From positions 1,057 through 40,783 of the forward strand of contig CAZCKF010000001.1 of NCBI GenBank assembly GCA_964499155.1: a DNA stretch of 39,727 nucleotides, given 5' to 3'. The notes under the pieces are model-generated. The model saw only the letters and a program-made list of their open reading frames with translations. It searched no databases and was not told the origin of the DNA. Made by a program: the position numbers and the translations under genes. Shown in pieces: positions 1 through 39,727 of the stretch; position 1 is the first letter of the stretch, and the number at the start of each line of letters is the position of its first letter. The DNA comes from an uncultured Chitinophagaceae bacterium. Lineage in GTDB: Bacteria; Bacteroidota; Bacteroidia; Chitinophagales; Chitinophagaceae.

Positions 1-263
1 TGATGTACTATTCGGTCAGGGAAATATGGCAGCCGGAATATTTCTCGCTCTTTTGGATCATAGATCTTGAATACGGAGTATTCTGAGGTACGGTAAGATT
101 TAGTTTGTAGCAGCTGCTGAAGAGAGATAAGATTTTGCTCACGGTTTCTATCATGAAGTTGAACTCCATACTGCGAAGCCTTCCCTTTCCTTGCGCGGCT
201 GTCAGCCAGCTGAAGGTTTTCCAGGGAGCACACATCCGTATATATATTACCAATTCTTCGCAT
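1..263 (-). CDS. Reverse transcriptase, DGR-type; only the N-terminal 87 codons are in the window
   Basis: The minus-strand frame is open from the in-frame TGA at 278-276 down to position 1, with ATG at 263-261. My translation is MRRIGNIYTDVCSLENLQLADSRARKGKASQYGVQLHDRNREQNLISLQQLLQTKSYRTSEYSVFKIYDPKEREIFRLPYFPDRIVH. It contains the PK.R.I and DRIV motifs seen in the N-terminal finger region of DGR/group-II-like RTs (compare Bordetella Brt YEPKPRLISALEFKDRLVQHA). It is absent from the ORF track because it has no in-window stop. Confidence 0.85.
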   Translation of the reverse strand, partial: MRRIGNIYTDVCSLENLQLADSRARKGKASQYGVQLHDRNREQNLISLQQLLQTKSYRTSEYSVFKIYDPKEREIFRLPYFPDRIVH

Positions 264-367
264 TGCCTTTGCTTTTCAAAATCGCTTTCCCGAAAAACGG
301 TACCAGTGATCTCGATTATTGAGTCATTTTTTGCCATGTTGGCAAGGCATGCGCTGCAACAAAAATA

Positions 368-443
368 TTAGCATAGGTGAGAGCTGACATTCGTATTCGT
401 ATTCCAGTTATCGTAGTTCGTATTCGAGAACCTGAAGCTGCCA
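368..443 (-). repeat. DGR template repeat (TR), non-coding, about 76 nt
   Basis: Aligns without gaps to 561-636 and 958-1032. All mismatches are at TR positions that are T on the plus strand (A on the minus strand). Read in the VR frame it gives GSFRFSNTNYDNWNTNTNVSSHLC*, with six AAY codons. It lies 104 nt upstream of the RT ATG. Confidence 0.9.
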
Positions 444-485
444 CTGACTAACGAAAAGAACACCGCTCTTGCAGCGCACTACCTA

Positions 486-875
486 TTAAGAGATCAGGAA
501 ATATTCCTTATACAGGTCAGCAAACTGCTTTCCAGCATAGGTTGCTAATTCCCTGGTTCGAAAGCAAAGGCGAGAGCCGACAGTCGTATCCGTATGCCAG
601 TGATCGTAGTACGTATACGAGAACCCGAAGCCGCCAGGACGCTTATCATCAGCCTTTATTTCAAACCATGGGAAATATTTATATTCATCGGAGTCATTCC
701 AGTTGGGTTGCCATCCATCATTCAGAGCCTCAGCGATAATGATCAACTTAAAATGTGCAATTAGGGCTTTTTGATGTTTGGAAGGCACCACTGAAACTTC
801 AGGAAGCGCCATTGGTTTTAACCCCAATTTTTCACATGCTTCCTCATAAGTTTTTACTGTTTTAGTTTTTGCCAT
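486..875 (-). CDS. DGR variable (target) protein 1, 129 aa, paralog of 862..1356
   Basis: ORF-track ORF. Contains VR1 (GGFGFSYTYYDHWHTDTTVGSRLCF), followed by a conserved tail ELATYAGKQFADLYKEYF. No signal peptide or TM segment is visible. Confidence 0.85.
   Translation of the reverse strand: MAKTKTVKTYEEACEKLGLKPMALPEVSVVPSKHQKALIAHFKLIIIAEALNDGWQPNWNDSDEYKYFPWFEIKADDKRPGGFGFSYTYYDHWHTDTTVGSRLCFRTRELATYAGKQFADLYKEYFLIS
561..636 (-). repeat. DGR variable repeat VR1
   Basis: Over TR 370-443 there are 11 mismatches, all opposite TR adenines. Two further A-type mismatches lie at 368-369. Confidence 0.9.
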
Positions 876-1356
876 TTTGAGAATTTTCTATTGTTAGGAA
901 TTGTTTGTATAGATCCTCGAACTGAGTGCCGGCATATTGAGCCAGCTCTTGAGATTTGAAGCAAAGGCGAGAGCCGACAGCCGTATGCGCAATCCAGCCA
1001 ACGCAGTACGTATGCGAGAACCCGAAGCCGCCCATCTTAAAATAAGGGATCCACTTACGCTGGTTTCCATTATCCCAATCAGGAACCCAACCTTCATTGA
1101 GTGCTCGAGCAACAATGATCAGTTTACAGTATGCTATAATAGAGGAATAGTCTTTATCAGGAACTCCAGCAGGAAGTACATCACTTTCCTGAAGCCCCAA
1201 AACTTCACACGCATCTTCAAATGTTTTTACTCGGTCAGTTATTTTTTGAGAGAAAAAGGTTTCACCAAAAGTGTCAATGAGCATTTCCTTGAACTCCTGC
1301 GATGCGGATGGGTAAAGCTTTTTAGCTTTCTTCTGATCAATCTGAAGTGTTTGCAT
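862..1356 (-). CDS. DGR variable (target) protein 2, 164 aa, paralog of 486..875
   Basis: ORF-track ORF. Contains VR2 (GGFGFSHTYCVGWIAHTAVGSRLCF). It shares the blocks TFEDACEVLGL / ALNEGW.P.W and ELAQYAGTQFEDLYKQF with target 1. Its 3' end overlaps the start of target 1 by 14 nt. Confidence 0.85.
   Translation of the reverse strand: MQTLQIDQKKAKKLYPSASQEFKEMLIDTFGETFFSQKITDRVKTFEDACEVLGLQESDVLPAGVPDKDYSSIIAYCKLIIVARALNEGWVPDWDNGNQRKWIPYFKMGGFGFSHTYCVGWIAHTAVGSRLCFKSQELAQYAGTQFEDLYKQFLTIENSQNGKN
958..1032 (-). repeat. DGR variable repeat VR2
   Basis: Over TR 370-442 there are 16 mismatches, all opposite TR adenines. All 51 non-adenine positions are identical. Confidence 0.9.
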
Positions 1357-1359
1357 GAT

Positions 1360-1740
1360 TTAAATGTTTTTTGTTTGTTTCCACACTGCAGCATTCGCGC
1401 AGTGTGCCTTTACATTTTTTACTTTTGAATAACCAACCCGGGTGATAATTCCTGCTTTAGCAGCTCTGGCAATCACTCCACCCCAAGCCCTGGCATGCGG
1501 GGGAAGTGGAAAATCAATCAACGCAGCATATGATCTTACCTCTTCAGCCATGAATGGACCATTATGCTTTGAAAGGAATACCAAGAGCAACTGATAACCT
1601 TTTTCACTCCATCCTGGAACCGCTTCATCCGCATGCTCAACAGCCTTTTTAATTCCTGCATCACGAGTATCCTTACCGGTAACGATTTTTAATACCGGCT
1701 GATCAAATAAGTTTGATTGATATGGTAGGGCTGAATTCAT
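1360..1740 (-). CDS. Hypothetical phage protein, 126 aa
   Basis: ORF in the operon, with a 4-nt overlap to the upstream gene. I recognise no motif. It does not look like an Avd four-helix bundle. Confidence 0.6.
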   Translation of the reverse strand: MNSALPYQSNLFDQPVLKIVTGKDTRDAGIKKAVEHADEAVPGWSEKGYQLLLVFLSKHNGPFMAEEVRSYAALIDFPLPPHARAWGGVIARAAKAGIITRVGYSKVKNVKAHCANAAVWKQTKNI

Positions 1741-2372
1741 TCGTTCTCTTCAAATTCAGCTTCCTGAGGAAATAATTCCTGTTGACGGTCCGGCGCACGT
1801 TTACCGGTCATGTATCGCTCAACCTCATCTATTACATCAGCGATCGCGATACTTAATTCTGAAGCAAATAAATATTCCTGGTCAAGGTTGATCTTCGGAG
1901 TTTCCAATTTGATGTGCTTGCCAGTAGTAAGACGCTTAGTTCCGGATAGGGTCACTGCGGGACTTTCCTCTTCTCCCTCCATCTTGAACGATGTGACACT
2001 ATACTTTTTAAATTTCTCAGAATGATCATTATCGCTAATCATTTCTTCCAGGCTACCATAGGCATCGGCATCTTCAATTTCTTCGCAGATCACAACCAGG
2101 TGACCGTTTAGATTATTGAATGCGTTGATCAGATCATCATGGACAGGAACTTCTGACTTTATCGATACTGAATTAATAATGTTGGCCGCAACTGTATGAT
2201 CATAGGAGTAATTGCAGAACATATCCTTCAGCGCTGCGCCCTTGATCTCGATCGGTTTTTTTGTGAGAGGAGCTGTAGCAGATTTCAAAGCATTTGTAAT
2301 GTCTTCTGCTGTTCCGCTAATTGTAGTGTGTCCATTTTCCTGAGTGATATCGATTTTCTTTCTACGTCCCAT
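1737..2372 (-). CDS. Hypothetical acidic protein, 211 aa
   Basis: ORF packed into the operon, with an acidic C-terminus (QEAEFEENE). Confidence 0.6.
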   Translation of the reverse strand: MGRRKKIDITQENGHTTISGTAEDITNALKSATAPLTKKPIEIKGAALKDMFCNYSYDHTVAANIINSVSIKSEVPVHDDLINAFNNLNGHLVVICEEIEDADAYGSLEEMISDNDHSEKFKKYSVTSFKMEGEEESPAVTLSGTKRLTTGKHIKLETPKINLDQEYLFASELSIAIADVIDEVERYMTGKRAPDRQQELFPQEAEFEENE

Positions 2373-2383
2373 GGTTGTGATTT

Positions 2384-4078
2384 TTATATTTCTAACAATT
2401 CAGGATTTAAACGAATCTTTCCAGATTCGCGTTTTATTAATTCCAGAGTATTTAAAGATGAAAGAGCATTGTTGAACCCACCAGAATTAAATGAGTATTG
2501 GCTTGGTGTTTTTGCCGCTAAGTCCTCCTTTGAAAATTCATGATTTGGATTATCAAGAAGCAGCTGATAAATTTCCCGCTCACACTTGCTGAGCTTCTCT
2601 ATATAAGTATGAATAGAATATTCCTGCGGCTCAAAATCCCCCAGGCAATGATGTAAATCTGCAGAAGTATTGGCCCTGACCTTACCTCCGTTTCTAATTA
2701 TTAGACCACTTGAATTGAGCTCACTTAATGCATTATTAAAACCACCACTATTAGGTGAGTATCCAGTTGCAACTCCGACTTGCGTTTTAGTGAATTCTCT
2801 TTCACTATAAGTTGCCAGAAACTGTAGTATTGCTTTTGGGCATTTTAATAATTTTCCGTTGGAGGATGCCTCCGTTACTTTATGATAAACCCTATCAGTA
2901 AACTTTTGATTATGATCAGTGAAGGATTTGTGTACTGGAACTGACATCACAACATCCTTCTTTGTTTCTTTTATTTGAAGCTTAGTCCAGTCAGCTTTTT
3001 TGTTTCTTGCCAGATCGCTAATCTGTTGAAGGATAGTTGCGTATTCAGTAAGCCGCTTACCTAATAGTGCCTCTTGCTGAAGATTCCGGCTAACTTCCTT
3101 TTCTAAATCCGCAATCCGCTTTTTAAATTTGCTGTCATCAAACTTTACAGCAGCTGGCTGTGAATTTTTTAACTTCGTAAGCTCACTCCTTAACCGTGCG
3201 ACCTCTGCCTGAAGCTGTTGTTTAGATACTAATTCCTTCTCAGCCTCTTCAGGTATATCAACTAGTTTGCTAAGTATTTTTTTAACAGCCGCTGGCGTAG
3301 GTGGAGCAGCTGTGATTCTTTTGCCAGCTCTTAAATGCGTTGTTACTACAGGCCCGACCTTAAATTTGGTGATCTCATTATTAATCGCGGGGCCAAATGA
3401 AAAAAATTCTCCCTCTTTTAATTCCCGAAGGGAAAGCATGTCCGTCTTATTTATCATTCCCAATTCATCTCCAGCCCTTTTGCGATCGATATCCAGGCCT
3501 GTCCTGCCAATCATCTTATTTAAACATTCGGCAGCTGCATCCTTATGAAGTTTACTTAGTCTTTGTGTTGCCAGGATACCAGCAAACCCCCGCTTCCTAC
3601 CTCTTGTGCATAGATCTATCACCGAACTCATGGATTCAGACTTGCTGCTTTCGGGGCAAAATATGTGGGCTTCATCCACATACACAAAGCAGGAATGCCA
3701 CAGTTCTTTTGGGGCATTAATTAAAGCATCCAGAAATTTTTTCACAAATTGAATGCGCTCGTAGTGCTTCAATTCATATAAATCAATAATAGCGGAAAGG
3801 TTTGTCTCAAGAAGTTTGTTGGCAAGCATTTCAGCGTATCGCAGTGATAACGGTATATCACCCCCTTTCGCCACGAGAAGGAAATCAAACTTTTCTCTTA
3901 GTGTTACGAACTCACCTTCGGGATCAATTATTATTTGCTGAACCTGGTTGCCGACTGACTCAGCTACTTTTCTAATCGCCCAGGATTTTCCACCCCCGCT
4001 CCCTGCTTGGATAAGAAGTCTTGTGTCCAATAGTTTTTGAACATCAATCTCTATTCCTATGTTGATCTTGTTTGACAC
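2384..4078 (-). CDS. HerA/FtsK-like P-loop ATPase with a coiled-coil linker and two C-terminal winged-helix-like repeats
   Basis: Walker A is GSGGGKS, Walker B is VYVDEAH, and ILATQRLSKL resembles the HerA/DUF87-type TQRPS block. A heptad-rich middle region follows. There is an 88-aa internal duplication, with YSPNSGGFNNALSELNSSGLIIRNGGKVRAN (nt 2669-2764) and YSFNSGGFNNALSSLNTLELIKRESGKIRLN (nt 2405-2500). Confidence 0.7.
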   Translation of the reverse strand: MSNKINIGIEIDVQKLLDTRLLIQAGSGGGKSWAIRKVAESVGNQVQQIIIDPEGEFVTLREKFDFLLVAKGGDIPLSLRYAEMLANKLLETNLSAIIDLYELKHYERIQFVKKFLDALINAPKELWHSCFVYVDEAHIFCPESSKSESMSSVIDLCTRGRKRGFAGILATQRLSKLHKDAAAECLNKMIGRTGLDIDRKRAGDELGMINKTDMLSLRELKEGEFFSFGPAINNEITKFKVGPVVTTHLRAGKRITAAPPTPAAVKKILSKLVDIPEEAEKELVSKQQLQAEVARLRSELTKLKNSQPAAVKFDDSKFKKRIADLEKEVSRNLQQEALLGKRLTEYATILQQISDLARNKKADWTKLQIKETKKDVVMSVPVHKSFTDHNQKFTDRVYHKVTEASSNGKLLKCPKAILQFLATYSEREFTKTQVGVATGYSPNSGGFNNALSELNSSGLIIRNGGKVRANTSADLHHCLGDFEPQEYSIHTYIEKLSKCEREIYQLLLDNPNHEFSKEDLAAKTPSQYSFNSGGFNNALSSLNTLELIKRESGKIRLNPELLEI

Positions 4079-4079
4079 T

Positions 4080-4253
4080 TCATTCAGTTATTAAATCATT
4101 TACGCTGACAGGGAACCGTTCCCCCTTTTTGTTTTCAACAATCCAAACACTGCTGCGATCACTAATCACTGTTACCGGCTCACCTTTCTTTCCATAGATC
4201 TTATCCTTTTTCATCGAGCTCGCTATATCACATTTCAGTTTCGCCTCCTTCAT
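4080..4253 (-). CDS. Small hypothetical protein, 57 aa (below the ORF-track cutoff)
   Basis: ATG at 4253 and TGA at 4082-4080, one base before the ATPase ATG at 4078. It fills an otherwise empty 190-nt gap in a tightly packed operon. Translation: MKEAKLKCDIASSMKKDKIYGKKGEPVTVISDRSSVWIVENKKGERFPVSVNDLITE. Confidence 0.55.
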   Translation of the reverse strand: MKEAKLKCDIASSMKKDKIYGKKGEPVTVISDRSSVWIVENKKGERFPVSVNDLITE

Positions 4254-4267
4254 TAAAATTCAATTGA

Positions 4268-4645
4268 TCAATAGTCATCACGATGATCATCATCCTCTTC
4301 AAATTCTGATTCCTGTATATCGCCGGCAAGCGCTTTTCCAATATTGTTTCCCTCCAAAATCAACGCATTGTGTTTTTTAACCAAGTCGCTGATCTGCCAG
4401 CTGACGATGGGAGCCAGCTCCAACCTTTCAGCATGAAACCTGGCTGTCTCTTCATCCACGGGATTAATTGCGTAGATGGCACCGGCTCCAAAAAACCTTG
4501 TGAATGCGGGCTGCCTTGTAGTTTCAGGCACATCGACACGAAGCATATTTGTTCCTGCAATATTTTGTTCGGTGCATTTCCCTGCAATTTTTGCATGGCC
4601 GAATAATTCGACGACACACCATAAATCAAACTTTTCTTGGTTCAT
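4268..4645 (-). CDS. Hypothetical protein with an acidic tail, 125 aa
   Basis: ORF in the operon. The C-terminus is ESEFEEDDDHRDDY. Confidence 0.6.
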   Translation of the reverse strand: MNQEKFDLWCVVELFGHAKIAGKCTEQNIAGTNMLRVDVPETTRQPAFTRFFGAGAIYAINPVDEETARFHAERLELAPIVSWQISDLVKKHNALILEGNNIGKALAGDIQESEFEEDDDHRDDY

Positions 4646-4659
4646 AAAATCATGATTGA

Positions 4660-5325
4660 TTATGCTGCTTCAGTTATTTGTGAGAATAGATACCAGTACT
4701 TAAAAGCCAGTTCCTGGTATTTTAATTTCCCACTGTTATAGAATTCCCCGCCTCTTTTTATCGGAAGTTTAAAAACCTTACAATTCACTTTCGATATACC
4801 GATCAACATGTCATTCTCCACCCCCTCTATATCCATATAGAGAGCCCGCTGCCGGTCGTAATCGAAATGCCGGCATGCATCCTCAAACTGTTTTTGGCTG
4901 ACGGCTGTTGTGCTTTTGATATCTCCACTGAGCCTGAGCTTTGGCATGGCGTAGAGATCCCATTTGCAACGTACATCCAGGGTAAACTGGAAGCCGTCAT
5001 GCTCAATAAGGAAATCCTTTTTAATACTTACTTTTTGAAATTCACTATGCTTGGCGAGTGTTGCACAGAACTCATCCTTGTAAAAAGCTGCTTTCATTTT
5101 CTTTGCCAGGTCAAATTCCTCGCGAGAATATCTCTCACCGGCACAGGTCATATTGAAGTAGTTAATCTTCTCCGGTTCAGTGATCATGCAATCGATCAAT
5201 GTTCCAAACCGGTAGGCCTGTTCAACATCATGGATCTGATCTTCCTGCATCCAATATTTCTTTAACCAGGATAGATCACTGTTGCTCACTTCGGGCATGA
5301 AATAATATGGATCTTTCTCTGCCAC
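4660..5325 (-). CDS. PD-(D/E)XK family exonuclease (RecE/exonuclease VIII-like, DUF3799-like)
   Basis: Motifs LDVRCKWD ... SGDIKST ... FDYDRQRALY fit the D..(D/E)xK plus Q.A.Y pattern of RecB/Cas4-like phage exonucleases. It sits in a recombination module with RecT. Confidence 0.65.
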   Translation of the reverse strand: MAEKDPYYFMPEVSNSDLSWLKKYWMQEDQIHDVEQAYRFGTLIDCMITEPEKINYFNMTCAGERYSREEFDLAKKMKAAFYKDEFCATLAKHSEFQKVSIKKDFLIEHDGFQFTLDVRCKWDLYAMPKLRLSGDIKSTTAVSQKQFEDACRHFDYDRQRALYMDIEGVENDMLIGISKVNCKVFKLPIKRGGEFYNSGKLKYQELAFKYWYLFSQITEAA

Positions 5326-6783
5326 TTACGCCTTAACTGCTTTTCGGTTAACAGATTTGATCGCTACTTCATACGCAAGGAATTTGCTATCGATTTTCTC
5401 ACCGGTTTTTTTAGCAACACCTTCAGCGTATGTTTTGATTTGGACAAAGGTTTTTTTCTCCAGTTCATCGAGCGAAAGATTTACTCCCTGGCGCTGGTAC
5501 CAAAACGTGATCAGCTCGATCCAACCTGCAGAATGAGTAACCTTAATATCGAAGCCGCTTCGAGTCTCCGGCGCCGCATTACCATTTGATGTCTCAGCCA
5601 CCTGGTCGAAAAGAAGTTGCGCAGATCCTGCTGCTTTTTGTAATTCAGATTCCTCAGCAGCTTTTTTCTTTGCTTCCTCAGCCTCTACTCTCAACCGCTC
5701 ACCTTCTGCAGCCTCACGTTCTTTTTGCTGGCGCTCAGCTTCAGCTTTCTTTTCTTCTGCTTCCTTTTCCAACCTGGCTAACCGGTCCTTCTCTTCCTTC
5801 ATAATGCGTTCATTCTCTGCCTGCAGTCTTTTTTGTTCTACAGCATCGGCTTTTTCCATTTCACGGCGCCGCTGGATCTCTGCTTCCTTTTGACGGGCTA
5901 ACTCAGTCTGTCTCGCTGTTTCAGCTTCATCTGCAATCCGCTTTTGTTCAAGGAGCTCTTCCTTCTTAGAAGAAAGCTGATCAATCAAGGATTGCTTCAT
6001 CAAAGCGATATCCTCCTTGTACTGGGCATAGAACTTTTTGAAATCATACCCATCCATCTCAGTGCTGACTATAGAATCATATTCTTCTTGCGTATGGCGG
6101 TAGAAATTGACATCAGTCTTTTTTACGATTTCATTCAATTTGTTGACGGGAAAATCGGTGACCATCATAGCGAGCTTGCCTGACTTCTCTTCGAAATTTG
6201 TAAGTGTGATAGCATTGAATGAATTTGTGATCTGTAGTTTTCTTTCAGCCAGGTAATCAAGAAGGTTCTGCGTAATTGCATTTTTTAAATATGCGCGGAT
6301 CTCAATTTCTTCTTTTGCTTTGGCTGCACGCGCTTCGGATTCTTTACGGATCCTTTCCTGTTCCTGCAGCTGCTCCCGGGCATATACATTTCTTTCAGCC
6401 TGGATCGCAGCAGGCACACTACCTGGCTTTGCTGCATCGATCAAATTTTCTTGTTCAGTGAAAAACTTGATGATCATATTCATTACCTGTGTCACCGGAG
6501 ATCGCAGGTCATTCTCTTCTTTCTTTGCCTTTGCGCAATTGGCCAGGTAATTATTGCAGCGATCGTCCAGCGATTTGCGCTTTTCCAAATATTCTTCTCT
6601 GGAGATATCGCCACCTTCAAAGGAATCTTTCAAAGCCCGGAGCTCTGTAAGCAACTTATTTCCGACGGCGAGTGCTTTCGTGCTTCTGTCCTGGTTACTT
6701 TTCAGGATCTCGCCCGCGCTTTTTAATACATCCAGCGATCGATTAATTACGACCAGCTGGTTATTGTCTTGAACTGCTTCCAT
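5326..6783 (-). CDS. Long KE-rich coiled-coil protein, 485 aa from the ATG at 6783
   Basis: The ORF-track ORF 5326..6876 overlaps recT by 74 nt. The internal Met (MEAVQDNN) at 6783 leaves a 19-nt gap after the recT stop. It contains about 120 aa of E/K/R/A repeats (QKEAEIQRRREMEK...AEEAKKKAAEE). Confidence 0.7.
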   Translation of the reverse strand: MEAVQDNNQLVVINRSLDVLKSAGEILKSNQDRSTKALAVGNKLLTELRALKDSFEGGDISREEYLEKRKSLDDRCNNYLANCAKAKKEENDLRSPVTQVMNMIIKFFTEQENLIDAAKPGSVPAAIQAERNVYAREQLQEQERIRKESEARAAKAKEEIEIRAYLKNAITQNLLDYLAERKLQITNSFNAITLTNFEEKSGKLAMMVTDFPVNKLNEIVKKTDVNFYRHTQEEYDSIVSTEMDGYDFKKFYAQYKEDIALMKQSLIDQLSSKKEELLEQKRIADEAETARQTELARQKEAEIQRRREMEKADAVEQKRLQAENERIMKEEKDRLARLEKEAEEKKAEAERQQKEREAAEGERLRVEAEEAKKKAAEESELQKAAGSAQLLFDQVAETSNGNAAPETRSGFDIKVTHSAGWIELITFWYQRQGVNLSLDELEKKTFVQIKTYAEGVAKKTGEKIDSKFLAYEVAIKSVNRKAVKA

Positions 6784-6802
6784 GTTTGTTGAATTGAATG
6801 GT

Positions 6803-7735
6803 TTAAAAATCCTCGTCCTCCTGGTACACAGCTGGTCCACCAGCGGGTTGAGATTCAGCAAATGAATCTTCATCACCCGCTTCTTCTACACTCGATGGAC
6901 CACCTCCATTAAAACCGTATTCAATCGTTTCCGGAACTTTCATTGTTTCATTGCCATTAACTGCAACAACCTCCACTTCTTCGTCAACCTGTTGGCTGGC
7001 CAGGTTAGAGAAATCACCGGTCCTGACCTTCGGATAATTTTTAAAGGCATGCTTGATACATTTAACCATCCACATTCCACCGAGGCCATCCACCCACGCT
7101 TTGGATTCCTTGTCCTTAGAAAACTTCCTGAACCTCGCCATATCATCTTCGGTGATCACCTTGTAGTCGATACTGTTATCGATACGAACGATCCGGACAT
7201 AGCACGCGACGATTGTAGCATTCTCCTTCCTTGGGATTTTAGTGACATGCTTCACAAAGAATTTTTCTCCTTCATTACCGAATGAAAATTCATCACCATC
7301 ATAAACCAGGACAGGGTTATCAGCATATTTTATTTGCCCCTGCTTTTGCCTGAGGAGTAATTCACCGTATCCGGATATTTGAAGCGTCGCTCGTTTTTCC
7401 CATTTAGGATTTTGTTTTGTTCCAATGTTGGTAGCGAATGGTACCAGGTACAGGTGTTTGAAAGACGGATCGAATGAAAGGCCATTCACTGCAACATCCA
7501 TGAAACAGCCATATAGAGATAGCTTGCTGCAGGCCTTGAGATTTTCATTCTCCTGGATCAGTTTAGTGAAGTGAAATTTCTCCGCTTCATAAAATGCTTC
7601 TGATTTACTTCCAGGATGAATAACACTATATAATCTTTTGAATCGCTCGGCGATCGCAGGGATAGCCGGCAGCTGCATAGGGCTTGATTTTTCAATCACC
7701 TGCAGCAGATTTGATTTTGTATTTGTTTGTTCCAT
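6803..7735 (-). CDS. recT: RecT-family single-strand annealing recombinase
   Basis: The sequence shows features typical of RecT: LYGCFMDVAVNGLSFDP, HLYLVPF, LQISGYGELLL, MWMVKCIKHAFKNYPK and an acidic C-tail. Confidence 0.8.
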   Translation of the reverse strand: MEQTNTKSNLLQVIEKSSPMQLPAIPAIAERFKRLYSVIHPGSKSEAFYEAEKFHFTKLIQENENLKACSKLSLYGCFMDVAVNGLSFDPSFKHLYLVPFATNIGTKQNPKWEKRATLQISGYGELLLRQKQGQIKYADNPVLVYDGDEFSFGNEGEKFFVKHVTKIPRKENATIVACYVRIVRIDNSIDYKVITEDDMARFRKFSKDKESKAWVDGLGGMWMVKCIKHAFKNYPKVRTGDFSNLASQQVDEEVEVVAVNGNETMKVPETIEYGFNGGGPSSVEEAGDEDSFAESQPAGGPAVYQEDEDF

Positions 7736-7775
7736 AACTTTATAATTGGTAATTGTTAATAGTTAGCTTTCAAAG

Positions 7776-7801
7776 GACCCGGTCTGATCACCGGGTCTTT
7801 T
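7776..7801. terminator. GC-rich hairpin with flanking A/T runs (bidirectional terminator-like)
   Basis: GACCCGGT (7776-7783), loop CTGATC, ACCGGGTC (7790-7797), then TTTTGTTTT on the plus strand. The minus-strand side has only CTTTG. Confidence 0.5.
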
Positions 7802-8063
7802 GTTTTACTCTTCTTCCTGGCCGTCGGCTTCCTGTCCTTTGGAGCCTTCCTGGGCTTCCTTAGAGCCCTTCAGTTTCGGTTGAAGTAGAAGTTCCAGCAC
7901 CCTGATCATTGGTTTTCAGTTTGCTGATCATCCGTTTGCTTGTCACGCGGATCGTTCATGTGAATACCTCCCGTTTTTAATTGTTGAAAAAATTGTGAAA
8001 GAGATGCCGGAATCTCTGCCGGCTGTCACCGATTTTATTGATTCAAAATCGGTTGAAAGAACT

Positions 8064-8139
8064 TGGGGCGAAGGCGGGATTCGAACCCGCGACCTCATGG
8101 TTATGAGCCATGCGAGCTACCAAACTGCTCTACCGCGCC
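8064..8139 (-). tRNA. tRNA with CAT anticodon (Met, or Ile2 if modified with lysidine)
   Basis: Manual cloverleaf: acceptor GGCGCGG, TA, D-arm GAGC-AGTTTGGTA-GCTC, anticodon arm CATGG-CTCATAA-CCATG, variable loop AGGTC, T-arm GCGGG-TTCGAAT-CCCGC, acceptor 3' strand CTTCGCC. There is one C5:U68 mismatch and one G:U pair in the acceptor stem, and no clean encoded CCA. Confidence 0.75.
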
Positions 8140-8394
8140 ATTGCTGTAATAAATTTTTGATTCATGTCTAGGCCTTGAAAGATGCATCTGCCAATCGTTA
8201 TAGTTTCTTGCAGGTTCTGTTGGCACCACTGTCCGGAAATATTTTACCTGCCCTTGGATCTCCCGATCTTTTTCCGAGATCAAATTCTTGGTATACTTAA
8301 TCAGCCAGTTCACATAGCACAAGTATGATATAAGCCATGCACAGGCAAACAGTAAAAAAATGATAAGGCCGAATAAAATATATGCTGTTGTCAT
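8101..8394 (-). CDS. Small membrane protein, 97 aa (N-terminal TM helix)
   Basis: ATGA-type 4-nt overlap with the upstream ORF. The hydrophobic N-terminus is YILFGLIIFLLFACAWLISYL. The last ~13 codons overlap the 5' half of the tRNA. Confidence 0.55.
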   Translation of the reverse strand: MTTAYILFGLIIFLLFACAWLISYLCYVNWLIKYTKNLISEKDREIQGQVKYFRTVVPTEPARNYNDWQMHLSRPRHESKIYYSNGAVEQFGSSHGS

Positions 8395-8633
8395 AACCTT
8401 GTATAAATTGATATTGGAATAGTTGTTAGATATTGATTGAGATAAGTTGCAGACACCATGTTTTTAGTATTCCTTCTGTGAACAATTGCTGAGGCCGTTT
8501 CCGATGTTTTCACGATTCTAAAAACTTCAAGTCGCCTTTTGAGTAACTCACCATTATTCGGCTTCCATGTTATTGTAAGCGTGTTAGCTTTTGTTGAAGA
8601 TTTGTATTTGTATTTTTTCTTTGCTAAATCCAT
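8391..8633 (-). CDS. Hypothetical basic protein, 80 aa
   Basis: ORF in the operon. Its start directly abuts the stop of the 46-aa ORF. Confidence 0.55.
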   Translation of the reverse strand: MDLAKKKYKYKSSTKANTLTITWKPNNGELLKRRLEVFRIVKTSETASAIVHRRNTKNMVSATYLNQYLTTIPISIYTRL

Positions 8634-8774
8634 TTAATTATTCCTTTCAGCAAATGATTTATAGAGATCCATTGCATTTAGTTGCTCATTCCACGTAAAA
8701 AACCGAAGGCCCTTGCTTAGTGCAAACATTCTTAGTGCTTTGAAATATGGAATTGCTGGAATCTTATTTTTCAT
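8634..8774 (-). CDS. Small hypothetical protein, 46 aa (below the ORF-track cutoff)
   Basis: ATG at 8774 overlaps the Xis-like stop in an ATGA arrangement. TAA at 8636-8634 is followed immediately by the next ATG (8633). Translation: MKNKIPAIPYFKALRMFALSKGLRFFTWNEQLNAMDLYKSFAERNN. Confidence 0.5.
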   Translation of the reverse strand: MKNKIPAIPYFKALRMFALSKGLRFFTWNEQLNAMDLYKSFAERNN

Positions 8775-8956
8775 GCTACTTTGGATTTTACGGTTCGTTT
8801 TTCCAACCAACCATCAAGGTGTCTCTGAACAAACCTGGTTTCTCCGTTGACTTTTATAAATGGAATTTTTCTTTTAGCTGTCCAGGAATAGAGGGTTTTC
8901 TCTTTAATCTTCAGTATTACCGCAACCTCCTGTACCGTTAATAAAGTCTCAGTCAT
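8771..8956 (-). CDS. Excisionase/AlpA-like helix-turn-helix protein, 61 aa
   Basis: LTVQEVAVILKIKEKTLYSWTAKRKIPFIKVNGETRF matches the HTH_17/excisionase-family pattern. Confidence 0.7.
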   Translation of the reverse strand: MTETLLTVQEVAVILKIKEKTLYSWTAKRKIPFIKVNGETRFVQRHLDGWLEKRTVKSKVA

Positions 8957-9566
8957 TTTTTAAAACTTCACAGTGAGTAATATCAAAACGTCCGTAGGTT
9001 GGTCTGAAATCACCCACGCCTATTAACTTCCCCGCCGTTTGTAAAACCTCATTGAAAAATTGGAAATCGATGTACTCGGGTGTGTTAACAGATAATACCA
9101 ACTCTGCAGTCCATCCTTTCAGGAATGCCGGACGCATCCTGGTAATACCATTTCGTTGCACCACTACCCTGCGCTGATCCAGGAAATCCCACTTATCAGT
9201 TCCTCCATTTATTTTCGCCAATTCAGTTAGAGAAATAATTCCCGCTTTGAAAAGATCAAATGCACTCTTCCTGGGAGAACGAGGATCCTGCTTGAACTTC
9301 GCAGCAAAGACCATTGCCATACGCACGTATTCACCTGGTAAGCATACATGGCCATCTTCATCGCGATAAATAAATGATTCCAGGTTATCGGATTTCTTTT
9401 CAGCAGATCCTTTTTTCGCTTTCGATTTTGAATCGATCACTTCACAATCCCATTTATGAAAGAGAATCGGACAGCTGCCAGTTATTTCAACCTGAACGCT
9501 GTAGGGCATGTCCTGCTTCACATTGTTGGAAACACCGTTGAGTAATTCTGAAGTGACTGTTTTCAT
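8949..9566 (-). CDS. Hypothetical protein, 205 aa, translationally coupled to the Xis-like gene
   Basis: ORF with an 8-nt overlap to the downstream gene. The C-terminal glycine-rich motif IGVGDFRPTYGRF is only vaguely RAMP-like, so no family is assigned. Confidence 0.6.
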   Translation of the reverse strand: MKTVTSELLNGVSNNVKQDMPYSVQVEITGSCPILFHKWDCEVIDSKSKAKKGSAEKKSDNLESFIYRDEDGHVCLPGEYVRMAMVFAAKFKQDPRSPRKSAFDLFKAGIISLTELAKINGGTDKWDFLDQRRVVVQRNGITRMRPAFLKGWTAELVLSVNTPEYIDFQFFNEVLQTAGKLIGVGDFRPTYGRFDITHCEVLKND

Positions 9567-9580
9567 TATTTATTTTTATT

Positions 9581-10019
9581 TAAAAGAATCCATACCTGAC
9601 CTAACCGCATTCAGACGCACCTCTCCTCGCCTTACCATGGCGCACCGGTACTCGACACACCTCACATTTTGTAAAAAAAAATCCTCGCCGAACCCTGCCT
9701 CACCAAACCAAACCCAACGCCACCAAGCCGAACCGAACCATTAATTTCGATGCGTATTAATTTTATAGAGAAATCCCTAGCAAACCTGGCCCCACCCTAC
9801 CCGACCACACCCAGACTTTCCACGCCGACAATATTTTAAAAAAACCTAACCTTACCTCAGCCTACCACTCCCGACCCTGCCATACCGTTGCGGGCCACAC
9901 CTACACCAATGCGCACCATTAATATTTTTAAAATAAACCGCACCTTACCTCTCCTTGCTCCGCCGCAGCCCACCTTAACACTCCGCACCCAACCCCAATT
10001 ATTTGATTATTAAATAATG
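9581..10019. repeat. Non-coding, strand-asymmetric (C-rich/G-poor on the plus strand) array of five degenerate 73-92-bp units
   Basis: Each unit begins TAAAA(N)A..CC and ends in an AT-rich ATTTT/ATTAAT block (unit starts about 9581, 9672, 9764, 9837, 9929). Shared words include ACCTTACCTC (9849, 9942), CCATTAAT (9738, 9916) and CGCACC (five copies). There are 27 C versus 8 G in 9841-9900, and 23 C versus 5 G in 9661-9720. No credible ORF on either strand. Confidence 0.7.
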
Positions 10020-10059
10020 TTCTATATTTATTTTCCCCATTTTATTCTTGCGGCTATTC

Positions 10060-10284
10060 CTATGCAATAGCCTGATCCCTATCGCTTATCCTTGTTCTGA
10101 AAAACTGGAGTAATTCAATTGCTGTATCCAGATCCTTTCCGCGCCCATTTAGGTACTGAACTATGGTAGTTTCCGAAAACATCTTTTTGGCCTCTCGCCT
10201 ATCTGAAGTTGTCACATTGGGGTACAGCTCCAATAGCGCTGCATTTACCTTATCCAACTGGCTACCATTTTGTGTTGTTTCCAT
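10060..10284 (-). CDS. Cro-like small regulator, 74 aa from the ATG at 10284
   Basis: Divergent from the HTH repressor gene. The internal Met (METTQNG) is the likely start, because the longer ORF would consume the whole operator region. TTIVQYLNGRGKDLDTAIELLQFF looks HTH-like. Confidence 0.55.
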   Translation of the reverse strand: METTQNGSQLDKVNAALLELYPNVTTSDRREAKKMFSETTIVQYLNGRGKDLDTAIELLQFFRTRISDRDQAIA

Positions 10285-10408
10285 TATAGTCTTATATTGT
10301 TTTCGCTTTATTGATACAATAATACGACAATGGATAGACATTTTCCAAATAATTTCGACAATATTTTTACAACATTGTTGCATTCACCTATAATCCATTT
10401 ATAATCAT
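10285..10408. promoter_or_regulatory. Divergent promoter/operator region of the immunity switch
   Basis: A 124-bp AT-rich gap between divergent regulators. It contains the perfect palindrome CAACATTGTTG (10370-10380), direct repeats CGACAAT (10325-10331, 10356-10362; 31 bp apart) and a related ATACAAT (10314-10320). TATAAT hexamers lie at 10389-10394 and 10400-10405, just before the ATG at 10409. Confidence 0.5.
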
Positions 10409-10921
10409 ATGGCTGCTGGACATGAAATAAGGCGGTTACGAGGAAAGATTGCAGCAGCAAGGGTAGCTCAGCTGATAGGCATTGATGTAGGACGTTTACG
10501 AAAATGGGAAGAAAGAGATACTGATCCAAAAGACACTGGAGACATACAGAAAATTGAGACTTATTTCGGAAGACCATTAAAGGAACTGCCTGAAATTAAA
10601 TCTTTCGAATTTGTCCAAAAACCAACCCGCTCTGATGCAGGTATAAAAGATGACCTCATCGAGGCTCTCAAAGAAAGTAACCGACTCCTGAAAGAAGCAC
10701 TGGAAGTTAATTCAGATGAACTACATCGAAATATTCTGTTAACTCGATCCTTGGCTGAAACGAACCAGGATATTCTAATTGAACTACTGGCGAAACAAAG
10801 AAAACAGGATCAGAAGACTGTTGTCTTAGAAATGAACAAAGCGAATGCCGACAAACTTCATCGAATGCAAGCAGAGGACAACCTTTCCGGTAGGGGCAAA
10901 CGGCGCATTTTTTCATCATAG
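10409..10921 (+). CDS. XRE/cI-like HTH repressor with a coiled-coil C-terminal half, 170 aa
   Basis: The N-terminus IRRLRGKIAAARVAQLIGIDVGRLRKWEERDTDP is a typical HTH_3 pattern. No S24 peptidase motif is seen. Confidence 0.7.
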   Translation: MAAGHEIRRLRGKIAAARVAQLIGIDVGRLRKWEERDTDPKDTGDIQKIETYFGRPLKELPEIKSFEFVQKPTRSDAGIKDDLIEALKESNRLLKEALEVNSDELHRNILLTRSLAETNQDILIELLAKQRKQDQKTVVLEMNKANADKLHRMQAEDNLSGRGKRRIFSS

Positions 10922-11173
10922 TACTCATAACTTTTCTCGTGTTTTACAGCTTTAAAAATGCGAATCATAATGGATCGTATCAGATTAGCTGCAACTTAAT
11001 CCATACCTAGTAAATTTACTAAGTAATTTAGCAATTTAGTTATTCACATAGACTGGGCAAAGGTGTTTTAGCTGATTGATGCTGTTTTATCAACATTATT
11101 AAATGGTGATTTCCTCATTATCTGAAATTTGTAATGAGGAGTTAAGGCTATGTACTTTTACAAAAACGATAAT

Positions 11174-11701
11174 ATGAAAAAAAAATTCTTCGCATTTGTC
11201 ATTGCTGTTACACTGACATCCTGCTTTGGCGGCATGATTCCATTAAAAGGAAAGTATCAGGACGCTCCTTTTCAAGCTACATCTACAAATAACAAAGAAG
11301 TTGTATGGGGTAAGGTGATTGATATGTTTGCTCAAAAGGGCCTATCAATTAAAATCATTGATAAAAGCAGCGGTCTGATTGTATCCGAGAGATCGAAACT
11401 ATTGTGGACGTATGAAGATAAAAACGGTCAACTCGAAAATTCTGATGCACATATCGTTATTGAGAAGCCAAAAAAACAAGGTGTTGGTGTTATTAATCCA
11501 CAAGAACCGTTAGCTGTTACTGGCGAATGGAATATTAGAGTTAAAGATTCTGATAATGGAGGCACATTAATTAATGTGAATCTGGTTAATATTAAGCAAA
11601 CTATTCCTGGTGCAAATAGATATTCCGGAAACCAAGAAGTTTCCGTTTCCGGAACGTCAACAGGAAACTTTGAAAAAATTATTTACGACACAGTCAAGTG
11701 A
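11174..11701 (+). CDS. Lipoprotein, 175 aa from the ATG at 11174
   Basis: MKKKFFAFVIAVTLTSC has a lipobox LTSC. The ORF-track start at 11150 adds 8 residues upstream. Confidence 0.65.
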   Translation: MKKKFFAFVIAVTLTSCFGGMIPLKGKYQDAPFQATSTNNKEVVWGKVIDMFAQKGLSIKIIDKSSGLIVSERSKLLWTYEDKNGQLENSDAHIVIEKPKKQGVGVINPQEPLAVTGEWNIRVKDSDNGGTLINVNLVNIKQTIPGANRYSGNQEVSVSGTSTGNFEKIIYDTVK

Positions 11702-11925
11702 CAGCTGAAGATTGGCAAAAATTACAAAGTAGTTATACAGCAATTTTAAAAGACATATTGGAAGGCAAGAATCTCGAAGTTCATTTAAAGGATGTTGAAT
11801 CAGCTATCCATGAAATTGAAACAATAATTGGTGCGGAGATCTCTCAAGGAAATGCAACCCCGGGGCTAAACGATATAAAGAACGATTTTTACTACTTGAA
11901 ATATGAGATCCTGGAGCGGACTTAA
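11698..11925 (+). CDS. Hypothetical helical protein, 75 aa (GTG start overlapping the upstream stop)
   Basis: GTGA overlap with the lipoprotein gene stop, which suggests coupling. Confidence 0.45.
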   Translation: MTAEDWQKLQSSYTAILKDILEGKNLEVHLKDVESAIHEIETIIGAEISQGNATPGLNDIKNDFYYLKYEILERT

Positions 11926-12107
11926 TCTTCACCTGGAGGATTCGACGGTGGATCTTTCTTTTTTGTTTTGGGATAATCAGATCCAGGATGTATTGATCGA
12001 ACTGAACCGATGATTGTAATAATCGGTTCACCAAATACATCGTTTGGATTGCCTATATTATATTTCTCTATTGCTTTCCGTTCTTCAGGCGAAAGATTAT
12101 CATCCAT
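11922..12107 (-). CDS. Hypothetical protein, 61 aa
   Basis: ORF convergent with 11698..11925 (4-nt overlap of the 3' ends). Confidence 0.4.
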   Translation of the reverse strand: MDDNLSPEERKAIEKYNIGNPNDVFGEPIITIIGSVRSIHPGSDYPKTKKKDPPSNPPGED

Positions 12108-12122
12108 GATTCAATTTATTTA

Positions 12123-12440
12123 TTACTTCACCCTAAGAGAATCAAAGTAATGTTTCATTTCTTCAACCTTTTGTTTGGGAAGAATTATAGTTGTGTCAAC
12201 CGGCAGACTGGTAATTTTCAAGTCCCCCTTGTAGTCTCTAACCTTGCAATAGCCGCATGAATCACAGATAAGCGACATGACCGTTATTTTATTATTGCTG
12301 CCTAAAATATCTCCTTCGAATAAAACCCGGTCAAATAACTTTCCCTTTGCCGGGTGATGGTATTTTCCCTGATTCTTTTTTAAAGTGAAGCAGCTGCTTA
12401 ATATGAAAATGATAAAGAAGAATAAAATGAACCTTAACAT
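12123..12440 (-). CDS. Lipoprotein, 105 aa
   Basis: MLRFILFFFIIFILSSC has a lipobox LSSC. Confidence 0.6.
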   Translation of the reverse strand: MLRFILFFFIIFILSSCFTLKKNQGKYHHPAKGKLFDRVLFEGDILGSNNKITVMSLICDSCGYCKVRDYKGDLKITSLPVDTTIILPKQKVEEMKHYFDSLRVK

Positions 12441-12488
12441 GAAAGCTAATTAATTGTAATTTTAATCAGCTTTAAAATTTAATGAACA

Positions 12489-12530
12489 AACCCGGGACGG
12501 TGTCTACTGTTCTGGGTTTTCTGTTTTGAG
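12489..12530. terminator. Hairpin plus T-run between the integrase and lipoprotein genes
   Basis: AACCCGGGAC (12489-12498), 10-nt loop, GTTCTGGGTT (12509-12518), then TTCTGTTTTG. All 10 pairs form on the plus-strand RNA (two are G:U). The minus-strand version has two A:C mismatches. Confidence 0.45.
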
Positions 12531-12554
12531 TAGTGAACAAAACTACAAAAATAA

Positions 12555-13691
12555 TCAGCGATACAATTTAGCTACTTCCTTATCCAGGCTTTCATCATCA
12601 AGAGCCTGCAGATATCTTTCTGTGATCAGTGTGCTGGAATGACCAAGACTGTCTTTAATCGCTGAAATATTTCCTGATTTCTGTTTCATGTGAAATGCAA
12701 AACTGTGCCGGCTGATGTGCATGGTGACGTGCTTTTGAATTTTAGCAATGCCAGCTGCAATCTTCAAATTGCGGTTTACCATTGTATTTATGATATCAAG
12801 GGCTTTCCTTCTTTTTTCTTCACCAAGTGGAAGATCTTCTTTCAGATATGGAAATAAGAAAGGTCCTGAATACCGGTCTATGATCGCCTGAAGTTTGGGA
12901 TGAATCTGGACAGAAAGAAATGCCTTACCCTTATTTATTTTGAAATATATCCTTCCATTTTTTATATCAGATCTTTTTGCAGTGATGCAGTTTTCAAACC
13001 TGACACCCTTTGAATAGTAAGCAAACATGAAGAGATCCCTTGCCATCCGGGTTTGATCATCTGGCAGCTCCACTGATTCCAATGCTTTTATTTCCGCCTC
13101 TGTCAGTTTTTCTTTTTTGGTAGGGACCTTACCAATCGTAAATTGTTTAAAAGGGTTAGGGTGCCTGGCACGTCCTTCCTGGATAGCTTTTTCAAATAAC
13201 TGTCTCAGTTTTGCAAACTTGTTTTCCCTGGTATTCTGATGATTCTCTTTCAAGTAAATGTTGAGCTTGCGTAAATGATCCTGTGTAATATCTTCAAAGG
13301 TTATTTCACCAAGCGATTCCTTTACTTCCGTTGCAAGCCTTTCTGTTTTCCGGTACATGGTATATTTCCCTTCATCCTTGTATTGGCTTGCCCGGTGGAT
13401 AAGATATCCTGTAAATGAATTGCCGGTTTCCTTTTTGAAAACATCATCCAGGTTATAGATGGTATGGGAGGAAATATATCTTCGAACAGTAGAAAGAAGA
13501 TCATCAATCTTTGAGTTGATGATTGCTGCATCTGGATGTTTCCTGACTGCATTATCTGCCCATTGCGACTCTTTTATTTTAAAGCCAGTAGGTATCAACT
13601 TTTGTTTTCTTCCTAAGATTAACCGTATAACAAGAGGATAGGTATCATCTTTTGACTTATATCGTTTGTTCAGAAAAACTCGTGAAGTCAT
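12555..13691 (-). CDS. int: Tyrosine recombinase / phage integrase (Bacteroidota-style, N-terminal arm-binding plus SAM-like plus catalytic domains)
   Basis: Catalytic residues lie in ...VRFENCITAKRSDI... and HISRHSFAFH...LGHSSTLITERYL (R, H-x-x-R, H, Y). The N-terminus LNKRYKSKDDTYPLVIRL is typical of this integrase class. Confidence 0.85.
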   Translation of the reverse strand: MTSRVFLNKRYKSKDDTYPLVIRLILGRKQKLIPTGFKIKESQWADNAVRKHPDAAIINSKIDDLLSTVRRYISSHTIYNLDDVFKKETGNSFTGYLIHRASQYKDEGKYTMYRKTERLATEVKESLGEITFEDITQDHLRKLNIYLKENHQNTRENKFAKLRQLFEKAIQEGRARHPNPFKQFTIGKVPTKKEKLTEAEIKALESVELPDDQTRMARDLFMFAYYSKGVRFENCITAKRSDIKNGRIYFKINKGKAFLSVQIHPKLQAIIDRYSGPFLFPYLKEDLPLGEEKRRKALDIINTMVNRNLKIAAGIAKIQKHVTMHISRHSFAFHMKQKSGNISAIKDSLGHSSTLITERYLQALDDESLDKEVAKLYR

Positions 13692-13912
13692 AAATTACCA
13701 ATATTGTTACCAAGATTTTACCAATAAATCTATGGAATAGAAGGGAACAAACCGGAATAAACGGAACAAAAAGGTATACATATTAGCCTTAGCAATCAAT
13801 TATATGCATGAAAATGAAGGGATTAAAGTGGACTGTACTGAACACATTTGTAAATGAAAGGATGGTTAAAATTCAATCAGTTACAATCCTGAAAAACTGA
13901 TTTACCAATATT
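13692..13912. promoter_or_regulatory. attP-like region with two families of direct repeats (candidate arm sites) and the int promoter
   Basis: TTACCAA occurs at 13695, 13707, 13718 (11-12 bp phasing) and 13902. GGAAYAAAM occurs at 13744, 13754 and 13763 (9-10 bp phasing). The region is non-coding and immediately upstream of int. Confidence 0.5.
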
Positions 13913-14221
13913 CTACTTCCCTTCTGACTCTGGAAAACCTATAATAGATATATATGTATCCAGGGCTTGGGTTATCTGATTCAGGTTATATTGATTCTTC
14001 ATGAATCCTTCCTTTAAGGTCCAGGTATTTTCGAAGACATACTTTTCCAGGACTATTGACCTTTCCTTCCCATATACCCGGAACTGCATGAACTGCTTGT
14101 TATCTGACAGTCTTTCAACCCGCATGCGGAATATCCGTTCATTCTCAGCCTTAATTTGAATTTGAAAAATATTGGGGTTCTTGGGTTCCGGTTTTGGACG
14201 GTACTGTTTCCGTGGGTTCAT
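13913..14221 (-). CDS. Hypothetical protein, 102 aa
   Basis: ORF only. Confidence 0.5.
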   Translation of the reverse strand: MNPRKQYRPKPEPKNPNIFQIQIKAENERIFRMRVERLSDNKQFMQFRVYGKERSIVLEKYVFENTWTLKEGFMKNQYNLNQITQALDTYISIIGFPESEGK

Positions 14222-14247
14222 CTCACAATTTTATTAATTTTAGGTGT

Positions 14248-14640
14248 ATGATAAAAACCAATGAATTAAAAACCGCTGCATCTTGGACAAATGATTGCCA
14301 GGGAAAGCAAGATTATGACGGCCCCATCCTTTCGATTAGCACACGATACTGGCCACGTGGGGGAGGATACTGGCTTGTTGATAACACTAATGGAAAATGT
14401 TCCGATACGGCCGACCCCAGCCGCCAAAACATAAGGCCGTCTGCAACATCCGCTATAATTATGTATCATGGAGTCAGTGAGGAATGCTTTCCTCTTACAG
14501 AAAAGGATTTTGAAGGTGAAACCGAAGATGAGGTGAAAAAACTGGTTGAAGAGTGGGGGCAAGAAGAGATGAACAAAATTGTAGAAGCACTAAAATCAAT
14601 CTATCCAAAAAGTTTTTTACAAAGTGAACTGAATGCTTGA
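14248..14640 (+). CDS. Hypothetical protein, 130 aa from the ATG at 14248
   Basis: The ORF-track start at 14194 is TTG and overlaps the divergent gene, so the ATG at 14248 is preferred. Acidic C-terminal helix. Confidence 0.5.
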   Translation: MIKTNELKTAASWTNDCQGKQDYDGPILSISTRYWPRGGGYWLVDNTNGKCSDTADPSRQNIRPSATSAIIMYHGVSEECFPLTEKDFEGETEDEVKKLVEEWGQEEMNKIVEALKSIYPKSFLQSELNA

Positions 14641-14644
14641 CCGG

Positions 14645-14983
14645 TTATTCGACGTCAGAATTATACTCAATAATTTCAACGCAGATGTAAACAAGTTTCG
14701 TTGCCAGGCCTTCTAAGTCTTCTTCTGGATTTTCTGGTTTGAAATCAATATCATCACGTAATGATGCTTTAAGGTCTAAATATTTTTCACGCCATTCCTT
14801 TATTTCTTTAAAATGATGGTGACTAACGTCATCTTCTTCAATTACACCAATTTCAGAAAATGCATCAGACAGCCGGTTATCGAAGTTGTTCTTTGAAGCA
14901 AATTTCGAAAGTGTATTGCGGCATATTTCAATGCCATAAGCAAAGCCCATAAATTTCAATTTGCCCAAATGTAAGGAAAACAT
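14645..14983 (-). CDS. Hypothetical acidic protein (112 aa from the ATG at 14983, or 101 aa from 14950)
   Basis: The ORF-track TTG start at 15010 lies inside a terminator hairpin. Convergent with 14248..14640. Confidence 0.45.
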   Translation of the reverse strand: MFSLHLGKLKFMGFAYGIEICRNTLSKFASKNNFDNRLSDAFSEIGVIEEDDVSHHHFKEIKEWREKYLDLKASLRDDIDFKPENPEEDLEGLATKLVYICVEIIEYNSDVE

Positions 14984-14986
14984 AAA

Positions 14987-15004
14987 CCCCCGTAGAAACG
15001 GGGG
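14987..15004 (-). terminator. Intrinsic terminator-like hairpin
   Basis: Minus strand: CCCCCG-TTTCTA-CGGGGG followed by TTTATGTTTTCC. Confidence 0.5.
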
Positions 15005-15119
15005 TCGCAACCAAAACTAACTGCTAGAAAACCGAGGTTCAATTTGCTGCGCTGAATGTTACATAATATTCTTTACCAACCTCGAATTGGTGATTCATAG
15101 TTTATTATTTTTGTCGCCT

Positions 15120-15773
15120 ATGGCTATTTTAAAAGACATGACAGGCAAAACGTTTTTTGATCTCACTGTTTTGAATAAATCCACTGAAATAGGAAATGCT
15201 AAAAAGCCTATAGTTCACTGGACGTGCAAATGTATATGTGGTAATATTGTTGACGTTCCCGGTAATTCTCTTCGTACAGGTAGTACAAAGTCTTGCGGTT
15301 GCGGAATGAAGGCAACCCAGTTTTCGAATAAACATCAAATGTGTTTTACTCATGAATACAATTGTTGGCAAGGGATGAAGAAGAGATGCAAGAACAGCGA
15401 TGGAAAGCATCTCACGTATGTTCTTAAAAACATTACTGTCAGCCATGAATGGGAAAGCAGCTTTGAGAATTTTTATAATGATATGGGTCCTGCGCCAAGC
15501 CATGAGCATACTATTGATAGAATGGATAATTCAAAGGGTTACTATAAGGGAAATTGTCGTTGGGCAACTCAAAAGCAACAAAACCGTAATTATGATCAGA
15601 ATCGAATATTGACATATAATGGTCGTTCAATGTGCGTAACAGAATGGGCCGAATTCTTAAATATTGATCGCGGCTTAATTTTCAACAGGCTTCGGTATGG
15701 ATGGTCAGTTGAAAAAGCGTTGACTACACCAAAAACTTCTTTGCCCGCTCGTAATATTCCAATCTCGATATAA
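15120..15773 (+). CDS. HNH-type (homing) endonuclease, 217 aa from the ATG at 15120
   Basis: A Cys-rich N-terminus (CKCICGN...CGCG) and HTIDRMDNSKGYYKGNCRWATQKQQNRN match the stand-alone phage HNH pattern. This is one of the few plus-strand genes in a minus-strand region. Confidence 0.7.
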   Translation: MAILKDMTGKTFFDLTVLNKSTEIGNAKKPIVHWTCKCICGNIVDVPGNSLRTGSTKSCGCGMKATQFSNKHQMCFTHEYNCWQGMKKRCKNSDGKHLTYVLKNITVSHEWESSFENFYNDMGPAPSHEHTIDRMDNSKGYYKGNCRWATQKQQNRNYDQNRILTYNGRSMCVTEWAEFLNIDRGLIFNRLRYGWSVEKALTTPKTSLPARNIPISI

Positions 15774-16371
15774 ATCCGTTCATTCCCCCATTGATCAACC
15801 TGGTTATTCTTTCAAACTTATCATCGATCGCCAGCTGGATGAGATTCTTTTCAACTGCAAATACCCAGCATGCGCTGTCCATTGCCCATTGATCATTTGT
15901 CCTTAAAAGAACTGCAGCTTCTTCGGCTGTCATATGTTTATGCTTCCCGTACCTGGTGAAAATATCCCGGCCCGTCAGCTGAATGAAACCGGCACCACGA
16001 AATTTCCACCCGTCACCAAGATTTGTGTTACCCATCCTGCCGCCATATACACGATTGGCAATTCTTTGCGGTTGTCTATGAAACTGCTTTGCTTCATCAT
16101 CCGTGCGGAAGTATTTTGGAAATATTACACGGAGTCTCGGCCAGGAGTAATTTAGATTCTCTTCTTTCAAACGAAATCCTCCAGACTCGTGAGCAATCTG
16201 CGCAATGAATTCGTGCAGGATATCAGGATCATCCATTTTATAATAGGGACACATCTTATTCACCAGATCAGCAACTGCAGCAGCCCTACCCGGTGAGAGA
16301 GTAGGAACTACTGCCTGCATCACCTCACCAGTGACGGTCTTTTGTTTTAAAGTTGTAAATCCCCAAGGCAT
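15724..16371 (-). CDS. Endolysin, glycoside hydrolase family 19 (chitinase-like lysozyme)
   Basis: FIAQIAHESGGFRLKEENLNYS ... ANRVYGGRMGNTNLGDGWKFRGAGFIQLTGR is the GH19 endolysin signature. The start is set at Met23 (16371), just after the upstream stop. Confidence 0.8.
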   Translation of the reverse strand: MPWGFTTLKQKTVTGEVMQAVVPTLSPGRAAAVADLVNKMCPYYKMDDPDILHEFIAQIAHESGGFRLKEENLNYSWPRLRVIFPKYFRTDDEAKQFHRQPQRIANRVYGGRMGNTNLGDGWKFRGAGFIQLTGRDIFTRYGKHKHMTAEEAAVLLRTNDQWAMDSACWVFAVEKNLIQLAIDDKFERITRLINGGMNGFISRLEYYERAKKFLV

Positions 16372-16387
16372 TGATGACAATTGTTTA

Positions 16388-16819
16388 CTATACCCGCGCT
16401 TCCAATTCCTCACCCTCGTATACAGGATGTGATTCAAAAAATTCTTTCACCTTTTTCCAGAGATCAGGCTGATTTTGTACGTAATGGGAGTCCTTTCCAT
16501 AGTAATCCTTATGTTTTTTTAGGGAGTGAAGTTCATAAAGTAACTGTGCGGATTCTTTCAATGTTTCCAATTCACAATCTTTTGAGGGCTCGTAAGTCTG
16601 GTTAAAAACACGAGCCTTGACGATCAAAAATTTTCCTTCACCTGATTTTATAATAAAATCTTTTTCGCAAATAGTGCTTGTTCCCTCAGGTGTAGGGACA
16701 CCAACAATTACTCCAGCAGTTGGAATACCATTGCCGTTGATGAATTTCATTGCTTCTTCCAAGTTTGCACTGGTATACTGAATGGCTTCAATCGTTTCTG
16801 ATTTTCTTGTGTATTTCAT
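16388..16819 (-). CDS. Hypothetical phage protein, 143 aa
   Basis: ORF only. The N-terminal TIEAIQYT...FIIKSGEGKFLIVKARVFNQTYE resembles a small beta-rich domain common in phages, which I cannot name with confidence. Confidence 0.55.
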   Translation of the reverse strand: MKYTRKSETIEAIQYTSANLEEAMKFINGNGIPTAGVIVGVPTPEGTSTICEKDFIIKSGEGKFLIVKARVFNQTYEPSKDCELETLKESAQLLYELHSLKKHKDYYGKDSHYVQNQPDLWKKVKEFFESHPVYEGEELEARV

Positions 16820-16829
16820 ACTTAATAAA

Positions 16830-17900
16830 TTATAGCGTGACTGTTAATCCAACTCCCCACATATCACCTTCATTGAATGTTGGAGCACCAGCGCCTTTCT
16901 GATATATGAAATCAAGGGAATTGGTATTGGTTAAATGAAACCTTGCGCGACCATCCAGTTTATGATAAAAGACTCCGTTGATGAAATCATACCAGACTTT
17001 GGCATCTCCAAGGATACTGACGCGAAGGCCATTTACATTCAGAATTGGTTTTGTATCAATACCAAATTCACCCTTTGCCCGAAGGATCGAGCTTTTTAAA
17101 TCTTCCTGGCTCTGATCAATCTCGCCGCCGACGGGCTTACTGCCTGAGGTATCAATTTTGAATTTGTATCCTCCTTGCAGGTAAAACCCGAACTTGGAAT
17201 GATTTATGATTTCAGAAACAGATTTGCTTCCGGCCATAAACCATGGAACATACCCTACTTCTAAAATTCCATTGACAAAATTGAATCCGCTGTTTGTCTC
17301 CACTCCAAGGTTGATGGGAAATGTATGAAAGGTTTTAGTTAGATCTGGAGTAAGTATTCCTGAAACAGTTTTCGTTTTGAATGTCATTAGCAGACCAGAT
17401 GCTTTGATTTCAATAGCTGAAAAGGCATCTTCCGTGCCTGCCTGAATATTCATTTCTGGAGTAATCAGAAACCCGGATCTTTTCCCGACGATTAAATGCT
17501 CATTGTTGAGCACACTGTCAAAAGACTGCAGATAAGAAAGCCCGATCGTGATAGCATTATTCTTTAGCTCAGTTTTACTGGCTCCAAGTGTCACCTGCAC
17601 CTGGCTGAAGCTATTTATTGATACCAGGAGGAATATAAGGATCACAAACTTGGAAACGAAATCACGTACTGACAGATCCTCCCAGCCGCGTGGCCACCTG
17701 GTCTTTATTTTCTGCATTAGTAATGTCCATCCAACGGCAATTCGGAATACATTTTTTGAATTGGAGGATCCTTTTCCGTCAGTTGTGCTCAATACTTCAC
17801 TTAGTACAGTGTCTTCTGAAATGTCTACTTCTTTTCCTTTGTGTTTTTTGATAGCCTCCAGCTGCTCAATAACCACGTCTGTCAATTGTTGTTTTTCCAT
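16830..17900 (-). CDS. Membrane protein: ~80-aa N-terminal soluble domain, a hydrophobic segment, and a ~260-aa beta-barrel-like C-terminal domain
   Basis: The hydrophobic segment is FVSKFVILIFLLVSINSFSQ (aa ~82-101). It is followed by alternating-hydrophobic beta-strand patterns and a terminal GVGLTVTL. No in-frame ATG/GTG gives a conventional signal-peptide start. Confidence 0.55.
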   Translation of the reverse strand: MEKQQLTDVVIEQLEAIKKHKGKEVDISEDTVLSEVLSTTDGKGSSNSKNVFRIAVGWTLLMQKIKTRWPRGWEDLSVRDFVSKFVILIFLLVSINSFSQVQVTLGASKTELKNNAITIGLSYLQSFDSVLNNEHLIVGKRSGFLITPEMNIQAGTEDAFSAIEIKASGLLMTFKTKTVSGILTPDLTKTFHTFPINLGVETNSGFNFVNGILEVGYVPWFMAGSKSVSEIINHSKFGFYLQGGYKFKIDTSGSKPVGGEIDQSQEDLKSSILRAKGEFGIDTKPILNVNGLRVSILGDAKVWYDFINGVFYHKLDGRARFHLTNTNSLDFIYQKGAGAPTFNEGDMWGVGLTVTL

Positions 17901-17923
17901 AAAAAAATTAATTGGTTAATAAA

Positions 17924-18328
17924 TTATTTGCTTCCAACATTTGTTGGTGTCATTTTTTCACCTTGAACCTTTGCTTTTTCAATTACATCTGTATGCTCAT
18001 ATCCACGAGATTTTGGAGGACTTGTCCAGAAAACAGCAATAAGGGCAATGGCTGCCTGGAATAAAAGAATGATCCATTTTATATTTCCTTCCAATTTCAT
18101 CGTCTGGAAGTTGGTTGCAGTCATGAGTGCAATTGTCACTACAGAAGCAGCTTGACCCCTTAAATTTTTCCCCGCCCAAGTCAATCCAGAAATGAACATA
18201 CCCCATCCGACTATTCCCCAGGAGAATTCACCATTGCCGGCTGTTAGTAATTCAAGGCCTGTTGATAAAACTGCCATCAAGAGACCCGCAATAAAAACTT
18301 GATTTTTTTTGAACCATGTTTGTTTCAT
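17924..18328 (-). CDS. Multi-pass membrane protein (about 4 TM), holin candidate
   Basis: Four hydrophobic stretches and a charged C-tail, positioned upstream of the endolysin. Confidence 0.5.
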   Translation of the reverse strand: MKQTWFKKNQVFIAGLLMAVLSTGLELLTAGNGEFSWGIVGWGMFISGLTWAGKNLRGQAASVVTIALMTATNFQTMKLEGNIKWIILLFQAAIALIAVFWTSPPKSRGYEHTDVIEKAKVQGEKMTPTNVGSK

Positions 18329-18351
18329 AAACTTTATTTAATTGTTAGTAA

Positions 18352-18681
18352 TTATCTGCCCCTGCCTCGATTATTGCCCCTGAACCATTCAAGCGAATCC
18401 TTTATCAGTTCTTTGTAATCTTGCGCCAGTTTTTCAATAGAATTTTTCATTTCCTTGTTATCATCTTTCAGTGCCTCTTGATTATGTTTCAAATCATCAA
18501 AATCCTGCTGGATCTTATTGTGATGATCCCATAGTTTAGCGATCGCCTGAGCCCCTACACTTTTCTCCTTTGCTATTTCAATACGGGTCTTATTCCATGA
18601 GATACCGAATTTGTAGGCTCCTATAATTGCAGTGATTGCTGCCGAAAACATTGCAATACCACTGAACACGTACTTGAACAT
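18352..18681 (-). CDS. Single-pass membrane protein with a coiled-coil ectodomain (i-spanin-like or holin/antiholin-like)
   Basis: Start set at MFKYVFSGIAMFSAAITAIIGAY (the ATG at 18681 avoids a 32-nt overlap with the REC gene). It has a heptad-rich tail and an RGRGR C-terminus. Confidence 0.5.
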   Translation of the reverse strand: MFKYVFSGIAMFSAAITAIIGAYKFGISWNKTRIEIAKEKSVGAQAIAKLWDHHNKIQQDFDDLKHNQEALKDDNKEMKNSIEKLAQDYKELIKDSLEWFRGNNRGRGR

Positions 18682-18691
18682 GTCAGTTACT

Positions 18692-19159
18692 TCAAGGGTT
18701 GGGATGTGAAACATATTTCTCAATCTCTTTTTCCTTGGCCATTAATTTTGATAAGTATTCGATATCGCGTTTTATATTCTCAAGACCTTCTTTTACATGG
18801 TGAGCCAGTTTGTCAAGGAAATCACGTTTTGATTTCTGAACATACCTCCAAGCTCCGCTGTTCATAAATTCAATGATCACATCGTTTGAATCAATACCAG
18901 ACAGAATAATTACATGGCACATTCTGTTTCGTTCCAATACTTTTTTTGTGATCTCAATGCCGTTTAAAGCGCAGTCGGGCATGCGGTAATCTATAATAGC
19001 CAGGTTCACATTGTCTGTTAGCTGTGAAAGGAAATCCGAGCATTCATAAAAAAGACGATAATTAATAATCTTCTCTTCTTTGAATTTGTGATCGATCAAT
19101 TCAAGGATGTCCTTGTCATCATCAAGTATAAATACCATGATATTTATAAATCTTTCCAT
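18692..19159 (-). CDS. Stand-alone response-regulator receiver (REC/CheY-like) domain protein with a short helical tail
   Basis: VFILDDDKDILELI (acidic pocket), LAIIDYRMP (phospho-acceptor Asp), VIILSG (Thr/Ser position) and YVQKS (Lys) are in the canonical order and spacing. No output domain is present and no kinase gene is in the window. Confidence 0.7.
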   Translation of the reverse strand: MERFINIMVFILDDDKDILELIDHKFKEEKIINYRLFYECSDFLSQLTDNVNLAIIDYRMPDCALNGIEITKKVLERNRMCHVIILSGIDSNDVIIEFMNSGAWRYVQKSKRDFLDKLAHHVKEGLENIKRDIEYLSKLMAKEKEIEKYVSHPNP

Positions 19160-19437
19160 CAGGGTTGCTTTTTACCTCTTCTGATCATTGCAACTGTATT
19201 CATTGCCTGAAGCACTTTTTGAGCAATTAGATATTCGTTCACGACCATTATTTTTCTTAGCACTGCATCAAGTTCAATCAGGTCCTTTCTGGACAACACT
19301 GGAAGGCTGTCAAGTCGAATAGAATCTGCAATCGCAATCATTCGATCTGAATTTATTTTACTACTTGTTGCGGTCTGAGCATTAATGGCGCCGGCCAATC
19401 CAAATACCATCAGAAGAATCAGTGTTAGTTTTTTCAT
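19159..19437 (-). CDS. Small secreted protein, 92 aa
   Basis: Signal peptide MKKLTLILLMVFGLAGAINAQ. The stop overlaps the REC start (TGATG). Confidence 0.55.
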   Translation of the reverse strand: MKKLTLILLMVFGLAGAINAQTATSSKINSDRMIAIADSIRLDSLPVLSRKDLIELDAVLRKIMVVNEYLIAQKVLQAMNTVAMIRRGKKQP

Positions 19438-19446
19438 TTGTTTTAT

Positions 19447-22400
19447 TTAATTCCTAAATCGACCTCGCATTTTATCTCCTATAATCTGGTTGGGGTTAAC
19501 AATAATGATCACCGTATCAGTAGCCGTTGCGCCTCGATCATCAGTAACCGTAACCTGGAAAGTATAAGATGATGCTGGCTGCAGTCCTGCTATCACGGTC
19601 CCTCCCTGGGTTGGGAATCTTATTATCGATCCGTTTCCGGAAAGTTTTGTATGCAGTATAGAGACAATATTTCCGTCATCGTCATTTGCCTTTATCGATA
19701 CTATAATTGAATCGCCTTCAATAAACTGTGTTGCTGCTCCTTCAAACTCCACTGTTGGAGAAGAATTGACAAGAACTGTAACTGTGTCTTTAGCGATTGC
19801 TCCGCGGTTATCAGTAACCATCAATTCGAATTGGTAAGTACCAGGGATAAGGCCTGTTAATCCTGTTGCAGAAAGTGCAGGAGTTGTAATCGTTACAGCT
19901 CCACCGGTTAGTTTACTCCACAAATAAGTTAAAATGGTACCATCTTCATCATTAGCTGATCCAGTCAGTACTGTTGAAGTTGATGGAGTATTTATTTGTA
20001 AATCCGGGCCAGCCGAAACAATCGGTGTTGCATTAGCGGTCACAACAATAACGACTACATCATCATCGATTGCGTCATCATCATCTTTAACTCTAAGATT
20101 TAATTGATAGGTCCCGGGTGTTAATCCTGAAAATGTTGTGCTTGCTGAATTTGCATTTCCAAATGTTCCACCGGTGCCAGATATTTTAGTCCATTGATAA
20201 GTAACTATCGTGCCGTCAGAATCTGTCCCACCTCCGGATAATGTTACTGAGCTATTTGGTGGATAATAAATGGATTGGTCACTACCAGCATTTGAAATGG
20301 GTTGAATGTTTACAGGGGGTGCAGCATTAACAATAACGGTGATAGTATCAACCGCAGTTGCACCGCTGTTGTCTGTTACAGTTAATTTAATCTGGTATTC
20401 CCCGGCCGTAAATCCCGTCACTGTCGTTGTTGCACTTGCGGTTGCAGTAATCGTGTGTGGTCCAGCTGTTATTTTACTCCAGGCATATGTTGAGATCGTC
20501 CCATCTATATCAGTTCCGGAACCGTTTAATGTCATCTCACTAACCGGTAAATCAAACTCCTGATCACTACCGGCATTCGCTGTTGGAGGAATATTAGGTG
20601 CAGGGTTAACGGTTATAGTAACAGTATCGTCATCTGTTGCCCCTTGGTTATCCGTTACAACTAATTTCAATTGATAAGCCCCTGCTGTAAATCCAGAAAC
20701 TGTTGTAATTTGACTGGAAGGATTTATAATCGTGTGTGCCCCTGCAGTAATTTTTGACCAGACGTAAGAAACAATCGAGCCGTCTGGATCTAGACTACCA
20801 TCACCCTTTACACTTACTGTGTTTCTTGGGAGAGTAATAGTTGAATCTGTCCCAGCATTGGAAATGGGGTTTGTATTAGTAGGAGGACCTGATGTAGTGA
20901 ACCCAAATCCGAGAGCCTTATAAGTATCATCATCGCGGAGCCTATAATCATCAGGAGGGTGCAATCTTCTTACACCTCCTTCATTCCAGGTTAATAATTC
21001 CCAGTTGGCGTCTGTGTAACCTTTAGGAACGTTTCCGGTATTATTAAAAATCTTGGAGCGGTAAAATTTTCCAAAATAAAAAGCAACCTCATTAAGTGAA
21101 TAACTCCATGGTTGCAGCCATTTAGGAGCAATCCCAGGCGTAGGCGACTCATCCTTATAAGTAGCATAAATTAAATCTGCCCACCATGAATTATTATTAA
21201 AATTGTAGTTATCACCCCATCCGGAATTAACATACTTCGGATATGCTACCGGTATCCCGTTTTGGTTTCCGGAGCTATCAAGATTCGCGGCAGTTACAAG
21301 AATTGATTTTGATCCGTCGCTTTTGTTGTTCTTAAATATTGCCCTGAAAGTATTGTCAGTTTTGAAAACTATGTTATCATTCTTTCCTTCTGTTGCATTG
21401 GAATTATAAACCCGGTCATTAGTCCACTGCATGTTCTTGAAGAAGTTGCCGGTAATACTGATTTTTTCATTAGGTAACCTGCTTGAATGTGACCCGCCAC
21501 GTGAACCATGTATATCTCCAAGGAAATTATAATCAACATGGTTTGTATCGCCGTTAGGTGCAACTATAATATCCCTGGCTGATCCGTTAGCAAAGAATTG
21601 TGTTGCACCTTGAACTATGTTATATTGAAATCTGTTTCCACCGTTCCTATATGCCATTTGAAATCCCCGATCGTTGAATGGTCCGAAAGGAGTCATGAAT
21701 TTGAACCCTGCATTAATTACAACATTGTTGTGAATGCTGTTACCTAAGCCCTGATTATTAAACTGTATTCCTTCACTCCCAGTCCTTACGATAAGATTGT
21801 CATGAATGTCCCATCCATTGCCCTGATGTTGCCAATTTATAACAGCCGAATCCTGGCCATTGACACCTTTTACATATATCGTATCACCGGACGTGGATAA
21901 CGCATAAATTCCTTCACTACTCAAATCATGCAGGAAATTGTGATGGACTTTGAAGAAGTCATAATCGTTTGTACTTGTGAGAGCCAGATCTTCTGCCTTG
22001 ATAAAGAATCCTGAGAAATATCCGTTAGCAGCTTCAAAGTTGTCCATCTCGACAGAATCTGTAAATGCTCCGGCCAATAAAACGCCATGCTGATTTAAAT
22101 TCTGCCACCTGTTATTGGCATAAAAACCAAACTTCCCATGACGGTTGGCATAGCCCCCGGCAAAACCCTGGTAGTTAACGTGACCTCTCACACCTGGTAC
22201 ATATGCTCCTGACCAATGAACGTTTCTAAGGTTGGAAACTTTCCATTCTCCCATCCATTCAACCTGGCCACCGTAGGTGTACATAAAATTCCTATTACCA
22301 GCTGCTGAGCTTCCAAAGAATGTACTGTCCTGAAAATGTGTTGTGATAGCACCATACCGCCCGGCTCTTACCCATATGCCTCTATTCGGTGCAAGAGCAA

Positions 22401-23955
22401 TTTGATCGGTATTGTGCAGATAGATATTATATTTCGATCCATTGATAACAACATCATTTGCACCATCGATGATTATGTCACCAAGAGCCATAAATGCCCA
22501 TGTACCAATATCCGCCGGTGTTACAAGTCTCCAGCCATTACCGTTTGTCGCTTGCGGTGGAGGGGTGCCGCGGTTCACGAAAATCATCATACTATCAGTA
22601 CTCGTGCATCCGCTATCGTTAGTAACAGTGAGGTATATTTTCTGTCCCGCCACTGAAGAAAACGAAGGCATCAAAACTTCTGGAGTTGCTGTATTGCTGT
22701 GTTTAATATTATATGTCTGCGCTAATGGATCTCCTTTGGGTGGAATAGCTTTATACCAATTGTAATTAACGTTAATGCCTGTAGATGCTAAACCATTTAA
22801 ATAAACAGTATGGGTTGTATCATCAAGTTCAATTGTTTTATCAGGCCCTGCGTTAGCTACACAAGTCCCTGGATCAACAGGAACAGCAGGGTTGACAGTT
22901 ATTTGAACAGTATCTAAATCAGACAGACTTGAATTATCTGTAACTAATAAGCTAAATTGATAGGTACCGGCCACCAAACCGGTTGCAGAAGTTGATACAC
23001 TATTAGCCGTTGTAAGATTGTAAGTATTAGGCCCCGATACCCTTCTCCATAAATAGGAAGTGATTGACCCCCCTGGATCTGAAGAACCCGAGCCATTCAG
23101 TGTAACTGAATTTGTAGGTAAGGTGATTGTTTGGTTTGATCCAGCATTGGATATAGGTGCTCCTGTTGTCGGCGGAGCAGGCGTATTGGCCGGCGTGATC
23201 AGCCACTCATAAACACTTTTACCACCTTCCCTGTAATTCGGATTATAATAATTATTCCAACAGCAATGCCCCCCACTGAACATTGTCATTTTATTATTCG
23301 GATAGCCTGCATTTGTAAGATTATTTATAAAAGCCTGCAAAGACTGGCCGCGTCCTGCGTCGTTATTTCCCGAAATCGCCCATACAGGGATTGACGCATA
23401 ATTTGAAATAGATCCGTGAAAAGCAAACGACATGGGAACAATTGAAGCCACCTTTGCTTTGGCACCCGGAATAGTATTTATGTATTCAAATATGGAGTAA
23501 GCACCACATGACAACCCTGTAAGAGAAATTTTATTATTCCCCATTGAATACCGCTGCCTCACCGCCTCAACCAATCCATCATAAACAGTTGCGTTCATAC
23601 ATGAAGCCTTCGGTTGGACAGCTATGATCCGAATGTTTGCAGGTCTTAGAGAGCCATTGCTCATATAGATTGCAGGACCATGGACAAACAATCTTGTATG
23701 CTGCCCCATTTTTTCAGCTACGGTATATGGAGGAATACCGTCTGGTCCATGTATGCCTACTCCGTAATCCCTTGCTTCATCTCTTCCTGTTGTGAACATG
23801 ATCGTTTTAGTAGAACTATTTGCACCCGTCGGCACCCACTCAACAATATTGATCACGTCACCAGATACAATCATTGTATCAATGCGGTAACCGGGAACCT
23901 GCCCGTATACAAGTACTCCTAATAAAATAAATCCTATCGTTATTAATCTTTTCAT
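19447..23955 (-). CDS. Giant multidomain tailspike-like/depolymerase protein with signal peptide, alpha/beta-hydrolase esterase, PKD-like, right-handed beta-helix, CBM-like and 5x PKD-like domains
   Basis: Start at MKRLITIGFILLGVLVYGQ (ATG 23955, one base after the upstream TAA). The esterase triad is in order: GLSCG, NNDAG, GGHCC. Beta-helix-type repeats include NNVVINAG and HDNLIV. A CBM5/12-like block is YSLNEVAFYFGKFYRS...ANWELL. Five tandem ~90-aa Ig/PKD-like repeats span nt ~19489-20871. Confidence 0.7.
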   Translation of the reverse strand: MKRLITIGFILLGVLVYGQVPGYRIDTMIVSGDVINIVEWVPTGANSSTKTIMFTTGRDEARDYGVGIHGPDGIPPYTVAEKMGQHTRLFVHGPAIYMSNGSLRPANIRIIAVQPKASCMNATVYDGLVEAVRQRYSMGNNKISLTGLSCGAYSIFEYINTIPGAKAKVASIVPMSFAFHGSISNYASIPVWAISGNNDAGRGQSLQAFINNLTNAGYPNNKMTMFSGGHCCWNNYYNPNYREGGKSVYEWLITPANTPAPPTTGAPISNAGSNQTITLPTNSVTLNGSGSSDPGGSITSYLWRRVSGPNTYNLTTANSVSTSATGLVAGTYQFSLLVTDNSSLSDLDTVQITVNPAVPVDPGTCVANAGPDKTIELDDTTHTVYLNGLASTGINVNYNWYKAIPPKGDPLAQTYNIKHSNTATPEVLMPSFSSVAGQKIYLTVTNDSGCTSTDSMMIFVNRGTPPPQATNGNGWRLVTPADIGTWAFMALGDIIIDGANDVVINGSKYNIYLHNTDQIALAPNRGIWVRAGRYGAITTHFQDSTFFGSSAAGNRNFMYTYGGQVEWMGEWKVSNLRNVHWSGAYVPGVRGHVNYQGFAGGYANRHGKFGFYANNRWQNLNQHGVLLAGAFTDSVEMDNFEAANGYFSGFFIKAEDLALTSTNDYDFFKVHHNFLHDLSSEGIYALSTSGDTIYVKGVNGQDSAVINWQHQGNGWDIHDNLIVRTGSEGIQFNNQGLGNSIHNNVVINAGFKFMTPFGPFNDRGFQMAYRNGGNRFQYNIVQGATQFFANGSARDIIVAPNGDTNHVDYNFLGDIHGSRGGSHSSRLPNEKISITGNFFKNMQWTNDRVYNSNATEGKNDNIVFKTDNTFRAIFKNNKSDGSKSILVTAANLDSSGNQNGIPVAYPKYVNSGWGDNYNFNNNSWWADLIYATYKDESPTPGIAPKWLQPWSYSLNEVAFYFGKFYRSKIFNNTGNVPKGYTDANWELLTWNEGGVRRLHPPDDYRLRDDDTYKALGFGFTTSGPPTNTNPISNAGTDSTITLPRNTVSVKGDGSLDPDGSIVSYVWSKITAGAHTIINPSSQITTVSGFTAGAYQLKLVVTDNQGATDDDTVTITVNPAPNIPPTANAGSDQEFDLPVSEMTLNGSGTDIDGTISTYAWSKITAGPHTITATASATTTVTGFTAGEYQIKLTVTDNSGATAVDTITVIVNAAPPVNIQPISNAGSDQSIYYPPNSSVTLSGGGTDSDGTIVTYQWTKISGTGGTFGNANSASTTFSGLTPGTYQLNLRVKDDDDAIDDDVVVIVVTANATPIVSAGPDLQINTPSTSTVLTGSANDEDGTILTYLWSKLTGGAVTITTPALSATGLTGLIPGTYQFELMVTDNRGAIAKDTVTVLVNSSPTVEFEGAATQFIEGDSIIVSIKANDDDGNIVSILHTKLSGNGSIIRFPTQGGTVIAGLQPASSYTFQVTVTDDRGATATDTVIIIVNPNQIIGDKMRGRFRN

Positions 23956-23956
23956 A

Positions 23957-26900
23957 TTAATATACTCCAACCCAGTGCCTTACTGTGTTACCTGCTATTG
24001 TTGATGCAGTTATAGTTGCAGGAAGTGAGTTTGTTGCGGACTTTTGTCCGATTAAAAAATTACTATTGGTAAAATCCATTGATGTTTCATTTGTAAGACC
24101 TGCTGTTACAATTCCTATTTGAGGAGGAGTAGATGCTGACGAATAATTCAGAAGTAATCCAACATAATATCTACCTCTTGGAAGTGTAATTGGAGATGTG
24201 AATGGCTCTTTCGTCATAGCGTTTACAGTGCCCTTGTATAAATTGGGGTTATCTGCACTGCTTGCCAGAAGCGTCATTGTTCCACCAATACTTTTTGTGA
24301 AAATTCCGACCTGGTTTGTCTGATCAGCTGTATAAACACCGGAAAGTGTGAGCCAGAACATAACACCAGTGATCGTTCTTGTCTCCGGGATATCAATTGC
24401 CGCATACCTGGCAACGTTATCAACGACTGCTGAAGCACTACCTGCAGTAATGTTATAAAACGTCCAGCCTATATTCTCACCTTTAATTTCTGAACCCAAA
24501 TCCTGATAAGCTGCTATTGTACTACGCTCCCTGTCACCTATCGCCTTCCAGTTTGTGCCATCAGATTTGAACTCGTAAACCCGGTCATTATCCAATGCTG
24601 TTATAGCCACATCTTCAGCATCAACAACAGATCCTGAAACAAGCCAAGTGAATGCAGCAGAATTATTATTTGTTACTTTAATTATTTGCCCTGCTACTTG
24701 AGATGGGAATGTTAGTGTGCGATTAGCTGTTATTGTTGGCAGGATCTGGTGAGTAACCGCCATTGAAGTATTGGCATCGGAAGCTGTGGCTGTATAAAGG
24801 GTGAGTACAGGCGTCGAAAGATTTATTCTATTTGCCCATAGGCTAAAAATGTCAATCTTATCTGCATTCTCTCCAAGGTCCACATCAAAAAGACCACCGC
24901 CTATTATTCTGTTCGAGGTAAAATCTCCGTCAGCCGTAAGCCAGCTTGAACCGCCGCCAGAAGCGTTGATTGTTGTGCCGGTGATTGATAAATTGGTGCC
25001 TAGTGTAAGCCATTTAAATGCATTATCACTTTCATCCCAAAATGCAATCCGGTCAGCTCCTGGATCAGACAGAGCTTCCAGTCCTAAATGAGAAAGTGCT
25101 ATCGTTGGATTTGCAGAAACACCATTCCCGTTTGTTACACCTATTCCGGTCCCTTGGGTAATTGTTCTACCAGTGAAATTATCTGCGCTCGTTTGGACAA
25201 CAATCCCATTTGTATTGAAAGAAGCCAGAGCGGCCAGTGTTGCATCTGATCCTTGTGCACCGATATCAGAAAGTGTTTCTGCACCTGTACGATATCTTAC
25301 TTCTCCGTCGCCATCAATAACAAGGAATTTATCAAGGTCAGTTGTTTCGTGGTGAACTTGGCTAAGAGAAAGAGAGTCATATACGCGGATATTACCAATC
25401 CCAGGATCAATTGGTTCAGCTCCTGTTCCAAGAACGATTCCTCCTGCTCTAAAAAACTTACCATAGGTAATTCCACCTGGTGAAACTTCAACAGCCGTAA
25501 CACCTACCACCAAATCAGAAAAATCACTATTCGCATTTAATGAAATTGAAGTAGGGTCGCGCAATACGAGTGCACCTTGATGATAGAGTGACGCATTTGC
25601 TGCAGTTGCGTTTACCACTCCACCAAACCAGATCCCATAAAAACTATTTACATTACTAAGGCCTATATCCATTCCTCCTGATGAACCTATGTGCCATCGC
25701 TTATTTGCTTCGTCCCAGGAGAAGTATGGATAAGATTGTGTCAGCTCAGCATCGGCTCCAATAAATGGAATTGATCCGGGAGTGAACCCTGTAAGTACGG
25801 GTGCTTGATCAAAGGTGTTTATTCCGGTAAAAATGTTGTTGATAGCAAGATGCGGAACCTCCTCTTTGTTAGCCTTGAAATTGTATAGAAAATCGAAAGT
25901 GCCAGATGATATTATACCGTCCTGACCAGATTCATCAGCATACCTAATCCTTAAAGAATCGTTGGAAACATAAAGCGGATTAACAGCGATTGTAGTTGCA
26001 TTGCCTGAAAGCTTATAAGCCCAAGTTCCTGGGTTTCCTGCAGCTGTGCAGTACCATATTAATACTGAATCAGGACCCCCCTGATTAATCACAATATCTC
26101 CAACACCGTGTTTACCGACTGTTGGAGGCCCGGACCCACCCCTGATATTTCTTTTACTCCCATTAGCTGGGTTAGTAAGGAAAAAACCATCCTGGTGAAA
26201 AATAGTAAGTCCGGCTCGCACAGCTGAATCGCGACCGAAATCAGTACCAGCTATTGCATTACCAGTAATACTGAAAGCAGTATAATCAATTGAGTTATTC
26301 CAAAATAAGCGTGCATACTTATCGGATTCAAAATATTTTATAGATCCGTAGCTGTGGGCAGATTTTTTTGATCCAAATACATGACCGGATACCCAGTCAA
26401 CTCCGGAAAATTCATTTGTTGAATCTCGATTATAAACCTCAACTCCTTTGCCACGAAACACTCTTCTGCCTTCTACCACCTCATCATATGAACTTCTATG
26501 AAATGCATTGTTACCAACAACCTCGACTGCAGCTGCATTGGTGCCTCCGTTCCACATTCCACGAAGTCCTAAGTCGTGGCCTCCCTGCTCACCTTCAGTG
26601 TAACCCCAAATCTTTGTTCTTGCTACCTGACCAGATACTTTAATGACCCGGGAACCATAATATTTTACATCCGATCTCCAAACTTTAGATATCAATGATG
26701 CATCGCCGGCGCAGCACACTGTCATGTCCTGCCAGTAGTCACCATAATCAGATGCAGTTGGATTTTTATTGATGTTATCCTCGACGGCTAAGTAATACCT
26801 CCATATCCCACCAACGAATATTTTAACCCATGAATCCTGCAGTGTAGAATCACGCAATCCATTGGATGCGATATGCACGTTGCTGTAAGTATTGCCGTGG

Positions 26901-28159
26901 GCGGACTCATCAAGAATTCCATGACGGCTATTGGTCTGGATGTCGGGATTTTCAATACTTATTGCATTTGCGTCCCATCCGCTTAGGTGAATACCGTGAT
27001 GACGGTTTTGCCAGACATGAATGTTGCGAAGAACAGAAGTACTCGCGTTTCCTGAATCAGTTGGTGAACCAGCCGTATTTCCAAAGCCTCTTACACCGGT
27101 TGCCGGAAAACCTTGAAAGGTTAGATTATCTGCAACAATACCGGTATTAAACACCATCCCATGTTTCGTCGTATCTGTACCGCCGGCAAGAGCATAAAAA
27201 TGCAGGTTCTCAACTCTTACATTCCGTGCCTTGAGACCTTGAGAGGTTTGTAAAATTTGCAGGCCTGAGTTATTCGCAGCTACATAAAACCTTGTTTCAG
27301 GATAAGGTTGAAAACCGGCGCCAAGACCTATCAGGTTTACAGCTGTGTCGATCAAAATCGGTTTACTAATAAAGTACCCATCGACAGGCGGTGGAACTAG
27401 AACTACACCCCGATTGACAATAAGATTTGTGGGATGCAGGGAAACTGGTTTATTCGCTTTCAGGGCCCTGGTCATAGGAAGCCAGTCATCGGCGATCAGA
27501 TTTCCAACAAGACCAAACCATTTAGCAGAAGATGTTCTGTTTTCCAGGTTACTTACATCGATGTTCTTATCGAAGCATTGCTTCATTAAATTGCAATCGA
27601 TCAAACCGCCATTCCATTTTGCTGCTCCTCCAGAAGCGACTATTCTATTATCATTTCTGAATGTGATGACTTTGGTACCGGCATTAACTGTTCCGGTGAT
27701 TGTGATATCACGCTGCGAGAGATCATCAAAAATTAATTCTTTTACACTGGCAATTGCAAGTGCGGCATTTATTTTAGCAGTCTGATCGGTACCATCCCCT
27801 TTAATTCCTAAATCTTTTGCTCGTAACGTGCCAGCCTCCACATACCAAAAAGATTTCACGCCATTCTTCCAGCAGTAGAGTGAATCAGTCCCCTGTTTTT
27901 TAATTACACTATCACAACCCACGCCACCGGCACCACTCATGTGCTCTTCCCAGAAAGTTTTTTTTATGTAGATCTTTCCATTCTTGTATGCAATGGATCC
28001 TGAATCAGCAGTGGCCAAAGTATCGGGAAGGCGCAGCTGCCCACCAGGAGCAAACCTTAATTTTAAAAATTCAAATGGTGTATAGTTTTTCTGATAGACT
28101 TGCGCGATCGCTACACTGCAGATCAGTAAAAGAAAAACTATGAACGAATACTTTTTCAT
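23957..28159 (-). CDS. Giant beta-helix (pectate-lyase-superfamily-like) tailspike-like protein with an N-terminal signal peptide, 1400 aa
   Basis: Signal peptide MKKYSFIVFLLLICSVAIAQ. KDLGIKGDGTDQTAKINAALAIAS is the typical start of pectate_lyase_3/tailspike beta-helices. The body is long and rich in G, N and T. Confidence 0.65.
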   Translation of the reverse strand: MKKYSFIVFLLLICSVAIAQVYQKNYTPFEFLKLRFAPGGQLRLPDTLATADSGSIAYKNGKIYIKKTFWEEHMSGAGGVGCDSVIKKQGTDSLYCWKNGVKSFWYVEAGTLRAKDLGIKGDGTDQTAKINAALAIASVKELIFDDLSQRDITITGTVNAGTKVITFRNDNRIVASGGAAKWNGGLIDCNLMKQCFDKNIDVSNLENRTSSAKWFGLVGNLIADDWLPMTRALKANKPVSLHPTNLIVNRGVVLVPPPVDGYFISKPILIDTAVNLIGLGAGFQPYPETRFYVAANNSGLQILQTSQGLKARNVRVENLHFYALAGGTDTTKHGMVFNTGIVADNLTFQGFPATGVRGFGNTAGSPTDSGNASTSVLRNIHVWQNRHHGIHLSGWDANAISIENPDIQTNSRHGILDESAHGNTYSNVHIASNGLRDSTLQDSWVKIFVGGIWRYYLAVEDNINKNPTASDYGDYWQDMTVCCAGDASLISKVWRSDVKYYGSRVIKVSGQVARTKIWGYTEGEQGGHDLGLRGMWNGGTNAAAVEVVGNNAFHRSSYDEVVEGRRVFRGKGVEVYNRDSTNEFSGVDWVSGHVFGSKKSAHSYGSIKYFESDKYARLFWNNSIDYTAFSITGNAIAGTDFGRDSAVRAGLTIFHQDGFFLTNPANGSKRNIRGGSGPPTVGKHGVGDIVINQGGPDSVLIWYCTAAGNPGTWAYKLSGNATTIAVNPLYVSNDSLRIRYADESGQDGIISSGTFDFLYNFKANKEEVPHLAINNIFTGINTFDQAPVLTGFTPGSIPFIGADAELTQSYPYFSWDEANKRWHIGSSGGMDIGLSNVNSFYGIWFGGVVNATAANASLYHQGALVLRDPTSISLNANSDFSDLVVGVTAVEVSPGGITYGKFFRAGGIVLGTGAEPIDPGIGNIRVYDSLSLSQVHHETTDLDKFLVIDGDGEVRYRTGAETLSDIGAQGSDATLAALASFNTNGIVVQTSADNFTGRTITQGTGIGVTNGNGVSANPTIALSHLGLEALSDPGADRIAFWDESDNAFKWLTLGTNLSITGTTINASGGGSSWLTADGDFTSNRIIGGGLFDVDLGENADKIDIFSLWANRINLSTPVLTLYTATASDANTSMAVTHQILPTITANRTLTFPSQVAGQIIKVTNNNSAAFTWLVSGSVVDAEDVAITALDNDRVYEFKSDGTNWKAIGDRERSTIAAYQDLGSEIKGENIGWTFYNITAGSASAVVDNVARYAAIDIPETRTITGVMFWLTLSGVYTADQTNQVGIFTKSIGGTMTLLASSADNPNLYKGTVNAMTKEPFTSPITLPRGRYYVGLLLNYSSASTPPQIGIVTAGLTNETSMDFTNSNFLIGQKSATNSLPATITASTIAGNTVRHWVGVY

Positions 28160-28173
28160 TATAAGTAATGGAT

Positions 28174-29517
28174 TTAAACTTTGATTGCCCAGAGTACTCC
28201 CACGTTATCTGGTCTTGTTTCTACAGCAAGTCCTGAATTGAATCTTAACCACTGGTTTGCGCTATTTGTCAGCCATCCGCCCGCGCCATCCATTCCTGAA
28301 AAACCTCTCACCCCTCCGCCTTCATCAAGAGCATTGGTAGCGGACCCACCTGATCCATTCAGTATTTCAATCTTTACGTTATCCATGTTGGTGAGGAATG
28401 CCTGGAATCCACCTGGCTTATTCAGATGCCTTTCCGTATCACTGCCTGTGGAAGATTTCACTCCACGCAGGAACATATTCATCAGATCAGGGATCCGGAA
28501 TGTTGTTGAGCCGTCACCAGTAGAAAAGCAACCGCGGTATGGTTTTAAAACAGTTCTTCCACCAAGCAAAACTGATGCTGTCAGCCAGGTAGCATCGCTG
28601 ACGAGAGAAGAGCCAAGGGTCTGTACGTATTCCCACAATCTTGGATAGGTGGCCCGGAGTACGAGCTGGCCTTCGCAGAGCAGCTCGTTTGACTCCACTT
28701 TGTATTTAGGTATAGGTATGGCCAGCTCTTTATATGATTTTGCGAAATCATTGATCACATACCATCCATCATCGCCGCGGTAAAGCCAAAGATTTTCTCC
28801 CAGTCCCATCCAGACTGCAGTCTTCGACATGTTGTTGAAATAAATATTCTGTCCTCCAGAGGTTTGTATTTTATTCTGAACAGAATTGTTGATGGATGTC
28901 TCGATCGGAATGATAGTATTTGCCGGCACATCAGCAACACTGGGAAGAGTGATCGTTATTTGTGCAGCCAATGAACGGACCTGTATCAGTTTATTCAGGT
29001 GAGTTGAAGGAAGGATTGCAAAATTTGTCGATACAGGAATTGATCCTGTGATGAATGATCCGCCAACAGATCCTGGAGGAGCAGGGTTACCTCCTTGGAG
29101 AGTAAAAAGATCTATTTCAAACCTTTCACCAAGGCCAAGTGTGTCACCAGCTTTTAAAAGTTTGAAACCTCCGCCTGCTAACACTTCATATTCTGCTGCT
29201 GCGATCGCTGGTACCTGTTGGTGAATCAGTGGAAAGCCGCCGCGGCGAAGATTAAAATCAAGTCCTGCAAGAGAAGGTATATTCCATGTTTGTGTTCCTG
29301 CAGGTCCGGCAGGTACTTCCATGATAATTTTGCCGCCATTATAAACGGGAGGTAAAACAGCATCACCGCCAGTCTGAATTAAAGTACTTACATCGGAGAG
29401 TTTTGTATGCCTTAATTTGCCATCAGCAGTGATATAAATTGGTATGAGATCGTCCAGTGAAAGCGGATCTACCTGGTTGGGAAGCTCCGGTACCCGGACC
29501 GTTTGCAAGGGAGGCAT
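28174..29517 (-). CDS. Tail fibre protein with a C-terminal phage tail-collar domain
   Basis: YPRLWEYVQTLG...GDGSTTFRIPDLMNMFLRG...ETRPDNVGVLWAIKV matches the collar-domain pattern (F.lPDlrg.f.rG ... E.RP.N). Confidence 0.75.
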   Translation of the reverse strand: MPPLQTVRVPELPNQVDPLSLDDLIPIYITADGKLRHTKLSDVSTLIQTGGDAVLPPVYNGGKIIMEVPAGPAGTQTWNIPSLAGLDFNLRRGGFPLIHQQVPAIAAAEYEVLAGGGFKLLKAGDTLGLGERFEIDLFTLQGGNPAPPGSVGGSFITGSIPVSTNFAILPSTHLNKLIQVRSLAAQITITLPSVADVPANTIIPIETSINNSVQNKIQTSGGQNIYFNNMSKTAVWMGLGENLWLYRGDDGWYVINDFAKSYKELAIPIPKYKVESNELLCEGQLVLRATYPRLWEYVQTLGSSLVSDATWLTASVLLGGRTVLKPYRGCFSTGDGSTTFRIPDLMNMFLRGVKSSTGSDTERHLNKPGGFQAFLTNMDNVKIEILNGSGGSATNALDEGGGVRGFSGMDGAGGWLTNSANQWLRFNSGLAVETRPDNVGVLWAIKV

Positions 29518-29603
29518 GCATAGTGTTTATTCAACTTGCAAACTATACCCTTGAATTTTTGATGATGAGCGAAACTTTACAACATGGAGGAGTTGTTGTA
29601 AAA

Positions 29604-31163
29604 CTATATTTTCTTAAAAATCCTACCTGTGGAATTTTCAATTAGTATGTCCGAGAATCCGACAGCTGTTGGAGTCTCTGGGATATCCTCGATAATCATT
29701 GTTCCCTGCTTTATCGTAAAATTTCCAATTGCATTGCCGTTTAGAAGCTGGTTATTTTGAAGATCACTCGCAATACCACGGACATTGCGATCGGTTGCGA
29801 CCTGGTTGTTTATTATTCGATTGATTGTTGTAGGTGAAACTGAATCTGATAGCTCTACCTGGTATTGATATTCATTCGTCAAATTTCGAATAGTACCAAC
29901 TATCCTTATCTGGCTATGAATTCCAATTGCATCATCAACAATCCAGACTTTCCCACCAATATTTATTGAATACCCGCTCTTTTTTAAAAATACAGGATCA
30001 ATCACAAGCTGGTAAGCAACCTGTGGAGTACTTACCCTGGCCAGCAGCTGTGTCGCTTTGGCTAATAGCTCTTCTTCTGCAGCATTCACATATTCTGCAG
30101 GCATATTGATATCTACCAGCACATATTCATCGCCGATAGCTGGTTTCAAATCTGCATTAGGGAGATCAAGGACCTTCTCTTCTTTGTTCTTTAGGATCGT
30201 AAATTCTTTTGCCCCGTTATTGAAGGAAGAGATTTCAAACTGGTAACCGGCTAGCTGGCCAGTATTAAAAATAATTTTTGCAGTGATCCCGGGAAGCAGC
30301 TGATCATTTACATTAAAATCGATCGTAGTATCAATGAATTTATAAATGTCAAGGATATTGACAGATGTGATCACACCGGTACGGTGAGGGTAAATATCAT
30401 CGAAGATCTCGGTGTGCTCGATCACTCCATAAAAATCTGTATACTGCTGAACAAAATCATCCGGCATCTTCAGTCTCCTGGATCCATTGCGGTAATCTGC
30501 CGGAAGGTTCTTTTCACTACCGTAGGCATAGATCCTCGTTGCGATATTGCTATTATTTATGTTCTGCCTGGTTAGCTCGTACAGTCCTTTATTTCTGCCA
30601 TGCTTGAAAGTGTAACCGGTGTCAACGGACATTTTTGTAAGATGAATGATCTTACCATCTATCCAGAATTCAGTTTCAAATTCTTCAGCCAGCCGGCTAA
30701 GGGCATTGTAACAATTCTCAGTCGTGAAATCGATATTCTTATATGCTGTGGGGATAACCTGACCCTTTGTCCATCCATTGCTGATCCGGTTAATATTTTG
30801 AAGAATAAGATCGATGAATGTTTCTGCATTTCCCATCAAGGAAAAATCCGATTCAGTTAAATTATTATCAAGCCCCGGGAAAAGAAACTGAGCCTTTGCC
30901 AGGTCAAACCCTTCAGCCTGCAGGATCATTGAATATTCATATAAATAAGTGCTGAGTTTGCGAACAACAGGTGGCTGGTTTAACTTATATTTTTCTGAAA
31001 ATACTGTGCAGTAATCATTGATCAGAAAATTTGCATAGTGATCAAGTTTGAAAGAAACCCTGAGTTCATTTTCAGCCATTATCTTTTTTGCCTGTACGCT
31101 TGCATCATCAGGTTTGATCGTAGTAAAAATGGCGTTCCCCCTAAATATATCGATCGTATGCAT
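29604..31163 (-). CDS. Tal-like baseplate hub / tail-tip protein (prophage tail endopeptidase-like N-terminal domain)
   Basis: Position is after the tape measure and Dit-like genes, and the size is 519 aa. The N-terminal pattern ...NELRVSFKLDHY...YCTVFSEKYKL is typical of siphovirus Tal proteins. Confidence 0.6.
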   Translation of the reverse strand: MHTIDIFRGNAIFTTIKPDDASVQAKKIMAENELRVSFKLDHYANFLINDYCTVFSEKYKLNQPPVVRKLSTYLYEYSMILQAEGFDLAKAQFLFPGLDNNLTESDFSLMGNAETFIDLILQNINRISNGWTKGQVIPTAYKNIDFTTENCYNALSRLAEEFETEFWIDGKIIHLTKMSVDTGYTFKHGRNKGLYELTRQNINNSNIATRIYAYGSEKNLPADYRNGSRRLKMPDDFVQQYTDFYGVIEHTEIFDDIYPHRTGVITSVNILDIYKFIDTTIDFNVNDQLLPGITAKIIFNTGQLAGYQFEISSFNNGAKEFTILKNKEEKVLDLPNADLKPAIGDEYVLVDINMPAEYVNAAEEELLAKATQLLARVSTPQVAYQLVIDPVFLKKSGYSINIGGKVWIVDDAIGIHSQIRIVGTIRNLTNEYQYQVELSDSVSPTTINRIINNQVATDRNVRGIASDLQNNQLLNGNAIGNFTIKQGTMIIEDIPETPTAVGFSDILIENSTGRIFKKI

Positions 31164-31657
31164 TAATTAAAAACCTTTGCTAAAGGGAAAATTTGTTTCA
31201 TTCGCTTGAAGTCAAAATACACATCACGGTCCTGCTGAAATAACTCCAGCTCACTGGGAGTGCATATTTTCTTTGACATCTCATCATCCACAGTAGAAAT
31301 GAATTCACCATTTCTTAAATGTGCAGCGTCTTCAAGAGTTGTTGGGCGCTGTTTGCTATTGATATCCAGCTTTACTGATCCCAAGTGAATCATTCCCATG
31401 GCGCCATAAATAAGAATCTTTTCTACTTCTGCCAGATAAAAAAGGTGGAATGCTGAACTATATGCAGACATGCAAATCAGTCGCACCCCGGGTTTATGGT
31501 TATTGATTTTAAACCTGATGCAATCTGTGAACAGTACCTGCCCTCCAGGACATTGAATGTAGATGTCCCACGGATCATCGGGATGTAGGTCTGTGAATTC
31601 AAGAAAATTCTTCAATTCTTTACCTCCGATCGACCTATCAATTAGATATGATTTCAT
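31163..31657 (-). CDS. ClpP-like (S14/S49-fold) serine protease homolog, 164 aa
   Basis: IYIQCPGGQVLFTDCIRFKI...VRLICMSAYSSAFHLFYLA...GMIHLGS...QQDRDVYFDF aligns with E. coli ClpP [22 protein letters not shown]...STICMGQAASMGAFLLTAG...VMIHQP...ERDRF. The Ser, His and Asp positions are conserved. Confidence 0.65.
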   Translation of the reverse strand: MKSYLIDRSIGGKELKNFLEFTDLHPDDPWDIYIQCPGGQVLFTDCIRFKINNHKPGVRLICMSAYSSAFHLFYLAEVEKILIYGAMGMIHLGSVKLDINSKQRPTTLEDAAHLRNGEFISTVDDEMSKKICTPSELELFQQDRDVYFDFKRMKQIFPLAKVFN

Positions 31658-32157
31658 GTGATTAGAAACCTCCCATCTTCATCAACTATAAAAACGTGAG
31701 TGTTATCAATGTCTGGTTTAGGTTCTACAATTACAACTGTAAATTTCGCTCCTACAAACCTTGCTCCCTCTTTTCCCTGTAGTGCTTTAACCGGATTATA
31801 ATTGTTGCACTCTTTGTAATAGATATAATAAGATCTTTCTCCATGGGCGCTGATTGTTAATCTTCGGATCCCTGGTTGTGTGAGCTGCGAAATGAATGCA
31901 TTATGCTTTAACCAGAAGTCTTCTTCCGAAGAAGCGATGATACCCATCACCAGTGGAATCTCGCGGGGACCAAAGAACACCCTGGAAAGATCTACTTCGA
32001 TACCATCAGCATCCATCCAGTCATGAGTGATGCTTTCTTTTTTCGGAGGATACCGCAACAGATTGGCACTGCCCTCCTCGATCAGCATGCCGAAAGAGGT
32101 CCATAGGTCAATGCCATCTAAAAACCAATATCCTGATGCATCTGCTGCCATTTTCAA
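31654..32157 (-). CDS. Distal tail protein (Dit)-like, 167 aa
   Basis: Lies immediately downstream of the tape measure gene. The assignment rests on synteny and size. Confidence 0.5.
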   Translation of the reverse strand: MKMAADASGYWFLDGIDLWTSFGMLIEEGSANLLRYPPKKESITHDWMDADGIEVDLSRVFFGPREIPLVMGIIASSEEDFWLKHNAFISQLTQPGIRRLTISAHGERSYYIYYKECNNYNPVKALQGKEGARFVGAKFTVVIVEPKPDIDNTHVFIVDEDGRFLIT

Positions 32158-35100
32158 TTACATTTCAACGCGCAATTTTTTTAATCCAGTTTCATAGGCA
32201 TCAAATTTCGATAACAGCCTGGCAGAATTTGCTTCAATACCTTGCAATACAGTTAATGAAGATGTAGCGATCTTCAACTGGTCAAGGACTGTAAGCCTCA
32301 TTCCACCTATTTGACCTGCCAGCAAATTCCCTGTTTCCTCAGTGATACTTTTAATAGTACCGGATAGCGCATTTCCTCCATTCGTGCCAGGCTGGAAATT
32401 GACGTTTGTGATTTTTTGCAATTCTTCGAACTTTTTACCTGCATCCCCAATAATTGAATTGAAATTCTCCCGAAGTTTTCGGATCTCTTCTTCAGTAAGC
32501 ATGGATCCACTCTCAGCATCGGCCGCAAACTCATCATAAAATTTCTGCAATGGCTTCTCCAGCGCCTGGAATTTCAGTGACTGCAAAACTGCATTACGCA
32601 TAAGATCTTCGAAAGATTGAGCAAAATCAGCCGCCGATCTCTTTCCCTCGCTGAACCCCGCAACAATGGAATCGACGATGCTGTCAGCTGTAGTTCCTGT
32701 TAATGCTTCCCGGAATGCTCTTGCATTCTCAGCTAACAATGCATCGATATCGGCACCCTCCTGCTTAATTTTCTGAAGCTGAATAAAAAGTTCTTTTGCT
32801 TTACCTGTGAGCTGATCAGAAATAAATAATTTTTCCAGCTCTTCAAATGTCTTTCCGACAAGGGACTCACGAATCTCCTTTGTCCGGGTATTCAGATTAC
32901 CGGCAAGTCCTCCCAATAGTAATGTGCCGAGACCAGGGCCTTTCTTTTTTAAACCGGTAACAAAGGTTTCACCTTGCAGCTGCTTAAAAATGTCCTCGTA
33001 CTGTTTCTTTGCAATCGCAGCCTGTTCCTGCAACAGTTTTCGTTCATCCTTTAATCCATCCAATTTCAGTTTATTGAGTTTAACCTGCTCTCTGGCACGT
33101 TCGCGAAGAATTTCATTCATTTCATGTTCACCGACCATTAACCTAGTCTGGAAATCAAGGATGGCTTTCTCAGCAACTTTTTTAGATTGGATGGCTGGGC
33201 CAATGGCGGAAACAATACTTGATATAGAGGATATCACAGACCCGATGCCGGAAACATTTCCTTCGGTTGTACCCAGCTTAAAGGAGCCTATAGCACTTAC
33301 AGCAGAAGCAGCAGCATCAGTAAGCCTGGACATTGTTTCAAGGGAATCGGCGAGGTCAACATTTAGTTCTCTTACAGCTCCTGCAGCGTGGCTCATGCCA
33401 GACGCAATTTCGCCTATCTGACGAGCTGTTTTTTGTAGTTTAATATTATCAAGTGCTCCTTGGCTTGTCTCATCAAATAGATTTTGAATCTGCTCGATGT
33501 AACTAATGATGGCAGCTCTCATTTCCGGAGTGAGAGATAAATCCTTCTCCAGAATCTTTCGAAGATCATTAGCCCTTGTTTTCAATTGAGCCCTGGAGAA
33601 ACCAATAATATCTTCATTTAGCTTCCTATATAAATCGCTTTGACGCAACAGATGATTATCCAGCTCCTTCAATTCATCAGCACGATTTTGCTGCAATAAT
33701 TTTTTACGTGCGTCGAAATCTGGAAGACCACGGTTATTATCAAGAGTTTTTTCAAGAGCGTTATACTTTTTATTGATGGCAGCCCTTGCTACATTATAGG
33801 TTTGTGTTTCTTCTAAAAGCTGAGCGTATTGTTCGGCTTGGAGAGCTACTTCTCTTTCCCGTTTTTCTTTTTCTGCTTTTAAATATGCATCACTGATATC
33901 CAGCCTTTTTTGGTCAGCAGCTTTTGAGCGATCATCCTGAAGTTTTTCTATTTCCAAATGAAGGAAATCAAGATAATCAATGGCGGCGCCAGTTTCAGAG
34001 CCCATCAATTTCTGCGCTTGCTCTATTCCAAATTGTAATTTGTATTCCTCGAACCGGTCGAACACTGCTTTTTGATCATCTATCCCCTTTTTAAAAATCT
34101 CCAGTTCCTGTTTCACTCTTTCATTGCCCAGCTGGATGGTCCTGGCGGCTTCAATACGTTTGAAATCTGATTCTCCTGCTTTTAGTTCCCTAGCTTTGTT
34201 TCGAAGATCATCGTATCTCTCGTTAATCCGATCGAGTGCAGATTCTTCTTTAAGTAGTCCTGACCGGTTAGCATCAATTTCAGCCTCGGTTATTAATTCT
34301 CTGAGTCGCTGCAATTCTTCCAGACGTTCATTAGTTTCCCTGGCGAAGGCTTTGTCTGCTTTTTTATCTCCAGCAATGGCAGCTCGCTCTTTCTCTAATT
34401 TATTAATCTGTTTATCATAGTTTATTCTTTTTTCTGCAGTATCGGACCTGGTCCGCTGCTCTTCGCGAAGCACTTTTATTTCTTCATCGATAACAGCGAT
34501 GGTCCGAAGTGTTGCGCCCTGTTTTTTTGGCTCTCCAATTAATTTACTTTTCAGTTCGTCACCATAAGTATTTTTTACTTTTTCAATCGTCTGCCCATAC
34601 TCTTCTACTGCAGAGACGGCTGCTTTATACCGGGCATGTTCCAATGCTGCATCACGACTTGATATTAGTGGTAACTTATCAGCTCCTCTTCCCTGTAACC
34701 TCAATACTTCAGTTTGAGCTTTTCTTTGTTCTGTAGCAAGGCGAGCAATTTCATTTTCAGCTGCAGTTGCTAAAGCGCGTCGATCAAGGGCTTTTATATA
34801 TTCATCGATAGCAGCAGTTGCTTTACCTGTTCTAATTTCTTCCTGCGTAATATTAGCCAAGTATTCTGGTGAAAGGGAGTTGATCTTCCGCATTGCTGCT
34901 TCCTTGTCAGCTTTCGATGCAGTTTCATCTTTAACGATGGCGATCAGTTGTTGAAGGGTTTGCTTTTCTTTTTCTGTTGCTTCTGCAGCTTCATCGGTAA
35001 TATCAGCGAGTGTTTTTTGTTGCTTCTCTGCAAGGGAAACCTCTCTGCCAAATATTTTAAATGCCGCAATTAGTCCAACAAGTGCCGAAGCAACTAATGC

Positions 35101-36138
35101 AAAAGGGTTTGCCAGAAGAGTCTTGTTAAGTAAGTCATTCGCTCGAGCGGCAATTGTGGCAGCAGTTGCTTGCAATGTTTGAGTTATTGAAAGGCTCCTG
35201 GTAGCAACATCATAAACCTTTGTAAGGGCAGTACTGGCAATTAAAGCAGCTTTATAAGTCCCATATGTTAACACGAGAACCTTCAATATATCCAGAACCT
35301 TCTGATAATTCTTAACGAGAGAGGTAGCTACTGAAATTGCTCCGGAAAATGTACCCTCCTGGGATTTACCGATATCATTAAGCATTAACTGCCATGCATC
35401 TTTGAGGTTACTGATCTGACCGGTCAGCGTTTTAGATTGCTCCTCCATCAAATTAAAGAACAATCCTCCCTGACTGGTCATGGATTTGAACGCTCTTTCA
35501 ACTTCTGGAAATCCAACTTTACCAGCTTCTACCATCCCGAAAATTTCGCTTTCAGCAACACCAAATTGTTTTGCAAGCTCTGCTATGATCGGGATACCGC
35601 GGGAAGTAAATTGTGTGATATCTTTTGTAAATGCTCGTCCTTGCGTTTTTAATGTCCCGAATAAATAAACGATATCGCCAAGAGGAGCTCCGACACCAGC
35701 CGAGACATTGCCAAGAACTTTCAACGTATCAGTTACCTCATCGACCGAGAATGAATAGGCCAACAACTGTTTAGCACCGGTGGCTACTTCCTGTAATGTA
35801 AAAGGAGTCTTGATAGCAAGAGCCACTTGTTCAGCCAAAAGTTTATCTGCTTCCGCCTTACTGCCAAGCATCACGCGAAAGGCCACCTCTAACTGTTGAA
35901 ACTCGCCACGTACCCGAATAATATCACTGATGAAATTGCCGGCAGCACTAAAAGTGGCGTAGGAAGCAAGTGCTGCAGTTGCCGTCCGTACCAGACCATT
36001 GATTGATTTGGATTCTCTTTCTGCAGTAGCTGTCAATCCTTTCAGGGACCGTTCAATGGCATCGATCTGCGCCCGAAATTGAGCATTGTTAATTACGGCA
36101 TCAAACTCAAGCGGACCACCATTTACATTAACGGCCAT
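32158..36138 (-). CDS. Tail tape measure protein, 1326 aa
   Basis: Supported by size, position, extended coiled coil, and the conserved N-terminal TMP block (LGDIVYLFGTLKTQGRAFTKDITQFTSRGIPIIAELAKQFGV). Confidence 0.9.
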   Translation of the reverse strand: MAVNVNGGPLEFDAVINNAQFRAQIDAIERSLKGLTATAERESKSINGLVRTATAALASYATFSAAGNFISDIIRVRGEFQQLEVAFRVMLGSKAEADKLLAEQVALAIKTPFTLQEVATGAKQLLAYSFSVDEVTDTLKVLGNVSAGVGAPLGDIVYLFGTLKTQGRAFTKDITQFTSRGIPIIAELAKQFGVAESEIFGMVEAGKVGFPEVERAFKSMTSQGGLFFNLMEEQSKTLTGQISNLKDAWQLMLNDIGKSQEGTFSGAISVATSLVKNYQKVLDILKVLVLTYGTYKAALIASTALTKVYDVATRSLSITQTLQATAATIAARANDLLNKTLLANPFALVASALVGLIAAFKIFGREVSLAEKQQKTLADITDEAAEATEKEKQTLQQLIAIVKDETASKADKEAAMRKINSLSPEYLANITQEEIRTGKATAAIDEYIKALDRRALATAAENEIARLATEQRKAQTEVLRLQGRGADKLPLISSRDAALEHARYKAAVSAVEEYGQTIEKVKNTYGDELKSKLIGEPKKQGATLRTIAVIDEEIKVLREEQRTRSDTAEKRINYDKQINKLEKERAAIAGDKKADKAFARETNERLEELQRLRELITEAEIDANRSGLLKEESALDRINERYDDLRNKARELKAGESDFKRIEAARTIQLGNERVKQELEIFKKGIDDQKAVFDRFEEYKLQFGIEQAQKLMGSETGAAIDYLDFLHLEIEKLQDDRSKAADQKRLDISDAYLKAEKEKREREVALQAEQYAQLLEETQTYNVARAAINKKYNALEKTLDNNRGLPDFDARKKLLQQNRADELKELDNHLLRQSDLYRKLNEDIIGFSRAQLKTRANDLRKILEKDLSLTPEMRAAIISYIEQIQNLFDETSQGALDNIKLQKTARQIGEIASGMSHAAGAVRELNVDLADSLETMSRLTDAAASAVSAIGSFKLGTTEGNVSGIGSVISSISSIVSAIGPAIQSKKVAEKAILDFQTRLMVGEHEMNEILRERAREQVKLNKLKLDGLKDERKLLQEQAAIAKKQYEDIFKQLQGETFVTGLKKKGPGLGTLLLGGLAGNLNTRTKEIRESLVGKTFEELEKLFISDQLTGKAKELFIQLQKIKQEGADIDALLAENARAFREALTGTTADSIVDSIVAGFSEGKRSAADFAQSFEDLMRNAVLQSLKFQALEKPLQKFYDEFAADAESGSMLTEEEIRKLRENFNSIIGDAGKKFEELQKITNVNFQPGTNGGNALSGTIKSITEETGNLLAGQIGGMRLTVLDQLKIATSSLTVLQGIEANSARLLSKFDAYETGLKKLRVEM

Positions 36139-36140
36139 AT

Positions 36141-36494
36141 TTATAAATCTAATAGATGAGCTAATTCATCAACCCCTTCAGCTTTAATTCCCTTTTTATT
36201 TTTTTCAGGCTTTCCTTCATCGTCATACTTCGGTATTGTTGCGAGAAGCATATTCAAATTTGCAAAACTGATTTCCCAGAAAACAAAATCCCAGGAGAAT
36301 CGGTAATACTTTATGATGCCGCCGATAAAATACCAGGGGCTATCCGACTCCCCTGCTCCTCCGGATTCACCTCGCCAGCGGGTTCCAGAATCGTCAGCCC
36401 GCGGATCGAGATTATAGAAGTCATAAAACCTGAAACATTCATCTGCTTGATAACAATGGAAATTACACCTACGAGCTCCGTAGAAGTAAAGTTG
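36141..36494 (-). CDS. -1 frame extension of the tail assembly chaperone (gpT-like part of a G/GT frameshift pair)
   Basis: The minus-strand -1 frame relative to 36311..36856 is open from 36494 to the TAA at 36143-36141, two bases before the tape measure ATG. It encodes ...WYFIGGIIKYYRFSWDFVFWEISFANLNMLLATIPKYDDEGKPEKNKKGIKAEGVDELAHLLDL and has no upstream start codon of its own. Confidence 0.55.
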   Translation of the reverse strand, partial: QLYFYGARRCNFHCYQADECFRFYDFYNLDPRADDSGTRWRGESGGAGESDSPWYFIGGIIKYYRFSWDFVFWEISFANLNMLLATIPKYDDEGKPEKNKKGIKAEGVDELAHLLDL

Positions 36495-36856
36495 TTACAG
36501 ATAAATTCAATCAACCGTCTGGAAGGCTTATCCTTGCGATTAGTAATAGATATTGCGACCACTTCAGCCAGCTTTTCGGAATGCTGATCCATTGCCTGGT
36601 AACTTCCTTCAAGAAAGTTTACACCACTATCAAGGATCTTTTTAATATCAATTTCCAGCAGGATCCGTGATATCCGCATGAGATTCCCAAGTGTAATCGG
36701 CCGAAGCGTAAAGACCCTTTTTTTGTCTCTAACGCCCCATTTTTGCAAAAGCTTGTGTAACCACCCTTGAGGTATTACATCAACCTCCATGGTTATTGGC
36801 TGCGCAAGCGTTGCGTCTGCCACAGTCGATAAAGTTTCTTTGAAGTTTGTTTCCAT
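36311..36856 (-). CDS. Tail assembly chaperone (gpG-like), 181 aa
   Basis: Assigned from its position between the major tail and tape measure genes. Confidence 0.65.
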   Translation of the reverse strand: METNFKETLSTVADATLAQPITMEVDVIPQGWLHKLLQKWGVRDKKRVFTLRPITLGNLMRISRILLEIDIKKILDSGVNFLEGSYQAMDQHSEKLAEVVAISITNRKDKPSRRLIEFICNNFTSTELVGVISIVIKQMNVSGFMTSIISIRGLTILEPAGEVNPEEQGSRIAPGILSAAS

Positions 36857-36861
36857 ATATT

Positions 36862-36886
36862 AAAAAAAGCCCCTTTGTCCAGGGGC
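36862..36886 (-). terminator. Intrinsic terminator after the major tail gene
   Basis: Minus strand: GCCCCT-GGACAA-AGGGGC followed by TTTTTTTA. Confidence 0.7.
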
Positions 36887-36914
36887 CTTGGTTTTATATA
36901 AATGATATTGTTCT

Positions 36915-37415
36915 TTAAGCGTATGTGATAGTGATTCTTTTTTCCCCGGCCTTAGTAGGTTGCAAAATTGTCGCTACCAGGTCGATCTGGCCGAGTTTTG
37001 TTTTTGTAAATGAAAGACTCAGTTTCGGGCGAACTTTTACTCTTGGCAATTCTAGCACATGACCTTTTTTGTCTGTAACCTTCAGAGAAACTTCAACATC
37101 AGGGAACGCATCGGGAGCCTGCCACTTCACAGGAGGACCGGTAACCTTAGTACCTCCAAAGAATTTTACCAGCTGATCGGCATCAACATTATAGCTGCTC
37201 CATGCAAGAGTTACGGTACCAGGAGTTGTAACAACAGATTCAATTGGCGAGTCAGACTCTTCAATCGGGAAATCTGTTACTGTAGGTTCTTCGGTTGTTA
37301 GTGCAGCAGTTTCAGATACTGTTTCGCCAACGGCTGCCAGCGACGTACCCATTCCACCATCACCGGCTATGGCACCCATTTCTACGCTCGCCAATCCAAA
37401 AGTATGTTTTGCCAT
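36915..37415 (-). CDS. Major tail protein, 166 aa
   Basis: Assigned from position, size and the terminator that follows it. Confidence 0.7.
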   Translation of the reverse strand: MAKHTFGLASVEMGAIAGDGGMGTSLAAVGETVSETAALTTEEPTVTDFPIEESDSPIESVVTTPGTVTLAWSSYNVDADQLVKFFGGTKVTGPPVKWQAPDAFPDVEVSLKVTDKKGHVLELPRVKVRPKLSLSFTKTKLGQIDLVATILQPTKAGEKRITITYA

Positions 37416-37421
37416 CTGTAG

Positions 37422-37841
37422 TTAATTTGAAATGTTTATATTATAAAAATCAAGTCGAATATTTATGTAATGATCCTTTGTATCAGGATCCTGAATCAGC
37501 AATTGCTGTTGAACATCGAAATTGTAATCACCTGACCAAGTATTTTTTAGCGCGGTGATTGCTATAGCGGCCAGCGCTTTCAGCCTTGGGAAATTCGGCA
37601 TTGCCTGATTTTGCAATTCACCATAATTCTGAGCCAGGTTCGGAACAAACACATTCACATTCACGACCGATTGTTGCAGCTGCAGGTTATTAATTCCCAG
37701 CGTATTGATCACCACATCTTCCGTCGTACTATTTAATGGTCGCTCCTGGTCCTTATAAATTTTTCCCGTTATGGATGAAGCCAAAGAACTATTTTTTATC
37801 TTCTGATAAATGATGTCTGTAAGGTCAAATGTTGTGATCAT
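37422..37841 (-). CDS. Tail terminator / neck protein (DUF3168/gpU-like)
   Basis: Assigned from synteny and size. Confidence 0.5.
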   Translation of the reverse strand: MITTFDLTDIIYQKIKNSSLASSITGKIYKDQERPLNSTTEDVVINTLGINNLQLQQSVVNVNVFVPNLAQNYGELQNQAMPNFPRLKALAAIAITALKNTWSGDYNFDVQQQLLIQDPDTKDHYINIRLDFYNINISN

Positions 37842-38296
37842 AGCGTCCTCGCAATATTTCTTGCCAGCTGTCCTATTGCTTCCTTCAGTTCCGCTTCTGC
37901 CAGGTGACTTGAGGCAGTGATCACATCGCGTCCTTTCGATTCAACAGCTGCTGCGTAATCCATTCCTGCCACACATATAAGAACATAGCCCTGTTGAAAC
38001 TTACCCTTCACTTCATCAATCACATTTCTTGCAGTCGGCGGGCCATCTTTTCCTTTGCCAACCTGCCTGAAATTTTGACTTTGCTGAACACCATTTTTAA
38101 GAACTACATATCCAATTGATGATCTTAGGTTTCCCGTCCGATCATTATATGTTCCATTGTCGCGGGCATTTTTTACAAAATTTTCTCCTGCCCTTTTCAA
38201 CCTAAGGATGATCGCTTTTTCAATTCGCTCCACCCGCACTTTCATTATTTCAACGATCTGCTCTTTCGTAAACTTAGGCTTCAGACTTACAGCCAT
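37838..38296 (-). CDS. HK97 gp10-like tail-completion/neck protein
   Basis: ERIEKAIILRLKRAGENFVKNARDNGTYNDRTGNLRSSIGY fits the HK97-gp10 family pattern. Confidence 0.6.
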   Translation of the reverse strand: MAVSLKPKFTKEQIVEIMKVRVERIEKAIILRLKRAGENFVKNARDNGTYNDRTGNLRSSIGYVVLKNGVQQSQNFRQVGKGKDGPPTARNVIDEVKGKFQQGYVLICVAGMDYAAAVESKGRDVITASSHLAEAELKEAIGQLARNIARTL

Positions 38297-38607
38297 GCTC
38301 TTGCATTTAACTGGGCTTTATTCACACGCTTCACGGAATCGGAAACTTTCAGCTCATTATTTTCATCAAACACTTCCACTTTGCTTCCTATCTGGATTGG
38401 TGGAATTGGCAATGGCATATAAAGGATCCAGTCGTAGTTTATTTTGGAACCACCTTGTCCGGTGATAAATCCATTACCACTTGATGGCTCTGCTCGACAG
38501 CTATGTTCTTCTGTAGAGATTAGCCCGGGTGTCCAATTACCATTACCATCCTGGGTGCTATTGTCAACGATTGAAAAAACAGCTCTATGAGGATACTGCT
38601 TTACCAT
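38287..38607 (-). CDS. Head-tail adaptor / head-closure protein
   Basis: Assigned from synteny and size (106 aa), with a beta-rich composition. Confidence 0.55.
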   Translation of the reverse strand: MVKQYPHRAVFSIVDNSTQDGNGNWTPGLISTEEHSCRAEPSSGNGFITGQGGSKINYDWILYMPLPIPPIQIGSKVEVFDENNELKVSDSVKRVNKAQLNARAWL

Positions 38608-38906
38608 ACTGCTTTGCTGGATATTGTGGGCTGACCTTTAGCAACAAGACCGTGCTTGGATGATAAATAATAGAGTCTTGATTCAATCGATTTGCGATCA
38701 TACTTTATTGAAAAGCCCCCTTCACTCACATCGGCCACTGATAGTAACCCTTCCAAAACAGCTATTGCAGCCAGGTCGATTTCAGTTGCATCATCTGCAG
38801 TGTATGCATCAGCGCCGGTAATATCCTGATCAAGCAATGCTTTTTCAAGAGTATTATCCGGAACAGTCACTTGTAGAACTGCCGATAATGCTTCCTTTTT
38901 CGTCAT
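38601..38906 (-). CDS. Head-tail connector (gp6-like) protein
   Basis: Assigned from its position directly after the capsid gene. It is a 101-aa acidic helical protein. Confidence 0.5.
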   Translation of the reverse strand: MTKKEALSAVLQVTVPDNTLEKALLDQDITGADAYTADDATEIDLAAIAVLEGLLSVADVSEGGFSIKYDRKSIESRLYYLSSKHGLVAKGQPTISSKAVW

Positions 38907-38919
38907 GGTTCAAAGAACT

Positions 38920-39727
38920 TTAGAACGCTATTGTACGAGACAACAGGTATATTCCGTCAATTGAATCCAAGCCAGGCATTGCGTTGAGTTCAACCTTTGT
39001 GAATTCCTGCCATGGATCATTATCTCCCCATTTTGAAATAAGTGCTTTATTGAATTTTGCATAACTGATCTGCTGAAGAGGTTTCAGGTCTTCAATAGCA
39101 AATGCATTATGAATGGTGCCAAGTTTTCCAGCTGGTACAAAAACAATATTTGTATCCTCGAATGGACTGATCGTTGAAATCACACCATCTTTTTCAATAC
39201 CGATAGTGTGGTCAACTATTTCAATTGGTGGAAGATTTTGTTTCCTCAGGTAATCATTGGCAGTTTCCATTGTAGGAATCAGTCTATTATTTCCGGTACG
39301 GCCAAGGAAAGCACTGTATTGATCAAGAACCTGTGTGGTTGCAATGAATGCATACCATGAATTCCAGGTCATAAGAATTCTGCCAAAAGAAATTCCGCGT
39401 GCGCGGGCTGCATTTACGATCCCCTGGATATCTGTTATCGGTTTTGCCGTGGTAGGAGATCCTGTCCAGTTGACTGCAGCATTCACTTTATTGCCTGCCG
39501 GCATTAACAGGTCCAGTGGATTTGCAAGAACAATACCATCTGGGTTATTGGTAACGGTGAGACTGATCTTGCCCGTGCTCACTGCTTCCAAAGACATGAT
39601 GTCAATTCTTTTCATTGCTGCATCACCAACCTTTTTCACATCATCGAAAATCAGGTCAAGAATCTGCTGCTTTTTCACCTGGTCGCCGATAGGCATATTT
39701 TGTAACACCAGGTATTCCCTCATTAGT
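38920..39727 (-). CDS. Major capsid protein, lambda gpE family (5' end beyond the window)
   Basis: DIMSLEAVSTGKISLT aligns with lambda gpE EEMQAVSAVLKGKYTMT, and the C-terminus DPWQEFTKVELNAMPGL aligns with DPAREFTMIQSAPLML. The frame is still open at 39727, and about 80-100 N-terminal residues appear to be missing. Confidence 0.8.
   Translation of the reverse strand, partial: LMREYLVLQNMPIGDQVKKQQILDLIFDDVKKVGDAAMKRIDIMSLEAVSTGKISLTVTNNPDGIVLANPLDLLMPAGNKVNAAVNWTGSPTTAKPITDIQGIVNAARARGISFGRILMTWNSWYAFIATTQVLDQYSAFLGRTGNNRLIPTMETANDYLRKQNLPPIEIVDHTIGIEKDGVISTISPFEDTNIVFVPAGKLGTIHNAFAIEDLKPLQQISYAKFNKALISKWGDNDPWQEFTKVELNAMPGLDSIDGIYLLSRTIAF

Follow-up and report, generated by a model that had tools for sequence, protein, structure and literature searches.

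Judging from sequence comparison, the left edge of the 39,727-nt stretch of DNA analysed here (the window) very probably encodes, on the minus strand from 263 to 1, residues 1-87 of the reverse transcriptase (RT) of a diversity-generating retroelement (DGR), carried by a temperate siphovirus-like phage whose host probably belongs to the Bacteroidota. We infer the priming site, present-day activity and the catalytic part of the enzyme, which lies past the window edge. Read along the minus strand, the elements come in the order of two tandem target genes with their variable repeats (VRs), a template repeat (TR), a 105-nt structured spacer RNA, and the RT (Table 1). With the fragment, all parts of the DGR with repeats at 369-1032 are accounted for, and this contig edge is better annotated as an incomplete RT gene plus a non-coding RNA of the DGR than as a 109-aa hypothetical protein.

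The RT itself is ordinary, and its lineage is abundant in Bacteroidota; earlier work has described its family, this class of RNA motif, DGR architectures without Avd, and the logic of primer and IMH. The more interesting leads are a non-Avd accessory protein, small helical targets beside replication genes, and a primer set against the start codon, and these lie mostly outside the RT coordinates or outside the window.

Table 1. Features at the left end of the window, with the evidence for each
Feature	Positions	Strand	Basis
Probable DGR RT N-terminus, 87 codons plus 2 nt of the next codon	1..263	-	Translation, phrog_1423, homologues, bRT alignment
109-aa ORF, spurious	8..337	-	+1 frame over the RT N-terminus, extended by 74 nt of spacer RNA
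DGR spacer RNA, Rfam RT-17/RT-14 type	264..368	-	Rfam match, covariance model of relatives, covariation
Predicted primer segment, AAAGCAAAGGC	265..275	-	Complementary to VR 3' ends; ends one base before the RT start codon
Helix P2 (315..305 with 286..276)	276..315	-	MFE fold, double changes
Hairpin H1, TTGCCA / ACA / TGGCAA	331..345	-	Compensatory pairs, MFE fold
Template repeat (TR), 74 nt, 23 adenines	369..442	-	Repeat family D1, alignment, mismatch table
Variable repeat 1 (VR1)	562..635	-	Residues 81-105 of the 129-aa target ORF 875..486(-)
Variable repeat 2 (VR2)	959..1032	-	Residues 109-133 of the 164-aa target ORF 1356..862(-)

The reverse transcriptase fragment

From 275 to 1 the minus strand is free of stop codons, and its product is KAKA-MRRIGNIYTDVCSLENLQLADSRARKGKASQYGVQLHDRNREQNLISLQQLLQTKSYRTSEYSVFKIYDPKEREIFRLPYFPDRIVH. 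The start codon is the ATG at 263..261 (minus strand): since the frame is closed by a stop five codons upstream and the interval contains no ATG, GTG or TTG, M263 is the sole possible RT start, and the relatives of the RT all begin at the aligned position, with MKR or MRR. What is visible is the N-terminal extension followed by the fingers with RT motifs 1-2; there the window ends, and motifs 3-7, the YxDD and the stop codon fall beyond its left edge. An earlier note on this DNA had proposed the open frame, the ATG at 263 and the translation, and all 87 residues agree with ours; its estimate that about a quarter of the enzyme is visible is also right, because the relatives lead one to expect a protein of 315-344 residues. 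The window is not circular: joining its ends gives no continuation of the RT, its right end cuts through a major-head gene, and a terminal repeat is absent.

In PHROGs the fragment matches phrog_1423, “Reverse transcriptase” (E 8.1e-22), and a search of a large protein collection returned 19 relatives at 44-69% identity (E 5e-33 to 2e-4), two of them named RNA-directed DNA polymerase and one reverse transcriptase. Neither Pfam, RVT_1 included, nor NCBIfam scored on the 87-residue fragment alone; full-length relatives pass RVT_1. The closest solved structure is the RT of Bordetella phage BPP-1 (bRT). A family profile built from the fragment and 13 full-length relatives matched bRT (8ub7_A) over residues 3-319 with an E-value of 1.2e-65, compared with 9e-29 for a group II intron RT, about 1e-28 (2e-28) for the retron-type RTs 5hhj/5hhl, and 1e-5 or weaker for the Ec78 and St85 retron RTs. 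Searched alone, the fragment had bRT as its sole PDB match (E 6e-4, bRT residues 4-86).

Within this alignment D69-PKEREI-75 and F81-PDRIVH-87 of the fragment stand opposite EPKPRLI and FKDRLVQH of bRT (8ub7_A, residues 4-86), in keeping with the note's assignment of the PKxRxI and DRIV-H blocks to RT motifs 1-2. Upstream of these, in the N-terminal extension, the conserved G-K at residues 27-28 corresponds to G28-K29 of bRT. The cryo-EM study of bRT (10.1101/2023.10.23.563531) names K29, F66, R74 and I76 as residues that touch the first template nucleotide at its phosphate, the template base and the incoming dNTP; in the fragment they are conserved as K28, F65, R73 and I75. Outside the window, near residue 180, the 13 aligned relatives share an invariant PIGNYLS, the DGR motif 4 form (I/L)GxxxSQ, whose counterpart in bRT is PIGSLTSQ. 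The motif 4 signature (I/L/V)GxxxSQ distinguishes DGR RTs.

The family is large. Over 150 full-length RTs (315-344 aa), encoded by phages and prophages of Bacteroidota, have N-termini 54-71% identical to the fragment, and almost every one has YADD near residue 212. We drew relatives from two sets, 80 of 84 confirmed IMG/VR loci and 80 of 543 confirmed genome loci, the latter from species-representative genomes. About 75 of the 80 IMG/VR loci have an RT ORF of at least 315 aa (most 315-344 aa, three 408-428), and all but two of these ~75 RTs carry YADD at residues 211-214, the exceptions being one YLDD and one YCDD. The 80 RTs of the genome set are full- or near-full-length, and the 80 genome loci listed (of the 543) come almost all from Bacteroidota, including Chitinophagaceae, Pedobacter, Elizabethkingia and Flavobacterium. 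For the phage as a whole, megablast of window positions 1-6000 against phage records gave no match, and a search of IMG/VR through a neighbouring 211-aa protein found no close relative. Window bases 1-40 had no exact match in viral, metagenome and genome collections, and exact look-ups of five window proteins and of the 164-aa target protein described below led only to a 1,085-bp Logan contig. A protein identical to that target is recorded on a contig of 40,783 bp, which exceeds the window by 1,056 bp; the 230-260 RT codons beyond the edge could therefore be present in the source.

Repeats and target genes

The pattern of mismatches among the repeats is that of a DGR. VR1 differs from the TR at 12 positions and VR2 at 17; all 12 and all 17 are template adenines, and none of the 51 non-adenine positions of the TR differs in either variable repeat. 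Because all 29 mismatches are adenines in the copy at 442..369, this copy is the template and the other two are variable. The ten differences between VR1 and VR2 likewise all sit at TR adenine sites. Of the 23 template adenines, 21 occupy codon position 1 or 2, and the VR1 mismatches fall mostly on these two positions. Marks of a DGR as a whole system include a TR/VR pair that differs at template adenines, an RT gene next to the TR on the same strand, and a VR within a coding target whose adenines sit at codon positions 1-2 (AAY-type codons).

Both targets (129 and 164 aa) belong to phrog_11581 and are tandem paralogues with 51% protein identity. That the repeats agree so cleanly although the targets are only 51% identical points to recent copying from the template (retrohoming). 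A database search with the 164-aa target returned 2305 homologues. The predicted target-protein model (pLDDT 83.6) is mostly helical; it had no match in the PDB, and its matches in BFVD were uncharacterised phage proteins only. As a side observation, targets of this family (phrog_11581, more than 2300 homologues) adjoin phage replication and recombination genes, not tail genes.

The TR ends at 369 and the RT ATG stands at 263 on the same strand, leaving a gap of 105 nt (368..264). The earlier note had called the enzyme a DGR-type RT starting 104 nt downstream of the TR, in the layout usual for such systems. The type agrees with a template repeat immediately upstream and with 29 of 29 repeat mismatches on template adenines, and the adjacency holds too, the distance being one base off. 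As to the layout, TR, spacer of about 100 nt and RT in this order is the rule among relatives: a cassette of two or three small tandem targets, repeat, spacer of ~95-105 nt and RT recurs at dozens of related loci. A terminator-like hairpin at 477..460, between the targets and the TR, was not above chance.

The spacer RNA

The spacer sequence is strongly conserved across the relatives, and several lines of evidence point to a structured RNA. Rfam RT-17 (RF03020) matches the window spacer at 268..349(-) over the full model (1-95 of 95) with 23.3 bits and an E-value of 0.02-0.12, below the gathering score of 40.4 bits; RT-14 (RF02921) matches more weakly. Among the relatives, the spacers of L035 (43.1 bits) and L075 (40.4 bits) attain the RT-17 gathering score, two of 20 loci scanned. 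The resemblance takes in a CCUUGCC...GGCAA hairpin, an A-run, a helix around UGGUA and a small hairpin, GAA, and AAAAGCA, all in the same order as in RT-17/RT-14, and RT-17, like the window spacer, lies directly upstream of an RT gene on the same strand. The motifs RT-1 to RT-19 are RNAs found beside RT genes; RT-10 occurs in the BPP-1 spacer, and a DGR role was speculated for others (Weinberg et al., 2017, PMC5737381). The window differs from RT-17 in standing below the gathering score, the Rfam entry carries no assigned function, and the paper tied only RT-10 to DGRs. From its sequence, the window spacer is evidently related to RT-17 and would work like it, while not being a member by the Rfam threshold.

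A covariance model built from the spacers of 39 relatives has a single match in the window, at 261..387(-) with 106 bits, and one match at each related locus, always between TR and RT. The covariation score of the spacer alignment is 0.245, against 0.134 +/- 0.008 in 500 shuffles, all of which it exceeded, and at most 0.125 in slid controls; these numbers lean towards structure, because the alignment was fitted to the structure.

H1, whose register is taken from the RNAalifold result, pairs 345..340 with 336..331 and is followed by an A-run at 332..327. Its four core pairs show compensatory changes (UA in 39 sequences and CG in 9; GC in 47 and AU in 1; CG in 45 and GC in 3; CG in 38 and UA in 7), and the pairing is kept in nearly all 48 sequences. 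Farther downstream, P2 encloses GGTA (304..301), of which GTA is invariant in the 39 relatives, and a small hairpin, P3 (300..298 with 292..290). P2 and P3 are 55-60% paired, with double changes in 7 of 10 P2 pairs and 3 of 3 P3 pairs, in an alignment that is imperfect; support for these two helices is moderate.

Primer complementarity and a proposed mechanism

The spacer ends in a segment that is predicted to act as primer. It is complementary to VR1 at 11 of 11 positions (571..561) and to VR2 at 10 of 10 (968..959), and to the TR at 7 of 10 (378..369); the three mismatches with the TR end are all template adenines. This bias extends to the family. Over 104 distinct pairs of VR and spacer the longest exact complement averages 7.5 nt. 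The TR end gives 4.9 nt, shuffling of the spacers 5.0 nt and non-cognate pairing 5.8 nt. Close relatives show matched change on the two sides, GTCTGGCTTT with AAAGCCAGAC in L063 and GCCTGGCTTT with AAAGCCAGGC in L064. In the window and in relatives, the spacer segment complements the VR end better than the TR end, an asymmetry like that of IMH and IMH*.

BPP-1 offers a direct parallel. We computed on the BPP-1 sequence that Sp47-56 (TAGGTGGTCA) pairs with VR118-127 at 10 of 10 positions and with TR118-127 at 7 of 10; the seven pairs counted equal the template:primer duplex reported as “seven base pairs” (PMC6182149). A primer more complementary to the VR end than to the TR end was proposed by Naorem et al. 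as the basis of IMH-directed homing (PMC5703328). The recurrence of primer-to-IMH complementarity in an unrelated sequence gives independent comparative support to this model of directional homing.

In ~90 variable repeats the three 3'-most recurrent template adenines (in TCAGC, TCACC and CTATGC) read G, G and T almost without exception, and the change at the CTATGC site is synonymous in the VRs (CTA to CTT). Because the sites are nearly constant across ~90 VRs, the synonymous change included, we regard G, G and T as fixed differences between template and target and not as products of mutagenesis, which is consistent with the known 3' boundary effect (10.1101/2024.11.15.621889).

By analogy with BPP-1, the transcript of repeat plus spacer would fold and bring the spacer terminus (its last ~10 nt, 274..265) into pairing with the TR 3' end (378..369). 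The RT would then extend from the spacer primer, copying the TR into cDNA and misincorporating opposite adenines, and the RNA-linked cDNA would replace the variable repeats. It may be guided to the VRs and away from the TR by the primer, which is fully complementary to the VR ends and mismatched to the TR end. The same analogy would make G266 or C265 the priming nucleotide and TR 378 or 379 the base templated first. The duplex energy between the TR 3' end and the last 30 nt of the spacer was no better than that of shuffles (mean z -0.23), so the priming geometry rests on the BPP-1 analogy and on the structure-fitted alignment.

The ORF call at 8..337 and other readings

The 109-aa ORF at 8..337 has an ATG start and 109 open codons, and on these grounds it could be taken for a real gene overlapping the RT start out of frame. 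We consider this very improbable. It had no significant match in Pfam, PHROGs or NCBIfam, and in 53 of 53 distinct relatives the same +1 frame holds 2-9 stops (mean 5.1) over the initial 85 codons of the RT. Codons 1-25 of the ORF coincide with the conserved, structured spacer RNA, and its ATG (337..335) consists of the last loop base and the first two 3'-arm bases of the covarying hairpin H1. The frame does stay open over 84 RT codons, for which the chance is about 5% in synonymous recodings of the RT fragment. This makes its openness a modest coincidence, unremarkable among the many alternative frames in 40 kb. On sequence grounds ORF 8..337 is not a gene, and the suspicion voiced in the earlier note that the call is spurious is borne out.

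That the fragment belongs to a DGR RT could be doubted in two other ways. It might come from an RT of another class (group II intron, retron, or defence DRT/UG) that merely lies beside the repeat: the fragment weakly matches PADLOC RT_UG19 (E 1e-5), and full-length relatives match many generic RT models. The NCBIfam scores of these relatives fall far below the cut-offs, with 112-118 bits (best 117.6) against 300 for group II (TIGR04416), 83.8 against 200 for Drt3a, 65.7 against 235 for retron St85 and 52.1 against 390 for Drt2. bRT is the best solved match by ~37 orders of magnitude, an Rfam scan of window positions 1..1500 found no group II intron RNA, and the adjoining repeat has the adenine-only mismatch pattern that defines DGRs; we give this reading almost no credence. 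Somewhat less remote, and still improbable, is a decayed or truncated gene of which only the N-terminus is intact, in an inactive retroelement. The rest of the gene is outside the window, all 19 protein-database relatives are short (89-148 aa), and several related loci have RT genes that look broken: that of L001 is visibly frameshifted and split at residue 147, that of L002 appears broken into several short ORFs, at residue 119, and the RT ORFs of L009, L014 and L037 are shorter than 200 aa. Either broken copies exist among the relatives or the assemblies are poor there; the L001 frameshift may be an assembly error, because coverage of its contig is only ~2x. Against decay in the window itself, the 87 visible codons are free of defects and keep every invariant residue of the family, and the VRs match the TR at 51 of 51 non-adenine positions in paralogous targets of 51% identity, as expected only with recent retrohoming.

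Comparison with known systems

The probable DGR RT and its surroundings resemble the Bordetella phage BPP-1 system (PDB 8ub7 series; brt of AY029185) in several respects. The enzymes are similar in size (315-344 aa in relatives, 328 aa in bRT), the family aligns with bRT from end to end, and the fragment keeps the lysine of the N-terminal extension and the fingertip residues. Repeat, spacer and RT follow in the same order, and in both systems the primer pairs at 7 of 10 positions with the TR end and at 10 of 10 with the VR end. The two systems differ in that identity to bRT is low (E 6e-4 for the fragment alone), the spacer is 105 nt long in the window and 144 nt in BPP-1, and the repeat is 74 nt rather than 134 nt. 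The window has two small tandem target genes, where BPP-1 has one tail-fibre gene, and it has no avd between target and repeat, which are 43 nt apart. The spacers are also arranged differently: in the window the structured elements come first and the primer takes up the final 10 nt ahead of the ATG; in BPP-1 a long bRT-binding stem comes after the primer (Sp47-56).

The arrangement of target(s), TR and RT, the absence of avd from its usual place, the presence of more than one target and the Bacteroidota relatives are all shared with the Avd-less DGRs of Wu et al. (2018). In that survey a core of TR and RT with no accessory gene (Architecture A) made up 29% of DGRs, Lineage 3 was without avd, with 3A in Bacteroides and relatives, and ~15% of DGRs had more than one target (PMC5758913). 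The loci studied here depart from it in their accessory ORF: phrog_19665, described below, is not among its four accessory classes, of which CH1 is 160-169 aa and acidic (PMC5758913).

Phage context and accessory genes

The window is a temperate phage of siphovirus-like type, with genes for a major head protein, tape measure, integrase, RecT and exonuclease. Near the repeat we saw no accessory gene of Avd type, and the 43 nt between the target stop (486) and the repeat (442) leave no room for one; the neighbouring ORFs at 1360..1740 and 1737..2372 had PHROG matches to families of unknown function only. Avd is a basic protein of ~128 aa that forms a four-helix bundle and is present in 74% of DGRs, and so is not universal.

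Among the relatives, a basic ORF of ~100 aa (pI 8.7, phrog_19665) overlaps the RT stop in 119 of 156 full-length loci. It is fused to the RT in L078, L082 and L123, and in L001, L020 and L054 it lies between target and repeat, the position of avd. The family matched nothing in Pfam, showed no sequence similarity to Avd or any other solved protein, and its profile found nothing in the window. Of the parts of the lineage proposed next, the window shows only the RNA and the targets, and the accessory gene, if present, would lie beyond the left edge.

Tentatively, and with somewhat less than an even chance of being right, we suggest that these loci represent a large uncharacterised Avd-less DGR lineage of Bacteroidota phages, built from other parts than the Bordetella system: an RT-17-type spacer with its primer directly against the start codon of the RT, phrog_19665 instead of Avd, and small, mostly helical targets. 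In such a lineage phrog_19665 would be translationally coupled to the RT in most loci. If this is true, with targets beside replication genes, it would suggest that what the lineage diversifies is not receptor binding. The abundant lineage to which the RT belongs could serve as a compact Avd-free counterpart to the Bordetella system: its template has 74 nt, its spacer 105 nt, and its RT ~320 aa. A second subgroup of relatives (L001, L003 and others) combines one large target with a 344-aa RT.

Candidate accessory protein

A basic ORF of about 100 aa, belonging to phrog_19665, is conserved alongside the window's reverse transcriptase (RT) family, and overlaps the RT stop codon in 119 of 156 loci. 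In a few loci (among them L078/L082) it is fused to the RT, and in the large-target subgroup it occupies the avd position, between target gene and template repeat. The ORF has neither a Pfam match nor a relative of solved structure. The phrog_19665 protein is a candidate accessory protein distinct from Avd. The window has no copy of it; the gene would be located past the left edge.

Coordinates of features in the window and in related loci
Feature	Position	Strand	Remark
phrog_19665 ORF	L026:6947-7246
phrog_19665 ORF	L028:6947-7243
phrog_19665 ORF	L001:8794-9093
phrog_19665 ORF	L078/L082		RT-fused
Terminator-like hairpin, then T-run	460-477	-	between last target stop (486) and template repeat (442)
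DGR target, 129 aa	486-875	-	phrog_11581
DGR target, 164 aa	862-1356	-	phrog_11581
Very large ORF, 1507 aa	19447-23970	-	downstream of tape-measure gene
Very large ORF, 1400 aa	23957-28159	-	downstream of tape-measure gene
Major head gene	38920-39727	-	phrog_29; cut by right edge, ~118 profile positions missing

Integrity of the RT relatives

All 19 protein-database relatives of the RT fragment (P0001-P0019) are only 89-148 aa long. A frameshift visibly splits the RT in one related locus (L001:9339-10347), and in another (L002:10001-11702) the RT appears to be spread over several short ORFs; copies from IMG/VR and from genomes are mostly intact. The short or broken relatives may reflect assembly errors at low coverage, or a retrieval bias toward short entries.

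Spacer, template repeat and hairpin

Directly ahead of the RT start codon, the final 10-11 nt of the spacer RNA (265-275 (-)) make a perfect inverted repeat with both variable-repeat 3' ends (561-571 and 959-968); the end of the template repeat matches the same segment at only 7 of 10 positions. Adjacency of this primer segment to the ATG is not obligatory, because one relative (L040:5728-6001) carries an insertion of ~150 nt between the conserved spacer RNA and the RT start codon.

The 3'-most template adenines (369-385 (-) in the window, and in related loci L003-L082) are invariable in the targets: across ~90 variable repeats, the corresponding sites nearly always hold G, G and T, and the changes include a synonymous CTA to CTT. 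These adenines behave as fixed differences of the IMH/IMH* kind, not as mutagenised sites. The hairpin upstream of the template repeat might end the target transcript, or might be an upstream portion of the DGR RNA; in a consensus scan, such hairpins were no more frequent than expected by chance.

Targets and the surrounding phage genome

Both DGR targets are small proteins encoded in tandem and paralogous to each other, from a family with >2300 homologues. Helices make up most of their predicted fold, at a pLDDT of 83.6 that drops to low values in variable loop 111-124, and the model matched no PDB structure, only uncharacterised phage proteins. Replication and recombination genes, not tail genes, adjoin both targets.

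Ten large ORFs were scanned, among which we noticed neither a portal gene nor a clear large-terminase gene; a 564-aa ORF (2384..4078) gave a weak and partial terminase-ATPase match, and nothing more. With the head gene cut as well, the phage genome on this contig looks incomplete. No PHROG family matched the 1507-aa or the 1400-aa ORF at E 1e-5 or better. Their products are presumably of an undescribed type, with a role in the tail or in host recognition.

Follow-up and report, generated by a model that had tools for sequence, protein, structure and literature searches.

Why does a non-coding repeat recur, with scattered substitutions, inside two adjacent small genes? The question arises at the left end of the window, the 39,727-nt stretch of DNA analysed here. 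An earlier note read the three copies as a diversity-generating retroelement (DGR), with an intergenic template repeat (TR) and two variable repeats (VR1 and VR2). Follow-up analysis agrees with this reading: the repeats are very probably the template and targets of a DGR in a temperate phage. The DGR mechanism is textbook knowledge, and tens of thousands of DGRs have been catalogued. The interest lies in the target rather than in this ordinary mechanism, the diversified proteins being no tail fibre. The features of the locus are listed in Table 1.

Table 1. Features of the cassette at the left end of the window (window positions).
Feature	Position	Strand	Details
DGR reverse transcriptase gene, 5' part	1..263	minus	ATG 263..261; 87 codons; runs off the left edge
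Structured spacer RNA, divergent RT-17 (RF03020) copy	268..349	minus	cmscan and alignment of relatives
TR, non-coding	368..443	minus	re-alignment and A-masked pattern search
TR, IMH*-like 3' part	368-388
TR, mutagenic core	390-424		17 adenines, six AAY codons
Possible terminator-like hairpin and T-run	460..477	minus	between target 1 stop and TR; tentative
Target gene 1, short paralogue nearest TR	486..875	minus	129 aa; phrog_11581, 5e-34
VR1	561..636	minus	diversified core 583-617
VR1, conserved IMH-like 3' end	561-581		GTCGGCTCTCGCCTTTGCTTT
Target gene 2, long paralogue	862..1356	minus	164 aa; phrog_11581, 3.5e-36
VR2	958..1032	minus	diversified core 980-1014
VR2, conserved IMH-like 3' end	958-978

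Adenine-specific differences among the three repeats

Re-alignment placed the three copies without gaps, at offsets of +193 (TR to VR1) and +590 (TR to VR2). Over positions 370-442, the template (minus) strand contains 22 adenines and 51 other bases. VR1 differs from TR at 11 positions and VR2 at 16; the 27 mismatches are confined to template adenines, exactly at the sites listed in the earlier note, and the 51 non-adenine positions are identical in all three copies. A hypergeometric test puts the probability of every mismatch lying on adenine at 2.0e-7 (VR1) and 1.4e-11 (VR2). Homology extends to positions 368-369, where TR has AA, VR1 TT and VR2 TC; counting these, the adenine-only mismatches rise to 13 and 18, respectively. 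Position 443 matches in VR1 but not in VR2. Between VR1 and VR2 there are 10-11 differences, each of them A-templated, with no further decay. A search in which each template adenine was masked as N matched these three copies and no fourth in the 39.7 kb, none of the matches lying in the tail genes of the window, and gave 0 matches on shuffled sequence.

VR1 corresponds to codons 80-105 of the 129-aa ORF (875..486, minus strand) and VR2 to codons 108-133 of the 164-aa ORF (1356..862, minus strand). TR is intergenic and, read in the VR frame, terminates in TAA; re-analysis reproduced the reading frame claimed for the template, along with its six AAY codons. The coding capacity of each VR is ~1.2e10 peptides (15^6 x 4^5) across a 12-codon patch, in a small protein that is conserved elsewhere. 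Terminator-like sites in the region were no more numerous than in shuffled sequence, only the one between target 1 and TR being suggestive by its position. A sigma-70 promoter scan, using a model ill-suited to Bacteroidota, gave counts not above chance.

Since the two genes are paralogues (~50% amino-acid identity), some repeat between them is expected, and the 76-nt segment could in principle be a fragment of a third paralogue whose adenine pattern arose by chance or compositional drift. However, outside the VRs the 36 mismatches between the paralogues are spread over all four bases (A 14, C 8, G 8, T 6), in contrast to the exclusive use of adenine between TR and VRs. A reverse transcriptase (RT) gene also begins 104 nt from TR, and the same arrangement is repeated in 66 of 69 related loci. 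Adenine bias, RT and related loci effectively refute this explanation, the probability of which we regard as next to nil.

The earlier note also counted 17 of the 22 template adenines as substituted in at least one VR. The count itself is correct, but as a measure of diversification it holds for 12 sites within 390-424: of the 17 core adenines, no more than 12 are diversified in the window, because the other five substituted sites are fixed family-wide. At these sites (439, 433, 385, 378 and 374 in TR; 632, 626, 578, 571 and 567 in VR1), VR1 and VR2 carry the identical substitution, and column analysis of 113 TR-VR pairs identified all five as fixed TR/VR differences throughout the family. Such conserved edge differences account for 10 of the 27 mismatches (5 sites in each of 2 VRs), including a synonymous CTA to CTT change, and represent neither fresh mutagenesis nor ongoing diversification.

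In the 113 non-redundant pairs, the fixed differences at the 3' end were A to G in 106/109, A to G in 100/100, and a synonymous A to T in 92/93. Fixation of the synonymous change means that protein-level selection cannot explain the difference. The fixed 3' differences resemble the IMH/IMH* pair and are consistent with a role in homing. A BPP-1-type hairpin was not found 3' of the VRs, where folding energies were similar to those of shuffled sequence (z = -1.1 and -0.2).

Reverse transcriptase, spacer RNA and related cassettes

The earlier note had named the lack of an RT reading frame on the left as an observation that would speak against a DGR. Such a frame is present from position 263; it was identified by translation, being absent from the ORF list since it runs off the window edge. 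The encoded fragment shows 55% identity to DGR-type RTs of crAss-like phages (tblastn against phage RTs, E = 1e-26), matches phrog_1423 'reverse transcriptase' (8e-22), and shares 69% identity with the full-length RT of a related locus (L033) and 31% with Brt of Bordetella phage BPP-1. The L033 enzyme comprises 332 aa, with an RVT_1 match (5e-17) and an IGNYLSQ motif; its alignment with Brt covers 315 aa at 36% identity (E = 1e-59) and places the two IGxxxSQ motifs opposite each other. The catalytic two-thirds of the window RT, including the IGxxxSQ region, fall beyond the left edge. With this RT fragment, all testable elements of the proposed DGR occur on the minus strand in the canonical order: target 2 (VR2), target 1 (VR1), TR, structured spacer and RT.

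Other candidates at the left edge were rejected. The 109-aa ORF 8..337 (minus strand), considered as an RT start or accessory gene, lies in another frame across the spacer RNA, has only noise-level Pfam matches and is probably spurious. Circularity of the window, with an RT at its far end, is ruled out by the right-end ORF, which encodes a major capsid protein in truncated form (Phage_cap_E positions 85-324). A retron or group II intron was also dismissed: a TR/VR pair is present, an Rfam search of positions 1-1500 returned no retron (msr-msd) or intron RNA, inverted repeats were not found, and the L033 RT scored far below the cut-offs of the NCBIfam group II (115 bits, cut-off 300) and retron (59 bits, cut-off 235) models. 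A homologue of Avd, the basic four-helix-bundle accessory protein of about 110-130 aa, was not found: no ORF of any kind separates target and TR, and the ORFs flanking the cassette have no match to Avd or another Pfam family. In 58 related loci, a candidate accessory ORF, basic and 105 aa long (phrog_19665, pI 9.3) with no Pfam or NCBIfam match, begins about 970 nt past the RT start and overlaps the 3' end of the RT gene; its counterpart would fall outside the window.

The spacer between TR and RT aligned with the full RT-17 model (positions 1-95) at 23.3 bits (281 nt searched, E = 0.023), below the gathering score of 40.4 bits. Spacers at the same position in relatives scored 49-58 bits in 8 of 11 cases. 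In an alignment of 42 spacers, three helices were supported, with 88% of cells paired against 35-50% when the partners were slid, and a covariation score of 0.517 against 0.06-0.10. The window spacer keeps the conserved motifs CUGGUA, GAAAG and AAAAGCAAAG as well as intact helices P1 and P3, with a shortened inner hairpin and one A.C mispair. Agreeing with RT-17 in position, in these helices and in the motifs, it is a weak copy that probably works like RT-17 in spite of its divergence and sub-threshold score. An analogous motif, RT-10, has been placed in the TR-RT spacer of BPP-1 (Weinberg et al. 2017, PMC5737381). RT-17, an orphan Rfam motif, would thereby gain a role as the TR-RT spacer of a DGR.

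The cassette, comprising 2-3 small paralogous targets, TR, RT-17 and RT, recurs in 69 related IMG/VR loci, and of the 80 IMG/VR loci with a homologue of the targets, 70 also have an RT at a fixed distance. Two VRs were counted in 60 loci and three in 5. Across 139 TR-VR pairs of relatives, 1886 mismatches lie at adenines compared to 108 elsewhere. Pairwise comparison of loci gave the same picture: all 16 differences between L031 and L051, and 13 of 14 between L075 and L078, fall on A-templated VR sites. Near-identical relatives differ at 0-1 positions in TR and at 13-23 in the VRs, and variation affects the distal as well as the proximal VR. These relatives demonstrate natural diversification by the cassette family, a demonstration that extends to them and not to the copy in the window. 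The phage, IMG/VR, GTDB and JGI collections yielded no genome nearly identical to the window, and megablast of 12 kb of the window against GenBank phages returned no match. Current activity of the window copy is something we infer.

The cassette could instead be a relic of past mutagenic homing, with an RT, spacer or accessory gene that is now defective. The RT lies only partly inside the window, the spacer scores less than half of what relatives reach, and the RT-linked 105-aa ORF of 58 relatives would be located outside. Against decay, however, all 87 RT codons within the window are intact and highly conserved, TR retains its six AAY codons and a family-typical IMH*-like end, the differences between VR1 and VR2 are exclusively A-templated, and the spacer preserves its single-stranded motifs with helices P1 and P3. 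We consider a relic quite improbable.

For a functional DGR, the proposed mechanism would begin with minus-strand transcription through TR (443..368) and the RT-17-like spacer (349..268). The RT encoded leftwards from 263 would bind the TR-spacer RNA and copy TR into cDNA; priming, if BPP-1 is a guide, would occur within the structured spacer or adjacent to it. During copying, random bases would be inserted opposite the 17 core adenines, and the cDNA would then take the place of the homologous segment of VR1, VR2 or both. At its 3' end each VR is richer in G/C (GTCGGCTCTCGCCTTTGC) and has three fixed adenine differences from TR; this part may serve as the IMH-like homing signal, which would explain why TR itself is not overwritten.

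Target proteins and genomic setting

The window contains integrase, endolysin, tail fibre, tape measure and capsid genes, together with genes for RecT, an exonuclease and an ATPase; the element hosting the DGR is a temperate Bacteroidota-type siphophage. The cassette closes the replication/recombination module, beside methyltransferases, anti-repressors and nucleases. Early-module neighbours of this kind were observed in 10/10 sampled upstream contexts and in 5/10 downstream ones, with methyltransferases adjoining it in L033 and L014.

The targets belong to a family of 120-165-aa phage proteins that carry no annotation. Homologues of target 2 number 2305 at 90% clustering, and the family has 5196 representatives at 50%; the best 150 of these 5196 are stand-alone proteins or tandem duplications, with no other fusions. 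Target 2 has an additional N-terminal helical region compared to target 1. No Pfam or NCBIfam domain was detected in either protein, and neither a signal peptide or secretion signal nor a tail-protein domain was found. AF2 models had pLDDT values of 80 (target 1) and 83 (target 2), with the VR segment below 50-55. Foldseek searches with the two models against PDB returned nothing with E below 6, and BFVD was equally uninformative. The target profile had no match among PDB sequences, and hhalign against Mtd gave a probability of 0.1%. A C-type lectin (FGE-sulfatase and DUF1566 classes included) or other known fold was thus undetected in the targets. With the VR segment itself modelled poorly, and a VR peptide resembling that of tail-protein targets in LoVEphage, they may yet contain a divergent variant of the C-type lectin. 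Two cysteines, C50 and C132, are nearly invariant and could form a disulfide. Most likely, a ligand binds at the surface formed by the diversified patch.

What this surface would bind admits two readings, both with an intact DGR. Receptor binding and adhesion are the classical role of phage DGR targets, and it is quite possible, though short of probable, that the small proteins form part of the virion as receptor-binding or adhesion modules whose genes happen to lie apart from the tail genes. In LoVEphage and Versailles, a single TR templates both the VR of a tail protein and that of a homologue of the small protein, which indicates that the VR module is interchangeable with that of the tail protein. 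The VR peptide of the window targets resembles the VR of the LoVEphage tail-protein target templated by the common TR, and hhalign pairs only the VR peptide with those tail proteins (E = 0.004 and 0.05). The possible C50-C132 disulfide also fits a virion protein, and viral DGR targets are mostly predicted tail proteins (Roux et al. 2021, PMC8144416). However, the targets are small (129-164 aa) and have neither signal peptide nor tail-protein domain, VR is absent from the tail-fibre genes of the window itself, and the cassette always occupies the end of the replication/recombination module, in LoVEphage and Versailles as well.

This position, together with the lack of a secretion signal, is the ground for a second reading, that of early intracellular binders which could act in counter-defence or host takeover and be retuned by hypermutation. 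The neighbourhood belongs to the early/anti-restriction module: LoVEphage encodes a Lar-like protein and several methyltransferases there, L033 and L014 have methyltransferases by the cassette, and the window has genes for RecT, an exonuclease and an ATPase. Members of the phrog_11581 family are also found without an RT within 6 kb. Nevertheless, the argument is one of guilt by association, homology to a known anti-defence protein was not found, and the VR module is common to tail proteins. We regard an intracellular role as somewhat unlikely.

A bolder proposal, which we think unlikely, is a DGR subclass dedicated to an early, non-structural intracellular protein, with a VR domain of no recognised fold and the 105-aa ORF replacing Avd. 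If true, this would be the first case of phage targeted hypermutation serving counter-defence rather than adsorption, in which variable host defence or takeover targets would be neutralised by an adaptable binder.

Comparison with known systems

The window shares with BPP-1 (mtd-avd-TR-brt) the order of VR-bearing target, TR, spacer and RT on one strand, adenine-specific TR-to-VR differences, AAY codons in TR, a homologous RT, a structured TR-RT spacer RNA (RT-10 there, RT-17 here), and TR and VR 3' ends that differ at fixed positions, as in IMH*/IMH. In contrast to BPP-1, there is no avd between target and TR, and the place of the single tail-fibre gene is taken in this family by 2-3 small paralogous targets, with no detectable similarity to Mtd. 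The VR is internal, followed by 24-31 codons, so the IMH-like element is coding, and no GC-rich hairpin follows it. TR is also shorter (~75 nt compared to 134 nt), and the cassette sits among early genes, away from those of the tail.

Avd-less DGRs associated with Bacteroides have been assigned to Lineage 3/3A, with architectures A1/E1 (Wu et al. 2018, PMC5758913). Compared by description, they resemble the window in a TR-RT core without avd, a Bacteroidota-type phage/host range, and small motif-less targets with some internal VRs. The CH1 accessory protein of the same study (160-169 aa, pI 4.7; PMC5758913) is similar in size to target 2, but the mean pI of the target family (5.9 +/- 1.1) makes it a poor fit. 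Gut phage DGRs with two tentaclin targets (Baykov et al. 2023, PMC10743442) likewise combine one TR with two target genes. Tentaclins, however, consist of an N-terminal C-type lectin followed by Ig domains, neither of which was detected in the window targets, and their two genes are different, unlike the mutual paralogues of the window.

Distal second VRs have been reported in gut Bacteroidota prophages available in culture (Dahlman et al. 2025, PMC12629997). In LoVEphage and Versailles, the distal target is homologous to the window targets, with 27-29% identity over 94% of the length, and shares their N-terminal helices and G-x-G-F...VGSRLC scaffold. TR of these phages matches the distal target over 112 nt, with 11/11 and 15/16 mismatches at adenine, and the gene is situated among recombination and anti-restriction genes. 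Their primary target is a tail protein of 440-450 aa adjoining TR-RT, with the small protein ~15 kb away; in the window, by contrast, the small proteins are the sole targets, duplicated and placed directly upstream of TR, and the VR is ~37 nt shorter. A very large unannotated family (more than 5000 clusters at 50% identity) supplies the only targets of a widespread DGR cassette that lacks Avd, and this metagenomic cassette is tied to culturable phages whose enigmatic 'distal second VR' belongs to the same family.

Repeats and reverse transcriptase of the element

The template repeat (TR) and two variable repeats (VR1 and VR2) proposed in the earlier note were recovered by a repeat search of the window as a direct-repeat family of three 74-nt copies (369-442, 562-635 and 959-1032). 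Ungapped comparison over 370-442 returned the same 11 VR1 and 16 VR2 mismatches, position by position. In the re-alignment, each of them falls where the 368-443 copy has T on the plus strand and hence A on the minus (coding) strand, and the three copies agree at all 51 non-adenine positions. With 22 A among the 73 template positions, the probability of this distribution arising by chance was 2.0e-7 for VR1 and 1.4e-11 for VR2. Between VR1 and VR2 themselves there are 10-11 differing sites, every one of them A-templated. When each template A was replaced by N, the resulting pattern matched only the three known copies in 39.7 kb, and shuffled sequences gave zero matches. The proposed VR reading frame, its six AAY codons and the TAA closing the TR in that frame were likewise confirmed.

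A reverse transcriptase (RT) ORF had been expected to continue to the left, and such an ORF does run through the left edge: it starts with ATG at 263..261, reads MRRIGNIYTDVCSLENLQLADSRARKGK...YDPKEREIFRLPYFPDRIVH and reaches base 1 without a stop codon (third-frame translation of 1-338, minus strand). The 87-aa fragment matches annotated RTs of crAss-like and other phages (54 records; best 55% identity, E = 1e-26) and phrog_1423 'reverse transcriptase' (8e-22). Identity is 69% with the N-terminal part of the 332-aa, full-length RT of the related locus L033. That RT matches Pfam RVT_1 (5e-17), carries the motif IGNYLSQ and shares 36% identity over 315 residues with Brt, the RT of Bordetella phage BPP-1 (E = 1e-59). 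With the N-terminus of Brt, the window fragment shares 31% identity. One TR, two adjacent VRs and an RT running off the left edge support the interpretation of the element as a diversity-generating retroelement (DGR), a mechanism already known.

A 109-aa ORF at 8..337 (minus strand) is most likely spurious: it lies in another frame, overlaps the true RT frame and reads through the RT-17-like spacer.

Features of the window and of related loci
Feature	Coordinates	Strand	Remarks
TR	368-443	-	template repeat
Target 1	486-875	-	129 aa, holds VR1 (561-636)
Target 2	862-1356	-	164-aa paralogue, holds VR2 (958-1032)
Putative IMH*-like element, TR	368-388		
Putative IMH-like element, VR1	561-581		
Putative IMH-like element, VR2	958-978		
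564-aa protein	2384-4078	-	N-terminal HerA/DUF87 and Zot-like P-loop ATPase domain
tRNA-Met (CAT anticodon)	8065-8139	-	between recombination module and integrase region
Integrase	12555-13691		
1507-aa PKD-rich protein	19447-23970	-	at least 6 K319L-like PKD domains, PKD and Big_9; E = 6e-119
Tail fibre	28174-29517		
Tape measure	32158-36138		
Capsid	38920-39723		truncated by window edge
105-aa ORF of L033	6754-7071		expected outside window in present contig
LoVEphage homologue	OY725593 57015-57599		L084:5001-5585
Versailles homologue	ON453897 10181-10762		L083:5001-5582

Cassette family and diversified sites

Clustered at 90%, the homologues of the 164-aa target number 2305; at 50% identity there are 5196 representatives. 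Nearly all have 150-165 aa, with a few tandem fusions. In their alignment, a hypervariable patch is set in a conserved scaffold, GFGFSxxxxxxWxxxxxVGSRLCF. The family profile matches twice in each of the proteins P0122-P0129, P0143, P0182 and P0214 (247-305 aa, search hits outside the window), so the long and short paralogues are fused as one tandem protein in some phages.

In 70 of the 80 IMG/VR loci encoding a target homologue, a homologue of the RT N-terminus (47-69% identity) lies just downstream on the same strand. Across 69 loci, an intergenic TR, always 94-114 nt ahead of the RT start, was paired with 139 VRs (two in 60 loci, three in 5 and one in 4); mismatches numbered 1886 at TR adenines versus 108 elsewhere, the latter chiefly at alignment ends. 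The IMG/VR phages L016, L018, L019, L029, L067 and L072 encode a family member with no RT within 6 kb, and two contigs (L059/L064) hold an extra copy ~5 kb from the cassette; these may be either remote targets or DGR-independent.

Comparison of near-identical phages placed 16 of 16 differences (L031 versus L051) and 13 of 14 (L075 versus L078) at A-templated VR sites, and the TR was constant. Variation affects the distal VR as well as the proximal one. That such phages differ almost only at these positions shows the cassette family to be active and diversifying in nature. No close relative of the window's own element was found in phage, IMG/VR, GTDB and JGI collections, so that activity of this element is an inference.

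Counting bases column by column in 113 non-redundant TR-VR pairs separated two classes of site. At the core adenines (window 390-424), VR bases are a mix of A, C, G and T, and 12 of the 17 core adenines are altered in at least one VR of the window. The end differences, by comparison, are fixed: at the 3' end, A is replaced by G at 385 (106/109 pairs) and 378 (100/100) and by T at 374 (92/93), and at the 5' end by G at 439 (10/10) and 433 (22/24). The earlier note had attributed all substituted sites to DGR diversification, which holds for the core but not for these five positions. Because the change at 374 is synonymous (Leu CTA to CTT), its fixation is not explicable by protein-level selection. 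The fixed 3' differences are what would be expected of an IMH (VR) and IMH* (TR) pair of homing-type elements. Computed from the template codons, the core can encode 15^6 x 4^5 = 1.2e10 peptides per VR.

No hairpin of the BPP-1 kind was found 3' of VR1 or VR2. A terminator-like hairpin with a T-run (460-477, minus strand) lies exactly between the target 1 stop codon and the TR start; such sites are overall no commoner than chance.

Spacer RNA and candidate accessory gene

Between the TR end (368) and the RT start (263), cmscan gave a full-length but sub-threshold match to the Rfam motif RT-17 at 349..268 (minus strand), with a score of 23.3 bits (gathering threshold 40.4). At the homologous position, RT-17 scores 49-58 bits in 8 of 11 related loci. 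Alignment of 42 spacers supports three helices, with 88% of cells paired versus 35-50% with slid partners, two-sided changes in 91 cells versus 22 ± 5 in shuffles, and a covariation score of 0.517 versus 0.06-0.10. The window spacer retains helices P1 (UUGCC/GGCAA) and P3 (CCG/CGG) and the conserved stretches CUGGUA, GAAAG and AAAAGCAAAG; it departs in one A.C mispair in P2 and a short inner hairpin. The motifs RT-1 to RT-19, located near RT genes, were reported by Weinberg et al. (PMC5737381), who assigned RT-10 to the BPP-1 TR-RT spacer and speculated that other RT motifs serve other DGRs. The results here assign RT-17 to this same role in the DGR clade of the window, an assignment of interest in itself.

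A Pfam search of the cassette-flanking ORFs found no avd gene. In 58 related IMG/VR loci, the 3' end of the RT gene is overlapped by a basic 105-aa ORF (phrog_19665, pI 9.3) at a fixed distance of 967-970 nt to the RT start; neither Pfam nor NCBIfam gave a match for it. This ORF is a candidate for an accessory protein replacing Avd in this clade, and the Avd-less architecture is a further point of interest. Conservation between the window and its relatives does not extend to the genes upstream of the targets; hence the mobile unit comprises the targets, TR, RT-17, RT and 105-aa ORF. Wu et al. (PMC5758913) reported a Lineage 3 of DGRs that lack avd, of which 3A is limited to Bacteroides and relatives, and also small targets without motifs.

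Target proteins, genomic context and cultured phages

Neither target has a Pfam or NCBIfam match, and both match phrog_11581, 'unknown function'. AF2 models (pLDDT 83 for target 2 and 80 for target 1) start with a helical N-terminal region, followed by a long helix, an irregular VR-bearing stretch with pLDDT below 50-55 and two C-terminal helices. Foldseek searches with these models, in which the VR stretch itself is poorly modelled, gave no match in PDB and only uncharacterised phage proteins in BFVD. The family profile matched neither PDB sequences nor Mtd (probability 0.1%). With the VR so poorly modelled, a C-type lectin fold may have gone unrecognised.

The window, whose genes also include an endolysin, RecT and an exonuclease, is a temperate siphophage fragment. 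No portal or classical terminase gene was seen in it. The 564-aa protein also matches phrog_2666 'terminase large subunit'; its middle part is a coiled coil, and two repeats lie at the C-terminus (…SGGFNNALS.LN…; DNA repeat 2466-2498 / 2730-2762). The 1507-aa protein resembles an adhesin or tail fibre in its domains; an A-masked pattern search found no VR of this DGR in its gene. The adjoining 1400-aa protein (23957-28159) has no family match whatever.

Both edges of the window interrupt a gene: on the left, 87 of ~332 codons of the RT remain, and on the right, the capsid gene is cut at approximately profile position 85 of 329. Together the lost parts amount to ~990 nt, and the source contig (40,783 nt) is longer than the window by a similar 1,056 nt, which may be coincidence or a hint at how the contig closes.

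In the window, the replication/recombination module has the DGR at its distal end, and no less than 18 kb separates the element from the tail genes. Ten relatives were sampled for their gene neighbourhood: primases, helicases, nucleases and anti-repressors lie upstream, and methyltransferases come first on the downstream side, followed by portal and protease genes. Also of interest is a very abundant, uncharacterised target family encoded away from tail genes.

Using tblastn, distant target homologues (27-34% identity) were found in the cultured Bacteroides/Phocaeicola phages LoVEphage, PV4-TP1, BI-TP1 and Versailles, placed among NinB, recombination, Lar-like and methyltransferase genes, and their whole architecture is the same as that of the window's targets. 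The Versailles homologue is annotated 'tail protein', a label probably due to the shared VR. These phages now allow target function to be tested. Unlike the window, they carry a canonical tail-protein-TR-RT cassette ~15 kb from the gene of the small protein. Their own TR matches this gene over 112 nt in both LoVEphage (mismatches at A, 11/11) and Versailles (15/16), so the target family is a remote second DGR target in those phages. The cassette of the window is a variant in which the small protein, duplicated, is the only target.

Follow-up and report, generated by a model that had tools for sequence, protein, structure and literature searches.

Introduction

In the DGR of Bordetella phage BPP-1 (mtd-avd-TR-brt), sequence is transferred from a template repeat (TR) to a variable repeat (VR) with changes specific to adenines, and the 3′ end of the VR carries an IMH-type asymmetry. 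Avd is found in about 74% of DGRs and is not universal. According to the survey by Wu et al. (2018), an accessory gene is missing from 29% of DGRs, lineage 3 is without avd, and DGRs with multiple targets are known. Among the reference targets of that survey, reprinted in Supplementary Data 8 of Roux et al. (2021), t120 (NZ_AMSG01000002.1) has tandem targets of 156 and 123 aa followed by the reverse transcriptase (RT), while t121 (AKZJ01000008.1) has a target of 131 aa, and both are labelled CLec3 (Wu et al. 2018). Discussion of these small targets is absent from the main text of Wu et al. (2018).

A comparable arrangement was catalogued by Roux et al. (2021), in whose data the genes IMG 2576065990 and 2576065991 are the secondary and primary targets, respectively, of RT 2576065992. 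Their cluster, PC_00007, is one of 24 main target clusters, is assigned to class "Phage_other", DGR clade 1 and RT cluster t122, and is not classed as structural; RT cluster t122 mixes PC_00007 targets with tail-type PC_00002 targets (Roux et al. 2021). Neither the main text of that paper nor its supplementary notes were found to discuss PC_00007 specifically. A target-TR-RT order without avd and with a CLec3 VR is also seen in the DGRs of the crAss-like phages LMMB and cr55_1, and those who described LMMB assigned its RT to lineage 3. Finally, Quimbyvirus has a second DGR target that is non-structural and distal (Benler et al. 2021), and non-structural distal targets have also been described for four cultured gut prophage species. 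Here we describe a DGR cassette at the distal end of a phage early operon and compare it with these systems.

Results

Phage context of the cassette

The whole stretch of DNA analyzed here, 39.7 kb and hereafter called the window, is that of a temperate siphovirus-like Bacteroidota phage. A search of a phage collection for distant nucleotide similarity gave no match to the window, and an exact search of viral contigs with the TR gave none either. The genes that define its context are the following.

6803-7735, minus strand: RecT, early operon
4660-5325, minus strand: exonuclease-like gene, early operon
2384-4078, minus strand: HerA-like ATPase, early operon
10409-10921, plus strand: HTH regulator, a lysogeny gene
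12555-13691: tyrosine integrase, carrying a Bacteroidota-type arm-binding domain
15724-16437: endolysin
28174-29517: tail-fibre protein
32158-36138: tape measure
38920-39723: head protein

The distal end of the early operon consists of two target genes, T2 and T1, the TR and the RT, in that order, with the features listed here.

862-1356, minus strand: T2, the long paralog, 164 aa (open reading frame; phrog_11581, E = 3.5e-36)
960-1032, minus strand: VR2, in T2, encoding GGFGFSHTYCVGWIAHTAVGSRLC
486-875, minus strand: T1, the short paralog, 129 aa (open reading frame; phrog_11581, E = 5.4e-34)
563-635, minus strand: VR1, in T1, encoding GGFGFSYTYYDHWHTDTTVGSRLC
370-442, minus strand: TR, non-coding, beginning 43 nt past the T1 stop codon and containing 22 adenines
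268-349, minus strand: structured spacer RNA between TR and RT (sub-threshold match to Rfam RF03020, RT-17; covariation)
3-263, minus strand: DGR RT, N-terminal 87 codons (tblastn); the gene leaves the window at its left edge

An initial annotation had placed the targets at the end of the recombination/replication operon, some 27 kb from the fibre gene, and the coordinates bear this out. It had also described them as small tandem paralogs, and indeed both open reading frames were recovered, the last 14 nt of T2 are shared with the start of T1, and the two proteins are paralogs with 50% identity (E = 2.5e-41). T2 comprises an N-terminal helical extension of ~40 aa, a core domain with VR2 and two C-terminal helices, while T1 is the core domain only. 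Neither protein has a signal peptide or membrane segment, again as annotated; the highest 19-aa Kyte-Doolittle windows score 1.26 (T2) and 1.08 (T1). No family for T1 or T2 was found in Pfam, NCBIfam and PADLOC searches. The CH1 accessory gene that Wu et al. describe (160-169 aa, pI 4.7) was considered as an identity for T2; this was unsupported, as T2 has a pI of 5.7 and bears a VR.

One template repeat and two variable repeats

A repeat search over the window revealed three copies of a 73-74-nt element, at 369-442, 562-635 and 959-1032, and the TR, VR1 and VR2 were taken as 73 nt. Both VRs sit in the 3′ part of their target genes, with VR2 encoding residues 108-131 of the 164 in T2 and VR1 encoding residues 81-104 of the 129 in T1. 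On the minus strand, positions at which the TR has a base other than A are identical in all three copies (51 of 51), and every mismatch falls at a TR adenine (11 of 11 for TR/VR1 and 16 of 16 for TR/VR2; hypergeometric P = 2e-7 and 1.4e-11). The claim that one TR serves both targets holds. On the two sides of the repeats, the T1 and T2 sequences are only 54% and 48% identical at the nucleotide level. Because the flanks have diverged to this extent while the repeats are uniform, the repeats are maintained by template transfer and do not reflect recent duplication. When A was replaced with N in the TR pattern, the search matched just three sites in the 39.7-kb window, the TR, VR1 and VR2, and so detected no third VR in the tail genes of the window.

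Read in the target frame, the TR encodes G-S-F-R-F-S-N-T-N-Y-D-N-W-N-T-N-T-N-V-S-S-H-L-C, with six AAY codons. The rewritten core spans 12 codons, for which the template reads N-T-N-Y-D-N-W-N-T-N-T-N and contains 17 adenines. The computed capacity of this core is about 1.2e10 peptides per target, and a stop codon never arises. As the initial annotation had noted, the VR-encoded segment ends in VGSRLCF and is followed by a conserved C-terminal segment.

The 3′ ends of the repeats show a distinct asymmetry, to which the following elements contribute.

960-978, minus strand: IMH-like end of VR2, last 19 nt
563-581, minus strand: IMH-like end of VR1, last 19 nt
370-388, minus strand: IMH*-like counterpart, 3′ end of the TR

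Within these last 19 nt the TR has A/A/A where both VRs of the window have G/G/T, the sites being the first base of the G codon of GSRL, the R codon and the L codon. The same fixed TR/VR differences are found in 70-90% of 131 family pairs (80-90% at the G and R codons). By analogy with the IMH/IMH* asymmetry of BPP-1, the IMH-like 3′ end probably sets the direction of homing. A significant GC-rich hairpin of the BPP-1 type was not found 3′ of the VRs (z = -1.1 and -0.2). A terminator-like hairpin at 460-477 was also considered and was rejected as no better than chance.

The reverse transcriptase and the spacer RNA

The part of the RT visible in the window (codons 1-87) is 57-60% identical by tblastn to the complete RVT_1 RTs of two related loci, L002 and L004, and matches phrog_1423 (E = 8.1e-22). 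Against the Wu reference RTs, this N terminus is 63% identical to t122 and 54% identical to t121, both of which have targets labelled CLec3. The complete RTs of L002 and L004 contain IGNYLSQ and YADD, in agreement with the DGR signatures [LIV]GxxxSQ and YxDD; in the window, which shows codons 1-87 alone, these motifs would lie past the edge. The RT of L002 has its closest deposited phage relatives in crAss-like phages (47-58% identity), and the closest classified RT is that of crAssphage LMMB (46.7% identity).

The absence of an Avd between targets and RT, claimed at the outset, was upheld: none of the ~30 open reading frames of the window has a Pfam match to the Avd family, and no Avd was found between targets and RT in the relatives. 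An open reading frame at 8-337 (109 aa) was rejected as a gene, being a spurious frame that overlaps the true RT. It was likewise rejected as an Avd, with no family match in Pfam and phrog searches, and as a stop-codon-recoded RT, because tblastn puts the true RT in another frame. In the relatives, a conserved open reading frame of ~100 aa directly follows the RT; it matched no family in Pfam, NCBIfam and PADLOC searches and is not conserved in cr55_1 or Versailles.

The region between TR and RT matches the Rfam model RF03020 over its full length, with a score in the window (23.3 bits, E = 0.12) that lies under the 40.4-bit gathering threshold; the homologous spacers exceed it in L016 (48.5 bits) and in L022 (46.5 bits). 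In an alignment of 24 non-redundant loci, the window included, nine pairs in two hairpins show compensatory changes. In addition, 95% of spacer cells are paired, compared with 83% after shuffling and 29-46% after sliding of the partners, and none of 500 shuffles matched the observed pairing/covariation. RT-10 occupies the same position in BPP-1, and other RT motifs have been proposed to serve DGRs (Weinberg et al. 2017). RT-17 appears to be such a DGR-serving RT motif, and the spacer RNA is likely a scaffold and priming element for cDNA synthesis.

Recurrence of the cassette in Bacteroidota

Relatives of T1 and T2 are numerous, with >2,300 clusters when grouped at 90% identity and, for grouping at 50% with E up to 1e-3, 3,422 representatives, and they occur in genomes of Chitinophagaceae, Sphingobacteriales, Bacteroidales and other Bacteroidota, as well as at >460 places in IMG/VR. 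We surveyed 103 related loci, 94 of which had enough downstream DNA for the RT to be counted. An RT lies ≤1.2 kb downstream of the targets in 82 of these 94. Most of the 82 cassettes contain two targets (68), with three in 8 and one in 6, and in two-target cassettes a long and a short paralog are orthologous to T2 and T1, respectively. In L002, for example, the long target is 61% identical to T2 and the short target is 68% identical to T1.

Of 2350 mismatches between TR and VR across the family, 2184 are at adenines of the TR. In the family alignment, hypervariability is confined exactly to the VR, with GFGFS and VGSRLCF conserved on either side. Members of this family are nearly always diversified by a DGR and encoded among early genes. 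Such cassettes do decay, as in L001, where the RT is frameshifted and a target is split.

Comparison with catalogued DGRs

The initial annotation had viewed the locus as an atypical class of target in an atypical context. This part of it did not hold, as the same cassette is present in Wu et al. (2018) as t120 and t121, and in Roux et al. (2021) as PC_00007, and lineage 3, its most likely lineage, is without avd. T1 shares 41% identity with the target of t121 (E = 2e-34), and T2 shares 30% with the long t120 target. The t120 locus has the tandem target-target-RT order of the window, its small targets end in ..GSRL.., and no avd is expected there; t120 and t121 differ from the window by sequence divergence alone. 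T2 is 48% identical over 161 aa to the PC_00007 member IMG 2576065990 (E = 4e-51), and T1 is 46% identical to IMG 2576065991 (E = 2e-36). In PC_00007, as in the window, a long/short tandem pair stands beside the RT, with no difference in kind; the cluster is of viral origin with FCB-group hosts, and its VR lies at 0.7-0.8 of the protein length. The cassette most likely belongs to Wu lineage 3, a placement based on similarity to classified RTs, and to the CLec3 VR class and Roux DGR clade 1. A catalogued type of Bacteroidota phage DGR normally shows just these traits: small tandem targets, one TR, no Avd and a non-structural location. The locus is therefore ordinary for its lineage and not a new DGR class.

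Other described systems differ from the window in several respects. The crAss-like DGRs share its target-TR-RT order, lack of avd and CLec3 VR, but they diversify a tail-collar fibre or tail protein. In cr55_1 the tail VR is the single one, and a search of that phage for a distal VR or small distal target found neither. The window shares with BPP-1 the adenine-specific transfer from TR to VR and the IMH-type asymmetry at the VR 3′ end. Unlike BPP-1, however, it has no Avd and no GC-rich hairpin after the VRs; its targets are not tail fibres, a lectin fold was undetected in them, and two targets are served by one TR.

Small early proteins and tail proteins with a common template

Distant homologs of T1 and T2 occur in cultured or complete Bacteroides phages, amid recombination, replication and methyltransferase genes. 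The small early-region proteins of LoVEphage and Versailles are T2 homologs (27-34% identity). In LoVEphage, the VR of the small protein differs from the phage TR at adenines only (11 of 11 mismatches). In Versailles, the TR adjoins a tail protein and the RT, and mismatches to this TR fall at A in 15 of 16 cases for the small early protein and in 12 of 13 for the matching tail C terminus. In both phages, one TR is common to a tail protein and a distant small-protein homolog. The Versailles homolog was itself labelled 'tail protein' by its depositors, from an HHpred match.

The small proteins of LoVEphage and Versailles lie near methyltransferase, recombination or tRNA-ligase genes, which fits the published distal targets (Benler et al. 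2021; Nature 2025). In these phages the RT and TR stand beside the tail protein, the primary target, and the small protein is single and 14-44 kb away. In the window, by contrast, the RT and TR adjoin duplicated small proteins, and there is no tail target. From the LoVEphage case, we infer that the published Quimbyvirus-type distal ORF belongs to the same family as T1 and T2. PC_00007, the small CLec3 targets of Wu et al. and the LoVEphage-type "second distal VR" appear to be one protein family.

The relation to CLec3 tail proteins was examined by profile comparison. The family profile aligns to CLec3 by hhalign with E = 1.5e-5 (reference t116) and 7.6e-6 (four-sequence alignment), in both cases over 26 VR columns only. 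The variable segment is the same module as in tail proteins, and a virion- or receptor-related role is therefore conceivable.

Predicted fold of the targets

The structures of both proteins were predicted with AlphaFold2 (T2: 45 sequences, pLDDT 83.1, pTM 0.73; T1: 143 sequences, pLDDT 84.8, pTM 0.79). Both models consist mostly of helix and coil, with N-terminal helices, a tryptophan-rich irregular stretch, the VR and two C-terminal helices. The VR is the low-confidence part of both, with pLDDT 40-64.

A Foldseek search with both models against 350,542 PDB chains returned no lectin entry (best E 4.7-4.8, TM ≤0.25), while a search of BFVD returned uncharacterized proteins alone, from sipho-, podo-, myo- and crAss-like phages. 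A Pfam scan of 143 family members detected no recurrent or lectin-type family at E up to 1, and PDB sequence-profile searches gave nothing below E 0.06, hence no match to solved variable proteins of the lectin fold such as Mtd, TvpA, TaqVP and AvpA; profile searches thus placed the target domain in no Pfam, NCBIfam or PDB-profile family. CLec3 tail proteins, too, have no sequence relative among solved structures. The resemblance to lectin-type variable regions, which the initial annotation had drawn from the VR ending, therefore stands for the 26-column variable segment and not for the whole fold. On these results, membership of T1 and T2 in the lectin fold is not supported, but a divergent lectin is still conceivable, given the poor modelling of the VR and the well-known divergence among lectin variants.

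Discussion

We consider it highly probable that the locus is an Avd-less DGR of the Bacteroidota type, in which two tandem PC_00007/phrog_11581 paralogs are the sole targets in the window. It is a bona fide DGR cassette and probably active. A very improbable alternative is that the cassette is an inactive relic, whose repeats are a trace of earlier homing and whose proteins now work with sequences that no longer change. The RT is visible to codon 87 alone, L001 provides a decayed cassette, and an RT within reach is lacking in 12 of 94 related loci, all of which would suit a relic. Yet the 73 nt of the TR, VR1 and VR2 show zero non-adenine differences, against flanks that have diverged to ~50%, and the cassette retains an intact spacer RNA and intact IMH-like ends. 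What the targets do is less clear-cut. We regard it as an even call that T1 and T2 are non-structural diversified binders in phage-host or phage-phage conflict, possibly working as a long/short pair. This reading is drawn from their being soluble, lacking a signal peptide and being encoded with recombination/replication genes; they adjoin RecT/exonuclease genes in the window, as do their homologs in L002, Versailles and LoVEphage. The idea of intracellular binders, raised in the initial annotation, fits the gene context and the speculation in papers on distal targets. A serious rival, though an unlikely one, is that the small proteins are virion components, such as a small adhesin or fibre-tip accessory used in host recognition, encoded at a distance from the tail genes and diversified for tropism switching like BPP-1 Mtd. 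Homology of the variable segment to that of CLec3 tail proteins would agree with this role, as would the Versailles and LoVEphage TRs, which diversify a tail protein and a small protein alike, and the 'tail protein' label of the Versailles homolog. The homology to tail proteins is, however, confined to 26 residues, and in four independent phage groups the gene is found amid early genes for recombination and replication. Moreover, the class that Roux et al. gave to the cluster is not a structural one, relatives by predicted structure in BFVD span differing tail morphotypes, and no tail gene of the window contains a VR.

The nature of the scaffold bears on how far the locus departs from the classical model. 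To the reading that the scaffold has a C-type-lectin fold in minimal and divergent form, so that target size and genomic position are the only departures, we give somewhat less than even weight. It accords with the CLec3 class of the VR in the Wu labelling and with the longer LoVEphage and Versailles homologs, which have a fuller CLec3-like stretch, e.g., GALLSA..GASAGFG...GFRLC. It also accords with the argument of Roux et al. (2021) that VR domains without an assignment probably represent novel variants of lectins and with the assignment of C-type lectin domains to both Quimbyvirus targets (Benler et al. 2021). Against it, models with pLDDT 83-85 and pTM 0.73-0.79 have no PDB match in Foldseek (best E >4, TM ≤0.25), none of 143 members has a lectin-type Pfam match, and profile searches against PDB sequences are empty; the models are mostly helix and coil, with two helices after the VR. 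The converse, that a non-lectin, mostly helical scaffold captured a tail-fibre-type CLec3 segment and yielded an intracellular, Avd-less long/short pair of hypervariable binders against host defence or competing-phage proteins, we find doubtful. Under such a capture, the RT-17 spacer RNA would be used, and perhaps the ~100-aa protein encoded after the RT as well; if true, phages of this type would encode a DGR-driven repertoire against host defence or the proteins of competing phages. More generally, if proteins of the T1/T2 type act inside the cell, DGR biology would extend past receptor binding.

For the favored Avd-less cassette, a route of diversification can be proposed by analogy with BPP-1. 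The TR would be transcribed together with the conserved RT-17-like spacer, the RT would copy the TR to cDNA with misincorporation opposite adenines, and the cDNA would then replace VR1 or VR2, with Avd presumably not required in this lineage. The resulting variable stretch would be displayed between the helical N-terminal scaffold and the two C-terminal helices. As regards the spacer, the orphan Rfam motif RT-17 was found at the place where a DGR spacer RNA is expected.

A structured RNA between the TR and the reverse transcriptase

In the window, as in two related loci (L016 and L022), the TR and the RT are separated by a spacer that forms a conserved structured RNA, with a relationship to RT-17 (RF03020), an orphan motif in Rfam.

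Window 268-349, minus strand: structured TR-to-RT spacer RNA, kin to RT-17 (RF03020)
L016:1281-1361: counterpart spacer RNA, related to RT-17 (RF03020)
L022:6605-6684: counterpart spacer RNA, related to RT-17 (RF03020)

In the Bordetella phage BPP-1, the site equivalent to this RT-17-related spacer is occupied by another motif, RT-10. RT-17 would thus gain a role, as a spacer or priming RNA in Bacteroidota phage DGRs. A 109-aa ORF on the minus strand at window 8-337, which overlaps both the spacer and the true RT frame, was rejected as spurious: homologs are lacking, and the protein collection contains no exact copy of its sequence. Between the stop codon of T1, the short target, and the TR lies a weak terminator-like hairpin with a T-run (460-477, minus strand; -3.6 kcal/mol, z -0.7). 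Terminator-like sites in this region are no more frequent than in shuffled sequence.

Shared TRs, apparently joined targets and a decayed cassette

In two complete Bacteroides phage genomes, a single TR serves two proteins: one is a tail protein, the other a small member of the target family encoded at a distance, in the early region.

Versailles (ON453897.1), L105:5370-5481 with L106:4832-4946: TR/VR sites of the shared-TR arrangement
LoVEphage (OY725593.1, L109), near 5084-5201: TR; the VRs belong to the tail protein and to gene 21015-21599

Some family representatives, 275-305 aa in length (P0122, P0123, P0126, P0130, P0166 and P0176), contain two matched stretches and appear to be long and short paralogs joined in a single protein. 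This apparent fusion hints that the pair works together. A cassette copy in decay was also observed in a related locus (L001:4019-5334), where the short target is broken into fragments of 114 and 96 aa and the RT, frameshifted and truncated, is 188 aa.

An ORF following the RT

In 66 of 85 related cassettes, the stop codon of the RT is the starting point of an ORF of ~100 aa or is overlapped by it; its counterpart in the window would fall outside the left edge.

L002:8058-8357: post-RT ORF, phrog_19665
L004:8714-9019: post-RT ORF, phrog_19665
64 other loci: post-RT ORF, phrog_19665

The product is basic (pI about 8.7) and apparently beta-rich, and has no Pfam match. The ORF is missing from the crAss-like phage cr55_1 and from Versailles. 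Its product could be an accessory factor specific to the lineage, or the ORF could simply be a syntenic phage gene.

Other genes of the window

Downstream of the tail-fibre gene, two very large ORFs of 1507 and 1400 aa (19447-28159, minus strand) have no PHROG match, and neither contains a VR. The early operon encodes a 564-aa HerA/FtsK-like ATPase (2384-4078, minus strand; DUF87, Zot), which carries two C-terminal repeats of winged-helix-domain-like appearance and gives a weak hit to a PHROG annotated as "terminase large subunit". Between the lysis region and the large tail genes sits a gene for a stand-alone response-regulator receiver domain protein (18692-19159, minus strand; Pfam Response_reg, E 4.6e-15).
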